Origin: an uncultured Bacteroidales bacterium
GTDB lineage: Bacteria; Bacteroidota; Bacteroidia; Bacteroidales; UBA10428
Reading direction: 5' to 3'
DNA: 46,114 nucleotides
Assembly (NCBI GenBank): GCA_964438935.1
Contig: CAYTNC010000002.1
Location: 1-46,114 of the forward strand
Of the stretch, positions 1 to 46,114 are shown piece by piece. The translations under genes and the position numbers were made by a program. The notes under the pieces are model-generated. The model saw only the letters and a program-made list of their open reading frames with translations. It did no database searches and had not been told where the DNA came from. Positions within the stretch are counted from its first letter, which is position 1. Each line of letters starts with the position of its first letter.

Positions 1-713
1 CTGGGGCTGCCAGGGGTATTGGAAAAGCCATTGCCATTGCCTTTGCTAAAGAAGGGGCCAATATTGCCATCACCGATTTACGGATTGATGACAATGCACT
101 TGCCACGGAAAAGGAAGTTAATGCCCTGGGCGTTAAATGTAAGGTTTACGCATCAGATGCCAGCAATTTTGCTGACACCGATAGTGTGGTGAAAAATATC
201 GTAAATGATTTCGGTACGGTGGATATTCTTGTAAACAATGCGGGTATAACCATGGATGCGTTGCTGATGAGAATGAATGAGCAGCAATGGGATACCGTTA
301 TTAATGTGAACCTGAAATCGGTTTTCAATTTTACCAAAGCGGTTCAGATGATCATGATCAAAAAGCAAATAGGATCCATAATCAATATGAGCTCAGTTGT
401 GGGTGTGGGCGGAAATGCGGGTCAAACCAATTACTCAGCTTCAAAAGCTGGTATGATCGGGTTTACCAAATCCATTGCCCAGGAACTGGGGTCGCGTAAC
501 GTGCGTTGCAATGCCATTGCCCCCGGATTCATCATCACTGAAATGACTCATAAACTGTCTGAAGAGGTCAGAAAAAAATGGGAAGAAAAAATACCACTCA
601 GACGCGGCGGAACCCCCGAAGAAGTAGCCAAGGTTGCCCTGTTCCTTGCTTCTGATCTTTCCTCTTATGTAAACGGACAGGTTATTGGGGTTTGCGGCGG
701 CATGAGAACATAG
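1..713 (+). CDS. fabG: 3-oxoacyl-[acyl-carrier-protein] reductase (SDR family), 5' end outside window
   Basis: The frame is open from the window edge, in phase with nt 3, and reads GAARGIGKAIAIAFAKEGA. Further on come NNAG, the YSASKAG Tyr-x3-Lys catalytic motif and PGFI. The ORF-track entry 186..713 is only the part after an internal Met. Confidence 0.9.
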   Translation, partial: GAARGIGKAIAIAFAKEGANIAITDLRIDDNALATEKEVNALGVKCKVYASDASNFADTDSVVKNIVNDFGTVDILVNNAGITMDALLMRMNEQQWDTVINVNLKSVFNFTKAVQMIMIKKQIGSIINMSSVVGVGGNAGQTNYSASKAGMIGFTKSIAQELGSRNVRCNAIAPGFIITEMTHKLSEEVRKKWEEKIPLRRGGTPEEVAKVALFLASDLSSYVNGQVIGVCGGMRT

Positions 714-717
714 AACC

Positions 718-1698
718 ATGTCTCGTTTTCCGGCCTTACCTCTTTTGTTGTTTTTACCCGTTACGCTGATGTGGTCGTGTTTGCCTTACAACGTAACGAT
801 AAGTGTTCTGGAGCCGGCAGAAGTTACGCTGCCTGTATCAGTGCAGCGCATTTCAATTCTGCCTGTTCCCGGTTACTACTCTAAGCCGGGCGTTTTCGAC
901 AGTCTCTCACATGCAATTCTGAATCCCAAGACGGATATTAAAGAAATCAAAATGGGATACCTGCATGGCATGTATGATGTTCTTTCGCAATCGCCACGGT
1001 TTGGAAAAGTTGTTTTTACTGATACTTCCTATTACAAAAACAGGCTGATGTGGGAGGATGTTGACAAAATTTGCAGGCATGATACAACTGATGCCCTGCT
1101 AATCCTGAACAAAGTAATATCTTATGATGCCATTAATAAATATTACTTCTTAGACAATGATGAATCCGATTTGCAAAGCAATTACAGGATGCTGAACTAC
1201 TCCAAATGGGCACTATACATGCCTGAAAAGGAATCAAGCATTGGAACTTATGAATTTACTGACACATTGAATGTCCCGGGTTTTTTCGGACCCTCGGGAT
1301 TGGAACAACTGTTGTATCATGCCTGTTATATGAGCGGGCAAAGTTCGGCTCGAAAACTAAGTCCGTATTGGGCAAATGTGCAGCGTAACTTTTATTCCCG
1401 GCCGGGAGGTGACATGAGGAAAGCTGCCAGGCTGGTAATGAAAGATCAATGGGGAGAGGCAGCCTCAATTTGGAACAAACTATCCGAGGAAGATAACAAA
1501 ACAATTGCTGCCAGGGCATCTTACAACATTGCATTGGCTTATGAGCGTGACGACATGCTTGACCAGGCCACACTATGGGCAGCTTATGCCGACAGCCTGG
1601 CAAATGACAACAATATGGATATATACAGCAAGCTGCTGATGATCCGTATGAACGTAAGAGACAAGCTTGAAGAACAAATGAACAAAACTGAAAAGTAA
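718..1698 (+). CDS. hypothetical secreted/lipoprotein with a TPR-like C-terminal helical region
   Basis: 326-aa ORF starting 4 nt after the fabG stop. The N-terminus is hydrophobic and ends in Cys (LFLPVTLMWSC). I recognise no catalytic motif. Confidence 0.6.
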   Translation: MSRFPALPLLLFLPVTLMWSCLPYNVTISVLEPAEVTLPVSVQRISILPVPGYYSKPGVFDSLSHAILNPKTDIKEIKMGYLHGMYDVLSQSPRFGKVVFTDTSYYKNRLMWEDVDKICRHDTTDALLILNKVISYDAINKYYFLDNDESDLQSNYRMLNYSKWALYMPEKESSIGTYEFTDTLNVPGFFGPSGLEQLLYHACYMSGQSSARKLSPYWANVQRNFYSRPGGDMRKAARLVMKDQWGEAASIWNKLSEEDNKTIAARASYNIALAYERDDMLDQATLWAAYADSLANDNNMDIYSKLLMIRMNVRDKLEEQMNKTEK

Positions 1699-1712
1699 AG
1701 GAAAAGGGTACA

Positions 1713-2939
1713 ATGAATACAATTTTTTATATCATCATTGCCATCACAACTGTTGATTTTGCCCTGGAACGGTATCTTGATTTTTTGAATCGAAAAAGCC
1801 TGAATCCTTTACTTCCGGAAGAGCTGAAAGATGTATTTGAGGCAGATCAGTATCGCAAACAACAGGAATACAAGCGGGTAAATGACCGGTTTTCTTCCAT
1901 CACCAGTACCTTTAATTTTGTTATCATTTTGCTCATGCTCTTTTTTGGCGGATTTGCGCTGGTAGACGGATGGGCCAGGGACATCACTGCACATCCTGTA
2001 TTGCTCGTGCTTGTTTTTTTTGGTATTCTTGCCGTAGCCATGGACTTGATTGGCACCCCATTTTCGGTATATGATACCTTTGTTATTGAAGAGAAGTTCG
2101 GATTTAACCGAACCTCAGCGCGTACCTTTATTTTAGATAAAATCAAAGGCTTGTTGCTGGGTGCTGTTATTGGGGGTGGTCTGCTGGCCCTGATTGTATG
2201 GTTTTATCAGAAAACCGGTTCCCTTTTCTGGCTCTATGCCTGGGCGCTTGCAGTTTTTTTTACCGTGTTTATGTCCATGTTTTATTCATCCGTCATTGTA
2301 CCTCTGTTCAATAAGCAAACTCCTTTACCTGAAGGCGAACTTCGTGATGCCATCAAGGCTTTCAGCTGCCGGGTGGGTTTTAATCTGGTGAACATTTTTG
2401 TAATCGACGGATCCAAACGATCGGCTAAAGCCAATGCGTATTTTACCGGTCTTGGTCCGAAAAAACGCGTGGTGCTTTACGATACGCTCATCAGCGACCT
2501 CTCAACCGATGAGATTGTAGCTGTTCTGGCTCATGAAATAGGGCATTACAAAAAAAAGCACATGCTCTATGGCCTGGTGACAGGTATTGTACAAACCGGT
2601 ATCACACTCTTCATCCTTTCTTTACTGATCAGCAACCCGGCTTTGTCGGAAGCATTGGGTGGCAACGGTCCGAGTTTTCATCTGGGGCTCATCGCATTTG
2701 GCATCTTGTACAGTCCGGTTTCCCTGCTTACCGGTTTGCTTATGAACCAGGTCTCACGCCGGCATGAATATGCAGCCGACCGCTTTGTGAAAGACCACAA
2801 CAACCCTGCAGCACTGATCAGTGCACTAAAAAAGTTATCATCTAAGAACCTGAGCAATCTCACACCACATCCGGTTTATGTTTACTTTCATTATTCGCAT
2901 CCCACCTTGTTGCAACGAATCAGGGCTCTGATGAAATAA
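1713..2939 (+). CDS. M48 family zinc metallopeptidase (Ste24/HtpX-like)
   Basis: 408 aa. The N-terminal half has several hydrophobic helices, followed by the HExxH motif LAHEIGHYKKKH and a downstream EYAAD. Confidence 0.85.
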   Translation: MNTIFYIIIAITTVDFALERYLDFLNRKSLNPLLPEELKDVFEADQYRKQQEYKRVNDRFSSITSTFNFVIILLMLFFGGFALVDGWARDITAHPVLLVLVFFGILAVAMDLIGTPFSVYDTFVIEEKFGFNRTSARTFILDKIKGLLLGAVIGGGLLALIVWFYQKTGSLFWLYAWALAVFFTVFMSMFYSSVIVPLFNKQTPLPEGELRDAIKAFSCRVGFNLVNIFVIDGSKRSAKANAYFTGLGPKKRVVLYDTLISDLSTDEIVAVLAHEIGHYKKKHMLYGLVTGIVQTGITLFILSLLISNPALSEALGGNGPSFHLGLIAFGILYSPVSLLTGLLMNQVSRRHEYAADRFVKDHNNPAALISALKKLSSKNLSNLTPHPVYVYFHYSHPTLLQRIRALMK

Positions 2940-3013
2940 ACACCTGCCACAAGCAAGAGGCATTAACCGGTATCTTTTTGTGATCATTTCTTTGCTTCGT
3001 GCTTAATTATTTA

Positions 3014-3021
3014 TATTTTTG
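3014..3021 (+). promoter_or_regulatory. candidate Bacteroidota -7 promoter box (TATTTTTG) for the tRNA pair
   Basis: Matches the TAnnTTTG consensus. It sits 22 nt upstream of the tRNA-Thr 5' end. Confidence 0.4.
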
Positions 3022-3043
3022 TCACCCCCGAAAATCATTTCAG

Positions 3044-3115
3044 GCCTCTTTAGCTCAGCGGTAGAGCAGCGGTTTCGTAAACCGCAGGTCGGGGGTTCAA
3101 ATCCCCTGAGAGGCT
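3044..3115 (+). tRNA. tRNA-Thr (anticodon CGT)
   Basis: Hand-folded cloverleaf. Acceptor GCCTCTT pairs with GAGAGGC, the D arm is GCTCAGCGGTAGAGC, the anticodon stem is GCGGT/ACCGC with loop TTCGTAA, and the T arm is GGGGG-TTCAAAT-CCCCT. CCA is not encoded. Confidence 0.9.
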
Positions 3116-3128
3116 CAGATTGAATATT

Positions 3129-3201
3129 GCGGCAGTAGCTCAGTTGGTAGAGCGTGAGCTTCCCAAGCTCAAGGTCGTGGGTTCGAGACCCATTTGCCGC
3201 T
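3129..3201 (+). tRNA. tRNA-Gly (anticodon CCC)
   Basis: Hand-folded cloverleaf. Acceptor GCGGCAG pairs with TTGCCGC, the D arm is GCTCAGTTGGTAGAGC, the anticodon stem is TGAGC/GCTCA with loop TTCCCAA, and the T arm is GTGGG-TTCGAGA-CCCAT. Confidence 0.9.
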
Positions 3202-3270
3202 CAGTTGGTAGCCCCGCCGGTGGCGGGGTCCCAAGCTCAAGGTCGTGGGTTCGAGACCCATTTGCCGCTC
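3202..3270 (+). pseudogene. 5'-truncated, rearranged second copy of tRNA-Gly(CCC)
   Basis: It starts with the D-loop string CAGTTGGTAG, then a perfect hairpin CCCCGCC-GGT-GGCGGGG replaces the D-stem 3' side and the anticodon-stem 5' side. After that it repeats 42 nt of the intact tRNA exactly (3229..3270 = 3161..3202). There is no 5' acceptor strand, so it cannot fold as a tRNA. Confidence 0.75.
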
Positions 3271-3274
3271 TCGT

Positions 3275-3298
3275 AGAGACGCATAATCATGCGTCTCT
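3275..3298. repeat. 24-nt palindrome AGAGACGCAT-AATC-ATGCGTCTCT (copy 1)
   Basis: Perfect 10-bp arms with a 4-nt centre. It begins 5 nt after the tRNA-Gly fragment. Confidence 0.8.
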
Positions 3299-3330
3299 CT
3301 CATGTTTGGGAGACGTATCAAATCATACAA

Positions 3331-3354
3331 AGAGACGCATGATCATGCGTCTCT
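3331..3354. repeat. 24-nt palindrome AGAGACGCAT-GATC-ATGCGTCTCT (copy 2)
   Basis: Same element as 3275..3298 with one central substitution. A degenerate partial copy (GAGACGTATCAAATCATAC) lies between the two at about 3310..3328. Confidence 0.8.
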
Positions 3355-3373
3355 ACATTTATATATCAATGAT

Positions 3374-4621
3374 ATGAACGCAGAAATTATAACCATTGGA
3401 GATGAATTGCTTATTGGGCAGGTTGTTGACACCAACTCCGCCTGGCTGGCATCGGAACTGAACAAGCTGGGTTTTCGCATTGTTCAGATCACCTCGGTGC
3501 CCGATCAAAGAGAGCACATTGTAAGGGCATTGAACGATGCTGCAGAAAGGGCAGCACTAATTGTTATTACAGGAGGTCTGGGCCCTACCAGCGATGACAT
3601 CACCAAACACACGCTGGTGGAATATTTTGGTGCCAAGCTGATAAGAAATCAACCTGTATTGGAGCATATAGAAACCCTGCTTAAAACAAGAGGCGTTGCC
3701 ATGAATGACCGCAATATCAGCCAGGCCGACTTGCCCGACAATTGTCAGGTACTTCACAACAGTGCTGGAACAGCTCCGGGAATGTGGTTCAGCAAAAACA
3801 ACAGGGAATTTGTTTCTCTGCCCGGCGTGCCTTATGAAATGAAAGCCATATTTAAGGAAGTCCTGGACCAGAAGTTGAAATTACGGTTCACACTTCCGGC
3901 CATCATCCACAAAACCATTCTCACCTGCGGCATTCCTGAGTCGCAGATGGCCGTAATGATCAGTAACTGGGAAAAGGCCCTGCCTGCAAATCTGAAACTG
4001 GCTTATTTGCCTTCACCGGGAATTCTTCGTTTGAGAATCACCGGCACCACAACAGGGGATGAGATGGAGCTGAAAACTACAATAGAAAATGAAACAGCCA
4101 AACTGGAGCAAATTATAGGTGAACATGTTTTTGGCTATGATGAGGATAAGCTTGAAGTGATTGTAGGTAATTTATTAAAGAATAACAATGTATCCTTGTC
4201 AACTGCTGAAAGTTGCACCGGAGGCCTCATCAGTTTTATGATTACTTCCATACCAGGTTCCTCAGCCTATTACCAGGGCGGTGTGGTGGCCTATTCGAAC
4301 GATGTGAAAACAAGCCAGCTTAATGTGAGTCCGTATTCATTGATTATGAATGGGGCAGTTAGCCAGCCTGTTGTGGAACAAATGGCAGATGGAGCCCGGA
4401 GTAAATTCAACACCGATTTCGCAGTTGCTGTGAGCGGGATAGCAGGTCCAACCGGTGCAACAGAAGAGAAACCGGTTGGCACCACGTGGATTGCGGTAGC
4501 TTCAAAAAAAAGAATTGTATCTCATCTTTATAACTTGGGCGAAGATCGTGGCCGGAATATGCAAAAGGCTGCTATTTCAGCACTTTTCATGCTTCGAAAT
4601 GAGATCATGGATTGTTTATAA
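3374..4621 (+). CDS. cinA: CinA family protein (MoCF-type domain plus nicotinamide-nucleotide amidohydrolase PncC-like domain)
   Basis: The N-terminus MNAEIITIGDELLIGQVVDTNSAWLA is typical of CinA, and the C-terminal half has LSTAESCTGGL. I prefer the start at 3374 to the track's 3302, because the 24 extra codons are read through the palindromic repeat. Confidence 0.88.
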   Translation: MNAEIITIGDELLIGQVVDTNSAWLASELNKLGFRIVQITSVPDQREHIVRALNDAAERAALIVITGGLGPTSDDITKHTLVEYFGAKLIRNQPVLEHIETLLKTRGVAMNDRNISQADLPDNCQVLHNSAGTAPGMWFSKNNREFVSLPGVPYEMKAIFKEVLDQKLKLRFTLPAIIHKTILTCGIPESQMAVMISNWEKALPANLKLAYLPSPGILRLRITGTTTGDEMELKTTIENETAKLEQIIGEHVFGYDEDKLEVIVGNLLKNNNVSLSTAESCTGGLISFMITSIPGSSAYYQGGVVAYSNDVKTSQLNVSPYSLIMNGAVSQPVVEQMADGARSKFNTDFAVAVSGIAGPTGATEEKPVGTTWIAVASKKRIVSHLYNLGEDRGRNMQKAAISALFMLRNEIMDCL

Positions 4622-4708
4622 ATAATTTTAGTTGGATTCTTGAATTATTAAAAAAAATTACCGTTCTTTGCAACCTGTTTTTAGAAAGCGTTTAAACTGA
4701 TTATAGAA

Positions 4709-4951
4709 ATGTCAAGAATTTGTCAGATTACGGGAAAAGCTGCGATGGTGGGTAACAATGTTTCACATTCCAAACGCAGAACCAAAAGAACCTTTGATGT
4801 CAACCTGTTTGACAAGAAGCTTTTCCTTCAGGAAGAGAACCGCTGGGTCAATTTAAGAGTTTCAGCTGCAGGCATCAGGCTCGTCAACAAGGTAGGCTTG
4901 AAAAAGGCACTGGAAGAAGCCAAAGCCAAGGGTTTTATTAAAAATATTTAA
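4709..4951 (+). CDS. rpmB: 50S ribosomal protein L28
   Basis: 80 aa, [10 protein letters not shown]....[15 protein letters not shown], the canonical L28 N-terminus. Confidence 0.93.
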
Positions 4952-4969
4952 CACTAAGCACATCAGGAT

Positions 4970-5152
4970 ATGGCAAAGAAAGGTAATAGAATACAGGTGA
5001 TTCTTGAGTGCACCGAACACAAAACAAGTGGTTTACCCGGTATGTCGAGGTACATTACCACCAAGAACAGGAAGAATACTCCTGACCGAATTGAGCTGAA
5101 AAAGTACAATCCGACACTCAAAAAAGTAACTGTTCACAAAGAAATCAAGTAG
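4970..5152 (+). CDS. rpmG: 50S ribosomal protein L33
   Basis: 60 aa, [18 protein letters not shown]...[21 protein letters not shown], the L33 pattern. Confidence 0.93.
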
Positions 5153-5158
5153 TAAGTC

Positions 5159-5314
5159 ATGGCAAAAAAAGTAATCGCAACATTAAAGACCGGAGCAGGT
5201 AAAACTTTTACCAAATGCATAAAAATGGTGAAATCACCTAAATCCGGTTCGTACCAGTTCAAGGAAGAAATGGTGCATGTAGACCACATCAAGGACTATT
5301 TTGTTCAAAAATAA
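5159..5314 (+). CDS. small conserved protein of the DUF4295 type (51 aa), absent from the ORF track because it is under 60 aa
   Basis: ATG at 5159 and TAA at 5312..5314. It translates to MAKKVIATLKTGAGKTFTKCIKMVKSPKSGSYQFKEEMVHVDHIKDYFVQK. It sits directly after rpmG, as this family does in Bacteroidota, and is followed by a strong terminator. Confidence 0.7.
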   Translation: MAKKVIATLKTGAGKTFTKCIKMVKSPKSGSYQFKEEMVHVDHIKDYFVQK

Positions 5315-5338
5315 GATATCTGGATTTCCGGATAAATT

Positions 5339-5370
5339 GGCTTTCTTTGCATAAGAAAGCCTTTTTTTTT
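5339..5370 (+). terminator. intrinsic terminator of the rpmB-rpmG-small ORF unit
   Basis: GGCTTTCTT-TGCAT-AAGAAAGCC (9-bp stem) followed by a run of nine T. Confidence 0.85.
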
Positions 5371-5400
5371 AAGCATAACTCAAAGTAACCCGATCCGGCC

Positions 5401-6363
5401 ATGGCATTTTTCGGAATATTCAACAAGGCAGATAAAGAGGACCTGAACCAGGGTCTTGAAAAGACCAAGGAAAGTGTACTCAAAAGGCTTTCGCGAGTTG
5501 TGCTGGGTAAATCCACCGTGGATGACGAGGTACTCGACAATCTGGAGGAGGCGTTGATATCGTCGGATGTGGGCGTTAATACTACGCTGCGGATCATCGA
5601 TCGCATCCAGAAACGAGTGAACCGCGAAAGGTTCATGAATACCAGCGAGCTCAACCTGATACTCAGGGAAGAGATCTGCGCACTACTCGAAGAAAACAAA
5701 GCCGGACAGGCTGCTGACTTTTCTGCCGCCATTGAACAAAAACCCTATGTTTTTATGGTAGTTGGCGTAAACGGGGTGGGTAAAACCACCACCATCGGCA
5801 AGCTTGCCTGGCAGTATAAGAAAGCCGGTAAGAAAGTTTTGCTGGGTGCTGCAGACACCTTCAGGGCCGCGGCTATTGATCAGCTTTCCATATGGGCCGA
5901 ACGCGTGGGGGTTCCCATTGTAAAACAGCAAATGGGCAGCGATCCTGCTTCTGTTGCATACGATACGGTGAGTTCAGCCATAACAAACGATACTGATGTA
6001 GTTATTATTGATACAGCCGGCAGATTGCACAACAAAGTCAACCTGATGAACGAGCTTACCAAGATCAAGAGGGTGGTACAAAAGGTCATCCCCGATGCAC
6101 CGCATGAAGTACTTCTGGTACTCGATGGATCAACCGGGCAAAATGCCTTTGAACAGGCCAGGCAATTTACAGAAGCAACCCAGGTGAACGCACTGGCCAT
6201 TACCAAGCTCGACGGCACTGCCAAAGGCGGGGTGGTCATTGGCATATCCGATCAATTCAAAATTCCGGTCAGGTACATCGGCATTGGTGAAAAAATGGAG
6301 GACCTGCATCTGTTTGATAAAAGTGCATTTGTTGAGGCCTTGTTTGAGGGAACGGATAACTGA
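5401..6363 (+). CDS. ftsY: signal recognition particle receptor FtsY
   Basis: 320 aa with GVNGVGKTTTIGKLA (P-loop), DTAGRLH and TKLDGTAKGG, the SRP GTPase motifs. Confidence 0.93.
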   Translation: MAFFGIFNKADKEDLNQGLEKTKESVLKRLSRVVLGKSTVDDEVLDNLEEALISSDVGVNTTLRIIDRIQKRVNRERFMNTSELNLILREEICALLEENKAGQAADFSAAIEQKPYVFMVVGVNGVGKTTTIGKLAWQYKKAGKKVLLGAADTFRAAAIDQLSIWAERVGVPIVKQQMGSDPASVAYDTVSSAITNDTDVVIIDTAGRLHNKVNLMNELTKIKRVVQKVIPDAPHEVLLVLDGSTGQNAFEQARQFTEATQVNALAITKLDGTAKGGVVIGISDQFKIPVRYIGIGEKMEDLHLFDKSAFVEALFEGTDN

Positions 6364-6465
6364 CCAGTGCTGCAACTTAACCCATTTTTTTATACAAACC
6401 CTGGCGGCCTGCGTTAATTTCAATGTTTTTTTACGGATCCTGTCTTTTAAAATTTCAAGAAAGAA

Positions 6466-6473
6466 TATATTTG
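6466..6473 (+). promoter_or_regulatory. candidate -7 promoter box TATATTTG for the permease gene
   Basis: Perfect TAnnTTTG, 32 nt upstream of the ATG at 6505. Confidence 0.4.
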
Positions 6474-6504
6474 ATGCGGACAAAGAAACCCTAACGCAAA
6501 AAGT

Positions 6505-7950
6505 ATGGATTTATTCAGGACAAAACCCATCAGTCAGTTGTTGGCTGAAGCCGATGACAAGGAGCATGGCTTGAAGAAAGCACTGGGAGGTACCAGCCTG
6601 GTCTTACTGGGTATTGGTGCCATCATCGGCACCGGCATATTTGTGCTTACCGGTACTGTGGCAGCCAATTATGCCGGCCCTGCACTTGTGCTTTCATTCC
6701 TCATTTCTGCCTTGGGTTGTGTTTTTGCCGGCCTTTGTTATGCCGAGTTTGCCTCAATGATACCCATATCGGGGAGTGCCTATACCTATTCCTATGCCAC
6801 GCTGGGTGAGTTTGTTGCCTGGATTATTGGCTGGGACCTGATTCTGGAGTATCTTTTTGCCTCATCCACTGTTGCTGTGGGTTGGTCGGGTTACATGGTC
6901 AGCTTCCTGAACGATTATGGGGTTCATATTCCGGCCGCATTATGCAATGCCCCCATTGATCACATCAAAGGGCAGGGCTGGATACTTACCGGAAGCATCA
7001 TCAACTTTCCTGCCGTGTTTATCATTGCACTGCTTTCTATACTGCTGGTGATTGGTATTAAAGAATCAGCCGGTTTCAACAACATCATTGTAGTAATTAA
7101 AGTGATTGTAATCCTGCTTTTCATCGGATTCGGACTTTCCTATATCGACACTTCCAATTGGAAACCTTTTATTCCGCCAAATACCACAGGTGAATTCGGA
7201 AATTTTGGCATCACGGGCGTACTTCGGGGTGCAGCTGTCATTTTCTTTGCCTATATCGGATTTGATGCTGTTTCTACGGCCGCGCAGGAAGCTAAAAATC
7301 CACAGCGCGATATGCCTATTGGTATTCTGGGATCATTGCTGGTATGTACCATCCTATATGTATTGGTTTCTGCAGTGTTAACCGGGATTGAGCATTACTC
7401 CAATCTGAACGTACCTGCTCCGCTGGCACTGGCAATAGACAAAACCGGAGAAGCATTGAAATGGCTGCGACCTTTAATTAAATTGGGCGCAATAGCCGGA
7501 CTGAGTTCGGTAGTTTTGGTGATGCTCATGGGTCAGCCCCGTATTTTCTTTACCATGGCCAATGACGGGTTGCTGCCTAAAAGCTTTTCTAAAGTGCATC
7601 CCCGCTTCAGAACTCCTTATGTTACCACCATAGTTACCGGCATTGTGGCCTGTTTTGTTGCGGGTTTACTGCCCATCAACATCCTGAGCGAATTGGTTTC
7701 AATTGGTACATTGCTGGCCTTCACCATTGTTTGCATTAGTGTCATCATACTCCGAAAGAAAAGACCAGATGTGGTGAGACCGTTCAAAACGCCCTGGGTA
7801 CCATGGATTCCGCTTGCAGGAGCAACTGTATGCCTGTTACAGATGTTCAGCCTTCCATGGGAAACCTGGGAACGATTGCTGATTTGGATGGCTGCCGGCT
7901 TGCTGATTTATTTCCTGTACAGCCGGAAAAGGAGCAAACTGGCCAGGTGA
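6505..7950 (+). CDS. APC-superfamily amino acid permease (cationic amino acid transporter-like)
   Basis: 481 aa, about 12 or more hydrophobic helices. The N-terminal KKALGGTSLVLLGIGAIIGTGIF motif is typical of APC transporters. Confidence 0.85.
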   Translation: MDLFRTKPISQLLAEADDKEHGLKKALGGTSLVLLGIGAIIGTGIFVLTGTVAANYAGPALVLSFLISALGCVFAGLCYAEFASMIPISGSAYTYSYATLGEFVAWIIGWDLILEYLFASSTVAVGWSGYMVSFLNDYGVHIPAALCNAPIDHIKGQGWILTGSIINFPAVFIIALLSILLVIGIKESAGFNNIIVVIKVIVILLFIGFGLSYIDTSNWKPFIPPNTTGEFGNFGITGVLRGAAVIFFAYIGFDAVSTAAQEAKNPQRDMPIGILGSLLVCTILYVLVSAVLTGIEHYSNLNVPAPLALAIDKTGEALKWLRPLIKLGAIAGLSSVVLVMLMGQPRIFFTMANDGLLPKSFSKVHPRFRTPYVTTIVTGIVACFVAGLLPINILSELVSIGTLLAFTIVCISVIILRKKRPDVVRPFKTPWVPWIPLAGATVCLLQMFSLPWETWERLLIWMAAGLLIYFLYSRKRSKLAR

Positions 7951-7981
7951 GCTATATATTCGGGATTTATCCATTAGTTGA

Positions 7982-9274
7982 ATGAAAACGGCAGTAAATG
8001 TAATTACCCTGGGATGCTCGAAAAACGTGGTTGATTCGGAATTCCTGCTTCGGCAGATCGAATCAAACAAGGTAAAGGTGTATCACAATGCTGATGGTTA
8101 TGATGCAAAAACTGTGATCATTAACACCTGCGGCTTCATCCGTGATGCCAAGCAGGAATCCATTGATACCATTCTCAGATATATCAGGGCTAAGGAGGAA
8201 GGACTGATTCACCAGGTGTACGTAATGGGATGCCTTTCCGAAAGGTATTTGAAAGCGCTTGAAAAAGAAATACCTGACGTTGATAAGTATTTTGGAGTAA
8301 ATGACTTAGAGTTACTTATTGAACACATTGGTTTCAAATACAGGCATGATCTTTTAGGTGAGCGCTTCCTGACTACCCCCAGCCATTATGCGTATTTGAA
8401 AATATCGGAAGGATGCGACCGGAAATGTGCTTTTTGCGCCATTCCGCTCATCCGCGGTAAACATGTTTCGCGGCCCATTGAATTGTTGTTGCAGGAAGCC
8501 CGGCTTCTTGCCCAAAAGGGGGTGAAAGAACTGATCCTGATTGCACAGGATCTTTCGTTTTACGGAAAGGATCTTTACAATAGGCAGGCATTGCCTGAAC
8601 TGCTTCGTAAACTCTCGGAGATAACAGGTATACAATGGATCAGGTTGCATTATGCCTACCCGGCTAACTTTCCCCGTGAGGTTATTGGAGTGATGAAAGA
8701 AAGAGACAACATTTGCAAATACCTGGATATTCCCTTTCAGCATGCCAGTGACGAGGTGCTAAAGATGATGCGCAGGGGACATACCCACAAAAATGACCTG
8801 GAGCTTATAGATTTTATCCGAAACGAAATTCCGGAGATCACCCTTCGTACTACATTTATTACAGGCCATCCGGGCGAAACAGTGCCTGCCTATAAGGAAC
8901 TGAAGCGATTTATTGAAACTGCAAGATTCGACCGGTTAGGTGTTTTCACTTATTCAGAAGAAGAAGGCACCTGGGCAGCCAAAAAATATGCCGACAGTAT
9001 TTCCGAAAAAACCAAAAAGGATCGTGCCGGAGAACTCATGGAATTGCAGCAGATAATTTCTAATGAATTAAATAACAATAAAATAGGTGGTTTATATAAA
9101 GTATTGATTGATGGTAGGGAAGGGGAGTACTACACCGGAAGAACAGAATCGGATTCACCTGAAATAGATAACGAAGTTCTTATTCATGCCGGGAATAAAA
9201 ACCTCGTTATTGGAAATTTCTACCAGGTACGCATAACAGGGGCCGAAGCCTTTGACCTGATAGGGGAAATTTAA
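7982..9274 (+). CDS. rimO: ribosomal protein S12 methylthiotransferase RimO
   Basis: The N-terminal MTTase domain has INVITLGCSKN, the radical-SAM motif is CDRKCAFCAIP (CxxxCxxC), and there is a C-terminal TRAM-like segment. Confidence 0.88.
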   Translation: MKTAVNVITLGCSKNVVDSEFLLRQIESNKVKVYHNADGYDAKTVIINTCGFIRDAKQESIDTILRYIRAKEEGLIHQVYVMGCLSERYLKALEKEIPDVDKYFGVNDLELLIEHIGFKYRHDLLGERFLTTPSHYAYLKISEGCDRKCAFCAIPLIRGKHVSRPIELLLQEARLLAQKGVKELILIAQDLSFYGKDLYNRQALPELLRKLSEITGIQWIRLHYAYPANFPREVIGVMKERDNICKYLDIPFQHASDEVLKMMRRGHTHKNDLELIDFIRNEIPEITLRTTFITGHPGETVPAYKELKRFIETARFDRLGVFTYSEEEGTWAAKKYADSISEKTKKDRAGELMELQQIISNELNNNKIGGLYKVLIDGREGEYYTGRTESDSPEIDNEVLIHAGNKNLVIGNFYQVRITGAEAFDLIGEI

Positions 9275-11838
9275 GCTTCGTCTGCCTCACTCAGCGCAGC
9301 ATCAGTAGCTTCCTCTGCGTGAAGCACTTTCATGGTAACTTCTTCCTTCTTTTTGCTAAATCCGATGACTATGGTATCACCTTCCTTCATGTTTGATTTG
9401 ATAATTATCTCAGCCATAGGATCTTCCAGGTATTTCTGAATGGCACGCTTCAGGGGCCTGGCACCAAACTGAATGTCATAGCCTTTTTCAGCAATGTAAT
9501 CCTTTGCTACGTCTGACATTTTCAACTGGTACCCCATGGCAATAATTCTTGCATAAAGGCCTTTGAGCTCAATGTCGATGATCTTGTGTATGTCTTGCTG
9601 AGTGAGCGTGTTGAAAATAACCACATCGTCAATACGGTTGAGGAATTCAGGTGAAAATGCCTTTTTCAGAGCATTCTGAATTACGCTTTTGGCGTATTCA
9701 TTGGTAGTTTCCTGTTTTGTCTTGGTGGTGAAACCCACACCCTGACCGAAGTCCTTGAGCTGACGGGTTCCAATGTTAGAGGTCATGATCACAATGGTAT
9801 TCCGGAAGTCGACCCGGCGCCCCAGGCTGTCGGTCAGCTGACCTTCATCAAGCACCTGCAGCAGAATATTATAAACATCCGGATGTGCTTTTTCAATTTC
9901 GTCGAGGAGTACAACACTGTAGGGACGCCTGCGAACCTTTTCCGTAAGCTGTCCGCCTTCTTCATAACCAATATAGCCCGGAGGAGCTCCAACCAGACGC
10001 GAAACCGAGAATTTCTCCATGTATTCGCTCATGTCAATGCGGATCAGGTTGTTGAATGAATCAAAAAGATATTGAGCCAGCACCTTGGCAAGCTGGGTTT
10101 TTCCAACTCCGGTAGGCCCTAAAAAGATAAAAGTACCAATGGGTTTATTCGGGTCTTTCAGTCCGGCACGGTTGCGTTGTATTGATTTCACCACCTTTTC
10201 AATGGCTTCGTCCTGTCCGATCACGCTACCCTTCAGTTCATCGCCCATTTTCAGCAGGCGCTGTCCTTCTTCCAGGGCGATTCGCTGAACGGGAACACCG
10301 GTCATCATAGCAACCACTTCGGCTACTTTCTCGGCATCTACAACCTGACGGTTTCGCGTCAATTCCTTTTCCCACTTCAGCTTTTCATCTTCCAGCCCTT
10401 CCAGGAACTCTTTTTCCTTGTCCCTGAAGCTGGCTGCCTTTTCAAAGTTTTGATTTTTAACGGCTTTGATCTTCTCTTTCTTGGTTTCTTCAATTTTCTT
10501 CTCGAGTTCAATGATCATCTCGGGCACATGTATGTTGGAAATGTGTACCCTGGAACCTGATTCATCCAGCGCGTCAATAGCCTTATCGGGCAGGTGCCTG
10601 TCGGAAATATACCTGTTGGTGAGCTTTACACATGCGTCAATGGCTTCGGGCGTGTAAATCACGTTGTGGTGGTCTTCATATCGTTCCTTGATATTATTTA
10701 GAATTTCCACCGTTTCTTCGGGCGAGGTGGGTTCCACCATAACCTTCTGGAACCTGCGCTCCAGGGCGCCGTCTTTTTCTATTTGCTGCCTGTATTCGTC
10801 AAGCGTTGTGGCTCCAATACATTGAATGTCACCACGGGCGAGGGCAGGTTTCAGCATATTGGCTGCGTCAAGTGAACCAGTGGCACCACCGGCACCAACA
10901 ATGGTATGAATTTCATCAATAAACAGCACAACATTTGATGTCTTAGCAAGCTCATTCAGTATGGCCTTCATACGTTCCTCAAACTGACCGCGGTACTTGG
11001 TTCCGGCAACAATGGCAGCCAGGTCAAGCGTTACAACGCGCTTGCCGAAAAGTACACGGGAAACCTTTTTCTGAATAATCCTTAAAGCAAGGCCTTCCAC
11101 GATGGCAGATTTTCCCACTCCGGGCTCTCCAATGAGGATGGGATTGTTTTTCTTACGTCTGCTGAGGATTTGAGCAAGCCTTTCGATTTCCTTCTCACGT
11201 CCCACAATGGGGTCGAGCCGGTCTTCCTCTGCGGCTTTGGTAAGATCGACACCGAAATTATCGAGTACCGGAGTTTCAGAATTTGATTTGGGGCCTGGTT
11301 CCGGGTTGGATCCTTTGCCGCCCTGCGGTCCGAATGATCCCATGGATTCATCTTCTTCGTGCGGGTAATCAGCACGGGGCTCATGGTCCTCATTCTCGGC
11401 CATATGCTCATTGAGCAATTCCTTTCTTACCTTTTCATAATCAATATTGTGTTCCAGCATGATCCTTGAAACAGGGGCGCTTTCATCCTTAAGAATGGCC
11501 AGCAACAGGTGCCCGGTGTCGATGGTACTTTTCTTAAGCGATTTGGCTTCCAGGTAAACAAGCTTTAGGATACGCTCCGAAGTTTTCAACAGCGGCACAT
11601 TATCTGTATCTGTAACTTTTATCGGACCGGCAGAGGCAATGATACCCTCAATATCTTTTTTAAGCTGATAAAGATTAGCGCCCAGCGAAACGAGAATGTC
11701 AATGGCCACACCTTCGCCTTCACGCAAAATGCCCAGCAACATGTGTTCCGGAGCTATTTCGTTGTTTCCCAGCCTTATGGCCTCTTCTTTACTAAAGGTA
11801 AGTACATCTTTAATTCTTTGTGAGAACTTCGCATCCAT
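9271..11838 (-). CDS. clpC: ATP-dependent Clp protease ATP-binding subunit (ClpC-type class I AAA+)
   Basis: 855 aa with Clp N-repeats (EHMLLGILREGEGVAIDIL), two P-loops (GEPGVGKSA and GPTGVGKTQ) and a UVR-like linker (NQNFEKAASFRDKEKE). Confidence 0.9.
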   Translation of the reverse strand: MDAKFSQRIKDVLTFSKEEAIRLGNNEIAPEHMLLGILREGEGVAIDILVSLGANLYQLKKDIEGIIASAGPIKVTDTDNVPLLKTSERILKLVYLEAKSLKKSTIDTGHLLLAILKDESAPVSRIMLEHNIDYEKVRKELLNEHMAENEDHEPRADYPHEEDESMGSFGPQGGKGSNPEPGPKSNSETPVLDNFGVDLTKAAEEDRLDPIVGREKEIERLAQILSRRKKNNPILIGEPGVGKSAIVEGLALRIIQKKVSRVLFGKRVVTLDLAAIVAGTKYRGQFEERMKAILNELAKTSNVVLFIDEIHTIVGAGGATGSLDAANMLKPALARGDIQCIGATTLDEYRQQIEKDGALERRFQKVMVEPTSPEETVEILNNIKERYEDHHNVIYTPEAIDACVKLTNRYISDRHLPDKAIDALDESGSRVHISNIHVPEMIIELEKKIEETKKEKIKAVKNQNFEKAASFRDKEKEFLEGLEDEKLKWEKELTRNRQVVDAEKVAEVVAMMTGVPVQRIALEEGQRLLKMGDELKGSVIGQDEAIEKVVKSIQRNRAGLKDPNKPIGTFIFLGPTGVGKTQLAKVLAQYLFDSFNNLIRIDMSEYMEKFSVSRLVGAPPGYIGYEEGGQLTEKVRRRPYSVVLLDEIEKAHPDVYNILLQVLDEGQLTDSLGRRVDFRNTIVIMTSNIGTRQLKDFGQGVGFTTKTKQETTNEYAKSVIQNALKKAFSPEFLNRIDDVVIFNTLTQQDIHKIIDIELKGLYARIIAMGYQLKMSDVAKDYIAEKGYDIQFGARPLKRAIQKYLEDPMAEIIIKSNMKEGDTIVIGFSKKKEEVTMKVLHAEEATDAALSEADEA

Positions 11839-11881
11839 AAAATATCTATTCGTTATCTTTTGCAGATTGTGTTTTACAAAG

Positions 11882-11889
11882 CAAATATA
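11882..11889 (-). promoter_or_regulatory. candidate -7 promoter box TATATTTG for clpC
   Basis: The reverse complement reads TATATTTG. It lies 44 nt upstream of the clpC ATG. Confidence 0.4.
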
Positions 11890-12037
11890 CTAATTTATTA
11901 CTAACGTTTTTTAACAGCAATTGTTAATATAAACATTCAAAAAAAAACTGTTAAAAGGCAATAAAATCCTACATTAGCTGCTTGATTTGATGAAGTGTTT
12001 TCATCTTTGCTAATATTGCTAAAACATTAGACTAAAA

Positions 12038-14542
12038 ATGGCTGAAGGAGAAAAGATTATACCGATAAATATTGAGGAGGAGATGAAGTCGGCCTACATT
12101 GATTATTCAATGTCGGTTATTGTTTCACGTGCTTTGCCCGATGTGAGAGACGGATTGAAACCTGTGCACCGCAGGGTACTTTTTGGAATGCAGGATTTGG
12201 GCGTGTTCTCCAATCGTCCCTATAAGAAATCGGCCCGTATTGTCGGGGAAGTTTTGGGTAAATACCATCCCCATGGTGATTTATCGGTTTACGATGCCAT
12301 GGTGAGAATGGCCCAGGATTGGTCGCTCCGCTACCCGCTGGTGGAAGGGCAGGGTAACTTTGGGTCCATGGACGGCGACAGTCCCGCCGCCATGAGGTAT
12401 ACCGAAGCCAGGCTCAGAAAGGTGGCTGAGGAAATGCTTGCCGATATTGACAAAAATACGGTTGATTTCCAGCTGAACTTTGACGACACATTGCAGGAGC
12501 CTACCGTTTTGCCATCAAAAATTCCCCAACTGCTTGTTAACGGTGCTTCCGGTATTGCCGTGGGTATGGCCACCAACATGCCTCCCCACAACCTGAAGGA
12601 GATTTGCAGGGCAGTCATCGCCTATATTGACAACCATGAGATTACCGTGGAGGAATTGATGACTCACGTGAAAGGTCCGGATTTTCCTACCGGAGGTATA
12701 ATTTATGGGTTGCAAGGTATTAAAGAGGCTTTTGAAACCGGCAGGGGACGTATTGTTATGCGGGCCCGAACCGAGGTTGAAATAACATCCAGCGGACGTG
12801 AGGTAATTGTTATAAAAGAGGTGCCTTACCAGGTGAACAAGGCCGAAATGATCCGTAAAATCGCTGAGCTGATCAACGAAAAGAAACTAGAGGGCATCTC
12901 CTATATTAATGATGAATCTGACCGGAATGGGATCCGGGTGGTGATCATCTGTAAGAAGGAAGCACAGGCCAGCATTGTACTGAATAACCTGTACAAGCAA
13001 ACGCAGATGCAGACCGCCTTCAATGTGAACAACATAGCCCTTGTTCACGGAAGGCCCAAGATGCTGAACCTGTATCAATGCATCCGCTATTTTGTGGAGC
13101 ATCGCCATGATGTGGTGATCCGCAGAACCAAATACGACCTGGATGAATCTGAGAAGAAAGCGCACATTCTTGAGGGTTTGCTGATTGCTTTAGACAACCT
13201 GGATGCAGTGATCAAACTCATCAGGGCTTCCAAAAACCCTGATGAAGCTAAAGACGGTCTGGTTTCCACCTTTAACCTCTCCGAAGCACAGGCCAAAGCC
13301 ATTTTGGAAATGCGGTTGCAAAGGCTGACCGGCCTGGAGCGCGACAAAATCAGGCTGGAATATGAAGAACTGCTCAAAATCATTGCTTATTTAAAAAGCC
13401 TGCTTGAAAGTGAACCCATGCGCATGCAGGTTATCAAAGACGAGCTTGCGGAAGTGATGGAAAGTTTCGGCGATGAACGACGTACCACCATTGTTCCCGA
13501 TGCAGGCGAATTCAACCCCGAAGATTTCTATGCTGATGACGACATGATCATCACCATCTCACGCCTGGGATACATCAAACGCACACCGCTGAGTGAATTC
13601 AGAACGCAGGCGAGGGGAGGAAAAGGTTCTAAAGGTTCAGAAACCAGGGATGAGGATTACCTCGAACACATGTACCACGCCACCATGCACAATACCATGT
13701 TGTTTTTCACTGAAAAAGGAAGGTGCTTCTGGTTGAAGGTTTATGAAATTCCCGAAGGAACAAAAACATCCAAGGGCAGGGCCATCCAAAACCTGCTTAG
13801 CATTGAGCAAGGAGACATGGTAAAGGCATTCATCAATGTCAAGAGTCTGGTTGATGAAGATTACATTAAAAATAACTTCATCGTGCTCTGTACGCTGAAA
13901 GGTATCATAAAGAAAACTTCGCTCGAAGCTTATTCACGACCCCGGCAAAACGGTATAAATGCCATTAACATCAGGGAAGGCGACAGTTTGCTGGAGGCCC
14001 GGCTGACCAGTGGCGACAGTGAAATTCTCATTGCCACCCGCTCCGGTAAAGCCATCAGGTTCTCCGAGAAGAAAGTAAGGCCTATGGGCAGAACAGCATC
14101 AGGAGTAACTGGAGTCAGGTTCGACGATAAGAAAGATGTAGCCATCGGCATGGTTTGCATTGACGATCCGACCAGATCAATCCTGGTTGTATCCGAGAAT
14201 GGTTACGGAAAACGTACCGAGCTGGAAGATTACCGGGTGACCAACAGGGGCGGAAAGGGTGTTAAAACCATCAACGTTACCGACAAAACCGGACAGCTGA
14301 TTGCCATCAAATCGGTAACTGACACGGATGACATCATGATCATCAACAAATCAGGACTCACCATTCGACTTGCAGTGGCCAACCTCAGACTTATGGGAAG
14401 GGCTACACAGGGAGTCAGACTGATCAACATCCGCAGCGGCGATTCAATTGCTGCCGTAACCGATGTGGTTGGTTCTGCAGAAGAAGGTGAAGAAAAAGGA
14501 ATAGAAGAGGGCAGTGTGGAAAATGACAATTTAACTGCTTAA
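12038..14542 (+). CDS. gyrA: DNA gyrase subunit A
   Basis: 834 aa with [21 protein letters not shown], an active-site Tyr context of [10 protein letters not shown], and C-terminal beta-pinwheel repeats. Confidence 0.96.
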
Positions 14543-14579
14543 TATTCTGAGTAATTTTGGACAATTTCCAAATTGAAAT

Positions 14580-14587
14580 TATATTTG
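14580..14587 (+). promoter_or_regulatory. candidate -7 promoter box TATATTTG (a second box, TAATTTTG, at 14552..14559)
   Basis: Both match TAnnTTTG. They lie 60 and 88 nt upstream of the ATG at 14648. Confidence 0.35.
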
Positions 14588-14647
14588 GCAGACTTTTTGA
14601 TATTTACCCAATACAGAGTTTAACTTAACAAATTAAAAACAAATAAA

Positions 14648-15958
14648 ATGAAGCGTATCAGTTTGTTTCTTATTTCGATGTTTCTTTATGCAGGAGTAAA
14701 CCTGAATGCACAGGCACCGGTTGAATCTGCACCCGTATTAAATTATACAGGGCTTCAGAAGAAAATTGAAAAATCGAATGCAGATATCCAGAATGCAAAA
14801 AAGAATACCAAGGCCAAAACATGGACTTCCCGGGCACAGGTATTTCTGGATGTTTTTAATGTGCACAACGACCTGTTAAGCAGGGGTATGGCACCGGAAG
14901 CTGCCAAGCTTTTCCTGAAGGAACCCAAGGAAATCAAGACTTACAAGGATGGTAGTGACCAAATGGAAGCCTACATATACGACCGCGTTAACCTTATTTT
15001 CAGAAATGGCAAACTCGATGAGTGGCTTGAGACCGATAAAATTCATCCTGATCCTCTTTCCGAAGCAAAAAAGGCACTTGATGAGGCCATCAAGCTGAAT
15101 ACTGACTCTAAAGCCGATGCCGATATCAAATCGGTTATTGAAGCGGTTAAGAATGCTTACCAAATTGTAGCTGTTAATGCTTATGAAAAAGGTGACTTCG
15201 ACAAATCCCAAAAGAATTTTGTAAACATGGTTGATCTGAACAGGCTGCCAATAATGAAAGGCAGGATAGATACCATTATAACATATTTCGCTGGTCGTGC
15301 TGCATTTGAGAATAAGGATTATGCTACAGCCAACAAGCTGCTTGAGGAAGTTGCCTCATATAACTTTAAAGATCCGCTGCTTTATGTATTCCGCAAGCAG
15401 GCCCTGTTTGCCTCTGGAGATACGGCAAAGGGAGTAGAAGTGATTCGCGAAGGCTTTACTAAATTTCCTGAAGACCAGCCAATTATGATTGAAATGATCA
15501 ACTATTACATTGATTCAAAGCAGGTTCCTCTGGCCCTTGAACTGATCAACAAAGCCAAAGAAGGTGATCCCGAAAATATTTCGTACTATTTCACTGAAGG
15601 TACACTGTATGAAAAGCTTGATCGCAGGGAGGAAGCTGAAAAGGCCTATATGACTTGTCTTGAAAAGAATCCGGATTTCTTTAGCGCCAATTACAACCTG
15701 GCTGTATTGCATTACAACAATGCTGTAAAAATATATGAAGAAGCCTCCAAAATTATGAACAATGCTGAATTTGAGAAGAAGCAAAAAGAAGCAGATGATG
15801 TTTTGAAGAAAATGATTCCTTATATGGAAAAAGCCAGCACAACTAGTAATGATCCCGAAGACAAGAAAAGTGCCTTGGAATCTTTAAAACAGGTTTACTA
15901 TCGTTTAAAAATGGAAAGTGAACGTGAAAATGTAATCAAACGTCTTGGCGAACTTTAA
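14648..15958 (+). CDS. secreted tetratricopeptide-repeat protein
   Basis: 436 aa with the signal peptide MKRISLFLISMFLYAGVNLNAQA and repeated A..Y...L TPR-like helices. Confidence 0.75.
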   Translation: MKRISLFLISMFLYAGVNLNAQAPVESAPVLNYTGLQKKIEKSNADIQNAKKNTKAKTWTSRAQVFLDVFNVHNDLLSRGMAPEAAKLFLKEPKEIKTYKDGSDQMEAYIYDRVNLIFRNGKLDEWLETDKIHPDPLSEAKKALDEAIKLNTDSKADADIKSVIEAVKNAYQIVAVNAYEKGDFDKSQKNFVNMVDLNRLPIMKGRIDTIITYFAGRAAFENKDYATANKLLEEVASYNFKDPLLYVFRKQALFASGDTAKGVEVIREGFTKFPEDQPIMIEMINYYIDSKQVPLALELINKAKEGDPENISYYFTEGTLYEKLDRREEAEKAYMTCLEKNPDFFSANYNLAVLHYNNAVKIYEEASKIMNNAEFEKKQKEADDVLKKMIPYMEKASTTSNDPEDKKSALESLKQVYYRLKMESERENVIKRLGEL

Positions 15959-15970
15959 TAACATAAAAAA

Positions 15971-15999
15971 GGGAAGCGATTTCGTTTCCCTTTTTCTTT
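15971..15999 (+). terminator. intrinsic terminator after the TPR gene
   Basis: GGGAAGCG-ATTT-CGTTTCCC (8-bp stem with one G-T pair) followed by TTTTTCTTT. Confidence 0.75.
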
Positions 16000-16038
16000 A
16001 ATATTTCTATTTAACATAATATTAATTATAGGACATTC

Positions 16039-16358
16039 GAAACAGAAAACTTTGCCGCAGAAAATCTGCGTGTAGCCGGTTAACGACGCGCTAGCGGAGT
16101 TCACCGGATACTTAACATAAAATCAGATATCGGATTGAGGCTTTGCCTCAGTTCGATATCGGCAGATTTTATGTTAAAGCAAATTTTCTGTTTCCAGCAT
16201 TTCATTGTATCTGCCAGCGCAGTCCGATGTAAGGCATACGCGTCAGCTTAAGGATAATTATTAAGCACTCCGCGATTAAAACCGAATTCATTTTTCACCG
16301 TCAAGCTTAGTTTAGCTGCGCTGAGCTCCTTTCGGTCGGTTGCAACTAAGTTTTTTTT
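16039..16358 (+). ncRNA. candidate structured RNA of unknown family: a four-way junction domain, a second domain and an intrinsic terminator
   Basis: Hand folding gives four helices. P1 pairs 16039-16053 with 16181-16194. P2 is 16056-16070 (CGCAGA-AAA-TCTGCG). P3 is 16076-16107. P4 is 16111-16179 (about 30 bp). A hairpin at 16306-16350 is followed by T8 at 16351-16358. The G-T pairs and the T-run fit only the + strand. No ORF of 60 aa or more supports coding here. Confidence 0.4.
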
Positions 16359-16399
16359 ATTCATAGTTTGTAACTACATCCCCGTTCCCCTTTCGAAAA

Positions 16400-16483
16400 C
16401 CGCATCAATCCCCTACTCCGCTTTATCAGGCAAGGACTCAGGAGGAGCCAGATGTGTATATAATGCCGCTCCAATCCCCTACT
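16400..16483. repeat. 18-nt direct repeat CCGC(AT/TC)CAATCCCCTACT, two copies
   Basis: The copies at 16400..16417 and 16466..16483 are identical at 16 of 18 positions, 66 nt apart, in the ORF-free spacer upstream of the hydrolase gene. Confidence 0.6.
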
Positions 16484-16592
16484 ATAAAAATCTCTTTGAT
16501 ATTGGTAATTATCCCAAAGAATCTCGGTGCAATTGCAACCTTTCAGTGCTAACTTTATTAGCACTAATCCTTTATCCTAAAATTGTGTGCAG

Positions 16593-17183
16593 ATGAAAAC
16601 GCTGAGAATTCTCCTGCTTTTAATCACCACAGGCAGTTCACTGCAATTGGCATCGCAGGTAAACCCGGTTGGCATCGATTTAAGAAGTAATGGTGTTAAA
16701 CTGGATGCAAAATTCTATGCTGCCGACAAAATTCAGGCAGCACCAACCATGATCCTGTTACATGGATATCCTGGTAACGCCAATAGTCCCTATGATTTTG
16801 TTGAAATACTGAACAAAAAGGGGATGCATATCCTGGTTTTTAATTATGAGGGAAGTTTCAAGAGCGAAGGTGCTTTCAGTTGGGAAAATTGTATGACTGA
16901 TGTGGGTGCCGCAATCTCCTTCCTTAAGCAAAAGCATAACATGCAACAATTGTCAATCGATACTTCCCGGATTATAGTCTGTGGTTTTAATCAGGGTGCT
17001 GCGATTGCTTTGTCAGCATCAGCTCATAATTGTGCCATCAAAAGAATTATAGCAGTCGCAGGAGGAAATGACCTCATGGATAAAAGACCTATAAAGCGCC
17101 ATAACAAAGGTTATTCGTCACGCCATTTCTTTGTCAGAAATACCATAATTAATTGTCTCATAGGAGAAAATTGTATGTTTTAG
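16593..17183 (+). CDS. alpha/beta-hydrolase-fold protein, probably inactive and C-terminally truncated (possible pseudogene)
   Basis: It has a signal peptide (MKTLRILLLLITTGSSLQLASQ) and an LLHGYPG oxyanion-type motif. The nucleophile elbow reads GFNQG (Asn where G-x-S-x-G needs Ser). The ORF ends about 35 aa later with no recognisable Asp/His triad region. I prefer the ATG at 16593 to the track's GTG at 16587. Confidence 0.6.
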   Translation: MKTLRILLLLITTGSSLQLASQVNPVGIDLRSNGVKLDAKFYAADKIQAAPTMILLHGYPGNANSPYDFVEILNKKGMHILVFNYEGSFKSEGAFSWENCMTDVGAAISFLKQKHNMQQLSIDTSRIIVCGFNQGAAIALSASAHNCAIKRIIAVAGGNDLMDKRPIKRHNKGYSSRHFFVRNTIINCLIGENCMF

Positions 17184-17252
17184 GTTAATATTGTGAATTC
17201 CTGTGCAGAAAAAGGGAAAGAACAGAACATTGAACGCATAATTTCAACTGAA

Positions 17253-17888
17253 ATGGAATACATCAATCTGGAAAAATGGAAGAGAAAAGAACATTACGAA
17301 TTCTTCCACAGTATGGATTATCCACAATACAATATTTGTATGGACATTGATGTCACTCATTTTTTGACGTATACCAGAAAAAAGGAACTGTCGTTTTACT
17401 ATTCAATGATTTATGCTGCCACCACGGTGATTAACCGTGTTGAAAACTTCAGATACCGGATACAGGATGATCAGGTAGTTTTACACAACAAATTACATCC
17501 TTCGTTTACTGATATGAACCGGGATCCGGAAGATGATTTGTTCAAAATGGTGACTGTTGACCTGACAGACAAAATTGATGATTTTGTAAAAATTGCCGGG
17601 CAAACCAATGAAAATCAAAAGGATTTTCTGGTACCGGAAAAATTAATCGAAAGAGATGATTTGATCTATATTACCTGTATCCCATGGATTTCTTTTACGC
17701 ATGTTTCTCATACCTTTTCACTGAATAGAAACGACTCAGTTCCCCGGATTTCCTGGGGAAAATATTACAAGCAAGGTGAGAGGATGTTACTGCCTTTTTC
17801 AGTGCAGGCGAATCATGCATTAGTCGACGGATATCATGTTGGAAAGTATGTTCAGCAATTGCAAACCTTTCTTGATGAAATTCAATAG
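17253..17888 (+). CDS. type A chloramphenicol O-acetyltransferase family protein
   Basis: MEYINLEKWKRKEHYEFF aligns with the classic CAT N-terminus (W.RKEHF..F). The C-terminus has NHALVDGYHVGKY, corresponding to the catalytic HHAVCDGFH region. I moved the start from the track's GTG at 17193 to the ATG at 17253. Confidence 0.8.
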   Translation: MEYINLEKWKRKEHYEFFHSMDYPQYNICMDIDVTHFLTYTRKKELSFYYSMIYAATTVINRVENFRYRIQDDQVVLHNKLHPSFTDMNRDPEDDLFKMVTVDLTDKIDDFVKIAGQTNENQKDFLVPEKLIERDDLIYITCIPWISFTHVSHTFSLNRNDSVPRISWGKYYKQGERMLLPFSVQANHALVDGYHVGKYVQQLQTFLDEIQ

Positions 17889-18130
17889 GCCGGTCACTAT
17901 TGACCATAGTGTTGATTATTTACCCAAAGAATTTGAAAAACTGGGTGATTCAATTTTTATCAATACAAGTATACAGGCTATTTTATTTATCTGTTTTCAG
18001 CCAGATTTTTAACAAAAAACAACATAACATTATCATTTCATTAACGCGGACTTGAAATAATTTGGCATATTTTCGGTAATTCTATCTTAAAATATTAACT
18101 GTCCTTCTATTAATAAAAACATCAAAACTT

Positions 18131-18844
18131 ATGAAAAAACCCAGGACTATTGTATTGGCATTTCTATTAACTATTTTATGCAATGTGTATTCACAGAATG
18201 AAGGTGTTAGAATAGGTATCGTAGGAGAAAAATTTTCAGATTTTACTTTAAAAACATACCAGGGAGGTCAGGTATCTACAGGTGAACTTCGTGGGAAAAA
18301 CATTTTGCTGATTTCTTCCAGGGGAAAATACAATGACAGCTACTGGTGTGGTATCTGCTTTTATCAGTATGCTGAACTGGCTGATCTGGAACTCACACAA
18401 AAAATCCGTGAAAAATACAACCTGGAGATTCTGTTCCTGCTGCCCTATAACAGGGATACACTTAAAAGCTGGGAGAAAAATTTCGCGGGAGGATTGGCTT
18501 ATATTGAAAAAGGTAAGAATCCGGCTGATCCGGAGAAATTATCAGATGCCCAGATAGAATGGATGAATTATACCCGCAGGCATTTTCCAAAAACGCTCTT
18601 ATATAATGACGGGAAAATACCCTTGCCATTGCCCGTTTTAATTGATGATCAGCAGCAAGTATCAAACGGATTGGATATATTGAGAACTGAGTGGGACGGT
18701 ACTAAAACGCTTCAGAATGTACCGGCAGTTTACCTCATCGATAAGGATGGTATACTCAGGTTTAAATACCTGAGTCAGTCAACAACTGACCGGCCAACGG
18801 CGGCATATATTCTGAACGTGATTGAGACCATGCTGGATAAATAA
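18131..18844 (+). CDS. secreted thioredoxin-fold (redoxin/AhpC-TSA-like) protein
   Basis: It has the signal peptide MKKPRTIVLAFLLTILCNVYSQ, a CxxC motif (WCGIC) after a beta-strand (KNILLISS), and a typical C-terminal VPAVYLIDKDGILRF. Confidence 0.7.
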   Translation: MKKPRTIVLAFLLTILCNVYSQNEGVRIGIVGEKFSDFTLKTYQGGQVSTGELRGKNILLISSRGKYNDSYWCGICFYQYAELADLELTQKIREKYNLEILFLLPYNRDTLKSWEKNFAGGLAYIEKGKNPADPEKLSDAQIEWMNYTRRHFPKTLLYNDGKIPLPLPVLIDDQQQVSNGLDILRTEWDGTKTLQNVPAVYLIDKDGILRFKYLSQSTTDRPTAAYILNVIETMLDK

Positions 18845-18996
18845 CATTCCGGCCGGAAATGCCGGCATATAAAGAAGTTCATATTCTCTGCAGGCATGAT
18901 TTCAGGTGGTATAATTCAGCATAACGAGCGTCGTCGAAGAGTCATATTATAATTATTAGTCCCTGTTTCAACTACGCCCGATAGCGTGTAAATTAT

Positions 18997-19024
18997 AAAA
19001 GCCTGACCCATGAGTCAGGCTTTT
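18997..19024. terminator. bidirectional intrinsic terminator between convergent genes
   Basis: AAAA-GCCTGAC-CCATGA-GTCAGGC-TTTT. The 7-bp GC-rich stem is flanked by an A-run and a T-run. Confidence 0.65.
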
Positions 19025-19039
19025 AATCATTTACTTTTT

Positions 19040-20458
19040 CTACTGCAACTTGGCAGCGCCAAAAAACTTAGGTGTGCGGGTCATTGTGCAGTTTGCTGAA
19101 TCGCCGGATACATCAAAAATCATAAATTCAGGAACCGCGGTTGTATAAGGGGTCCACATCCCCTCTTCCGGACCGTTTGGATTACCAAATTTTACAAAAT
19201 TGGTCCAATAATCAACAATTTTAAGACTCAACGCATCATCAGCTTTTGTAAAGGGCCTCCAGCTATGCCTTAGTGAATGAAAAACATACCATAGATCAGA
19301 TGAGTGAAAAGCACCTGTTGAGTCACCCGGAAGTTGACGTGAAAACAAATAGGCATAGGCAGGCTTGTCGCTTTCTTTTTCGCGCAACAGGCAGAAATCT
19401 GCAACAGCAGCTGTCATGTCGAACATATCATTGGCAGTAAACCCGAAAATATAAGGAATGTCGGCAATTTCATTTTTGCGTGCCAATTCACTAAACGTTC
19501 CGTTTAGGAAATAATTGTCGATAACAGGTCCCAAAGACATGCGTTTCTTAGTTGTGTCTGCATATTCCTTTGACATTTGTGTAAGTTCATCAAATGAAAG
19601 GGTACGCATATCCTTAAGCGCAGTTTTTCCATAAAAATCCATCATGGCTTTGTTGGCTAATTGGGCCGTGTCCAGGGGTACACCAGGTCTTCTGTCGCTC
19701 AATCCGCCACCACTCATGCTGATTGCCTTGCTTATGAGTCCTTTGGTTTGTGGTGAAGCACATAATGACTGAACACTCCCTGCTCCGGCACTCTGACCAA
19801 AGATTGTGATGTTATTGGGGTCGCCGCCAAACTGTACTATGTTGTTGCGAATCCATTTCAGCGCAGCAGCCTGGTCCATTAATCCATAGTTACCTGAAAC
19901 ACCATTGGGGCTTTCTTCTGAAAGCAGAGGGTGAGAAAAGAATCCCAGCACGCCCAGACGGTAAGTTACGGATACAAAGACGACACCCCTTGATGCCCAG
20001 TCTTCTCCACCATCCATTTCCGGTTCAAAACCAAAACCTTCGCGATAGCCACCACCATGTATCCACATGGCAACCGGAAGTTTTTTATTGGTTTGGCCGG
20101 ATGCAGAGGTCCATACATTCAGGTACAAACAATCTTCATCAAAAGGAACCGAACCGCTGGCGCGCCATTCCCGTCCATAAAAACTATTGGGATCCCAGGT
20201 TACCTGCATGGCAGCAGGGCCAAAAGAGTCGGCTGTCATGATGCCTTCCCAGGGAATAACCGGTTGTGGCTCTTTCCAACGCAGATCGCCTACAGGGGTT
20301 GCTGCAAAAGGAATACCTTTGTATGCAATAACTCCTTCCGTTGCGGTTTTCACTCCGGTTACCTTACCCCCCTCAATGGTGAGTACCGGATTTGAATGAT
20401 CACATGAACTCATGACCAACGCAATGAGTATTAGGTTAAAAATCAGGAATTTTTTCAT
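19040..20458 (-). CDS. type-B carboxylesterase/lipase family lipoprotein
   Basis: It has a lipoprotein signal (LIALVMSSC), EDCLYLNVW, and the signature FGGDPNNITIFGQSAGAGSV (GxSxG). Confidence 0.88.
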   Translation of the reverse strand: MKKFLIFNLILIALVMSSCDHSNPVLTIEGGKVTGVKTATEGVIAYKGIPFAATPVGDLRWKEPQPVIPWEGIMTADSFGPAAMQVTWDPNSFYGREWRASGSVPFDEDCLYLNVWTSASGQTNKKLPVAMWIHGGGYREGFGFEPEMDGGEDWASRGVVFVSVTYRLGVLGFFSHPLLSEESPNGVSGNYGLMDQAAALKWIRNNIVQFGGDPNNITIFGQSAGAGSVQSLCASPQTKGLISKAISMSGGGLSDRRPGVPLDTAQLANKAMMDFYGKTALKDMRTLSFDELTQMSKEYADTTKKRMSLGPVIDNYFLNGTFSELARKNEIADIPYIFGFTANDMFDMTAAVADFCLLREKESDKPAYAYLFSRQLPGDSTGAFHSSDLWYVFHSLRHSWRPFTKADDALSLKIVDYWTNFVKFGNPNGPEEGMWTPYTTAVPEFMIFDVSGDSANCTMTRTPKFFGAAKLQ

Positions 20459-20833
20459 AATAATTTCGGATGTTAAGTGATAAATAAGGAATTAGTAACA
20501 ATAAATATATTGAAAAAAAATATGAGTTGGCCGATAGCCGGAAATATATGTTTTCCATAATCCGGTTATGTCAACCTTAAAGTGTCTATTAATAAAGGCA
20601 TCTTAAATGTAAATAATTGATTATTTTTGCTGAATCAAAATCACCCAAGATGCTTTACAACCTCAGGTTATATTATTTTATGAACATTCCTTACAGGAAG
20701 TTTACCTGGGCATCAATCCTGAATCTTATTTGCATACGTATGCTATAGGAGTTAGCTCCTGTTAGCAACTTTTCATTCACCAGCCGGTTTACTTACCGGC
20801 CATCCTGTTTATAATCCATTAAACTTTTATGCC

Positions 20834-21943
20834 ATGCTACACCAAATAGTAAGAAAGGATACCAGCCTGCTTTTTTCAACCCCAATTGTTCAGCAAACAG
20901 CGTTTTGGTCGCTGGTAAAAAGAAACCTGGGCTTATCTTCATTCGCTGTTGAATTTAAACCTTACAAGGATTTTTGTGAACGCGATTGGAAGAATCGTTC
21001 AGATATGCTGGTAATTTTGAGGTTTCTCGATAGTAACCATGCCATTGCCCATGTACCTTACGGTCCCGAATTGGAACCGCGGGAAGAGTATCAGGGTTCA
21101 TTTTTGGAAGAATTGTCGGAATGCCTTCGTTCTTATCTGCCAAAGCAGTGTCTCATGATCCGTTATGAATTATGCTGGGAATCGTATTGGGCCAAAGGTG
21201 AAGATAATTACGACCATCAGGGCAATTGGAAAGGAGAACCTGAAGTGTTTGCACAGGAATTCAGGTTTAATTATTCCACAGTTAAAAAAAACTTCAGAAA
21301 GGCTCATGGGAACAGTCTGCCATCAAGTACCATTTACATTAACCTGTTGCGCGAACGCCAGAGCATCTTAAATAGCATGAAACCTAAGACCAGGTATAAT
21401 ATAAGGCTGGCTGAAAAAAGAGGTGTCAACGTTAAGCTTGCCGGCCCGGAAAGTCTTGATACATGGTATAACCTGTATCGTGAATCATCAACCCGCAACC
21501 GTTTTGTGTTGCACGATAAGCGATATTTCGAATCGCTAATGCAAGCCAACGCCGATGATACCCTGTCACCTGCAAAGGTAAAGCTACTGGTTGCCGAATA
21601 TCAGAACAAACCTTTGGCTGCTATGTTCCTGGTAATTTCACATGATCGGGGAACCTTTATGTATGGTGCATCCTCATCAGATCACCGCAATCTGATGCCT
21701 TCCTATGCATTGCAGTGGAAAGCCATTTCAACCTGTAAAGAATGGGGCTGTAAATCATATGACATGTTTGGCGTGGCACCTGGCCCCACAAGGTCACACC
21801 CTTTATATGGTTTGTATAAATTTAAGACCGGATTCGGAGGCAATATATACCACAGTTTAGGTAGCTGGGATTATCCGCTTAACCAGAAAAAATACAACAT
21901 ATTCAGGGCGCATGAGTTGAATACATTGGGATTCCATCAATAA
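20834..21943 (+). CDS. FemAB-family aminoacyl-tRNA-dependent peptidyltransferase-like protein
   Basis: 369 aa with VQQTAFWSLVK (compare the FLQS..W..FK motif), KTRYNIRLAEKRGV, and a C-terminal LYKFKTGFGG, all typical of FemX/FemAB-like proteins. Confidence 0.7.
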   Translation: MLHQIVRKDTSLLFSTPIVQQTAFWSLVKRNLGLSSFAVEFKPYKDFCERDWKNRSDMLVILRFLDSNHAIAHVPYGPELEPREEYQGSFLEELSECLRSYLPKQCLMIRYELCWESYWAKGEDNYDHQGNWKGEPEVFAQEFRFNYSTVKKNFRKAHGNSLPSSTIYINLLRERQSILNSMKPKTRYNIRLAEKRGVNVKLAGPESLDTWYNLYRESSTRNRFVLHDKRYFESLMQANADDTLSPAKVKLLVAEYQNKPLAAMFLVISHDRGTFMYGASSSDHRNLMPSYALQWKAISTCKEWGCKSYDMFGVAPGPTRSHPLYGLYKFKTGFGGNIYHSLGSWDYPLNQKKYNIFRAHELNTLGFHQ

Positions 21944-21981
21944 GTGTCTGGTTCAACAACTTTCTAAGCTAAATACGCTGC

Positions 21982-23877
21982 TTACCTGATCGATGCAAAC
22001 CGGATAATAAAGCTGGTTCCTTTACCTTCCGAACTGTTCACCTGGATGGAACCCTTATTCATTTTAACAAATTCATGAACAAGACTCAGCCCCAGCCCAA
22101 CGCCCTTTTCCTTATCGGTTCCGAAAGTGCTCTTGTTTTCCCTGAATTCAAACAACCAGGGTAGCTTATCATCCGGAATACCCACACCATTGTCGGCCAC
22201 CACAATTTCTGCCATACCTTCACTGGTAAGGCTTGTAGTAATGCTCACCATACCGTTGGCCTTGGTAAACTTCAGCGCATTACTTACCAGATTTCGGATG
22301 ATCATCATCATGCTGTTCCGGTCTCCCGAAATACATAAATTATCGTGGAGCTTCAGACTGATGCGGATATCCTTTAAAACCGCTATAGTGGAAAACAGTC
22401 TGACTACTTCAGTGATCAATTCTTTTGTGTCTATTTCCGTTTCGTTGTATGGAAATTTTCCCTGTTGGTTCTGAGCCCAGTTCAGCAGGTTCTCAAGGAG
22501 CCCTGTCAGCGAGAAAACAGTCTGATCGATATAGTCGGTGATTTCATGAAGCAAGGCCTTGTTGTTGTGCTCCATGCTTTCCCTGATCAGGTGTGAAATT
22601 CCAGCGATGGAACTGATAGGGCCCCTGAGGTCATGCGAAACAACTGAAAAGAATTTATCCTTGATGCGATTGAGTTCCCTAAGCTCAGTACTTTGGTTTT
22701 CAAGCAGAGTTTTTCGTTCCCTAAGGTCATCTGTTAGTTTCCGCAACCTTTTCAGGTTCCGGTAATACATGATGATGAGCCACCCTGCCAGCAACAGAAT
22801 GAGGGCAAGGCTAGCAATTACAATCAGTTGAATGGTCCTGTTTTTTTGAAGCACATCAACTTCAGCCTGTTTTTTGGCAACTTCGAACCCGGTTCGCAGA
22901 TCAGCCATTTTCTGTACATTCTCGATATTTTTTATGCTGTCGTTCTTGCTGATGTAAAGCGACAGGAAATGGCATGCACTATCGTACATGCCTGAAACCC
23001 TATACAATTGAGCCAGACGGTAAGCAGCATCACGTTCCAGTTCGAGTATGCCGTTTGTTGAAGCTTTTTGAAAACCAGACCTGGCGTAATTGAGCGCTTC
23101 CGGCATTTTTCCTTTATGTTGAAGCACCGAAGCATATTCGATCATATACTCGGCAACTGCATATTCATCTCCCTGAAGTTGAAGCATTTCAATTGCTTTC
23201 AGCAGGTGGTCCTCAGCCAGGTCGAATTCAGACATCCGGGAATATACCAGTCCTGAATTTCCAAGTGTATAGGCATATTCCTGGAAATATTCAAGTTGCC
23301 GGTAAATTTCCCCTGTTTTCTTAAACAGCACCAGCGCGCTGTCGTATTGCCCTGTTATGTAACAGGAATACCCCAGGTTATGTAGTGCCGAAGCCAGGTT
23401 AACGGTATCCTTTTCACGTGTAAAAATCTCAATTGCCTTTTTAAGGTAGAGCCGCTCATTGTCATGGTTTCCCTGCATGCTGTATGTTTGGGAGATATAG
23501 GTGTATGCAGTTGCAAGTCCGGTAAAATGATCTAATTTCTCGTATTCACCGGCAGCATCCATAAAGCATTTTAGGGCAGCAGCAAGCCTGCCTGAATTCA
23601 AGTATCCGATGCCCTTATAGGAAAATGCACGGGCCGGGCTTTTGCCCAGTTTAGCTGCAAGCTGTAGCGCCTGTTCACTGTATTTAATAATGGTATCGGC
23701 ATTCGATGAAACGGAAGCTATTTGGCAAAGCGCATCATATTTCAGGTTTTCATCTTCCGACGGATTCGCGTTAACAACATGCAAAAGGCTATCCACAACG
23801 TGGTTCTGCCACGCATACAGAGGTTTTATTGCAGTAATGATTGCAATAAGTGAAATAACCAGGTAACGACGGATCAT
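21982..23877 (-). CDS. TPR-sensor histidine kinase (orphan)
   Basis: It has a signal/TM segment, about 300 aa of TPR repeats, a second TM segment (LIVIASLALILLLAGWLIIMYY), a coiled coil, the H-box SHDLRGPIS, and the HATPase motifs DNGVGIP and GVGLGLSLV. No response regulator gene is adjacent. Confidence 0.88.
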   Translation of the reverse strand: MIRRYLVISLIAIITAIKPLYAWQNHVVDSLLHVVNANPSEDENLKYDALCQIASVSSNADTIIKYSEQALQLAAKLGKSPARAFSYKGIGYLNSGRLAAALKCFMDAAGEYEKLDHFTGLATAYTYISQTYSMQGNHDNERLYLKKAIEIFTREKDTVNLASALHNLGYSCYITGQYDSALVLFKKTGEIYRQLEYFQEYAYTLGNSGLVYSRMSEFDLAEDHLLKAIEMLQLQGDEYAVAEYMIEYASVLQHKGKMPEALNYARSGFQKASTNGILELERDAAYRLAQLYRVSGMYDSACHFLSLYISKNDSIKNIENVQKMADLRTGFEVAKKQAEVDVLQKNRTIQLIVIASLALILLLAGWLIIMYYRNLKRLRKLTDDLRERKTLLENQSTELRELNRIKDKFFSVVSHDLRGPISSIAGISHLIRESMEHNNKALLHEITDYIDQTVFSLTGLLENLLNWAQNQQGKFPYNETEIDTKELITEVVRLFSTIAVLKDIRISLKLHDNLCISGDRNSMMMIIRNLVSNALKFTKANGMVSITTSLTSEGMAEIVVADNGVGIPDDKLPWLFEFRENKSTFGTDKEKGVGLGLSLVHEFVKMNKGSIQVNSSEGKGTSFIIRFASIR

Positions 23878-24245
23878 TATGGAATATCAGGCGGTTTGAT
23901 TTTGATATAGGGATCTATGCTGTACTTTTCGCCCTGTTCAGAGATGTATTCGATTAAGTACTCCTCTTCTCCCCTGGCCTCTTTTGAAAGTTGTAGGAAA
24001 AAGCCCCTGCAAAGCAGTCGTTTTTTAGGCTCAGCAGTGAAAATATTGCCTTTGCCTGATTTTGACCGGATGGAAACAATGGTTTTGATTCCACTGCAGA
24101 AATCGGGTCGCCAAACAATTTTTGCTCCTGCCGGTACTTCGGTAACCAGGTTATTGATCGCACCGTAACGGTTTGAATCAAACAGGGCCAGTGCTTCCCT
24201 GCCCCCGGCTTTTACCGAGCGCAGATAAACATAAACGGTTGTCAT
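23877..24245 (-). CDS. hypothetical 122-aa protein, translationally coupled to the histidine kinase
   Basis: Its TAA overlaps the kinase ATG by 1 nt (TAATG). I see no signal peptide and recognise no motif. The composition looks beta-rich. Confidence 0.55.
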   Translation of the reverse strand: MTTVYVYLRSVKAGGREALALFDSNRYGAINNLVTEVPAGAKIVWRPDFCSGIKTIVSIRSKSGKGNIFTAEPKKRLLCRGFFLQLSKEARGEEEYLIEYISEQGEKYSIDPYIKIKPPDIP

Positions 24246-24346
24246 GATTTGGGTTTATGGGTTGTGTTAACTTCAAATTCGAATCAATTGGGCAACAACT
24301 AAGTTAGCCAAAGAATTCCTAATAAAACGCAAATGCAGGTGAAATC

Positions 24347-25981
24347 TTATGCCTTCCTGATTTCGTCTTTAATTCTTTGGATGTGCCCGCGGCCCAGTCC
24401 CTTTACTTCACAGCCCAACAGGAAATACTTCCTGATGTCGTCATCGGAGAGTATGCCAAAGCAGTCAATGATAGCCGCAGGTTGCCCTATGTATTTCACC
24501 ACCTCTTCGGGTGTCAGCTTCAGGTATTCCTGGTGTCTGACAGCAAAAATAACGGCCTCGGCACCTTTCAGCGCTTTTTTAAGATCCTTTTCAACACGCA
24601 GGTCCTTAAGCTTCTCCTGATTTCGGAAGAATCGCGCCTTGCTCTGTCCCACATCGGGGTAAGAATCCTGTTGCTCAAACTCCCACCAGTGGTCCACATA
24701 AGGATCATGCACCCTGATTTCGGCACCCATTTCCGTGAGTTTTCTGATCACAATTTCCGAGCCGCTGTAGCGGGTATCTCCCACATCTTCGCGATAGGCA
24801 GCCCCGAGAATTAAAACATCTGCGGAAGCCACCGGACGACCCATGTTCCTGAGCGCATCCCGGGTTAACTGGCCTACATGCATGCCGCGGGTATCGTTGA
24901 TGTCAATGGCCATGGGGGTAATCTTAAAAATCTTATCATCGAAACCCAATATGTGTTTGTAAGACCATACGCCCAGGCCACCGTCTTTGGGCAGGCAATA
25001 ACCACCCACGCCCGGACCGGGGAAGATGATATTGCTGTGCGTGGGTCGCACTTTTATGGCTTTGATTACCTTGATCAGGTCAACTCCGTTGCGCTCGGCA
25101 TAAAGGCTCCATTCATCCAGAAAAGCAAGTATGGTAGCGCGATAGCTATTCTCAACTATTTTGGCTGTTTCCGATTCAATCGGCCTGTCCATCACAGTAA
25201 GCGGGAATTTTTTGGTATTGAGCACCTCGTTGAGGAACTTCACAACCCGCTTTTTTGCCTCTTCATTGATGCCGCTGCACACCCGCCAGAAATCGCGGAT
25301 GCTGGCAACATAATCGCGACCAGGCATCACCCGCTCATAACTGTGGGCAAGCAAGGGATCGCTTTTAATTCCTCTTTGCCTGAATGCCTTTTTCATAATA
25401 GGATAAGCCACTTGTTCGGTGGTTCCGGGGGCTACAGTGGTTTCAATCAGTACAAGAGCGTTAGGAGGAATACGTTCGGCAATGACGCTGATTGAGGCTT
25501 CAAGTGCAGCCATATCTGTTTGCCCGGTTCTGACATTCCCTAAATCTTTCTTAATATAGTCGCATTGCACATCAACCACCACCACATCGGCCAGTTTTAG
25601 CACCTCATAGGTGTAAGTAGCCATTAGTGTCTTTTTAACCTTAACACAGCGCTCAATCATGGGGTCAACTTCGGGATCTTCTGCCTTAACGGGAGACACA
25701 CCACGGTTAAGTAGCTGAATCTTCCAGTAGCTTCTCACACTGGGTCGTTGCATACCAATTACAAACTTGCCCGGCTTGCCTTCAGCATTCACTGTATCGG
25801 CAACAATGGCAGCCATCACGGCCCCAACAAATCCCAGGCCCATAACAACTACTATTTCACGATTTTCAGCCCGTTCTTTTTCAACACGCTTTTTAAGTTG
25901 CTCAAATTCAAGTTGATAATCTTCAGGCTTGGGTAACGGAAACTTCTCTCCGCTTGGACTGATAGAAACTTTATCATTCAT
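24347..25981 (-). CDS. nucleotide-sugar dehydrogenase (UDP-glucose/GDP-mannose dehydrogenase family) with N- and C-terminal extensions
   Basis: It has the Rossmann motif VVVMGLGFVGAVMAA and the catalytic-Cys motif GGYCLPKD. At 544 aa it is longer than the roughly 420-450 aa I recall for the family. Confidence 0.85.
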   Translation of the reverse strand: MNDKVSISPSGEKFPLPKPEDYQLEFEQLKKRVEKERAENREIVVVMGLGFVGAVMAAIVADTVNAEGKPGKFVIGMQRPSVRSYWKIQLLNRGVSPVKAEDPEVDPMIERCVKVKKTLMATYTYEVLKLADVVVVDVQCDYIKKDLGNVRTGQTDMAALEASISVIAERIPPNALVLIETTVAPGTTEQVAYPIMKKAFRQRGIKSDPLLAHSYERVMPGRDYVASIRDFWRVCSGINEEAKKRVVKFLNEVLNTKKFPLTVMDRPIESETAKIVENSYRATILAFLDEWSLYAERNGVDLIKVIKAIKVRPTHSNIIFPGPGVGGYCLPKDGGLGVWSYKHILGFDDKIFKITPMAIDINDTRGMHVGQLTRDALRNMGRPVASADVLILGAAYREDVGDTRYSGSEIVIRKLTEMGAEIRVHDPYVDHWWEFEQQDSYPDVGQSKARFFRNQEKLKDLRVEKDLKKALKGAEAVIFAVRHQEYLKLTPEEVVKYIGQPAAIIDCFGILSDDDIRKYFLLGCEVKGLGRGHIQRIKDEIRKA

Positions 25982-26111
25982 GATATTACAGAGTTTATTG
26001 TTTCAGGTAATTTTTATTTATTAACTTTCAGATTAGCGAATAAATTTACAAATTTTGTAATGTAAAGCAAGTTTATCTTCAATCATCACAAATTTTAAAA
26101 AACTTACAATC

Positions 26112-26831
26112 ATGAAAAACCTGTCCGTCTTAACATCCCTGCTTCTGTCACTATTCATTTGTTCGTGCGGAAACACCCAATTGTTGCAGGATCTGTCGAA
26201 AGCTATGGGTACACCAACCGGCAGTTACACCGAAAGTGAAGCTGCTCAGGGTATCAGGGAAGCATTGATTAAGGGAACCAACGAGGGCGTCAGCATTGTG
26301 TCGGTAATTGACGGGTATTTTAAAAATACAGAAATCAAAATTCCTTTTCCACCTGAAGCCGCCAACATAGAAAATAAATTAAGGGCTGTTGGACTTGGAG
26401 CCCAGGTTGACAAAGCAATTCTCTCCATTAACCGTGCTGCCGAAGATGCTGCAAAAGAAGCCAAACCCATTTTTGTTTCTGCCATCACCAGCATGACCAT
26501 AATGGATGCCATAAACATAGTTAAAGGTCAGAATAACGCAGCCACGCAATATTTGCAAAAGACTACCTCGTTGCAGCTCAACGACAAGTTCAAACCTGTG
26601 ATCCGGAATTCGCTGGATAAGGTAAATGCCACCAAATACTGGAGTGAACTCATCACTACCTATAATAAGATACCACTGGTTGAAAAAATGAATCCCGACC
26701 TGGCAGCCTATGTTACCGAAAAGGCTATTGGTGGTTTGTTCGTGATGATTGCCAAGGAAGAGCTGAAGATAAGAAAAGATCCTGTGGCCCGCACCACTGA
26801 AATACTCAGAAAGGTATTCGGCAGCAATTAG
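26112..26831 (+). CDS. DUF4197-like lipoprotein
   Basis: It has a lipoprotein signal (LLLSLFICSC). The pattern EAAQGIREALIKG....IKIPFPPE...L...G matches my recollection of DUF4197 proteins. Confidence 0.6.
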   Translation: MKNLSVLTSLLLSLFICSCGNTQLLQDLSKAMGTPTGSYTESEAAQGIREALIKGTNEGVSIVSVIDGYFKNTEIKIPFPPEAANIENKLRAVGLGAQVDKAILSINRAAEDAAKEAKPIFVSAITSMTIMDAINIVKGQNNAATQYLQKTTSLQLNDKFKPVIRNSLDKVNATKYWSELITTYNKIPLVEKMNPDLAAYVTEKAIGGLFVMIAKEELKIRKDPVARTTEILRKVFGSN

Positions 26832-26853
26832 GTTATTTCAATTCAGGAGGGTC

Positions 26854-26881
26854 AAAAAAAAAGGTCGCCAAAATGGCGACC
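26854..26881 (-). terminator. intrinsic terminator of csp copy 1 (may also stop the convergent + strand gene)
   Basis: On the - strand it reads GGTCGCCA-TTT-TGGCGACC followed by T9. Confidence 0.8.
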
Positions 26882-26912
26882 TCAACTGAATGCTGGTATA
26901 TTGAATTTACAA

Positions 26913-27104
26913 TTATGCCAATTTAACGTTTACCGCGTTCAATCCTTTGCGACCCTGTTGAAGTTCAAATGTAACTTCATCATCTTCACTGACTTTGTCG
27001 ATCAGTCCGCTGACGTGCACAAAATGCTCTTCATTGGTGTCATTGTCTTTAATAAATCCGAATCCTTTTGATTCATTGAAAAATTTTACTTTTCCTTCTT
27101 TCAT
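26913..27104 (-). CDS. cold-shock protein (CspA family), copy 1
   Basis: 63 aa, MKEGKVKFFNESKGFGFIKD...FVHVSGL, containing the RNP1/RNP2-like motifs. I trimmed the track ORF (to 27140) to the Met that matches the paralog at 38734..38925. Confidence 0.9.
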   Translation of the reverse strand: MKEGKVKFFNESKGFGFIKDNDTNEEHFVHVSGLIDKVSEDDEVTFELQQGRKGLNAVNVKLA

Positions 27105-27137
27105 AATGGTAATAAATAATAAATAAAATAATGGGTG

Positions 27138-27145
27138 CAAAAGTA
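27138..27145 (-). promoter_or_regulatory. candidate -7 promoter box TACTTTTG for csp copy 1
   Basis: The reverse complement matches TAnnTTTG. It lies 34 nt upstream of the ATG. Confidence 0.4.
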
Positions 27146-27242
27146 TATAAAATAATTTACATATGATAAAATATAGTCTGATTGTTTTACATTATTGTCC
27201 AGGTAAAATTTTTCAAATTATATATAGGCCAATATTTATTGC

Positions 27243-27398
27243 GTCCCTACGGGACTTTAAGAGTTGAGAAATAGCTTTTCTTTTCTACCCATATTTGGTT
27301 TCCCGCAAAAGAGGGACAGGCTCTAACGGAACCGTCCCGTAGGGACATCATATTGGTAGATAAAGGATTAACATATAAAGTTAAGTCCCGTATGGGAC
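27243..27398. repeat. three GC-rich mini-hairpins GTCCC-N3/4-GGGAC in an AT-rich spacer
   Basis: GTCCCTACGGGAC at 27243..27255, GTCCCGTAGGGAC at 27334..27346 and GTCCCGTATGGGAC at 27385..27398. A weaker TCCC-N8-GGGA lies at 27301..27316. Confidence 0.7.
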
Positions 27399-27525
27399 GA
27401 TATAAATTTTTGCCGGACAATAGGGCTTGTTTTACTAAAAAAGAGAGGAATTAAGTAACCTCCTGCAAATAAAACCTGTATAATCGCTCAACAACCTGAA
27501 GCCTGCCATAAGAAAAAGTGTAATC

Positions 27526-28449
27526 ATGAAGCACGTATGCGCAATATTGCTGATAACTCTGTTAATTCTTGCAGGTTCATCATGCAAAAAGGTGAAGGAA
27601 TACTTCCAGGATCCCGACACAGGGAGCCTGACAGAGACATTTCAAACTGCTGTGACCACAGGATACGCTGCTTCCCTTGCCATTGCTACGGTTTCAGGCA
27701 GCTCTTTTCCGAATGTCACCACAATCCGCAGCAATGAAGGATATCCGTGTACTACCCTGATGCAGGTTGATCTTCAGTCTGATTCCGGGTTTCTCCCATC
27801 AAATGAGAGCGCATCCGGAATAACAATTGCCGCCTTGTGGGCCAACGAAACCTGCGGTATACTTACCCTTCTTTTCACCGATTACCAATCTGAAACTTCC
27901 ACGTTTGACCTGCTGGCCATTAAAACAATACCGGTAATCCTTGATGATGACGGACTGCTCAGGGTTGCTCTTGCCAGTCAGGACATCAGTCTGAATCCCG
28001 ACCAGAAATCAATTCTTCAGATCAACCTGAATACGCAGGAGATTGAAAGTGAGTACAAACGACTTGACCAACCTTATCCTAACGATGTGTATTTTGCCAT
28101 TGAACAGGATGCTTACCTGATTACGGTGGATCGAAATGGAACCCCTGCAGAGGCTCAGGACGATGCCTATAACATTACCGGCGGGGGGCAACTCATAGAG
28201 GTTGATAACCAGGATGCCGAAATTCTCCAGCAGGGATTATTGGATGTTGAAATTGCGTCATCCTGCAATAGGAACCCGGTTTCCGGCATGGCGCTAATCA
28301 GGGTGGTTGGTGTAAAGGGCAGCAAATTGCCTGAACTGGGCACCGCACTTCTGGAATTTTCAAGCAGATGTACCGGAACTGCAAGGGTAATGTTGGCCAC
28401 CGGGATGTATGCGGGTGCCAACAGTAAGGCCATTTCCCTGCAGCCATAA
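27526..28449 (+). CDS. hypothetical lipoprotein
   Basis: 307 aa with a lipobox (LILAGSSC). I recognise no domain. Confidence 0.6.
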   Translation: MKHVCAILLITLLILAGSSCKKVKEYFQDPDTGSLTETFQTAVTTGYAASLAIATVSGSSFPNVTTIRSNEGYPCTTLMQVDLQSDSGFLPSNESASGITIAALWANETCGILTLLFTDYQSETSTFDLLAIKTIPVILDDDGLLRVALASQDISLNPDQKSILQINLNTQEIESEYKRLDQPYPNDVYFAIEQDAYLITVDRNGTPAEAQDDAYNITGGGQLIEVDNQDAEILQQGLLDVEIASSCNRNPVSGMALIRVVGVKGSKLPELGTALLEFSSRCTGTARVMLATGMYAGANSKAISLQP

Positions 28450-28455
28450 TGCTTT

Positions 28456-28699
28456 ATGGCCACACAAAATTATTTATTGTTTTTTTTAAGTGCTTCATGG
28501 CTATGTGCGAAAACTATCGCTTATACCCGAAATGGGTTTGCACTGTTGTTTGTGTCTGATGACCAGGCTTGGTCATACAAACTGGATGCGGTTTTTGGTT
28601 TGGCTTGGGATTGGGTTGCTCTTCTACTTCACTTTTAGTGGAAAGAAAAGCAAATTAAATAAGGCAGGAATTAAAACTCACGGTACTCCGGAGCTGTAA
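28456..28699 (+). pseudogene. C-terminal fragment of an APC amino acid permease (5'-truncated, probably frameshifted)
   Basis: The frame of ORF 28490..28699 gives LSLIPEMGLHCCLCLMTRLGHTNWMRFLVWLGIGLLFYFTFSGKKSKLNK. This aligns without gaps to the last 50 aa of the intact permease at 6505..7950, with 21 of 50 identical by my count. The upstream frame (28456..) carries a TM-like LLFFLSASW...YTRNGF. Confidence 0.55.
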
Positions 28700-28763
28700 T
28701 CACCAGATAACCCAGAATGAACAGGGAAACTGCCGGAACCAGAACAAGAAGTAAAGTAGCCAT
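28671..28763 (-). CDS. 30-aa hydrophobic peptide (KdpF-like or other small membrane protein), speculative
   Basis: ATG at 28763 and TAA at 28671..28673, giving MATLLLVLVPAVSLFILGYLVITAPEYREF. A perfect -7 box lies about 35 nt upstream. It is below the ORF-track cutoff. Confidence 0.3.
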   Translation of the reverse strand: MATLLLVLVPAVSLFILGYLVITAPEYREF

Positions 28764-28797
28764 GATGAAATTTGTTAGGTTAAATGTAACTTGGTAT

Positions 28798-28851
28798 CAA
28801 ATATACGCATCTTCGTCAAAAAAAGTTGCATGTTCGTCAAATTTTTTTGCA
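28798..28851 (-). promoter_or_regulatory. consensus -7 box TATATTTG (28798..28805) plus two tandem 19-nt direct repeats (28812..28830 and 28833..28851)
   Basis: On the + strand the repeats read TTCGTCAAA-aaaag-TTGCA and TTCGTCAAA-ttttt-TTGCA, with a 21-nt period. They sit just upstream of the -7 box relative to the small - strand ORF. Confidence 0.4.
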
Positions 28852-28913
28852 CAAATTAACCTATTCAAACATAAGACATTATAATACATTGATATTTAGA
28901 TAGATAGAAAGAA

Positions 28914-31250
28914 TCAATTAGGTTCCGTCATGATTTTGATGCGGGTAAAGAGATTTCCGAAATTGTTCTTTGTTTCATCGTCAAAATCCTTGTATTGAAC
29001 TCCTTCTTTCTGAATTTTGGAAATAAAATCACTGGCCAGGATAATTCTAGAAAGGTTATTGTTGGTGATGTACTCACTGTTGCGGATGGTGATTCCGGTT
29101 CGCTGCTGGATGATAAACCTTTTCAGGTCAATTGTTGAAAACAGGTCCTCCACCCAGGGGAACCCCTGCATCAGTATGATTTTTTTATCGGAAAATTCAG
29201 GATGCGGGTAAAAGGTAGTGGCTTTCAGAAAGTCAATCATGCCTGTTCCGGCAGGAGTGTCAGCCAGAAGAATTCCGAAATCCAGCTTCCAGCCAAAAAA
29301 CACATTGGCCATAGCAGGCACGTTATCAGTACCATTCGATGGGATGAAATGAACCTGATTTTCAAGTCCGTATAGCTTAGCCATTGTATCCAGATAATGA
29401 AATGTAACGGCATCTTCAACAATCAGGTTGTTGCGGGGAAAAACAAATTGTCTGTCGTTCAACCTCGTACCCATCAAAGCATAAATGGGTGAAAGTGTAT
29501 CTGAAGAAGCTGTACTGAGGCTGCGGGCATCAAGAATCAGGGTTTCGCTCTTTTCATCAGAATCCCGGGCACGTTGCACGGCAATGATGCGGTATAATTT
29601 CTTCAGGTCGATCAGGTTGGGTGAATGGGTACAATAGATGATCTGGAGATTCTCTCGCAAATCTTCAAAAACCTTGAGTACATCTTCCTGAGCCCTGGCG
29701 TGAAGACTTAACCCAGGTTCATCAATCAGCATGACCCGGTCAATAGTATTCGATTTGGTAGTTGCCTTCAATTCGAGGTAAAACGAGAGAAACCACCTTA
29801 CTCCCCTGCTCCGCTGCTTAGGGTAAAGCCTTTCCTGTTTATCTTTGATCCAGAATTCCAGGTATGGTTTTCCGCTTTTCTCAGGATGGGTATTGTCGTA
29901 ATGTTCCAGTTCGAAGTGTATGCGGATTTTGTCATCTTTACCCACACTTTGCCGCCAGTAGTCCTGAAAATCAATAGTAATCTCGCTGTTGAGATTTTCA
30001 ATCTTCTGTTTCAGTATCCGGTGGTTTTTTTCTCTGAAAAAATCGGCATTCAAACCGGCCACGTATAAAAAATTCCGGGCAGCCTTATAACCCTCGGCGT
30101 GTATGTTTTCGCTCAGTAGATCTTCCAGGTCGATTTTATTGGGCAACAGGCTGCTGAAATCTTCAAAAAACTCAAACATGGGAACCTTTTTAAACAAGGC
30201 TGCGCCCATTTCCATTACAGTTGGGTAGTTGTTTTCAACATCCTGCTCATGAACAGCTTCCTGTTCAGCGTCCTTCAGTTTTTTTCCGGCCAGCACTTTT
30301 TCAGCAACACGCAGCCTGATATAATAGCGGATGGTGTGTTCGTTCAATAAATCTGCGATCAGGTTCCTGTTTTCCTTTAATTGAGCAAGCTGTTTACCCA
30401 ATGTTTTCAGTTCTCTTTCTCCTGAGCGAGTTTCATAGTGGTGTTCAGCATCCTGCAGCAGTGAGGATTTCTCCTTAAGCTCTTCAGTCAGTCCCGTAAC
30501 CCGGGCTGAAAGTTCCTGAACCTGTTTGCACACTGAGAGTTTTTCAGCAAGTTGCTGCATGTTATTTTTGGAATCTTCCTTGGTAATCAGTTGTTCTTTA
30601 AGATTGGTCTCGGCATCGGCAAGCTGCTTCAGGCAGGTTTCCAGTTCCTGCTGTGCCGTGATCTGCTCGTCGGGAGTTTTTGCCTTGCTCACGGTTCGCT
30701 TCAGCTGTTCTGATCTGGAATAGATTGAATTAAGATCGCCTCGGGCAATTGAAACCAGGTTTTCAGCCGATTCCAGGTCGCGTGCTGACAATTCTGCCTG
30801 TTTTCCAAGCTCGGAAACAGCAGCAGCAATTAAGGCTACCCTTTCGCTTCTCTTCTGATCCAGGTGCTGAAAAAAGTTGGTTATCTCAGGTTCGTTGACA
30901 GTAACAATATTTTTTCGGGAATCAATCCATTTTCGGGTGATGCAGATTTCAGTTTTGGTGAAAACGGCTTTTTGCAGTTCGTCGGGAAAACCTGAAAGGA
31001 TAAGGCAATCTGACGGCCAGGATTTTTCTTCGAACTGAAATGCACAGGTAATTTCCGGAAAGGTAAGGTCGCTCCTCAATACATCATCGGTAATACTACC
31101 TTCATAAAAGCTCCTAAGGGCTTCGAGAACTGATGTTTTGCCCGACTCGTTCTGACCTATAAGTGCCGTGATGTAATCAGGTGACAAATGACACCGGCCT
31201 GAATCAACGATGGAGCGGTAGTTTTTTATCTGAAACGCACTAATTTTCAT
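28914..31250 (-). CDS. ABC-type (AAA_15/OLD-like) ATPase with a long coiled-coil insertion and a Toprim/DUF4435-like C-terminal region
   Basis: 778 aa. Walker A is GQNESGKTS (aa 32-40). A heptad-rich, Glu/Lys/Gln-rich segment spans about aa 130-335. The signature-like region is QRSRGVRWFLSF (aa 479-490), Walker B is RVMLIDEPG (aa 505-513) and the H-loop is IIYCTHSP (aa 537-544). The tail has NLIVEDAV (Glu612) and GILLADTPAG (Asp664). Confidence 0.8.
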   Translation of the reverse strand: MKISAFQIKNYRSIVDSGRCHLSPDYITALIGQNESGKTSVLEALRSFYEGSITDDVLRSDLTFPEITCAFQFEEKSWPSDCLILSGFPDELQKAVFTKTEICITRKWIDSRKNIVTVNEPEITNFFQHLDQKRSERVALIAAAVSELGKQAELSARDLESAENLVSIARGDLNSIYSRSEQLKRTVSKAKTPDEQITAQQELETCLKQLADAETNLKEQLITKEDSKNNMQQLAEKLSVCKQVQELSARVTGLTEELKEKSSLLQDAEHHYETRSGERELKTLGKQLAQLKENRNLIADLLNEHTIRYYIRLRVAEKVLAGKKLKDAEQEAVHEQDVENNYPTVMEMGAALFKKVPMFEFFEDFSSLLPNKIDLEDLLSENIHAEGYKAARNFLYVAGLNADFFREKNHRILKQKIENLNSEITIDFQDYWRQSVGKDDKIRIHFELEHYDNTHPEKSGKPYLEFWIKDKQERLYPKQRSRGVRWFLSFYLELKATTKSNTIDRVMLIDEPGLSLHARAQEDVLKVFEDLRENLQIIYCTHSPNLIDLKKLYRIIAVQRARDSDEKSETLILDARSLSTASSDTLSPIYALMGTRLNDRQFVFPRNNLIVEDAVTFHYLDTMAKLYGLENQVHFIPSNGTDNVPAMANVFFGWKLDFGILLADTPAGTGMIDFLKATTFYPHPEFSDKKIILMQGFPWVEDLFSTIDLKRFIIQQRTGITIRNSEYITNNNLSRIILASDFISKIQKEGVQYKDFDDETKNNFGNLFTRIKIMTEPN

Positions 31251-31281
31251 TGATTTGGGAATTTTGCAAACAATTAGCTGG

Positions 31282-32121
31282 TCAGGTTGAGGTATTTAGG
31301 CGAAAACCGAATACTAATACGTCATCTACCTGCGGATGGTTTCCTTTCCAATTATCAAAAGTTTGTCTTATGCTTTTTTCCTGCTGATGTAAAGGTAACT
31401 GGCTAATTTCAACCAGGAGTTTTCTGAAAGACTCGTATTTGAATTTCTTTCCTGCAGCACCCCCAAATTGGTCAACAAAACCGTCAGAAAACAAGTACAA
31501 GGTATCATTTGCATCCAGTTCATACTGGTGATTGCTAAAAGACAGCTCTTCTTCTGCCCCAATGCCAACAGGCATCATGTCTCCGGCAATTTCGAAAAAG
31601 CTCTTGTTGCGGACAATGTAAACAGGGTTAAATGCACCGGCAAAGTTCAGTATTCCTTTTTTAAGATCAATCATACAAAGTGCAATGTCAATGCCATCAA
31701 GCTGATCTGAATCCTGCCCGGTTTGGCAAAGAGCTTCCATCACATGTTCCCGCATCTGGTTTAGAACAGAACCTGCATGCAAGTACGTGCCATGCATGAT
31801 GATTTCGTTTAAACAGGTGATGCCCAATATGCTCATGAAAGCGCCGGGAACTCCATGTCCCGTGCAATCTGCTACTGCAACAAACAAATTTTCGTTTCGT
31901 TTTGAAACGTAATAAAAATCGCCACTAACCACTTCCCTAGGCCTGTAGAATATAAAATGTTCCGGGATCCAACTGTTCAATACCTCAAGTGTCGGAAACA
32001 TGGCCTGCTGAATGCGGCTGGCGTATATCAGGCTTTCTTTCAGCTGAAGCTCCTGGTGCAATTTGAGTTCGTCCGGGGTGGGTTCCAGATCACCTTCCTG
32101 TTGCATCTTGTCGCTTTTCAT
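31282..32121 (-). CDS. stand-alone PP2C-type (SpoIIE/RsbU-like) serine phosphatase
   Basis: 279 aa with ASRIQQAMFP, VSGDFYYV, VADCTGHGVPGAFMS, DGIDIALCMID, LFSDGFVDQFG and DDVLVFGF, the metal-binding Asp motifs of the SpoIIE domain. Only about 30 aa precede the domain, so there is no sensor domain. Confidence 0.85.
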   Translation of the reverse strand: MKSDKMQQEGDLEPTPDELKLHQELQLKESLIYASRIQQAMFPTLEVLNSWIPEHFIFYRPREVVSGDFYYVSKRNENLFVAVADCTGHGVPGAFMSILGITCLNEIIMHGTYLHAGSVLNQMREHVMEALCQTGQDSDQLDGIDIALCMIDLKKGILNFAGAFNPVYIVRNKSFFEIAGDMMPVGIGAEEELSFSNHQYELDANDTLYLFSDGFVDQFGGAAGKKFKYESFRKLLVEISQLPLHQQEKSIRQTFDNWKGNHPQVDDVLVFGFRLNTST

Positions 32122-32142
32122 GCTGTATTGTGAAAACCTGAA

Positions 32143-34152
32143 TTAAAATGTGACCCCACTGTTTTTTATCAGGATCATGCTGCCATTTTGCGCCGATATC
32201 AACAAATTGTTCTTTTGGTCGGTAAGCAATTCAGCAGCCGTTATCCCCCGGGGAACAGGTGCAGCTTTCAACAGTTCACCGTTCGAAGTATTTACCCAAC
32301 AAATAAACTGGCTGGTGCTGCAGGTAACCAGCATAATCAGCTGGTTTAGGCTTCCATTGATGATCGTATTGATGTTCACTGGGATATCAGGCAGGGTGAT
32401 CTCTTTCTCAAAAACCGGTTTATTTTCCATGCTGGTTTTGATCAGGATCATCCTGTCGGCATTTCTTATTCCGGCAAACAAGAGCTCGCCCCTGGGCAGA
32501 ACCTGAGAAGCCAGCATGCTGTCTGTAGATTTGAACAAGGATTCCCAGGCAAGGTATCCACGAGGATCAATTTTGGCCCTCCAGAAGTTTCCTGTGATCA
32601 GGATTTTCTTGTCGGGACATTCTGAAATGCCGGTAATCTTACCATTTCCGGTATAAGTTCTGCCCCACAACCGCTTGCCCGATTCATTGAGCACTACCAC
32701 GGAATACTTGTTGCGCAGCGAATCATCAACCACGTAACCACCCAGGAAAATCGAGTTATTACTTGTGATGCGAAGTGTATTGATGTGCATTCTTCCCAGT
32801 TTTCGGCTCCATATGCGTTGACCGTCTGTCCCCAGTTTAAAAATCCAGGATTCACGCGACAGCGAATCCAATCCCAGCCAGGTATAGCCTGCCCCAACAA
32901 GTTCGTTTTTCCGGTTCATAGCCATCAGCCTGAGCTCGTCATTATATTGCTCACCCACGTATTTGTTCCAGATCATTTTGCCATCCTCGTTGGTTTTAAT
33001 CACCCAGGCATCTGTTGAACCCGTGTCGCTCCGGAAAACAGTACCCCCGGTAAAGTAAAAGTTGAGGGTATCAACAGCCAGGCACGATGTCATTTCTTCA
33101 TTTCCCTCTTCATCAAACGAGCGTGCCCATAGAATATTGTTAGTCGATAAGGGACTGGATGCCAAAATTTGCATGCCCTTATCCAGTGTTTTCAGGTTGA
33201 AAATATCTACATATTGCTGACCATCAGGATATCTACGGATAAATTCATTATAAGCTTCCAGGGTTTGTATTTTTTTTGCGTATTCATACAAAAGCTGTTT
33301 CTGGATCAGTTTTGCCTCAGCTATTTCAAGTGCATCGGGATATTCCGAGATGAAATCATCAAAAGCTTGGATGGTATTGAGCTGCCTGGTTTTTTCAAAA
33401 GCTACGGCATAGAGCTTTTTGATGGCCGAATTGTTTTCAACGGCTTCCGGGTAATTTTTCATAAAATCCTTGTAAGCCTCAACCGTGTTGATTCGGCAGG
33501 CCTGCTCAAAAGCCAGTTGATTCCGGTATCGTTTTGCTTTATCAATCTGTGCCGCGTCGGGGAACTTTTCAATGAATTCGAGATAACCCGAGAGTTGATT
33601 TAGTTTTTCATACTTTCTAAATTCCAATTGGTTGCGGATATGAATCACATTATCGTAATGTTTGAAATCGGGAAACTCATTTAAAACCCGGTAAACCAAT
33701 TCAAGGTTGTTTTCTTCGCGGATGTATTTGATTAGTTTGCCTTCGATAGTTTCAACGGCATAATCAATTTTCTTCTTAACGGGTCGTGGAATGTGCCTGG
33801 TTTCAGTATTATAGAAGTATTCTCCTATCAACTCAATTTCCTCTTCAGTCAGCTTATCCAGGTTACTTTTTAGCTGGCCGGTATATTTCCAGGCTGCAGG
33901 CAAATCAAAAAATGACGAAGAGTCATCGGCCATGATCAGGGCAATTCCCAGTAAAGCAGCAGGTTGATCCTTGTTCTCGGAAAGAGCGCTCCTAAAAAGC
34001 TCAATAGCCTTCACATGATCATCCTTTTCAAGCAGCTTGAACCCCCTTTTAATATTTTGTGCCTGTAAGTCAATAGAAAAAAGTACCAGAAAAAAAGCTA
34101 CAGCCAATGCCGGCAGTGTTTTTTTAATAAATGCAGTATTCATCATGAGCAT
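32143..34152 (-). CDS. secreted protein with helical-repeat N-terminal half and beta-propeller-like C-terminal half
   Basis: 669 aa with the signal peptide (ALAVAFFLVLFSIDLQAQ) and about five repeats of the form x-EAY-xx-F-xx-YPD. The C-terminal half has repeated G..W.. strands. Confidence 0.65.
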   Translation of the reverse strand: MLMMNTAFIKKTLPALAVAFFLVLFSIDLQAQNIKRGFKLLEKDDHVKAIELFRSALSENKDQPAALLGIALIMADDSSSFFDLPAAWKYTGQLKSNLDKLTEEEIELIGEYFYNTETRHIPRPVKKKIDYAVETIEGKLIKYIREENNLELVYRVLNEFPDFKHYDNVIHIRNQLEFRKYEKLNQLSGYLEFIEKFPDAAQIDKAKRYRNQLAFEQACRINTVEAYKDFMKNYPEAVENNSAIKKLYAVAFEKTRQLNTIQAFDDFISEYPDALEIAEAKLIQKQLLYEYAKKIQTLEAYNEFIRRYPDGQQYVDIFNLKTLDKGMQILASSPLSTNNILWARSFDEEGNEEMTSCLAVDTLNFYFTGGTVFRSDTGSTDAWVIKTNEDGKMIWNKYVGEQYNDELRLMAMNRKNELVGAGYTWLGLDSLSRESWIFKLGTDGQRIWSRKLGRMHINTLRITSNNSIFLGGYVVDDSLRNKYSVVVLNESGKRLWGRTYTGNGKITGISECPDKKILITGNFWRAKIDPRGYLAWESLFKSTDSMLASQVLPRGELLFAGIRNADRMILIKTSMENKPVFEKEITLPDIPVNINTIINGSLNQLIMLVTCSTSQFICWVNTSNGELLKAAPVPRGITAAELLTDQKNNLLISAQNGSMILIKNSGVTF

Positions 34153-34154
34153 TC

Positions 34155-35555
34155 TTATTTTTTGATCAGTGTGAATTCAACCCGGCGGTTTTGTGCTCTA
34201 CCGGCATCAGTTTGGTTGGTGTCAACCGGACGGCTCTCGCCATAACCTTTGGCGCGCATTCTTTCCGGTTTAACGCCCTGCGAGGAAAGGTAGGCCACCA
34301 CTGATGCAGCCCTGCCTTCCGAAAGTTTCTGGTTATAGGAATCGGAACCTTCACTGTCGGTATGACCAGATATTTCAATCAGCTGGATGTTCGCTTCCAG
34401 CATAAACTGAACCACCTTGTCGAGTTCCATATAGGAAGCCGGCAATAAATCGGTTTTGTTGAATTCAAAGAAAATATTTTCCAGCACCACGGCTGATCCT
34501 TCTTCAATGGCTTTGAGACCTTCCAGAAATTCGTCCTTCACAATCAATGGCTCAATAAACACAACCGTATCCGAGGAGCGACAGTTGTATTTATCCGAAG
34601 CCCGGTAAATATATTTCCCGGCAGGAAGATTTCGGAGTTCGGTTCCGGTTTGCTGGTTATTCCAGGTAACCAGGTACGGAGGGGTACCACCCAGCAGTCC
34701 GATGCGGATGCTGCCATCATTAATGATCCTGTTTACTTTTCCGGTGGAAAGATTCTGTCCACCCGTATAGCGGGTTTCAATTATCCGGCTTTCGAAATCG
34801 TGCAACACGCAGGGACAGTCCAGACAGTTTTCCAGCGGTAACACAGAAACGTCGTCGAAGTAATAATAAGCATAGGCTTTATTACGTAAATTAACCACGT
34901 TTTTGTCGGTTACTACATAATTGGTATTGTCGTAGTTTTTAAAGTTACCGATAATAAAGAAACGCTCATTGCCGGAGGCCGTATAAACCGTGCAAAATTC
35001 CTCCCACTGGTCAATGTTGTCAAGAAAGAGTCCTACCTTATTGGTTAACTGAGGCGTGTAGGAAAGGTTAATATTGACATTGTTATTCCGGATCTCTGTT
35101 TGGCCAAAATAAAGGCTCATCTGATCAACAGCGAAGCGAGAGTATGATGCCAGCTTGTAGTAAAAACGAACACAATATTGCTGATCCTTAATAAGTGGTG
35201 ATGACAGTGTTCCCTGGATGTACTCGCGATAGCTTTCTTCAGTTCCGCTCAAAATGGCACCCGCATAACCATCTCCACTGTGAGGTTCGCTTTCTCCGGC
35301 AAAATTTTTGGGAACCCCCACGTTTCTTTTACTGCAACGGTTAAAATAGTCGGGCGTAGCAATAGACGGGTAGGTCCAAAAGGGCACCAGCTTATGCGAT
35401 AGATCAGTTGGAGTATCGTCTTCCGGACATTTATCATATTTCTCAAAACCCGGATTCAGAACCAGATTTCGTTCCTGCGACTGCAGGTTGAAACAAGATG
35501 AGCCAGCCATGAAAAAGCAAATGGCAGCTAAAACAGGTTTAACATCCATAACCAA
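34155..35555 (-). CDS. OmpA-family protein with N-terminal jelly-roll-like and SprB-repeat-like modules
   Basis: The C-terminus has FEFNKTDLLP....ISGHTDSEGSDSYNQKLSEGRA....NRRVEF, the OmpA_C peptidoglycan-binding motifs. The middle has GGTPPYLVTWNN..G..L.NLPAGKY. Confidence 0.82.
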   Translation of the reverse strand: MVMDVKPVLAAICFFMAGSSCFNLQSQERNLVLNPGFEKYDKCPEDDTPTDLSHKLVPFWTYPSIATPDYFNRCSKRNVGVPKNFAGESEPHSGDGYAGAILSGTEESYREYIQGTLSSPLIKDQQYCVRFYYKLASYSRFAVDQMSLYFGQTEIRNNNVNINLSYTPQLTNKVGLFLDNIDQWEEFCTVYTASGNERFFIIGNFKNYDNTNYVVTDKNVVNLRNKAYAYYYFDDVSVLPLENCLDCPCVLHDFESRIIETRYTGGQNLSTGKVNRIINDGSIRIGLLGGTPPYLVTWNNQQTGTELRNLPAGKYIYRASDKYNCRSSDTVVFIEPLIVKDEFLEGLKAIEEGSAVVLENIFFEFNKTDLLPASYMELDKVVQFMLEANIQLIEISGHTDSEGSDSYNQKLSEGRAASVVAYLSSQGVKPERMRAKGYGESRPVDTNQTDAGRAQNRRVEFTLIKK

Positions 35556-35575
35556 ATTTTAAAACACAAGATAAG

Positions 35576-36625
35576 TTATTTTCTTAAAGCAGACAAAGAT
35601 TTTGCTATGGCTTTGTCAATTCTCCTTACGATAAACGGGCCCTCATAAATAAACCCAGTATACACTTGTACCAATGACGCACCGGCATGGATCATATCTA
35701 GTGCATCCTCGGGTGTAAGAATACCACCTGAAGCGATTACCGGGATGGAATTACCAGATTGTTTACATATGTAACGCACCATTTTCAATGATTGTTCCTT
35801 AAGCGGATTCCCACTTAAACCGCCCGATCCAATTTCCCTTATTCTGCTTTGTGAAGTAAGCAAGCCCGAGCGTGAGTTGGTAGTATTGGTAGCTACAATG
35901 CCGTCAAAACCAATTCTATGGTATAATTCCAGAATTTCATCAATGTGTTTAAGGGAAAGATCTGGTGATATTTTAAGAAAAACCGGTTTTTTCACCTCTT
36001 TCAAGGCACGTGCATCCATAATAGTACTTAGAATTGTCCCAAGTGCTTCGGAATTCTGCAACTTTTCCAGGTCTTTAATATTCGGACAACTCACGTTAAC
36101 AACCAGGTAATCTACCACATCATACAGACCCTCAAAGCATTTCAGGTAGTCTCCTGCAGCATCAGTATTTGAGGTCGCTGTGTTTTTGCCTATATTACCT
36201 CCGATAAGCACCTTTCTTTCAGGCGATCGCAACTGTGCCACAGCATGATTTAACCCTTTGTTATTGAATCCCATTCGGTTAATAAGGGCTTTATCTGCAG
36301 GAAGCCTGAACAATCTGGGGCTCGGATTTCCAGGCTGCGCTAAGGGAGTAACCGTACCAATTTCAATAAATGAAAAGCCGAAAACCGAGAAATCGTTGTA
36401 AAAATCGGCATTCTTATCAAATCCGGCAGCCATCCCCACCTTTCCAGGGAATTCAAGTCCTGCCACCCGTGTTGTAAGCACCGGATGCCGGTAAGTGAAG
36501 CATCTTTTCAGCAATATTCCCAAACCGGGTATCCGGTTGGCCAGTTTTACAAAAAAAACAATGAAATGATGGATCTTTTCTGCATCAATTAAGAATAAGA
36601 GGGGTCGAAGCAGTGTTTTATACAT
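35576..36625 (-). CDS. pyrD: dihydroorotate dehydrogenase (quinone), class 2
   Basis: 349 aa with MYKTLLRPLLFLIDAEKIH, GFDKN, IGGNIGKN, NVSCPN and SGGI. Confidence 0.92.
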   Translation of the reverse strand: MYKTLLRPLLFLIDAEKIHHFIVFFVKLANRIPGLGILLKRCFTYRHPVLTTRVAGLEFPGKVGMAAGFDKNADFYNDFSVFGFSFIEIGTVTPLAQPGNPSPRLFRLPADKALINRMGFNNKGLNHAVAQLRSPERKVLIGGNIGKNTATSNTDAAGDYLKCFEGLYDVVDYLVVNVSCPNIKDLEKLQNSEALGTILSTIMDARALKEVKKPVFLKISPDLSLKHIDEILELYHRIGFDGIVATNTTNSRSGLLTSQSRIREIGSGGLSGNPLKEQSLKMVRYICKQSGNSIPVIASGGILTPEDALDMIHAGASLVQVYTGFIYEGPFIVRRIDKAIAKSLSALRK

Positions 36626-36655
36626 GCGATTTTCGACAAAGATAAGGATAATCTG

Positions 36656-37081
36656 TCAATCTTTATCCGCTTGCCGATATACTTCGAAGGTTCCATCATG
36701 ATGCAGCAACAATACCTTATTAATTGAAGATACATTTGTAACATCTGGTTTTCGGGTAATGTATGCTGCCGCGTCTTCTTCACGGGTCTGGGGGGTTGAA
36801 AATAAATCGGGTTGCCGTATGGCTTCACTTGAGTGTTCCTTAATGGGTTTGATTTCGGCAACGGGCTCCTTATCTTTGAGCAGGGTTCCCTTACCCAAAA
36901 GAAGCCATTCGGCATTGATATCCGGAAAACGGGTCAGTAATTTAACCATAAAATCATATCCGGGTTGGTTTCTTCCGCTCAGTATATGAGATATCCCCGA
37001 ACGCTGAACCCCTATTTCATCGGCCAGCCGGGTAGCGGTTAAGCCCAAATGATTCAATACTTTAATTAACCTGTCTTTCAT
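36656..37081 (-). CDS. XRE-type helix-turn-helix protein
   Basis: 141 aa. The N-terminus has LTATRLADEIGVQRSGISHILSGRNQPGYDFMVKLL (HTH), followed by an unrecognised C-terminal half. Confidence 0.75.
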   Translation of the reverse strand: MKDRLIKVLNHLGLTATRLADEIGVQRSGISHILSGRNQPGYDFMVKLLTRFPDINAEWLLLGKGTLLKDKEPVAEIKPIKEHSSEAIRQPDLFSTPQTREEDAAAYITRKPDVTNVSSINKVLLLHHDGTFEVYRQADKD

Positions 37082-37082
37082 A

Positions 37083-37140
37083 TTACAAATGTAATCATTT
37101 TGAGTATTACATAAGTAACTTTTAGTGTTTACATTTGTGA
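37083..37140. promoter_or_regulatory. three spaced 12-mers TTACAnnnGT(A/G)A upstream of the HTH gene, candidate operators
   Basis: TTACAAATGTAA at 37083..37094, TTACATAAGTAA at 37107..37118 and TTACATTTGTGA at 37129..37140, spaced 24 and 22 nt apart. The first abuts the start codon at 37081. Confidence 0.3.
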
Positions 37141-37501
37141 TTTAAGGTTGTGTTTACCCTGATTATTCGAAATTATTTAAATATGCGACTCAATTTTATA
37201 AAAGAAGCATACCGGCATACATCAGTTACCACTTAAATTAAATGTTTATTATTAATATGTAAAAAACAGGATATCAATATAATATATGTTCAAAATACAT
37301 AAAATTAAAGCTTTTTTACCTTAAAATGATTATTTACTTCAATGATTACTTTTGAAAATATGTTTAAAATACTGGAATACAGTTATTAAAAGTATATCAA
37401 TATAGTCATTTATAAATATGAAAAGTTGATGAATAGCCTGTTTTTAACAGAAAAGAAGATTGTTTGGGCTACCTTTCCGATGGTTAATTCCAGAAATGGA
37501 A

Positions 37502-38452
37502 TTACTCTGGATATAATGCGTAAACGATGTTGATGCTTTTGGGAACTATTTTGAATTCAATGGGTGAATGTCCGAGTGATTCGCCATCGGCTTCTACATG
37601 GATGAGTGGATCACTGTCGATCAGGATGTCTTTGCCGGTATATCCTTCAATTTTTGGATGATCCAATATGGATCCGTCATAGAGCATTTTCAGGTTTCGT
37701 ATCACCTCTCCTTTTCTCATTTTTTTTATTATTGTAATATCAAAGAGCCCGTCATCAGGTATGGCATTTGGTGTCTGCATCATACCCCCGCCTGAAAATC
37801 GGCCAATGCCGATGCTTATTGTAAAAACATCATTTTGAAAAACCTTTCCGTCAATATCAACTGAAGTGGAAGTGTGACTATAGAAAAGCAGGCTTTTGAG
37901 CAGATTCAGCATATAGGCTGCCTTGCTTCTCCTGCCTTTGTCCTTTTGTACATTGGTGCGTTTTACCACCACTGCATCAAACCCCAGTCCCGCTATATTG
38001 ATGAAGTATCTTTTATCACGAACGGTGCCATTGTAATAATAAACAATCCCGGCATCCTGTAGCCGCACTTTCTGCTCACTTATGATTTGAATAGACTTTT
38101 CATAATGCAGGGGAATACTGAACAGCTTACCCCAGTCGTTACCCGTTCCTACTGTAATCATGGCCAGAGTGATATCGGTAGTCGGACAGTTATCCTGTGT
38201 GAACACCCCATTGACCACTTCGTTCATGGTTCCGTCACCGCCTACCACAATGATCTTCCGGAAGCCTGATGCAATTCCTTCACGGGCTATGGTTATGGCG
38301 TGCCGCCGGGCCACCGTGAAAACCTCCCGGAAGTCAATTTTGTATTTGTTGAGCAAGCCGGAAATCTCTGACCAGTCATTCTGACCTTTGCTATGCCCTG
38401 CATTGGGATTAACGATTACCAGCCATTCCATTCTGAGTTCGGTTTTATTCAT
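37502..38452 (-). CDS. diacylglycerol kinase-family lipid kinase (YegS/BmrU-like)
   Basis: 316 aa with IVNPNAG and VVGGDGTMNEVVNG, the DAGK catalytic-domain motifs. Confidence 0.85.
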   Translation of the reverse strand: MNKTELRMEWLVIVNPNAGHSKGQNDWSEISGLLNKYKIDFREVFTVARRHAITIAREGIASGFRKIIVVGGDGTMNEVVNGVFTQDNCPTTDITLAMITVGTGNDWGKLFSIPLHYEKSIQIISEQKVRLQDAGIVYYYNGTVRDKRYFINIAGLGFDAVVVKRTNVQKDKGRRSKAAYMLNLLKSLLFYSHTSTSVDIDGKVFQNDVFTISIGIGRFSGGGMMQTPNAIPDDGLFDITIIKKMRKGEVIRNLKMLYDGSILDHPKIEGYTGKDILIDSDPLIHVEADGESLGHSPIEFKIVPKSINIVYALYPE

Positions 38453-38665
38453 AAGTGGTTCTTTTCGAAGTGGAAGCGGTGATTTATTTTTTATCTACAG
38501 TAAATATAATATTAATAAAATGGGTATTGGTAATTGATTGTATGATTCTGCTATTCAAAGAATGCCTAAACTCGTGCTTTTATTAGGGCTAGATGTAAAG
38601 AACAAAACTTTTGGTATTTGTACTTTTGGCGCTGTAGCCAAAAGTGACAAAATCAAACCACCTAT

Positions 38666-38699
38666 AAAAAAAAAGGGTGTTTCGCCATACGAAACACCC
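38666..38699 (-). terminator. intrinsic terminator of csp copy 2
   Basis: On the - strand it reads GGGTGTTTCG-TATGG-CGAAACACCC followed by T9. Confidence 0.85.
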
Positions 38700-38733
38700 C
38701 CAAGGATTAAAATTTTCGGGTACTGATCGAATA

Positions 38734-38925
38734 TTATATTCGTTTCACATTCACTGCATTCAATCCTTTTTTTCCTTGCTGAAGCTCGAATGATACATTA
38801 TCATCCTCCTTGATTTTGTCAATCAGGCCCGACACATGAACAAAGTACTCGTTGCCTGATTCATCATCCTTAATAAATCCAAATCCTTTGTTTTCATTAA
38901 AGAACTTTACTTTACCTTCTTTCAT
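38734..38925 (-). CDS. cold-shock protein (CspA family), copy 2
   Basis: 63 aa, MKEGKVKFFNENKGFGFIKD...FVHVSGL. It is collinear with copy 1 at 26913..27104. Confidence 0.92.
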   Translation of the reverse strand: MKEGKVKFFNENKGFGFIKDDESGNEYFVHVSGLIDKIKEDDNVSFELQQGKKGLNAVNVKRI

Positions 38926-38946
38926 AGCATTAAATTAAATATTATA

Positions 38947-38954
38947 CACAAAGT
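38947..38954 (-). promoter_or_regulatory. candidate -7 promoter box TAACTTTG for csp copy 2
   Basis: The reverse complement matches TAnnTTTG. It lies 22 nt upstream of the ATG. Confidence 0.35.
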
Positions 38955-39015
38955 TATAATTAAATAATAAATTAACCTTTACTTATTCGGGCAAAAAAAT
39001 TAAGATTTTTTATTT

Positions 39016-39777
39016 TTGTGTAAAAGCAATATTGTGAATAGTAAGATTTTATATCTTCTGTACCAACCATATAAATGGTTTTTCTTTCTCCCGTTTGCCT
39101 TGATCAATACCGTGTTTTTTGGGATTTTGGCTGTTGTTGTCTCCACCCTGGTTAACCAGCGCGTAGGCAGCTATTTCGGTGGTGTCATCTGGTCGCGGGT
39201 CAATGCATTTCTTACTCCGGTTCGGGTTCAGGTTGTTGGAAATCAGCATATTGAAAAAAACCGGTCGTACGTGATTGTTTCTAATCACCAGAGCCTTTAC
39301 GATATTTTTGTTGTTTATGGTTGGCTGGGGATCGACATCAAATGGGTGATGAAAAAAGAGCTGGCCAAAATACCCGGAGTGGGTTTTGGAAGCAAGAAAG
39401 TAGGACATATTTTTCTCGACCGCTCCAACAGCCGTGTAGCCCTGGAAACACTGAATGCTGCCAAAAGGAAACTTGTTAATGGAACTTCAGTGGTCATTTT
39501 TCCCGAGGGAACCCGCAGTGTTACGGGTCAACCCGGCATGTTCAAAAAAGGTGCATTCAAGCTTGCCATTGATCTTGGGTTGCCGCTGCTTCCAATTACT
39601 ATCTGCGGTACCAAAGGCATCATGCCCACAGGAACACTGGACATCAGACCGGGCAAGGTAAACATGATCATTCACGAAGCTATTGAAATTAAAGGTTATC
39701 AAGAGGAATCCATTAAAGAACTGATGGACAAAACCCGAATGGTTATATCGGGTCCACTTGTATCGGAAGCTTCTTAA
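39016..39777 (+). CDS. plsC: 1-acyl-sn-glycerol-3-phosphate acyltransferase
   Basis: It has the NHQSLYD (HX4D) and FPEGTRS motifs after an N-terminal TM helix. The start is uncertain: there is no in-frame ATG near the 5' end, so TTG at 39016 or GTG at 39034 are the options. Confidence 0.82.
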   Translation: MCKSNIVNSKILYLLYQPYKWFFFLPFALINTVFFGILAVVVSTLVNQRVGSYFGGVIWSRVNAFLTPVRVQVVGNQHIEKNRSYVIVSNHQSLYDIFVVYGWLGIDIKWVMKKELAKIPGVGFGSKKVGHIFLDRSNSRVALETLNAAKRKLVNGTSVVIFPEGTRSVTGQPGMFKKGAFKLAIDLGLPLLPITICGTKGIMPTGTLDIRPGKVNMIIHEAIEIKGYQEESIKELMDKTRMVISGPLVSEAS

Positions 39778-42700
39778 ATCGCCAATAGGCCATAATGGCT
39801 GTCAGAAAAACCACCAGTGCAGTAATGTATGTGAAAGCCGGAACCGGAAGTGGGTCACCCCCGGCATAAGAATGCAAGCCCGAAAGGTAATAATTCACAC
39901 CGAAATAGGTCATCAGAACCGATCCGATTCCCACCAGTGAAGCCAGGTTGAATGCATAAATGCTTTTTAAACCGGGTATCAGCCTTATATGCAGGATGAA
40001 AGCATATACCAGCACGGTGATCAGTGCCCATGTTTCTTTAGGATCCCAACCCCAATAGCGTCCCCACGATTCGTTTGCCCACACGGCACCCAGAAAAACA
40101 CCAATGGTCAGAAGAAACAGGCCGATCATCAGGGACATCTCGATAATGTTCGAAAGTTCCCGAATATTCAGTTGTATGTATTTATCGCTTCTTGCGGTTC
40201 GCAGAATGATCAACAAGAGGTTAACAAACGCGAGCAGGGCGCTTAGGGCGAAAAATCCATAGCTGGCAGTAATGGTGGCCACGTGCATTACAAGCCAGTA
40301 CGACTTAAGAACAGGAACCAGGTTGGTTATCTGGGGATCCATCCAGCTTAAATGGGCAACAAAAAGGATCAGGAAAGCCAAAATTGAAGTAACACTTAAA
40401 GTAATGGATGCCCGTGGTGCGAAAATGAGTCCCGCCAGCACGGCTGCCCATGCCACATAAGTAAGTGCCTCATAACCATTACTCCAGGGAGCATGGCCCG
40501 CGAGATACCACCGCAGGCCAAGTCCAGCTGTGTGCAATATAAAAACTAAGATTATTAATATTATAAATATAGTTACCGGAACTTTTAGTTTAAGTTGGGT
40601 GTAAAACAACCCGGTAAACTGAAGCAGCAGTAAAACCAATCCAATTATTCCGTAATACTTTGATATTCTTGAAAATATATCTGCCTTGTTCATGAATACT
40701 TCAAGAGATACTTTGGAAGGGGCAGGAATGATACCGAAACCATGGTGGCGCTGGTACTGATCTATTGCATTTGCTATATCATGGGGCGCATTCCAGTTGC
40801 CTGATTTAATGCTCTTCTGAACCTCCTGTATATAGAGATAAAATATATTACTCACAAAAACCGAATCTTCCTGCGCAGTTTTTCCGTGGATATTCTGATG
40901 GTTGTACCAGGTGCGGGTACTGTCTCCCGAAACCGGGAACAGCCGCATAAATTCTCCTGAAAAAACCAGGTAGGTGATATTGACTCTTTCATCAACCCGG
41001 ATGATTTCATTGTCAAACTTGCTCCTGAGCGCGGTTTTTGTCCTGTATGCCTTTTCAAGATAACTTTGCAGCAGGTATTGATCACCTTTGAAAAAGGTTG
41101 AAAATGGATGGAGTTTTTCATTCGACCCCAGAATCTCCTGAATCTGAGGGTGCGTGACGCGAATTACCGGTTCATGTTGCCACACATCGGGATTTGCCAT
41201 CATGCCCAGCATCACCTGATCGGAATTCATACCTTTGTAGGTACTCTTGCGACAGATTTTGCGAAGAATTTCATTACTCAGCGTATTCACAGGCTCAATA
41301 CGGCCATCGTTGTCCTGTACCAGCAGTTTCCCGAAGCTGGCGGCATGCTCCCGGCTGACCGGAACAAGTTGCTCAACAGAACGAGCAGGCTGATTAAAGG
41401 CAACAGAATGAACTAATAATAAAACAATCAAAGCCATTGCTTTTCTGATGTTCCCAATTTTCCGGAGTTCTGCCGTCAGCAGGCTGAAACGGCCGCCTTT
41501 GATAAGCATACTTAACAGCATGCCCAAACCTGCCAGAAAGTAGCCCAGATAAGATATAAAGGTTCCCGCACGATCACGGTTCACCGACAGAATTGTGCCT
41601 TTTTCATCGGGGTCATACGCCGATTGATAAAACCTATATCCCTTGTATTTTAAAATATTGTTCATATAAACAAATTGCCTGTTCTGGTAACCCTGCTTCA
41701 GATCGGTAAGTAAAACATCGCTTTGAAAAGAAGAGGGACTTTGAGAACCGGGATAGCGCTCGATGTTGAAGTCAATAAGTTTCAGGTCAAATGGCAACTC
41801 TTTATATATTGAACCATAACTAATTAAAAAATTCAGATTATTCAGAACAACCTGTTCAGGAACCCCGGGAACTCCTGGTTTTCCCCAAACGTAAAACGCC
41901 AGAGACTGGTCTTCTGATTTCAGGTGCATTTCAAGCGCATGCACAACCGATCCCTGGATTTCATGAGAGGCCCTGGGCACAAGTTTGCCCCTGGTGAGAA
42001 ACCTGTTGAGCACAATCCTGTTTTCACCAAAAGCATAGAGTTGATGCAAATTAAGAGGATGTTCCTGTTTACCTTCAAGTATGGCGAAGGATTCACCAGT
42101 CATGTTGGCCAGGGTAACCTGGTCATGGGCCACGAATCTGAGTGTATCATCCCTGATAAAAAGAGCAACTGTTTGTGAATCTGTTGCAGGTTTATTGAAT
42201 GCAAAACGGATCTTACCAATGGTTCTGATTTCTCCTGAAGTGATCAATTCACTTCTTCTACCCGTTGAATCTGCATAAATAATTTCAGCAACCGGTTTGC
42301 CGTTGGCATCGGCAGCTATGTCGGGAACTGCATTGAAAACAACCGATTTGCAGGTGAGACTGAAGTTTTTATTGTGGTGGCTGATATTCCTGCTGATTTT
42401 ATTACGGCCCACCGGTGTGAAGAAGACCGGAAAGTTGACCGACTGACTGGAAGTTGACTCGTTGATGGTAATTCCGATAAATGCTTTTTCTGTAAGAAAC
42501 CGGTTGGTTGTCTGTCCCTCTCTCAAAGCCACCGTTCCTTCTGTTCCCGCATATCTTGAAATAGCCGCACCAGCCAATATAATTACAAAGGCCAGGTGAA
42601 AGGCCAGAACCGGAAGTTTTGCCCTGGTGTAGAGTTTTCGGGTAATCATGCTGCCTGTAACATTCACTGCAGCAAGCAACAGAAGTATTTCAAACCACCG

Positions 42701-42862
42701 GGCATTATAAACCACAGCTCTTGCCGAGTCACCACCAAAATCGTTTTCAATGAATGTGGCCATACCAATGGATACGGCAAAAACAATCATTATCAAAGCC
42801 ATGAAACCGGCTGAAAAAAGGATGCGAATAACCTGCTTCATTATCAGAAAGAATGAATTCAA
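39743..42862 (-). CDS. ccsBA: fused cytochrome c biogenesis protein (ResB/CcsB-like N-terminal half plus CcsA C-terminal half)
   Basis: 1039 aa. The C-terminal half has the Trp-rich haem-handling motif WGRYWGWDPKETW and conserved His residues. The N-terminal half is TM-anchored with a large loop, as in ResB. Confidence 0.85.
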   Translation of the reverse strand: MNSFFLIMKQVIRILFSAGFMALIMIVFAVSIGMATFIENDFGGDSARAVVYNARWFEILLLLAAVNVTGSMITRKLYTRAKLPVLAFHLAFVIILAGAAISRYAGTEGTVALREGQTTNRFLTEKAFIGITINESTSSQSVNFPVFFTPVGRNKISRNISHHNKNFSLTCKSVVFNAVPDIAADANGKPVAEIIYADSTGRRSELITSGEIRTIGKIRFAFNKPATDSQTVALFIRDDTLRFVAHDQVTLANMTGESFAILEGKQEHPLNLHQLYAFGENRIVLNRFLTRGKLVPRASHEIQGSVVHALEMHLKSEDQSLAFYVWGKPGVPGVPEQVVLNNLNFLISYGSIYKELPFDLKLIDFNIERYPGSQSPSSFQSDVLLTDLKQGYQNRQFVYMNNILKYKGYRFYQSAYDPDEKGTILSVNRDRAGTFISYLGYFLAGLGMLLSMLIKGGRFSLLTAELRKIGNIRKAMALIVLLLVHSVAFNQPARSVEQLVPVSREHAASFGKLLVQDNDGRIEPVNTLSNEILRKICRKSTYKGMNSDQVMLGMMANPDVWQHEPVIRVTHPQIQEILGSNEKLHPFSTFFKGDQYLLQSYLEKAYRTKTALRSKFDNEIIRVDERVNITYLVFSGEFMRLFPVSGDSTRTWYNHQNIHGKTAQEDSVFVSNIFYLYIQEVQKSIKSGNWNAPHDIANAIDQYQRHHGFGIIPAPSKVSLEVFMNKADIFSRISKYYGIIGLVLLLLQFTGLFYTQLKLKVPVTIFIILIILVFILHTAGLGLRWYLAGHAPWSNGYEALTYVAWAAVLAGLIFAPRASITLSVTSILAFLILFVAHLSWMDPQITNLVPVLKSYWLVMHVATITASYGFFALSALLAFVNLLLIILRTARSDKYIQLNIRELSNIIEMSLMIGLFLLTIGVFLGAVWANESWGRYWGWDPKETWALITVLVYAFILHIRLIPGLKSIYAFNLASLVGIGSVLMTYFGVNYYLSGLHSYAGGDPLPVPAFTYITALVVFLTAIMAYWRFKKLPIQVDPI

Positions 42863-42915
42863 GACTAATAGGTTTGCTGCACCTGTTGGGCAGCATGTAT
42901 AACTGCGTTAAAATA

Positions 42916-43566
42916 CTACTTTTCTTTGAGCTTATCTGAAAAGACTTTTTTGAATTTCTCTAACTTGGGTGTGATCACGGCAGAACAATAAGGTTGTGAA
43001 GTATTCTGAAAGTAGTACTCCTGGTGATAAGCTTCCGCTTTAAAAAACCTGTCAAATGGCACAATCTCGGTTACAACAGGGTCTTTCCATATCCCGGCTG
43101 CATCAAGTCGTGCTTTCATTTCTTCGGCAATTTGCTTTTGTTCAACGGTATGGTAAAAGACGGCCGACCGGTACTGGGTTCCTATATCGGCACCCTGCCT
43201 GTTGCGTGTTGTGGGATCATGTGTTTTCCAGAAAACCTCAAGTATTTCTGTAAATGAAATAACGGCAGGATCATAAGTAACCTGGCAAACCTCAGCATGG
43301 TTTGTAGTTCCGGTACATACATCCTTGTAGGTGGGGTTAACCACATGACCACCGGAATATCCCGATTCAACCGACTGAACACCTTTAAGTTGCTGAAAAA
43401 TGGCTTCCACGCACCAAAAACAACCGGCACCCAATGTAATGGTATCAACATGATTATGGCTCATAGCACTATCGTTAATAGAATGTTTAACAGGGTGATA
43501 ATCATTGCAGGAACTGATCTGCAGCGACAACATAAAAATAAGGATAAATCCGGCTAATTGATTCAT
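42916..43566 (-). CDS. msrA: peptide-methionine (S)-S-oxide reductase, exported/lipoprotein form
   Basis: It has the active-site motif GAGCFWCVEAIF, preceded by a lipobox-type signal (FMLSLQISSC). Confidence 0.9.
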   Translation of the reverse strand: MNQLAGFILIFMLSLQISSCNDYHPVKHSINDSAMSHNHVDTITLGAGCFWCVEAIFQQLKGVQSVESGYSGGHVVNPTYKDVCTGTTNHAEVCQVTYDPAVISFTEILEVFWKTHDPTTRNRQGADIGTQYRSAVFYHTVEQKQIAEEMKARLDAAGIWKDPVVTEIVPFDRFFKAEAYHQEYYFQNTSQPYCSAVITPKLEKFKKVFSDKLKEK

Positions 43567-43608
43567 AGCAGGTAATTTTCAGTAACAACAAACAACCCGG
43601 CAATTGGT

Positions 43609-44868
43609 TTAAAGAACAGGGGTATCCACCGTGTTCATTTCATCCTCGAAGAAAAGTGGAGGCATGAATTTACTGACTTTCAGGGTATAATCTTTACTGT
43701 CGACCAGGGTATAACAGGCAATGAACTGCCATTTCTGGTTTGTGCGGTTGTAATAAAATGCTGTATTCTTGGCATTTGACTTGTAAGGAATAATGAAAGC
43801 GTAGCCAAATCGGAGATCTTTGATTGACTGGCACAGCTTGTTTTTCTGAAGGTAAGTGGCCAGCATCCGGTCGGCATGCATGATAGCCTCACCCTTTTTT
43901 ACATTTTCCATGGCTGATGAAGGAGTAAATTCATCAATAACAACAATCTGGTCGTGCCACTTGAAAACACCGCAGGGGTTCAGCGAATCATACTGAGCAA
44001 TCACAGCCTGGTTGGTATAATGTTCCAGTTCCTTTTCCCGGCCTTCTCTGTCAAAGAGTTCCGAAAGAGCTGCTGTTACTGCCATTTCCTGCTTCTTAAA
44101 ATATTCTCCGTCCAATGATGAATTGGTCAGGCGTCCGTAATTTACGCAATGGGCAAGCAGGTGCTCAGCTTCCCTGATACTTTCCAGACTGTCGGAGGTA
44201 ATCATAGGATGAAATACATTTTCAAAGCTTTTGGCACTGTTGGTAAGCTCAGCCAGGTCATATTCCGATCCCAAATCGAAAATAAGAGCTTCTGTGAAGG
44301 AACGGTAATTAGTCAGGTAATTGATGGTTTCAGTAAGGTTATTTTCCCTGGCATACTTCAGCGCCAGGTCAACTATCCGCTGTGCCTTTTTGTAGGCTTC
44401 CACAGTACCGGGCTCTATATAGCGCTCAAATTCCTTTTTAAAATTCTTTTCTTTTTGAAAAAGCTGCTGATAACGCATCCTTTGATCTTTGATCAGGGCG
44501 TAAATGTGATCTTCATACGAGCGGTAGAACTTCACCGAAGCCTGATCCCTGCGGAATTCCGACCTTTCAATACGGGATCCAACCAGACTTTTGGCCTGAT
44601 CCAGGTCTTCATCCGTAACATATTCATGATAAGTCTTTACAAACAGGGTATGGTCAAGTTCCCGCTGCAGGTTCAGGTAAGCCACATCCCGGGTTTGCTT
44701 CAGGCGGGCAATTTGTTTTTCCAGATAGTCGATCCGGTTGTCAATACTATCAGTAAATGCCGGTGATCCGCGCTCCAGAGCAACGGTCTGACCATTGGTG
44801 TGGGTCACCGAGAACCCAATCAAAATCAGCACAATGACAATTCCTATTTTAAAACGGCCAGGCACCAT
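43609..44868 (-). CDS. hypothetical membrane-anchored/secreted protein
   Basis: 419 aa with an N-terminal hydrophobic anchor (FKIGIVIVLILIGFSV), then a mostly helical region rich in charged residues. I recognise no motif. Confidence 0.6.
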   Translation of the reverse strand: MVPGRFKIGIVIVLILIGFSVTHTNGQTVALERGSPAFTDSIDNRIDYLEKQIARLKQTRDVAYLNLQRELDHTLFVKTYHEYVTDEDLDQAKSLVGSRIERSEFRRDQASVKFYRSYEDHIYALIKDQRMRYQQLFQKEKNFKKEFERYIEPGTVEAYKKAQRIVDLALKYARENNLTETINYLTNYRSFTEALIFDLGSEYDLAELTNSAKSFENVFHPMITSDSLESIREAEHLLAHCVNYGRLTNSSLDGEYFKKQEMAVTAALSELFDREGREKELEHYTNQAVIAQYDSLNPCGVFKWHDQIVVIDEFTPSSAMENVKKGEAIMHADRMLATYLQKNKLCQSIKDLRFGYAFIIPYKSNAKNTAFYYNRTNQKWQFIACYTLVDSKDYTLKVSKFMPPLFFEDEMNTVDTPVL

Positions 44869-44972
44869 AAAATTACATATAAACGGTATACGATAGGAAT
44901 GAGATTAATGTTATCAACTTATGATCCTTAAAACCGGTGATTCATATCATTGAATCCGTCCCGCTTACCCTC

Positions 44973-45776
44973 CTAGCCCTTTCCCATCCTGCTTTTCAGT
45001 ATGTTCAGGTCTTTCTTGAGTCCGGCCACTGTTCTGATCAGCTCATCAGGAGAGATCATGGGATCGGGAATTTCGGAGCTGATGAAATTGACGAATTTCC
45101 AGATTTCCTTAATTTCAATAGCCTGAACATCAAATGGTTCATATATTGGATTCAGGGAAAACAGCCTCAGTATGTGTTCGGTTTCAAGCAGGTTTTCAGC
45201 AATTTTAAACACAATACCTTCATCCATGGTAAGCACAATATAGCCGTGTCCGCTGATGATGGTATTCCAGTCCTGCACAAACTCACCAGTTACATAGGAT
45301 CCGTCGGGGATGGGAAGCATAGAATCGCCGTTGAGTTGAAAGGTACGGTATTTTTTCTGACGCGACAGGAAGGGCAACCGGAACACAGGAAGTTCTTTGA
45401 TGAATTCCGGATCAGCAAAGCCGGTAGCATAGCCGGCCTTGGCTTTTTCTGATACAAGTTCGATGTTTTCCTCGTTTTTACTGTCGACCGTGGTGGCCAG
45501 CACCCGTAGGTTACTGCCCTTAAGATACACGTCGCCGCCTCTTTCGAGTTGCGAAAACTGGCTTTCGGTAAGTGTGCGCAGGTCGATTTTAAGCAGTGTG
45601 TCAACGGCCACCCCATAATACTTGGAAAAGGAAACCAGAGCCTGGATGGTGGGCAGGCTCACCTCGTTTTCGTACCCGCTGAGGGTGGAGCGCTTCATAT
45701 TGAGGGCAAAGGCCACATCGTCCTGGGTGCGGCCCTTGCGTTTGCGGAGTAGTTTGATGTTGGTGGAGAAGTACAT
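44973..45776 (-). CDS. XRE-HTH / S24 peptidase (LexA- or phage CI-like) self-cleaving repressor
   Basis: The N-terminal HTH is IKLLRKRKGRTQDDVAFALNMKRSTLSGYENE. A candidate Ala-Gly cleavage site is KAKAGY, and the S24 Ser motif is NGDSMLP with a downstream Lys (IVFK). Confidence 0.85.
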   Translation of the reverse strand: MYFSTNIKLLRKRKGRTQDDVAFALNMKRSTLSGYENEVSLPTIQALVSFSKYYGVAVDTLLKIDLRTLTESQFSQLERGGDVYLKGSNLRVLATTVDSKNEENIELVSEKAKAGYATGFADPEFIKELPVFRLPFLSRQKKYRTFQLNGDSMLPIPDGSYVTGEFVQDWNTIISGHGYIVLTMDEGIVFKIAENLLETEHILRLFSLNPIYEPFDVQAIEIKEIWKFVNFISSEIPDPMISPDELIRTVAGLKKDLNILKSRMGKG

Positions 45777-45823
45777 AGTAGTAATAGTTTGGCACGTTAC
45801 AAAAATCTTCTTAAATCATCATT

Positions 45824-45876
45824 CGGCGTTCCTTGTTCGGTGTTGGATTTCAATGAACACCGAACAAGGAACACCG
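45824..45876. promoter_or_regulatory. long inverted repeat (21-nt arms with one mismatch, 11-nt spacer) in the divergent repressor/polymerase intergenic region
   Basis: CGGCGTTCCTTGTTCGGTGTT - GGATTTCAATG - AACACCGAACAAGGAACACCG. A partial third arm, AACACCGAAGAAC, lies at 45902..45914. Confidence 0.45.
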
Positions 45877-45999
45877 ATTTAAGAATAATGAAGTTTATGA
45901 AAACACCGAAGAACTTCAAAGTTTTTCTTCGTTTCCATTGTAAATATAATACAATATGATTATATTATCATCATAATATTTGATTATTTTATAATCATT

Positions 46000-46114
46000 A
46001 TGCTTTTTTTTGAACCATCTGAAAATATAACGCGTCGCAACATCATCCACTTCGACCTTGACAGCTTTTTCGTGTCGGTGGAGCGACTGATCAACAGCAG
46101 GCTGAATGGCAAGC
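46000..46114 (+). CDS. Y-family DNA polymerase (DinB/ImuB-like), 3' end outside window
   Basis: MLFFFEPSENITRRNIIHFDLDSFFVSVERLINSRLNGK. The IIH.D.D.FF.SVE block is the Y-family catalytic N-terminus. Confidence 0.8.
   Translation, partial: MLFFEPSENITRRNIIHFDLDSFFVSVERLINSRLNGK

Follow-up and report, generated by a model that had tools for sequence, protein, structure and literature searches.

The chromosomal dif site of an uncultured Bacteroidales bacterium lies at 16009-16036 of the window (the whole stretch of 46,114 nucleotides that was analysed), and 3 nt past it begins a structured element of 156 nt, here called E, whose fold is real and conserved by covariation. On balance we favour, with some reserve, the view that E is a cis-acting module of Xer-dependent, integrase-less islands and that it acts as folded DNA. 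The site and its left flank comprise:

12038-14542, + strand: gyrA (Pfam DNA_topoisoIV and DNA_gyraseA_C)
14648-15958, + strand: TPR-repeat gene (Pfam TPR families), with its stop at 15958
15966-15995, + strand: intrinsic terminator of the TPR gene, a 13-bp stem followed by a T-rich tail
16009-16036, - strand: chromosomal dif, with XerD arm 16009-16019, central region 16020-16025 and XerC arm 16026-16036
16039-16194, + strand: structured element E, with helices P1 (16039-16055/16179-16194), P2 (16056-16070), P3 (16072-16111) and P4 (16112-16177)

The chromosomal dif site

Read on the - strand, 16009-16036 gives the dif top strand ATGTCCTATAA TTAATA TTATGTTAAAT, two 11-bp arms around a 6-bp centre, and is identical at 26 of 28 positions to the dif of Robiginitalea (Bacteroidetes), itself a prediction (Kono 2011, PMC3025954 supplement). 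The site is intergenic and single in its own genome, even when 6 mismatches are allowed. Positions 16006-16035 recur with ~100% identity, again as a single copy, in about 25 genomes from the genus and from other families; in these genomes dif follows directly after the terminator of the TPR gene, and the DNA to the right of dif is unrelated from one genome to the next. The left flank formed by gyrA and the TPR gene (12038-15958) is conserved in this order, with the pairing of the TPR-gene terminator kept in relatives and its stem sequence variable, and the closed genome of a relative, G129, shows the same gyrA-TPR-dif arrangement as the window. The GC skew of the window changes from +0.039 left of dif to -0.025 right of it (Mann-Whitney p 0.002), with the cumulative maximum at 18941, the right edge of the island described below and close to dif. 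In G129, where dif is found at 1,336,479, the local skew reverses between the two 5-kb windows that flank 1,336,000, and the sampled skew places the terminus between 1.4 and 1.63 Mb. XerD (scoring above the NCBIfam cut-off) and another Xer-like recombinase are encoded in the window's own genome; tyrosine-recombinase matches number three in the whole genome and zero on the window's contig. The match at 26 of 28 positions, the uniqueness, the conservation, the skew switch, the Xer genes and the arrangement in G129 together make the identification of 16009-16036 as the chromosomal dif secure.

The gene dnaA was tried as a marker of the G129 origin and set aside as misleading: at C1:1223291-1224688 it sits 113 kb from dif, within the skew-defined terminus region near dif and away from the sampled skew origin (about 3.8 Mb).

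Fold and limits of the element

We read and folded the spacer from the TPR stop at 15958 to the next ORF at 16587. The minimum free energy fold of 16037-16197 as RNA has -80.4 kcal/mol (z -13.06), with none of 200 shuffled sequences equally stable, and the same segment folded as DNA gives z -11.0. The fold returns the pairs of the four-way junction that had been drawn by hand in the original prediction, and the statement made there that the structure matches no known RNA family agrees with a Rfam 15 covariance search over E, which gave zero matches at the gathering threshold or at E<=10.

The original prediction had carried the structure further, to a single terminator-ended RNA of about 320 nt, which does not hold: conservation is limited to 16039-16194, the middle part lacks structure and the terminator is a dispersed repeat. 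Downstream of E we distinguish:

16198-16302, no strand assigned: unstructured filler (z -0.3) with a dispersed repeat at about 16222-16269
16303-16358, + strand: REP-like, terminator-like hairpin followed by T8, a dispersed repeat (z -3.15)

The filler corresponds to the "second domain" formerly proposed, and folds at chance level on both strands (z -0.31 on +, -0.16 on -). The terminator hairpin does exist, with T8 behind it, but copies of 16303-16350 are found on contigs C112, C190 and C6 of the same genome and several times each in the related genomes G021, G022 and G016, and the hairpin has no counterpart after E in relatives. The homology of the closest relatives to the window covers 16001-16188 only (G021 92%, G022 86%, G013 79%), and since it ends near 16188, the conserved unit is dif plus about 156 nt and not 320 nt. 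The suggestion that the segment might be a MITE also fell, as a search of its own genome found E to be single-copy, and only the 3' hairpin and 16232-16269 are dispersed.

Several repeats in this region are recorded here for their own sake. The hairpin, about 46 nt long, GC-rich and with the core GCTGAGCTCC...GGTCGGTTGCAAC, has its copies in the same genome at C112:6604-6649, C190:4919-4959 and C6:42599-42630 and seems to represent a REP-like or terminator-like family. Another dispersed repeat, AGGCATACGCGTCAACTTAAGGAnAAnTATTAAGCAC (16222-16269), occurs at C79:7185-7222, C17:15611-15647, C36:16128-16160 and C190:826-846 of this genome and might be a regulatory box or a mobile-element end. About 100 nt following T8 (16364-16463) are 81-82% conserved in G021, G022 and G183, within the variable regions on the side of dif, the match in G021 consisting of one full and one shorter partial copy; the 18-nt direct repeats noted earlier on this DNA overlap this segment in part.

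Distribution and covariation

An exact 20-mer from the P4/P1 junction was found at 11 loci in species genomes, 10 of them in Bacteroidales MAGs and 1 in a genome binned as Ignavibacteria. A recognisable dif precedes E at nine of these loci, where E starts 2-25 nt after the XerC arm; the remaining two comprise one with a degenerate dif there and one that begins at a contig end. Alignment of the 11 sequences yielded a consensus three-way junction of P1, P3 and P4; P2 is an extra helix in the subgroup of the window. Among 151 genomes sampled from the order, a covariance model (R1) located E in 10 (the window's own counted), nearly all of different genera, and in a phylum-wide sample it did so in 3 of 151 genomes (again with the window's own). 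Its finds include two closed genomes from other orders of the class, where E again stands directly after dif. Within the genus, E is carried by about 6 of 25 genomes searched. Almost every E with a readable upstream region lies 2-25 nt after the XerC arm of a dif or dif-like site and in constant orientation, across three orders of Bacteroidia, the exceptions being L180, which follows another E in tandem, and L181, which begins at a contig end.

In an alignment of 26 copies, with the caveat that it was fitted to R1, 95.2% of cells are paired, and 24 of 36 pairs show changes on both sides (132 cells); none of 500 shuffles reached as high, and slid controls were about 40% paired. All three conserved helices (P1, P3 and P4) covary, and the P1 variants GCAAATTAC/GTAATTTGC and GCATATTCC/GGAATATGC are visible in the raw sequences, outside the fitted alignment.

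Tandem partial units were seen in some genomes. At L191 (G146:C16, 35751-36420), dif leads into one complete E plus about five partial units in tandem, which repeat every 91-130 nt or so. In these the P4 3' arm and the P1 3' strand are conserved and the 5' arm decays; partial tandem units occur likewise in G021, G022 and G016.

A copy of dif within P4

The original prediction, right about the structure itself, was silent on the dif 3 nt upstream of it and on the arms of P4, which copy dif. The copy in the 5' arm reads:

16110-16137, + strand: dif-like site in the P4 5' arm, oriented as dif, ACTTAACATAA, AATCAG, ATATCGGATTG

Matches to the XerD arm lie at 16111-16120 (+) and 16169-16178 (-), and at the base of P4 TTAACATAA pairs with TTATGTTAA; this sequence is the XerD arm and hardly varies within the family. 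In the 5' arm, an XerC-like stretch follows exactly 6 nt after the XerD arm, with (A/T)TAT(C/A/G)G... or TACTAAGAC where dif has TTATAGGAC. This 6-nt spacing and the near-invariant XerD arm hold across 26 homologues. In the 3' arm, a bulge of 4-6 nt makes the spacer about 10 nt long, and the upper stem is of wholly different sequence between relatives, yet paired. The neighbouring dif and its copy in the P4 arms point to a role in Xer recombination at the level of DNA, and P4 may bind the Xer proteins, whether as a decoy, as a partner or in an architectural capacity.

P4 was also considered as a site that itself recombines with dif, by XerC or XerD. The product expected of this, the XerD arm of dif joined to the remainder of the hairpin, is absent from all loci read, a point against the favoured reading. 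A derivation of the long-spacer sites described below from the P4 3' arm was rejected as well, as their spacer sequences mismatch.

The island and related cassettes

E stands at the left end of an island, which with its right flank is made up as follows:

16037-19041, no strand assigned: island of ~3 kb, bounded by the XerC arm of dif and by the conserved carboxylesterase gene of the right flank
16587-17183: truncated alpha/beta hydrolase (Pfam), island gene
17193-17888: CAT-family acetyltransferase (Pfam), island gene
18131-18844: AhpC/redoxin-like gene (Pfam), island gene
19040-20458: carboxylesterase gene, conserved right flank of the island

In the related genomes G015 and G012, both without E, the homologue of 19040-20458 is found at only 420 and 1060 nt from dif, and 16037-19041 is therefore an inserted island. 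Its GC content is 0.386, compared to 0.434 for the window. No recombinase was identified among the island genes (by Pfam), no tyrosine recombinase on the window's contig, and no recombinase in the cassettes of G129 or of the metagenome contig L055. Judged from its gene content and edges, the island of the window looks old: its hydrolase gene is truncated and no hybrid site was recognised at its right end.

Elsewhere E keeps other company. L055 has three copies of E alternating with an EcoRII restriction-modification system and four unknown ORFs, and in G129 the order is dif, E, about 0.8 kb, a 9-kb block of Dcm, Vsr and ATPase genes, a long-spacer site and a second E. A BglII restriction-modification system adjoins E in L042, and Fic-family and beta-lactamase-family genes belong to its context in G013. 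The cassette genes adjoining E can lie on either strand.

Junction sites

Where E adjoins the TPR gene, the site before it is a perfect dif whose spacer is 6 nt long. For five copies located elsewhere than at the chromosomal dif (three in L055, one in L178 and the second of G129), the preceding site instead has a spacer of 9-10 nt and the form ATTAACATAA-TGCAnnnCA-TTATAGGACA, and the copy of L174 follows a hybrid site with the centre and the XerC arm but no XerD arm. One subfamily of E is accompanied by the XerC-arm variant TTATACGACA, both beside dif and inside arrays. Hybrid long-spacer sites that may represent dif/attP flanks were found in G129, L055 and L178, and the window has no recognisable right-end site.

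In copies of the L052, L043, L048 and L055 type, an inverted dif-like site follows 90-160 nt after E, and when an L052-type locus is folded as single-stranded DNA this inverted site pairs with dif, so that a stem of ~33 bp with 1-nt bulges encloses E. The window and its genus showed no inverted second site up to 700 nt from E.

Half-sites were observed in L055 at 6674-6773 and 4952-5051 and in L189 around G129:1337452, where TCTATTTAACATAA with TATTAA or TAATAA is joined to foreign sequence; holding an XerD arm and the centre of dif, they have the form expected of products of XerC-side recombination. L055 also contains a 45-nt block, GTATGCAACACTCTTTTTGCGGAGGAACGGAGCAAAATGGGTGTG, that is 96-100% identical in the repeat units at 7162-7206, 1221-1265 and 10485-10529 and lies upstream of the long-spacer site in all three units.

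A model for island entry

From these junctions we infer that the islands enter by XerC-side recombination of dif with a site on the element whose spacer is 9-10 nt. After such an exchange the chromosome would keep its own XerD arm and centre and would gain the XerC arm of the element, followed by E, and the XerD arm and the long spacer of the element would come to lie at the distal end of the insert. This would explain both the perfect dif nearest the chromosome and the 9-10-nt-spacer sites at the five distal copies. The integration would be catalysed by the host XerC/XerD. E itself, as folded single-stranded or extruded DNA, might present its dif mimic to XerC/XerD, by analogy with attP(+) of CTXphi and attC of integrons, and could in this way help or direct a reaction that is independent of FtsK. 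Among the points against this scheme is the strand: a single-strand route on the XerC side would use the - strand, yet it is the + strand that folds slightly better.

No free form of E is known and no circular or single-stranded intermediate was seen, E being found neither in IMG/VR nor, by blastn, in PLSDB or INPHARED. A phage origin was considered and rejected: IMG/VR scans with the exact motif, the hairpin pattern and the dif sequence returned 0, 16 and 0 loci, and none of the 16 hairpin-pattern loci folds like P4 or scores better with R1 than E 0.2.

Alternative explanations

We regard it as unlikely that E is instead the gene of a small non-coding RNA, transcribed from the + strand away from dif and linked to the island, or regulating the island or Xer. 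The Rcd RNA, which is encoded inside the cer site of a plasmid, would provide a model. The compact three- or four-way junction, whose helices all show compensatory changes, would suit an RNA, and so would the strand bias. Transcription of the + strand had been implied by the original prediction, and for 16030-16365 the + strand indeed folds with -123.7 kcal/mol and z -9.6, compared to z -4.6 for the - strand. The + strand is the stabler one in 21 of 25 homologues (Wilcoxon p 4e-4, the copies being related to each other), and folds of the copies contain 45 G-U pairs on the + strand vs 27 on the - strand. The consensus pairs divide into G-T and A-C by 18 to 12, which is not significant as a strand test. 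The terminator-like hairpin after E in the window fits an RNA gene at first sight, but it is the dispersed repeat that is missing after E in relatives, and, as described above, E has no match in Rfam. Moreover, the upstream region is a dif or dif-like site without a conserved Bacteroidetes-type promoter. A reading of P1 as two Bacteroidetes -7 promoter boxes was rejected as well, since P1 covaries and in distant members its internal TTTG disappears along with this. The cassette genes beside E are found on either strand, and an RNA offers no evident reason for a near-invariant XerD arm at a fixed 6 nt from an XerC-like arm.

It seems distinctly improbable that E is a host accessory of dif, providing extra XerD/XerC sites for chromosome segregation, and not part of a mobile element. 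Analogues would be the XerD-binding sites of Bacillus and the accessory sequences by the XerC arm of cer and psi. The constant position of E next to the XerC arm, which the accessory sequences of cer and psi likewise adjoin (PMC3442271), and its two near-perfect XerD arms are in line with such a role, whereas the patchy occurrence (the 10 of 151 genomes of the order, with the window's, and about 6 of 25 of the genus), the location inside a variable island that is missing from relatives and the alternation of several copies with cassettes argue against it, and the covarying helices would not be explained by simple protein sites.

That E no longer has a function and is the decaying remnant of something like a MITE or an old phage attachment region is very improbable: the degraded look of the window's island with its truncated hydrolase and the partial tandem units in G021, G022, G016 and G146 would agree with decay, but E is single-copy per genome and so not a MITE, has no phage match and has kept its structure via many compensatory changes across three orders. 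A retron msr-msd, with P1 as a1/a2 and P4 as msd, was considered as well and rejected, no reverse transcriptase being present among the neighbours of E in the window, G129 or L055.

Relation to known systems

With E as a folded module of Xer-dependent islands, the closest known systems are the CTXphi-type IMEXs, the attC cassettes of integrons and the pdif modules of Acinetobacter. In CTXphi of Vibrio cholerae, a folded attP(+) consists of two inverted dif-like sites with a mismatched base in each arm (PMC3442271). The likeness to CTXphi-type IMEXs includes integration at dif without a recombinase of their own and junctions that fit an XerC-side exchange, dif-like sequences paired in a hairpin whose central region is asymmetric and whose arms show single-base irregularities, and arrays that accumulate beside dif. 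As to the features by which IMEXs are recognised, the window's island is inserted at dif, is absent in G015 and G012 and has no recombinase of its own. It is in L052-type loci that the attP(+) form of two inverted sites is present, and the window has just the internal P4 hairpin, whose recombination with dif would disagree with the junctions observed. In contrast to CTXphi, the islands with E have no phage or replication genes and carry cellular-type accessory or defence genes, their P4 hairpin stands within a three-way junction that adjoins the site apparently used and is not part of it, and their hosts are Bacteroidia.

With integrons the islands share promoter-less, recombinase-less cassettes that are stacked at one chromosomal site, and with attC they share a folded hairpin that has a conserved base, a variable and covarying upper stem and bulged bases on one strand; the XerD arm of E also contains a near GTTRRRY core. 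However, there is no IntI, the hairpin of E is not found at the cassette junctions, and the base of the P4 stem is fully paired over 13 bp with no unpaired central spacer. An identification of E as an integron attC was rejected, since the only tyrosine recombinases of the genome are Xer-like and E lies away from the junction predicted for attC.

The pdif modules of Acinetobacter plasmids (PMC7399989) are resembled by the modules of L052, L043 and L055, which are bounded by Xer sites of alternating orientation and contain accessory genes. Unlike these plasmid modules, E is chromosomal, located at the true dif and itself a conserved structured non-coding module, and the window has no inverted site. 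Microvirus proviruses of Bacteroidales (Alpavirinae) are integrase-less and flanked by dif-like sites (PMC3091885), and thus resemble the islands in host group, in the lack of an integrase and in their flanks; the difference is that the island with E has no capsid or Rep genes and that E was not found in IMG/VR.

Implications

A broader reading, which we put forward tentatively and hold to be possible though somewhat short of probable, is that Bacteroidia have an integron-like, Xer-driven capture of cassettes at the terminus, with recombinase-less cassettes, often of restriction-modification or other defence genes, stacked on the XerC side of dif, each with a folded three-way-junction module whose hairpin mimics dif and steers XerC/XerD. 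A limited literature search found no description of the E module or of its cassettes. The model R1 provides a searchable marker for dif and for dif islands in Bacteroidia genomes, and the reading warns against labelling E as an sRNA. If the broader reading is true, the dimer-resolution machinery of a major gut and environmental class would double as an entry for defence and accessory genes, with a structured non-coding module as the sole "mobility" part of the element. IMEX biology would then extend beyond filamentous phages and Proteobacteria, and these cassettes would represent a natural intermediate between dif/Xer and the folded attC/IntI of integrons.

What the first reader, a model, noticed from the sequence alone, without database searches (positions are those of the whole stretch)
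28914..32121. Minimal PP2C phosphatase paired with a coiled-coil ABC/OLD-like ATPase carrying a Toprim-like tail: candidate undescribed two-gene (defence-like) module
In the sequence, the two genes are co-oriented with a 31-nt gap. The ATPase has Walker A GQNESGKTS and an insertion of about 200 aa rich in heptad-like E/K/Q/L between Walker A and the signature-like QRSRGVRWFLSF. Walker B is VMLIDEPG and the H-loop is CTHS. That is the Rad50/SMC-style architecture found in OLD, AAA_15 and Lamassu-type ATPases. The last roughly 170 aa show a Toprim-like Glu (LIVEDAV) but only a single Asp (LLADTP) where OLD nucleases have DxD, so nuclease competence is doubtful. The phosphatase has all the SpoIIE metal-binding Asp motifs but no sensor or partner-switching domain, and no STAS or anti-sigma genes are nearby. 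From established knowledge, OLD-type ATPases partner with UvrD-like helicases (Gabija), retron reverse transcriptases or DUF4435 proteins (PARIS). Coiled-coil ABC ATPases partner with variable effectors (Lamassu/ABC-3C). PP2C phosphatases appear in the TerY-P defence triad. I know of no described system that pairs PP2C directly with such an ATPase. My inference is a sensor ATPase plus phosphatase effector or regulator, placed at a locus with gene debris on its 3' side.
Basis: partly seen in the sequence, partly recalled or inferred. Interest (0 to 1): 0.75.

Follow-up and report, generated by a model that had tools for sequence, protein, structure and literature searches.

The report
Phosphatase paired with nuclease-dead OLD ATPase
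This is a real, tightly conserved and apparently undescribed two-gene unit of uncultured Bacteroidales, in which a bare PP2C protein phosphatase always sits just upstream of an OLD-family ATPase whose nuclease site is decaying, but it looks like stably inherited chromosomal equipment, not a mobile defence island.

Summary
Both genes are real and lie on the minus strand: PP2C at 31282-32121 and the ATPase at 28914-31250, 31 nt apart.

- **Pairing.** In 80 GTDB species representatives carrying the ATPase (42-93% identity), a PP2C gene lies directly upstream and co-oriented in all 76 loci that have upstream DNA. Every other neighbour changes.
- **Identity.** The ATPase belongs to a large OLD-like family. 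More distant relatives include short (~600 aa) and long (729-804 aa) forms on plasmids, viral contigs and chromosomes. None examined has a PP2C nearby, and nearly all keep the Toprim Glu and DxD.
- **Nuclease decay.** The PP2C-linked clade has largely lost these residues. DxD survives in 21/80 members; the window has A-D-T. The domain is still under purifying selection (dN/dS about 0.1).
- **Context.** Neighbours are housekeeping genes, divergence tracks the neighbours, and no defence or mobile genes are nearby. At least one syntenic relative lacks the pair.

Best reading: an OLD-derived sensor ATPase whose output has shifted from a nuclease to a PP2C phosphatase. Whether it serves immunity or endogenous stress signalling is open. 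It is a new variant of a known kind.

The parts
31282..32121 (-). PP2C (SpoIIE/RsbU/SiaA-type) protein phosphatase gene, 279 aa. It is a catalytic domain with only ~25-45 poorly conserved N-terminal residues and no sensor domain.
   Evidence: ORF. Pfam SpoIIE 8.1e-23, above cut-off. NCBIfam SiaA C-terminal region 3.4e-53, below that model's cut-off. Metal-binding motifs SGDFYY, DCTGHGVPGA, FSDGFVDQFGG and VDDV are conserved in 74 orthologues. dN/dS 0.10-0.15.
31251..31281 (-). 31-nt spacer between the PP2C stop and the ATPase start. No terminator-like site lies in it.
   Evidence: Across 72 loci the spacer has a median of 32 nt (range 1-271) and the genes are always co-oriented.
28914..31250 (-). 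OLD-family ABC ATPase gene, 778 aa: ATPase head, long helical insertion and degenerate Toprim tail.
   Evidence: Pfam AAA_15 and AAA_21. PADLOC AriA and Old models at ~1e-25. AF2 model with pLDDT 83.5. Among the top Foldseek hits (E 1.8e-09 and 3.6e-09), TsOLD 6p74 and GajA have the highest query-normalised TM-scores (0.32-0.33).
30891..31250 (-). ATPase head, N-terminal lobe (residues 1-120), including Walker A GQNESGKTS at nt 31131-31157.
   Evidence: Walker A is invariant in 31 homologues.
30189..30890 (-). Helical (coiled-coil-like) insertion, residues 121-354. It sits at the position of the OLD dimerisation domain and is the most variable part of the protein.
   Evidence: AF2 helices 121-189, 193-274, 278-320, 325-340 and 345-353. 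Mean column identity 0.41-0.53. dN/dS 0.16. Short-form relatives lack ~150 aa here.
29571..30188 (-). ATPase head, C-terminal lobe (residues 355-560): FFEDFSSLLPNKIDL block, signature-like QRSRGVRWFLSF (nt 29781-29816), Walker B VMLIDEPG (nt 29712-29735) and H-loop CTHS (nt 29622-29633).
   Evidence: Column identity is about 0.8-0.96 in this region, and the signature, Walker B and H-loop are invariant. dN/dS for the head is 0.05-0.09.
28917..29453 (-). Degenerate Toprim-derived C-terminal domain (residues 600-778). The Glu motif LIVEDA lies at nt 29409-29426. The DxD-equivalent LLADTP lies at nt 29253-29270 and reads A-D-T. The conserved VEDLFSTIDLK block follows.
   Evidence: - Beta-alpha-beta fold in the AF2 models.
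- Weak Foldseek hit to TsOLD, followed by the T7 gp4 primase Toprim.
- Alignment with Toprim-intact relatives.
- Some relatives pass the PF20469 cut-off.
- Motif census in the clade: Glu 68/80, DxD 21/80.
- dN/dS 0.08-0.15.
28508..28696 (+). Context only: remnant (last 63 codons) of an amino-acid permease gene. About 1.7 kb has been deleted relative to close relatives.
   Evidence: tblastn gives 86% identity to residues 522-584 of the intact 584-aa permease of L001. blastn flanks support the deletion. The family is AA_permease.
32143..35555 (-). Context: co-oriented upstream genes for a secreted TPR/beta-propeller protein (32143-34152) and an OmpA-family protein (34155-35555). They are kept next to the pair in about half of the loci but are not obligatory partners.
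   Evidence: The OmpA-TPR genes are present in 41/80 loci. OmpA-TPR clusters also exist without the pair.

Best explanation
The locus encodes a two-protein signalling unit descended from a single-gene OLD-type ATPase-nuclease.

**What is shown**
- The ATPase keeps a fully intact ABC head, so it is presumably ATP-binding and ATP-hydrolysing.
- It carries an elongated helical dimerisation insert.
- Its Toprim nuclease site has decayed: the window has A-D-T in place of DxD.
- The bare PP2C catalytic domain encoded 31 nt upstream always accompanies it.

**What is inferred**
- The ATPase acts as the sensor and regulatory subunit. By analogy with OLD-type ATPases, it could respond to an aberrant DNA or replication state or to a foreign protein.
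- ATP-driven head engagement changes the conformation of the coiled coil and pseudo-Toprim scaffold. This switches on, or releases, the bound PP2C.
- The PP2C then dephosphorylates a phospho-Ser/Thr target encoded elsewhere, plausibly a STAS/SiaC-like partner-switch protein or another regulator.
- In effect, the phosphatase has replaced the nuclease as the output.

**Status of the module**
It is chromosomal and largely vertically inherited in a clade of uncultured Bacteroidales. Its biological role, a retained immune or abortive response versus endogenous stress signalling, is not resolved.
For: **Obligate pairing**
- A PP2C lies directly upstream and co-oriented in 76/76 GTDB loci with upstream DNA, spanning 42-93% ATPase identity, while every other neighbour changes.
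- The median spacer is 32 nt.
- A further 30 metagenome loci show the same arrangement.
- Pairwise identities of the two proteins correlate at r = 0.91.

**A discrete clade**
- The representative at 41% identity (P0135) has a SpoIIE gene 11 nt upstream.
- Relatives at 25-43% identity have none within the DNA available. These include plasmid, viral and chromosomal copies, both short and long forms.

**Effector decay coincides with the pairing**
- Outgroup representatives keep the Toprim Glu in 101/101 and D-x-[DE] in 90/101.
- PP2C-linked representatives keep Glu in 8/14 and DxD in 2/14.
- GTDB loci plus the window keep Glu in 68/80 and DxD in 21/80.
- The tail is nevertheless still constrained, with dN/dS 0.08-0.15.

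**ATPase likely competent**
- Walker A, signature motif, Walker B and H-loop are invariant.

**PP2C likely active and in need of a regulator**
- The catalytic Asp motifs are conserved.
- It has no sensor domain.
- Its nearest paralogues (38-45% identity) are C-terminal output domains of 1100-1700-aa sensor proteins.

**Homology to sensor ATPases of OLD, PARIS, Septu and Gabija systems**
-.
Against: - No physical interaction, enzymatic activity or phenotype was tested. AlphaFold-Multimer was not available.
- No substrate, kinase or STAS gene is linked to the pair in the scanned window genes or as a conserved gene in the 80 loci, so the output step is pure inference.
- 21 of 80 clade members keep Glu plus DDD and could still be nucleases. 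'Replacement' may therefore be 'addition followed by frequent loss'.
- The Toprim assignment of the tail rests on transitive homology and a weak fold match (E 0.08). A profile search against PDB sequences found nothing.
- The motif census counts related sequences, not independent evolutionary events.
- At least one syntenic relative (L120) lacks the pair, so it is dispensable in some lineages.
Confidence: 0.45

Rival explanations
1. It is a bona fide anti-phage or abortive-infection system, effectively a new OLD class. The ATPase senses infection and the PP2C is the toxic or regulatory effector. The system happens to have become stably resident in this lineage.
For: - All characterised OLD-family proteins act in phage defence, and Class 1 OLD genes are typically solitary and outside defence islands (PMC10568477).
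- The best PADLOC hits are AriA, Old, PtuA and GajA.
- Outgroup relatives sit on plasmids and viral contigs.
- One syntenic locus lacks the pair (L120).
Against: - Neighbourhoods are housekeeping in every clade, with no defence or mobile genes.
- The pair co-diverges with PyrD, OmpA and TPR neighbours at housekeeping-like rates.
- dN/dS is about 0.1, and the head domain is about 90% invariant across the clade.
- No clade member was found on plasmids or phages.
- The PP2C has no hit in PADLOC.
Confidence: 0.25
2. The direction of control is reversed. The ATPase is the working component, an SMC/Rad50-like DNA-binding or clamping protein, still a nuclease in the members that keep DDD. The PP2C merely regulates it by removing an inhibitory or activating phosphate from it.
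For: - The ATPase is the more conserved partner and resembles SMC, Rad50 and RecN heads with a coiled coil.
- 21/80 members keep an apparently intact Toprim site.
- The PP2C is minimal, as expected for a dedicated accessory enzyme.
Against: - No kinase is linked to the pair in any locus.
- A candidate phospho-acceptor was examined and rejected. Ser459, in a conserved loop that the model predicts with low confidence, varies across the clade (54/81), and the loop also occurs in PP2C-less relatives.
- NCBIfam RecF and related models score far below their cut-offs.
- Loss of the nuclease site in most members leaves the ATPase without an obvious effector activity of its own.
Confidence: 0.15
3. The two genes are functionally unrelated. 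They stay adjacent only through inherited gene order.
For: Other neighbours (OmpA, TPR, PyrD) also stay adjacent over part of the clade.
Against: - The pair is the only adjacency that survives all rearrangements, in 76/76 loci across at least five different flanking contexts.
- Spacers are short.
- PP2C presence tracks exactly the ATPase subclade whose Toprim site decays.
Confidence: 0.05

Closest known systems
Class 1 OLD nucleases (phage P2 Old; Thermus scotoductus OLD, PDB 6P74)
   Same: Both have an N-terminal ABC ATPase with a helical dimerisation insert, followed by a C-terminal Toprim-type domain. The PADLOC 'Old' model matches residues 493-651 (1.9e-24). 6p74 is among the best full-length fold matches and is the top hit for the tail alone. 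Closer solo relatives pass Pfam OLD-like_TOPRIM.
   Different: The window protein lacks DxD (A-D-T). The insert is about 150 aa longer. The gene is never solitary, always following a PP2C gene. It is chromosomal and vertically inherited rather than carried on a prophage or plasmid.
PARIS (AriA ABC ATPase plus AriB Toprim nuclease; OLD Class 4)
   Same: An AAA_15-type ATPase acts with a separately encoded effector. AriA is the best PDB sequence match (5e-06) and the best PADLOC match. The scaffold-releases-effector logic is the model for the mechanism proposed here.
   Different: The partner is a PP2C, not a DUF4435/Toprim AriB. This ATPase retains a dead Toprim tail of its own. No AriB-like gene is nearby.
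Gabija (GajA/GajB) and Septu or retron PtuA/PtuB
   Same: GajA is a top structural match over the ATPase plus tail (TMq 0.33). PtuA and GajA models hit the head domain.
   Different: No UvrD-like helicase, HNH nuclease, reverse transcriptase or ncRNA is adjacent in any of the 80 loci.
RsbU/SiaA/SpoIIE-type PP2C partner-switching phosphatases
   Same: The PP2C has the same catalytic family and motifs. The NCBIfam SiaA catalytic region matches at 3.4e-53, and Pfam SpoIIE is above its cut-off.
   Different: It has no N-terminal sensor or HAMP domain. No STAS/SiaC substrate or RsbW/SiaB kinase gene was seen among the scanned window genes or as a conserved neighbour in related loci. The presumed regulator is an ABC ATPase, which I have not seen described for this phosphatase family (own knowledge).
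TerY-P triad (TerY vWA protein, Ser/Thr kinase, PP2C)
   Different: No vWA or kinase gene is present. The PP2C has no PADLOC hit at E <= 0.01.

Membership tests
OLD family (ATPase-Toprim nucleases) | N-terminal ABC ATPase with Walker A/B, signature motif and H-loop | tested here: met
   Pfam AAA_15 1.6e-26 and AAA_21 9e-18. All motifs are invariant in 31 homologues.
OLD family (ATPase-Toprim nucleases) | Helical dimerisation domain inserted into the ATPase | tested here: met
   The AF2 model shows helices 121-353 inserted between the two ATPase lobes. Dimerisation itself was not tested.
OLD family (ATPase-Toprim nucleases) | C-terminal Toprim fold | tested here: inconclusive
   - The AF2 models show a four-strand beta-alpha domain.
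- Foldseek on the tail alone gives TsOLD as top hit, but only at E 0.08, prob 0.69.
- There is no Pfam or PDB-sequence hit for the window's own tail.
- Homologues alignable through residue ~772 pass PF20469 (P0247 29.0 bits, P0250 24.6, P0216 23.6, against a cut-off of 23.2).
OLD family (ATPase-Toprim nucleases) | Catalytic Toprim residues (Glu plus DxD) for two-metal cleavage | tested here: not met
   The window has E612 but A-D-T at the DxD position. In the clade, Glu is kept in 68/80 and DxD in 21/80, against 101/101 and 90/101 in outgroup representatives.
OLD Classes 2-4 (Gabija, retron-linked, PARIS) | Class-defining neighbour: UvrD-like GajB, reverse transcriptase plus ncRNA, or DUF4435 AriB | tested here: not met
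   The only constant neighbour is a SpoIIE-family PP2C. The others are housekeeping genes. There are no Rfam hits in the region.
OLD Class 1 | Solitary gene | tested here: not met
   It is always preceded by a PP2C (76/76 loci). The solitary condition holds for the outgroup relatives.
PPM/PP2C phosphatases (SpoIIE/RsbU/SiaA branch) | PPM catalytic domain with conserved metal-binding aspartates | tested here: met
   Pfam SpoIIE scores 81.8 bits against a cut-off of 25. Asp motifs are conserved in 74 orthologues.
Partner-switching modules (RsbU-RsbV-RsbW, SiaABC) | Linked STAS/SiaC-type substrate and HATPase_c kinase; sensor domain on the phosphatase | tested here: not met
   None was seen among the 29 window ORFs scanned with Pfam, and none appears as a conserved neighbour in the 80 loci. 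The SiaA equivalog score of 181 bits is far below its cut-off of 700. Such genes elsewhere in the genome could not be checked.
TerY-P defence triad | TerY (vWA) plus Ser/Thr kinase plus PP2C | tested here: not met
   No vWA or kinase gene is nearby. The PP2C has no PADLOC hit.
Housekeeping SMC-like repair ATPases (RecF, RecN, SbcC) | Score above the curated equivalog cut-off | tested here: not met
   RecF TIGR00611 scores 21.9 bits against a cut-off of 172. PRK14079 scores 16.7 against 386.
Anti-phage defence system (generic) | Protective phenotype; enrichment near defence or mobile genes; patchy distribution | tested here: inconclusive
   - There is no defence or mobile context.
- Divergence is vertical-like.
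- One syntenic locus lacks the pair.
- Phenotype is not testable with these tools.

The most novel reading that the evidence does not exclude
This would be a fifth, previously unrecognised class of OLD-family system in which a PP2C protein phosphatase has taken over from the Toprim nuclease as the effector. It would be the first case of an ABC/OLD-type sensor ATPase wired to Ser/Thr dephosphorylation. It would also be an immune-type sensor captured by the host as a stably inherited signalling module.
Probability: 0.4. Interest if true: 0.75.

Novelty: new variant of a known kind. Interest (0 to 1): 0.62.

Why it matters
OLD-family ATPases are currently classified by their neighbours: solitary, helicase, retron, or AriB. 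In every class they act through a nuclease.

This clade shows three things together. The constant neighbour is a protein phosphatase. The nuclease site decays after that association arises. The unit then persists by vertical descent in ordinary chromosomal neighbourhoods.

If the coupling is real, it has three consequences:
- It shows that ABC/OLD sensors can be rewired from nucleic-acid cleavage to phospho-signalling.
- It offers a natural series for dissecting what the ATPase senses without a lethal read-out. The series runs from Toprim-intact solo forms, through Toprim-intact PP2C-paired forms, to Toprim-dead PP2C-paired forms.
- It gives a concrete example of an immune-type module being domesticated, or alternatively of defence genes that escape island-based discovery.

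Tried and rejected
1. **Profile search of the C-terminal domain against PDB sequences.** It returned only chance-level hits. Pfam also found nothing on the isolated tail. The Toprim call therefore rests on relatives and on fold.
2. **First C-terminal structure job.** It was redone with cropped database proteins.
3. **Ser459 as a clade-specific phospho-acceptor or PP2C-docking site.** The idea was that Ser459, in the conserved PEKSGKPY loop that the model predicts with low confidence, served this role. It was rejected because Ser is present in only 54/81 sequences and the loop also exists in the PP2C-less viral relatives L088 and L089.
4. **Promoter and terminator scan of 28300-37400.** Counts did not exceed the shuffled controls (25 vs 18.2 +/- 4.5; 9 vs 9.3 +/- 3.1). 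Bacteroidota promoters are not covered by the scan in any case.
5. **Rfam scan of the window.** It found only two tRNAs at 3044-3201 and nothing near the pair.
6. **A fused 'AAA family ATPase'-PP2C protein in Flammeovirga as a possible Rosetta-stone fusion.** The ATPase there is a STAND AAA_16 with kinase and GAF domains, so it is unrelated to OLD.
7. **Literature searches for PP2C/SpoIIE together with OLD, AAA_15, Toprim or anti-phage.** No description of this pairing turned up. The only PP2C mention in a defence-discovery paper is a figure-legend abbreviation for an unrelated candidate, and the window PP2C has no PADLOC hit.
8. **Obligatory link to the upstream OmpA and TPR-propeller genes.** This was rejected. 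The pair occurs without them in about half of the loci, and they occur without the pair.

Full report
**1.

Two long ORFs lie head to tail on the minus strand. One is a 279-aa protein at 31282-32121. The other is a 778-aa protein at 28914-31250, 31 nt downstream.
- The first is a SpoIIE-family PP2C (Pfam 8.1e-23). It also matches the catalytic part of NCBIfam SiaA at 3.4e-53, far below that model's equivalog cut-off.
- The second is an AAA_15/AAA_21 ABC ATPase (1.6e-26 and 9e-18).
- An AlphaFold2 model built on 31 homologues (mean pLDDT 83.5) shows an ABC head interrupted by nearly continuous helices across residues 121-353. After a linker comes a beta-alpha-beta-alpha-beta-alpha-beta domain at 608-694, followed by a helical end.
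- Both genes evolve under purifying selection against the three closest relatives. dN/dS is 0.05-0.09 for the head, 0.16 for the helical insert, 0.08-0.15 for the tail and 0.10-0.15 for the PP2C.

**2. The pair is a conserved module**

A scan of one genome per GTDB species found at least 400 relatives of the ATPase. The best 80 were kept (42-93% identity), and all are uncultured Bacteroidales/Bacteroidota MAGs.
- tblastn finds a PP2C orthologue (45-88% identity) immediately upstream on the same strand in all 76 loci that contain upstream DNA. In the other four loci the ATPase abuts the contig end.
- The spacer has a median of 32 nt (range 1-271).
- Clustering of all flanking ORFs shows no third gene is constant:
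  - about half of the loci have OmpA-family and TPR/propeller genes upstream;
  - others have PurB and NfeD;
  - others have an unknown gene, with a DnaQ-GIY-YIG exonuclease downstream;
  - further arrangements also occur.
- Pairwise identities of the ATPase and PP2C across 71 genomes correlate at r = 0.91.

**3. What the ATPase is**

- PADLOC's best matches are AriA, Old, PtuA and GajA models. The Old model aligns across the end of the head into the tail, covering residues 493-651.
- The nearest solved sequences are AriA, PtuA and T. scotoductus OLD.
- Foldseek on the full model returns SMC/Rad50 heads together with TsOLD and GajA. The latter two have the highest query-normalised TM-scores, 0.32-0.33.
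- An exhaustive HMMER search of 1.84 billion cluster representatives found 447 clusters at E <= 1e-30:
  - about 16 long representatives at 41% identity or more;
  - then long forms at 29-39% identity;
  - then more than 100 short forms (546-669 aa) that align from about residue 330 through about 772 at 32-43% identity.
- Such relatives occur on plasmids of Lactococcus, Bacillus thuringiensis, Streptomyces and Octadecabacter, and on IMG/VR viral contigs.
- Three of ten outgroup representatives scanned pass the Pfam OLD-like_TOPRIM cut-off, and three plasmid copies fall just below it.
- The tail of the window protein alone gives no Pfam or PDB-sequence hit. Its fold match to TsOLD is weak (E 0.08), with the T7 primase Toprim next.
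- I therefore accept it as a divergent OLD-type Toprim by transitive homology. I mark the fold test as inconclusive on its own.

**4. The key new result: Toprim decay tracks the PP2C**

- Alignments with the outgroup place LIVED at the Toprim Glu strand and LLADT at the DxD strand.
- Motif census:

| Group | Toprim Glu kept | D-x-[DE] kept |
|---|---|---|
| Outgroup representatives | 101/101 | 90/101 |
| PP2C-type representatives | 8/14 | 2/14 |
| GTDB loci plus window | 68/80 | 21/80 |

- The members that keep DDD all lie in the branch most distant from the window.
- Context look-ups define the boundary of the pairing:
  - P0135 (41% identity, Glu replaced by Asn, DxD lost) has a SpoIIE gene 11 nt upstream.
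  - P0143 (short form, 43% over the shared part) has no PP2C homologue in the DNA held.
  - Neither do P0142, P0146, P0211 and P0232 (long forms, 29-34%).
  - Neither do three plasmid copies and five viral-contig copies.
  - P0136 has none within the 310 nt upstream that are available.
- The extended helical insert therefore predates the PP2C association. Relaxation of the nuclease site follows it.
- These counts are of related sequences, not independent events. A reconciled tree is needed to say how many times the site was lost.

**5. Context and inheritance**

- The 46-kb window is an ordinary chromosomal stretch. It carries GyrA, a Clp ATPase, a Ste24-type protease, cytochrome c assembly, MsrA, PyrD, UDP-glucose dehydrogenase and two tRNAs.
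- The scanned ORFs include no STAS, anti-sigma, defence or mobile genes. GC content across the pair is unremarkable.
- Related loci are flanked by RlmN, MetA, PurB, NfeD, permeases and the like.
- ATPase identity falls in step with PyrD, OmpA and the TPR protein (r = 0.84-0.93).
- No relative above about 35% identity was found on plasmids, phages or viral contigs.
- As a test of patchiness, I fetched 77 metagenome loci through the upstream TPR/propeller gene:
  - 48 of them have at least 1.2 kb downstream.
  - 30 of those 48 carry PP2C directly after the TPR gene, followed by the ATPase wherever the contig extends far enough. The other 18 lack it.
  - Most of the 18 are distant (TPR below 40% identity).
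  - L120 has the window's exact gene order, DAGK-HTH-PyrD-OmpA-TPR-permease, with nothing in between.
  - L139, L150 and L138 also lack the pair at that site.
- The module is therefore long-lived and mostly vertical, but not indispensable.

**6. Mechanism**

- **Shown:**
  - obligate adjacency;
  - an intact ATPase head;
  - an intact PP2C catalytic site;
  - a decayed but still constrained Toprim;
  - a PP2C with no sensor domain, whose nearest paralogues are output domains of large sensor proteins, one built as propeller/Y_Y_Y-PP2C and one as kinase-STAND-GAF-PP2C.
- **Inferred:**
  - the ATPase is the sensor and regulator;
  - the PP2C is the output;
  - the output acts on a phosphoprotein encoded elsewhere.
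- The analogy is PARIS, where an AAA_15 ATPase scaffold holds and releases a separately encoded effector (abstracts listed, PMC11464382 and PMC10802264).
- The trigger and the target are unknown.
- I put 0.45 on this mechanism.
- Within it, I regard an endogenous surveillance or stress role as somewhat more likely than active anti-phage immunity, because of the inheritance pattern.
- Solitary Class 1 OLD genes also sit outside defence islands (PMC10568477), so context alone cannot exclude immunity.

**7. Comparison and novelty**

- The protein is a member of the OLD-like ATPase superfamily by its head, its insert and the ancestry of its tail.
- It fails the catalytic-residue test for an OLD nuclease.
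- It fails the neighbour tests for Classes 1-4.
- The PP2C belongs to the SpoIIE/RsbU/SiaA catalytic family but lacks the sensor and the partner-switch neighbours.
- PADLOC 2.0 has no model matching the PP2C.
- Six text searches of the paper library found no description of a PP2C-OLD pairing. The library is incomplete, so this is absence of evidence only.
- I rate it a new variant of a known kind, with interest 0.62.

**8. The 3' 'debris'**

The 465-nt gap downstream of the ATPase contains the last 63 codons of an amino-acid permease (28508-28696, plus strand, 86% identical to L001). About 1.7 kb has been deleted relative to L001 and L003, where the 584-aa gene is intact. The deletion is a local event and is unrelated to the module.

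Noticed in passing
window 28508-28696 (+): C-terminal 63-codon remnant of an amino-acid permease. The gene is intact (584 aa) at the same position in the close relatives L001 and L003, which implies a ~1.7-kb deletion in the window lineage. The same deletion appears to be present in the Logan contig L081, which has the same 465-nt spacing and only a 30-aa called ORF in the gap.
   Followed up: yes
L120 (metagenome contig Ga0105092_10001738), about 5977-8269: The gene order matches the window (DAGK-HTH-PyrD-OmpA-TPR-permease) but the PP2C-ATPase pair is absent. The TPR/propeller gene there is split into 540-aa and 112-aa ORFs. This could be a deletion of the pair, or a lineage that never had it at this site.
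   Followed up: partly
L022, L029, L030, L033, L034, L036, L037, L041, L054, L061, L068: immediately downstream of the ATPase: In 11 loci a second envelope gene follows the ATPase on the same strand: a ~763-aa protein with TPR, PD40, CarboxypepD_reg and OmpA domains. Usually a conserved unknown 333-aa secreted-looking protein (c4) comes next. The pair is then bracketed by OmpA-family genes on both sides. The meaning is unknown.
   Followed up: partly
window 32143-34152 (-): A 669-aa secreted protein sits upstream of the PP2C. It has weak YbgF/CpoB-like TPR hits and beta-propeller (SBBP/delta-60) hits, and follows an OmpA-family protein that has an SprB-repeat hit. This is a Tol-Pal-like flavour. 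It is conserved next to the pair in about half of the loci.
   Followed up: partly
window 15001-19000 and 37001-39000: These stretches have lower GC (0.34-0.41 against ~0.44 elsewhere). The first holds a truncated-looking alpha/beta hydrolase (198 aa), a chloramphenicol-acetyltransferase-family gene (17193-17888) and an AhpC-like gene. It may be recently acquired.
   Followed up: no
window 44973-45776 (-): An HTH_3 plus Peptidase_S24 protein (LexA/phage-repressor-like, 267 aa) lies near the window's end. It could be relevant if the module responds to DNA damage, but no link was examined.
   Followed up: no
window 3044-3201 (+): Two adjacent tRNA genes (Rfam tRNA, 65.9 and 66.9 bits).
   Followed up: no
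L097 (JGI contig Ga0374055_0036635) 968-2484 and 9196-11368: The distant long-form relative P0146 (33% identity, Toprim intact, no PP2C) sits near a second small AAA_15/AAA_21 gene with a 170-aa partner, and near a large TPR-CHAT protein. This neighbourhood looks more defence-like than any PP2C-linked locus.
   Followed up: no
L087 (Flammeovirga kamogawensis plasmid p1) 597-5771: A 1724-aa protein has the architecture kinase-AAA_16(STAND)-GAF-PP2C, and its PP2C domain is 38% identical to the window's. It shows this PP2C type used as the output of a different ATPase-based sensor, fused rather than separately encoded.
   Followed up: partly
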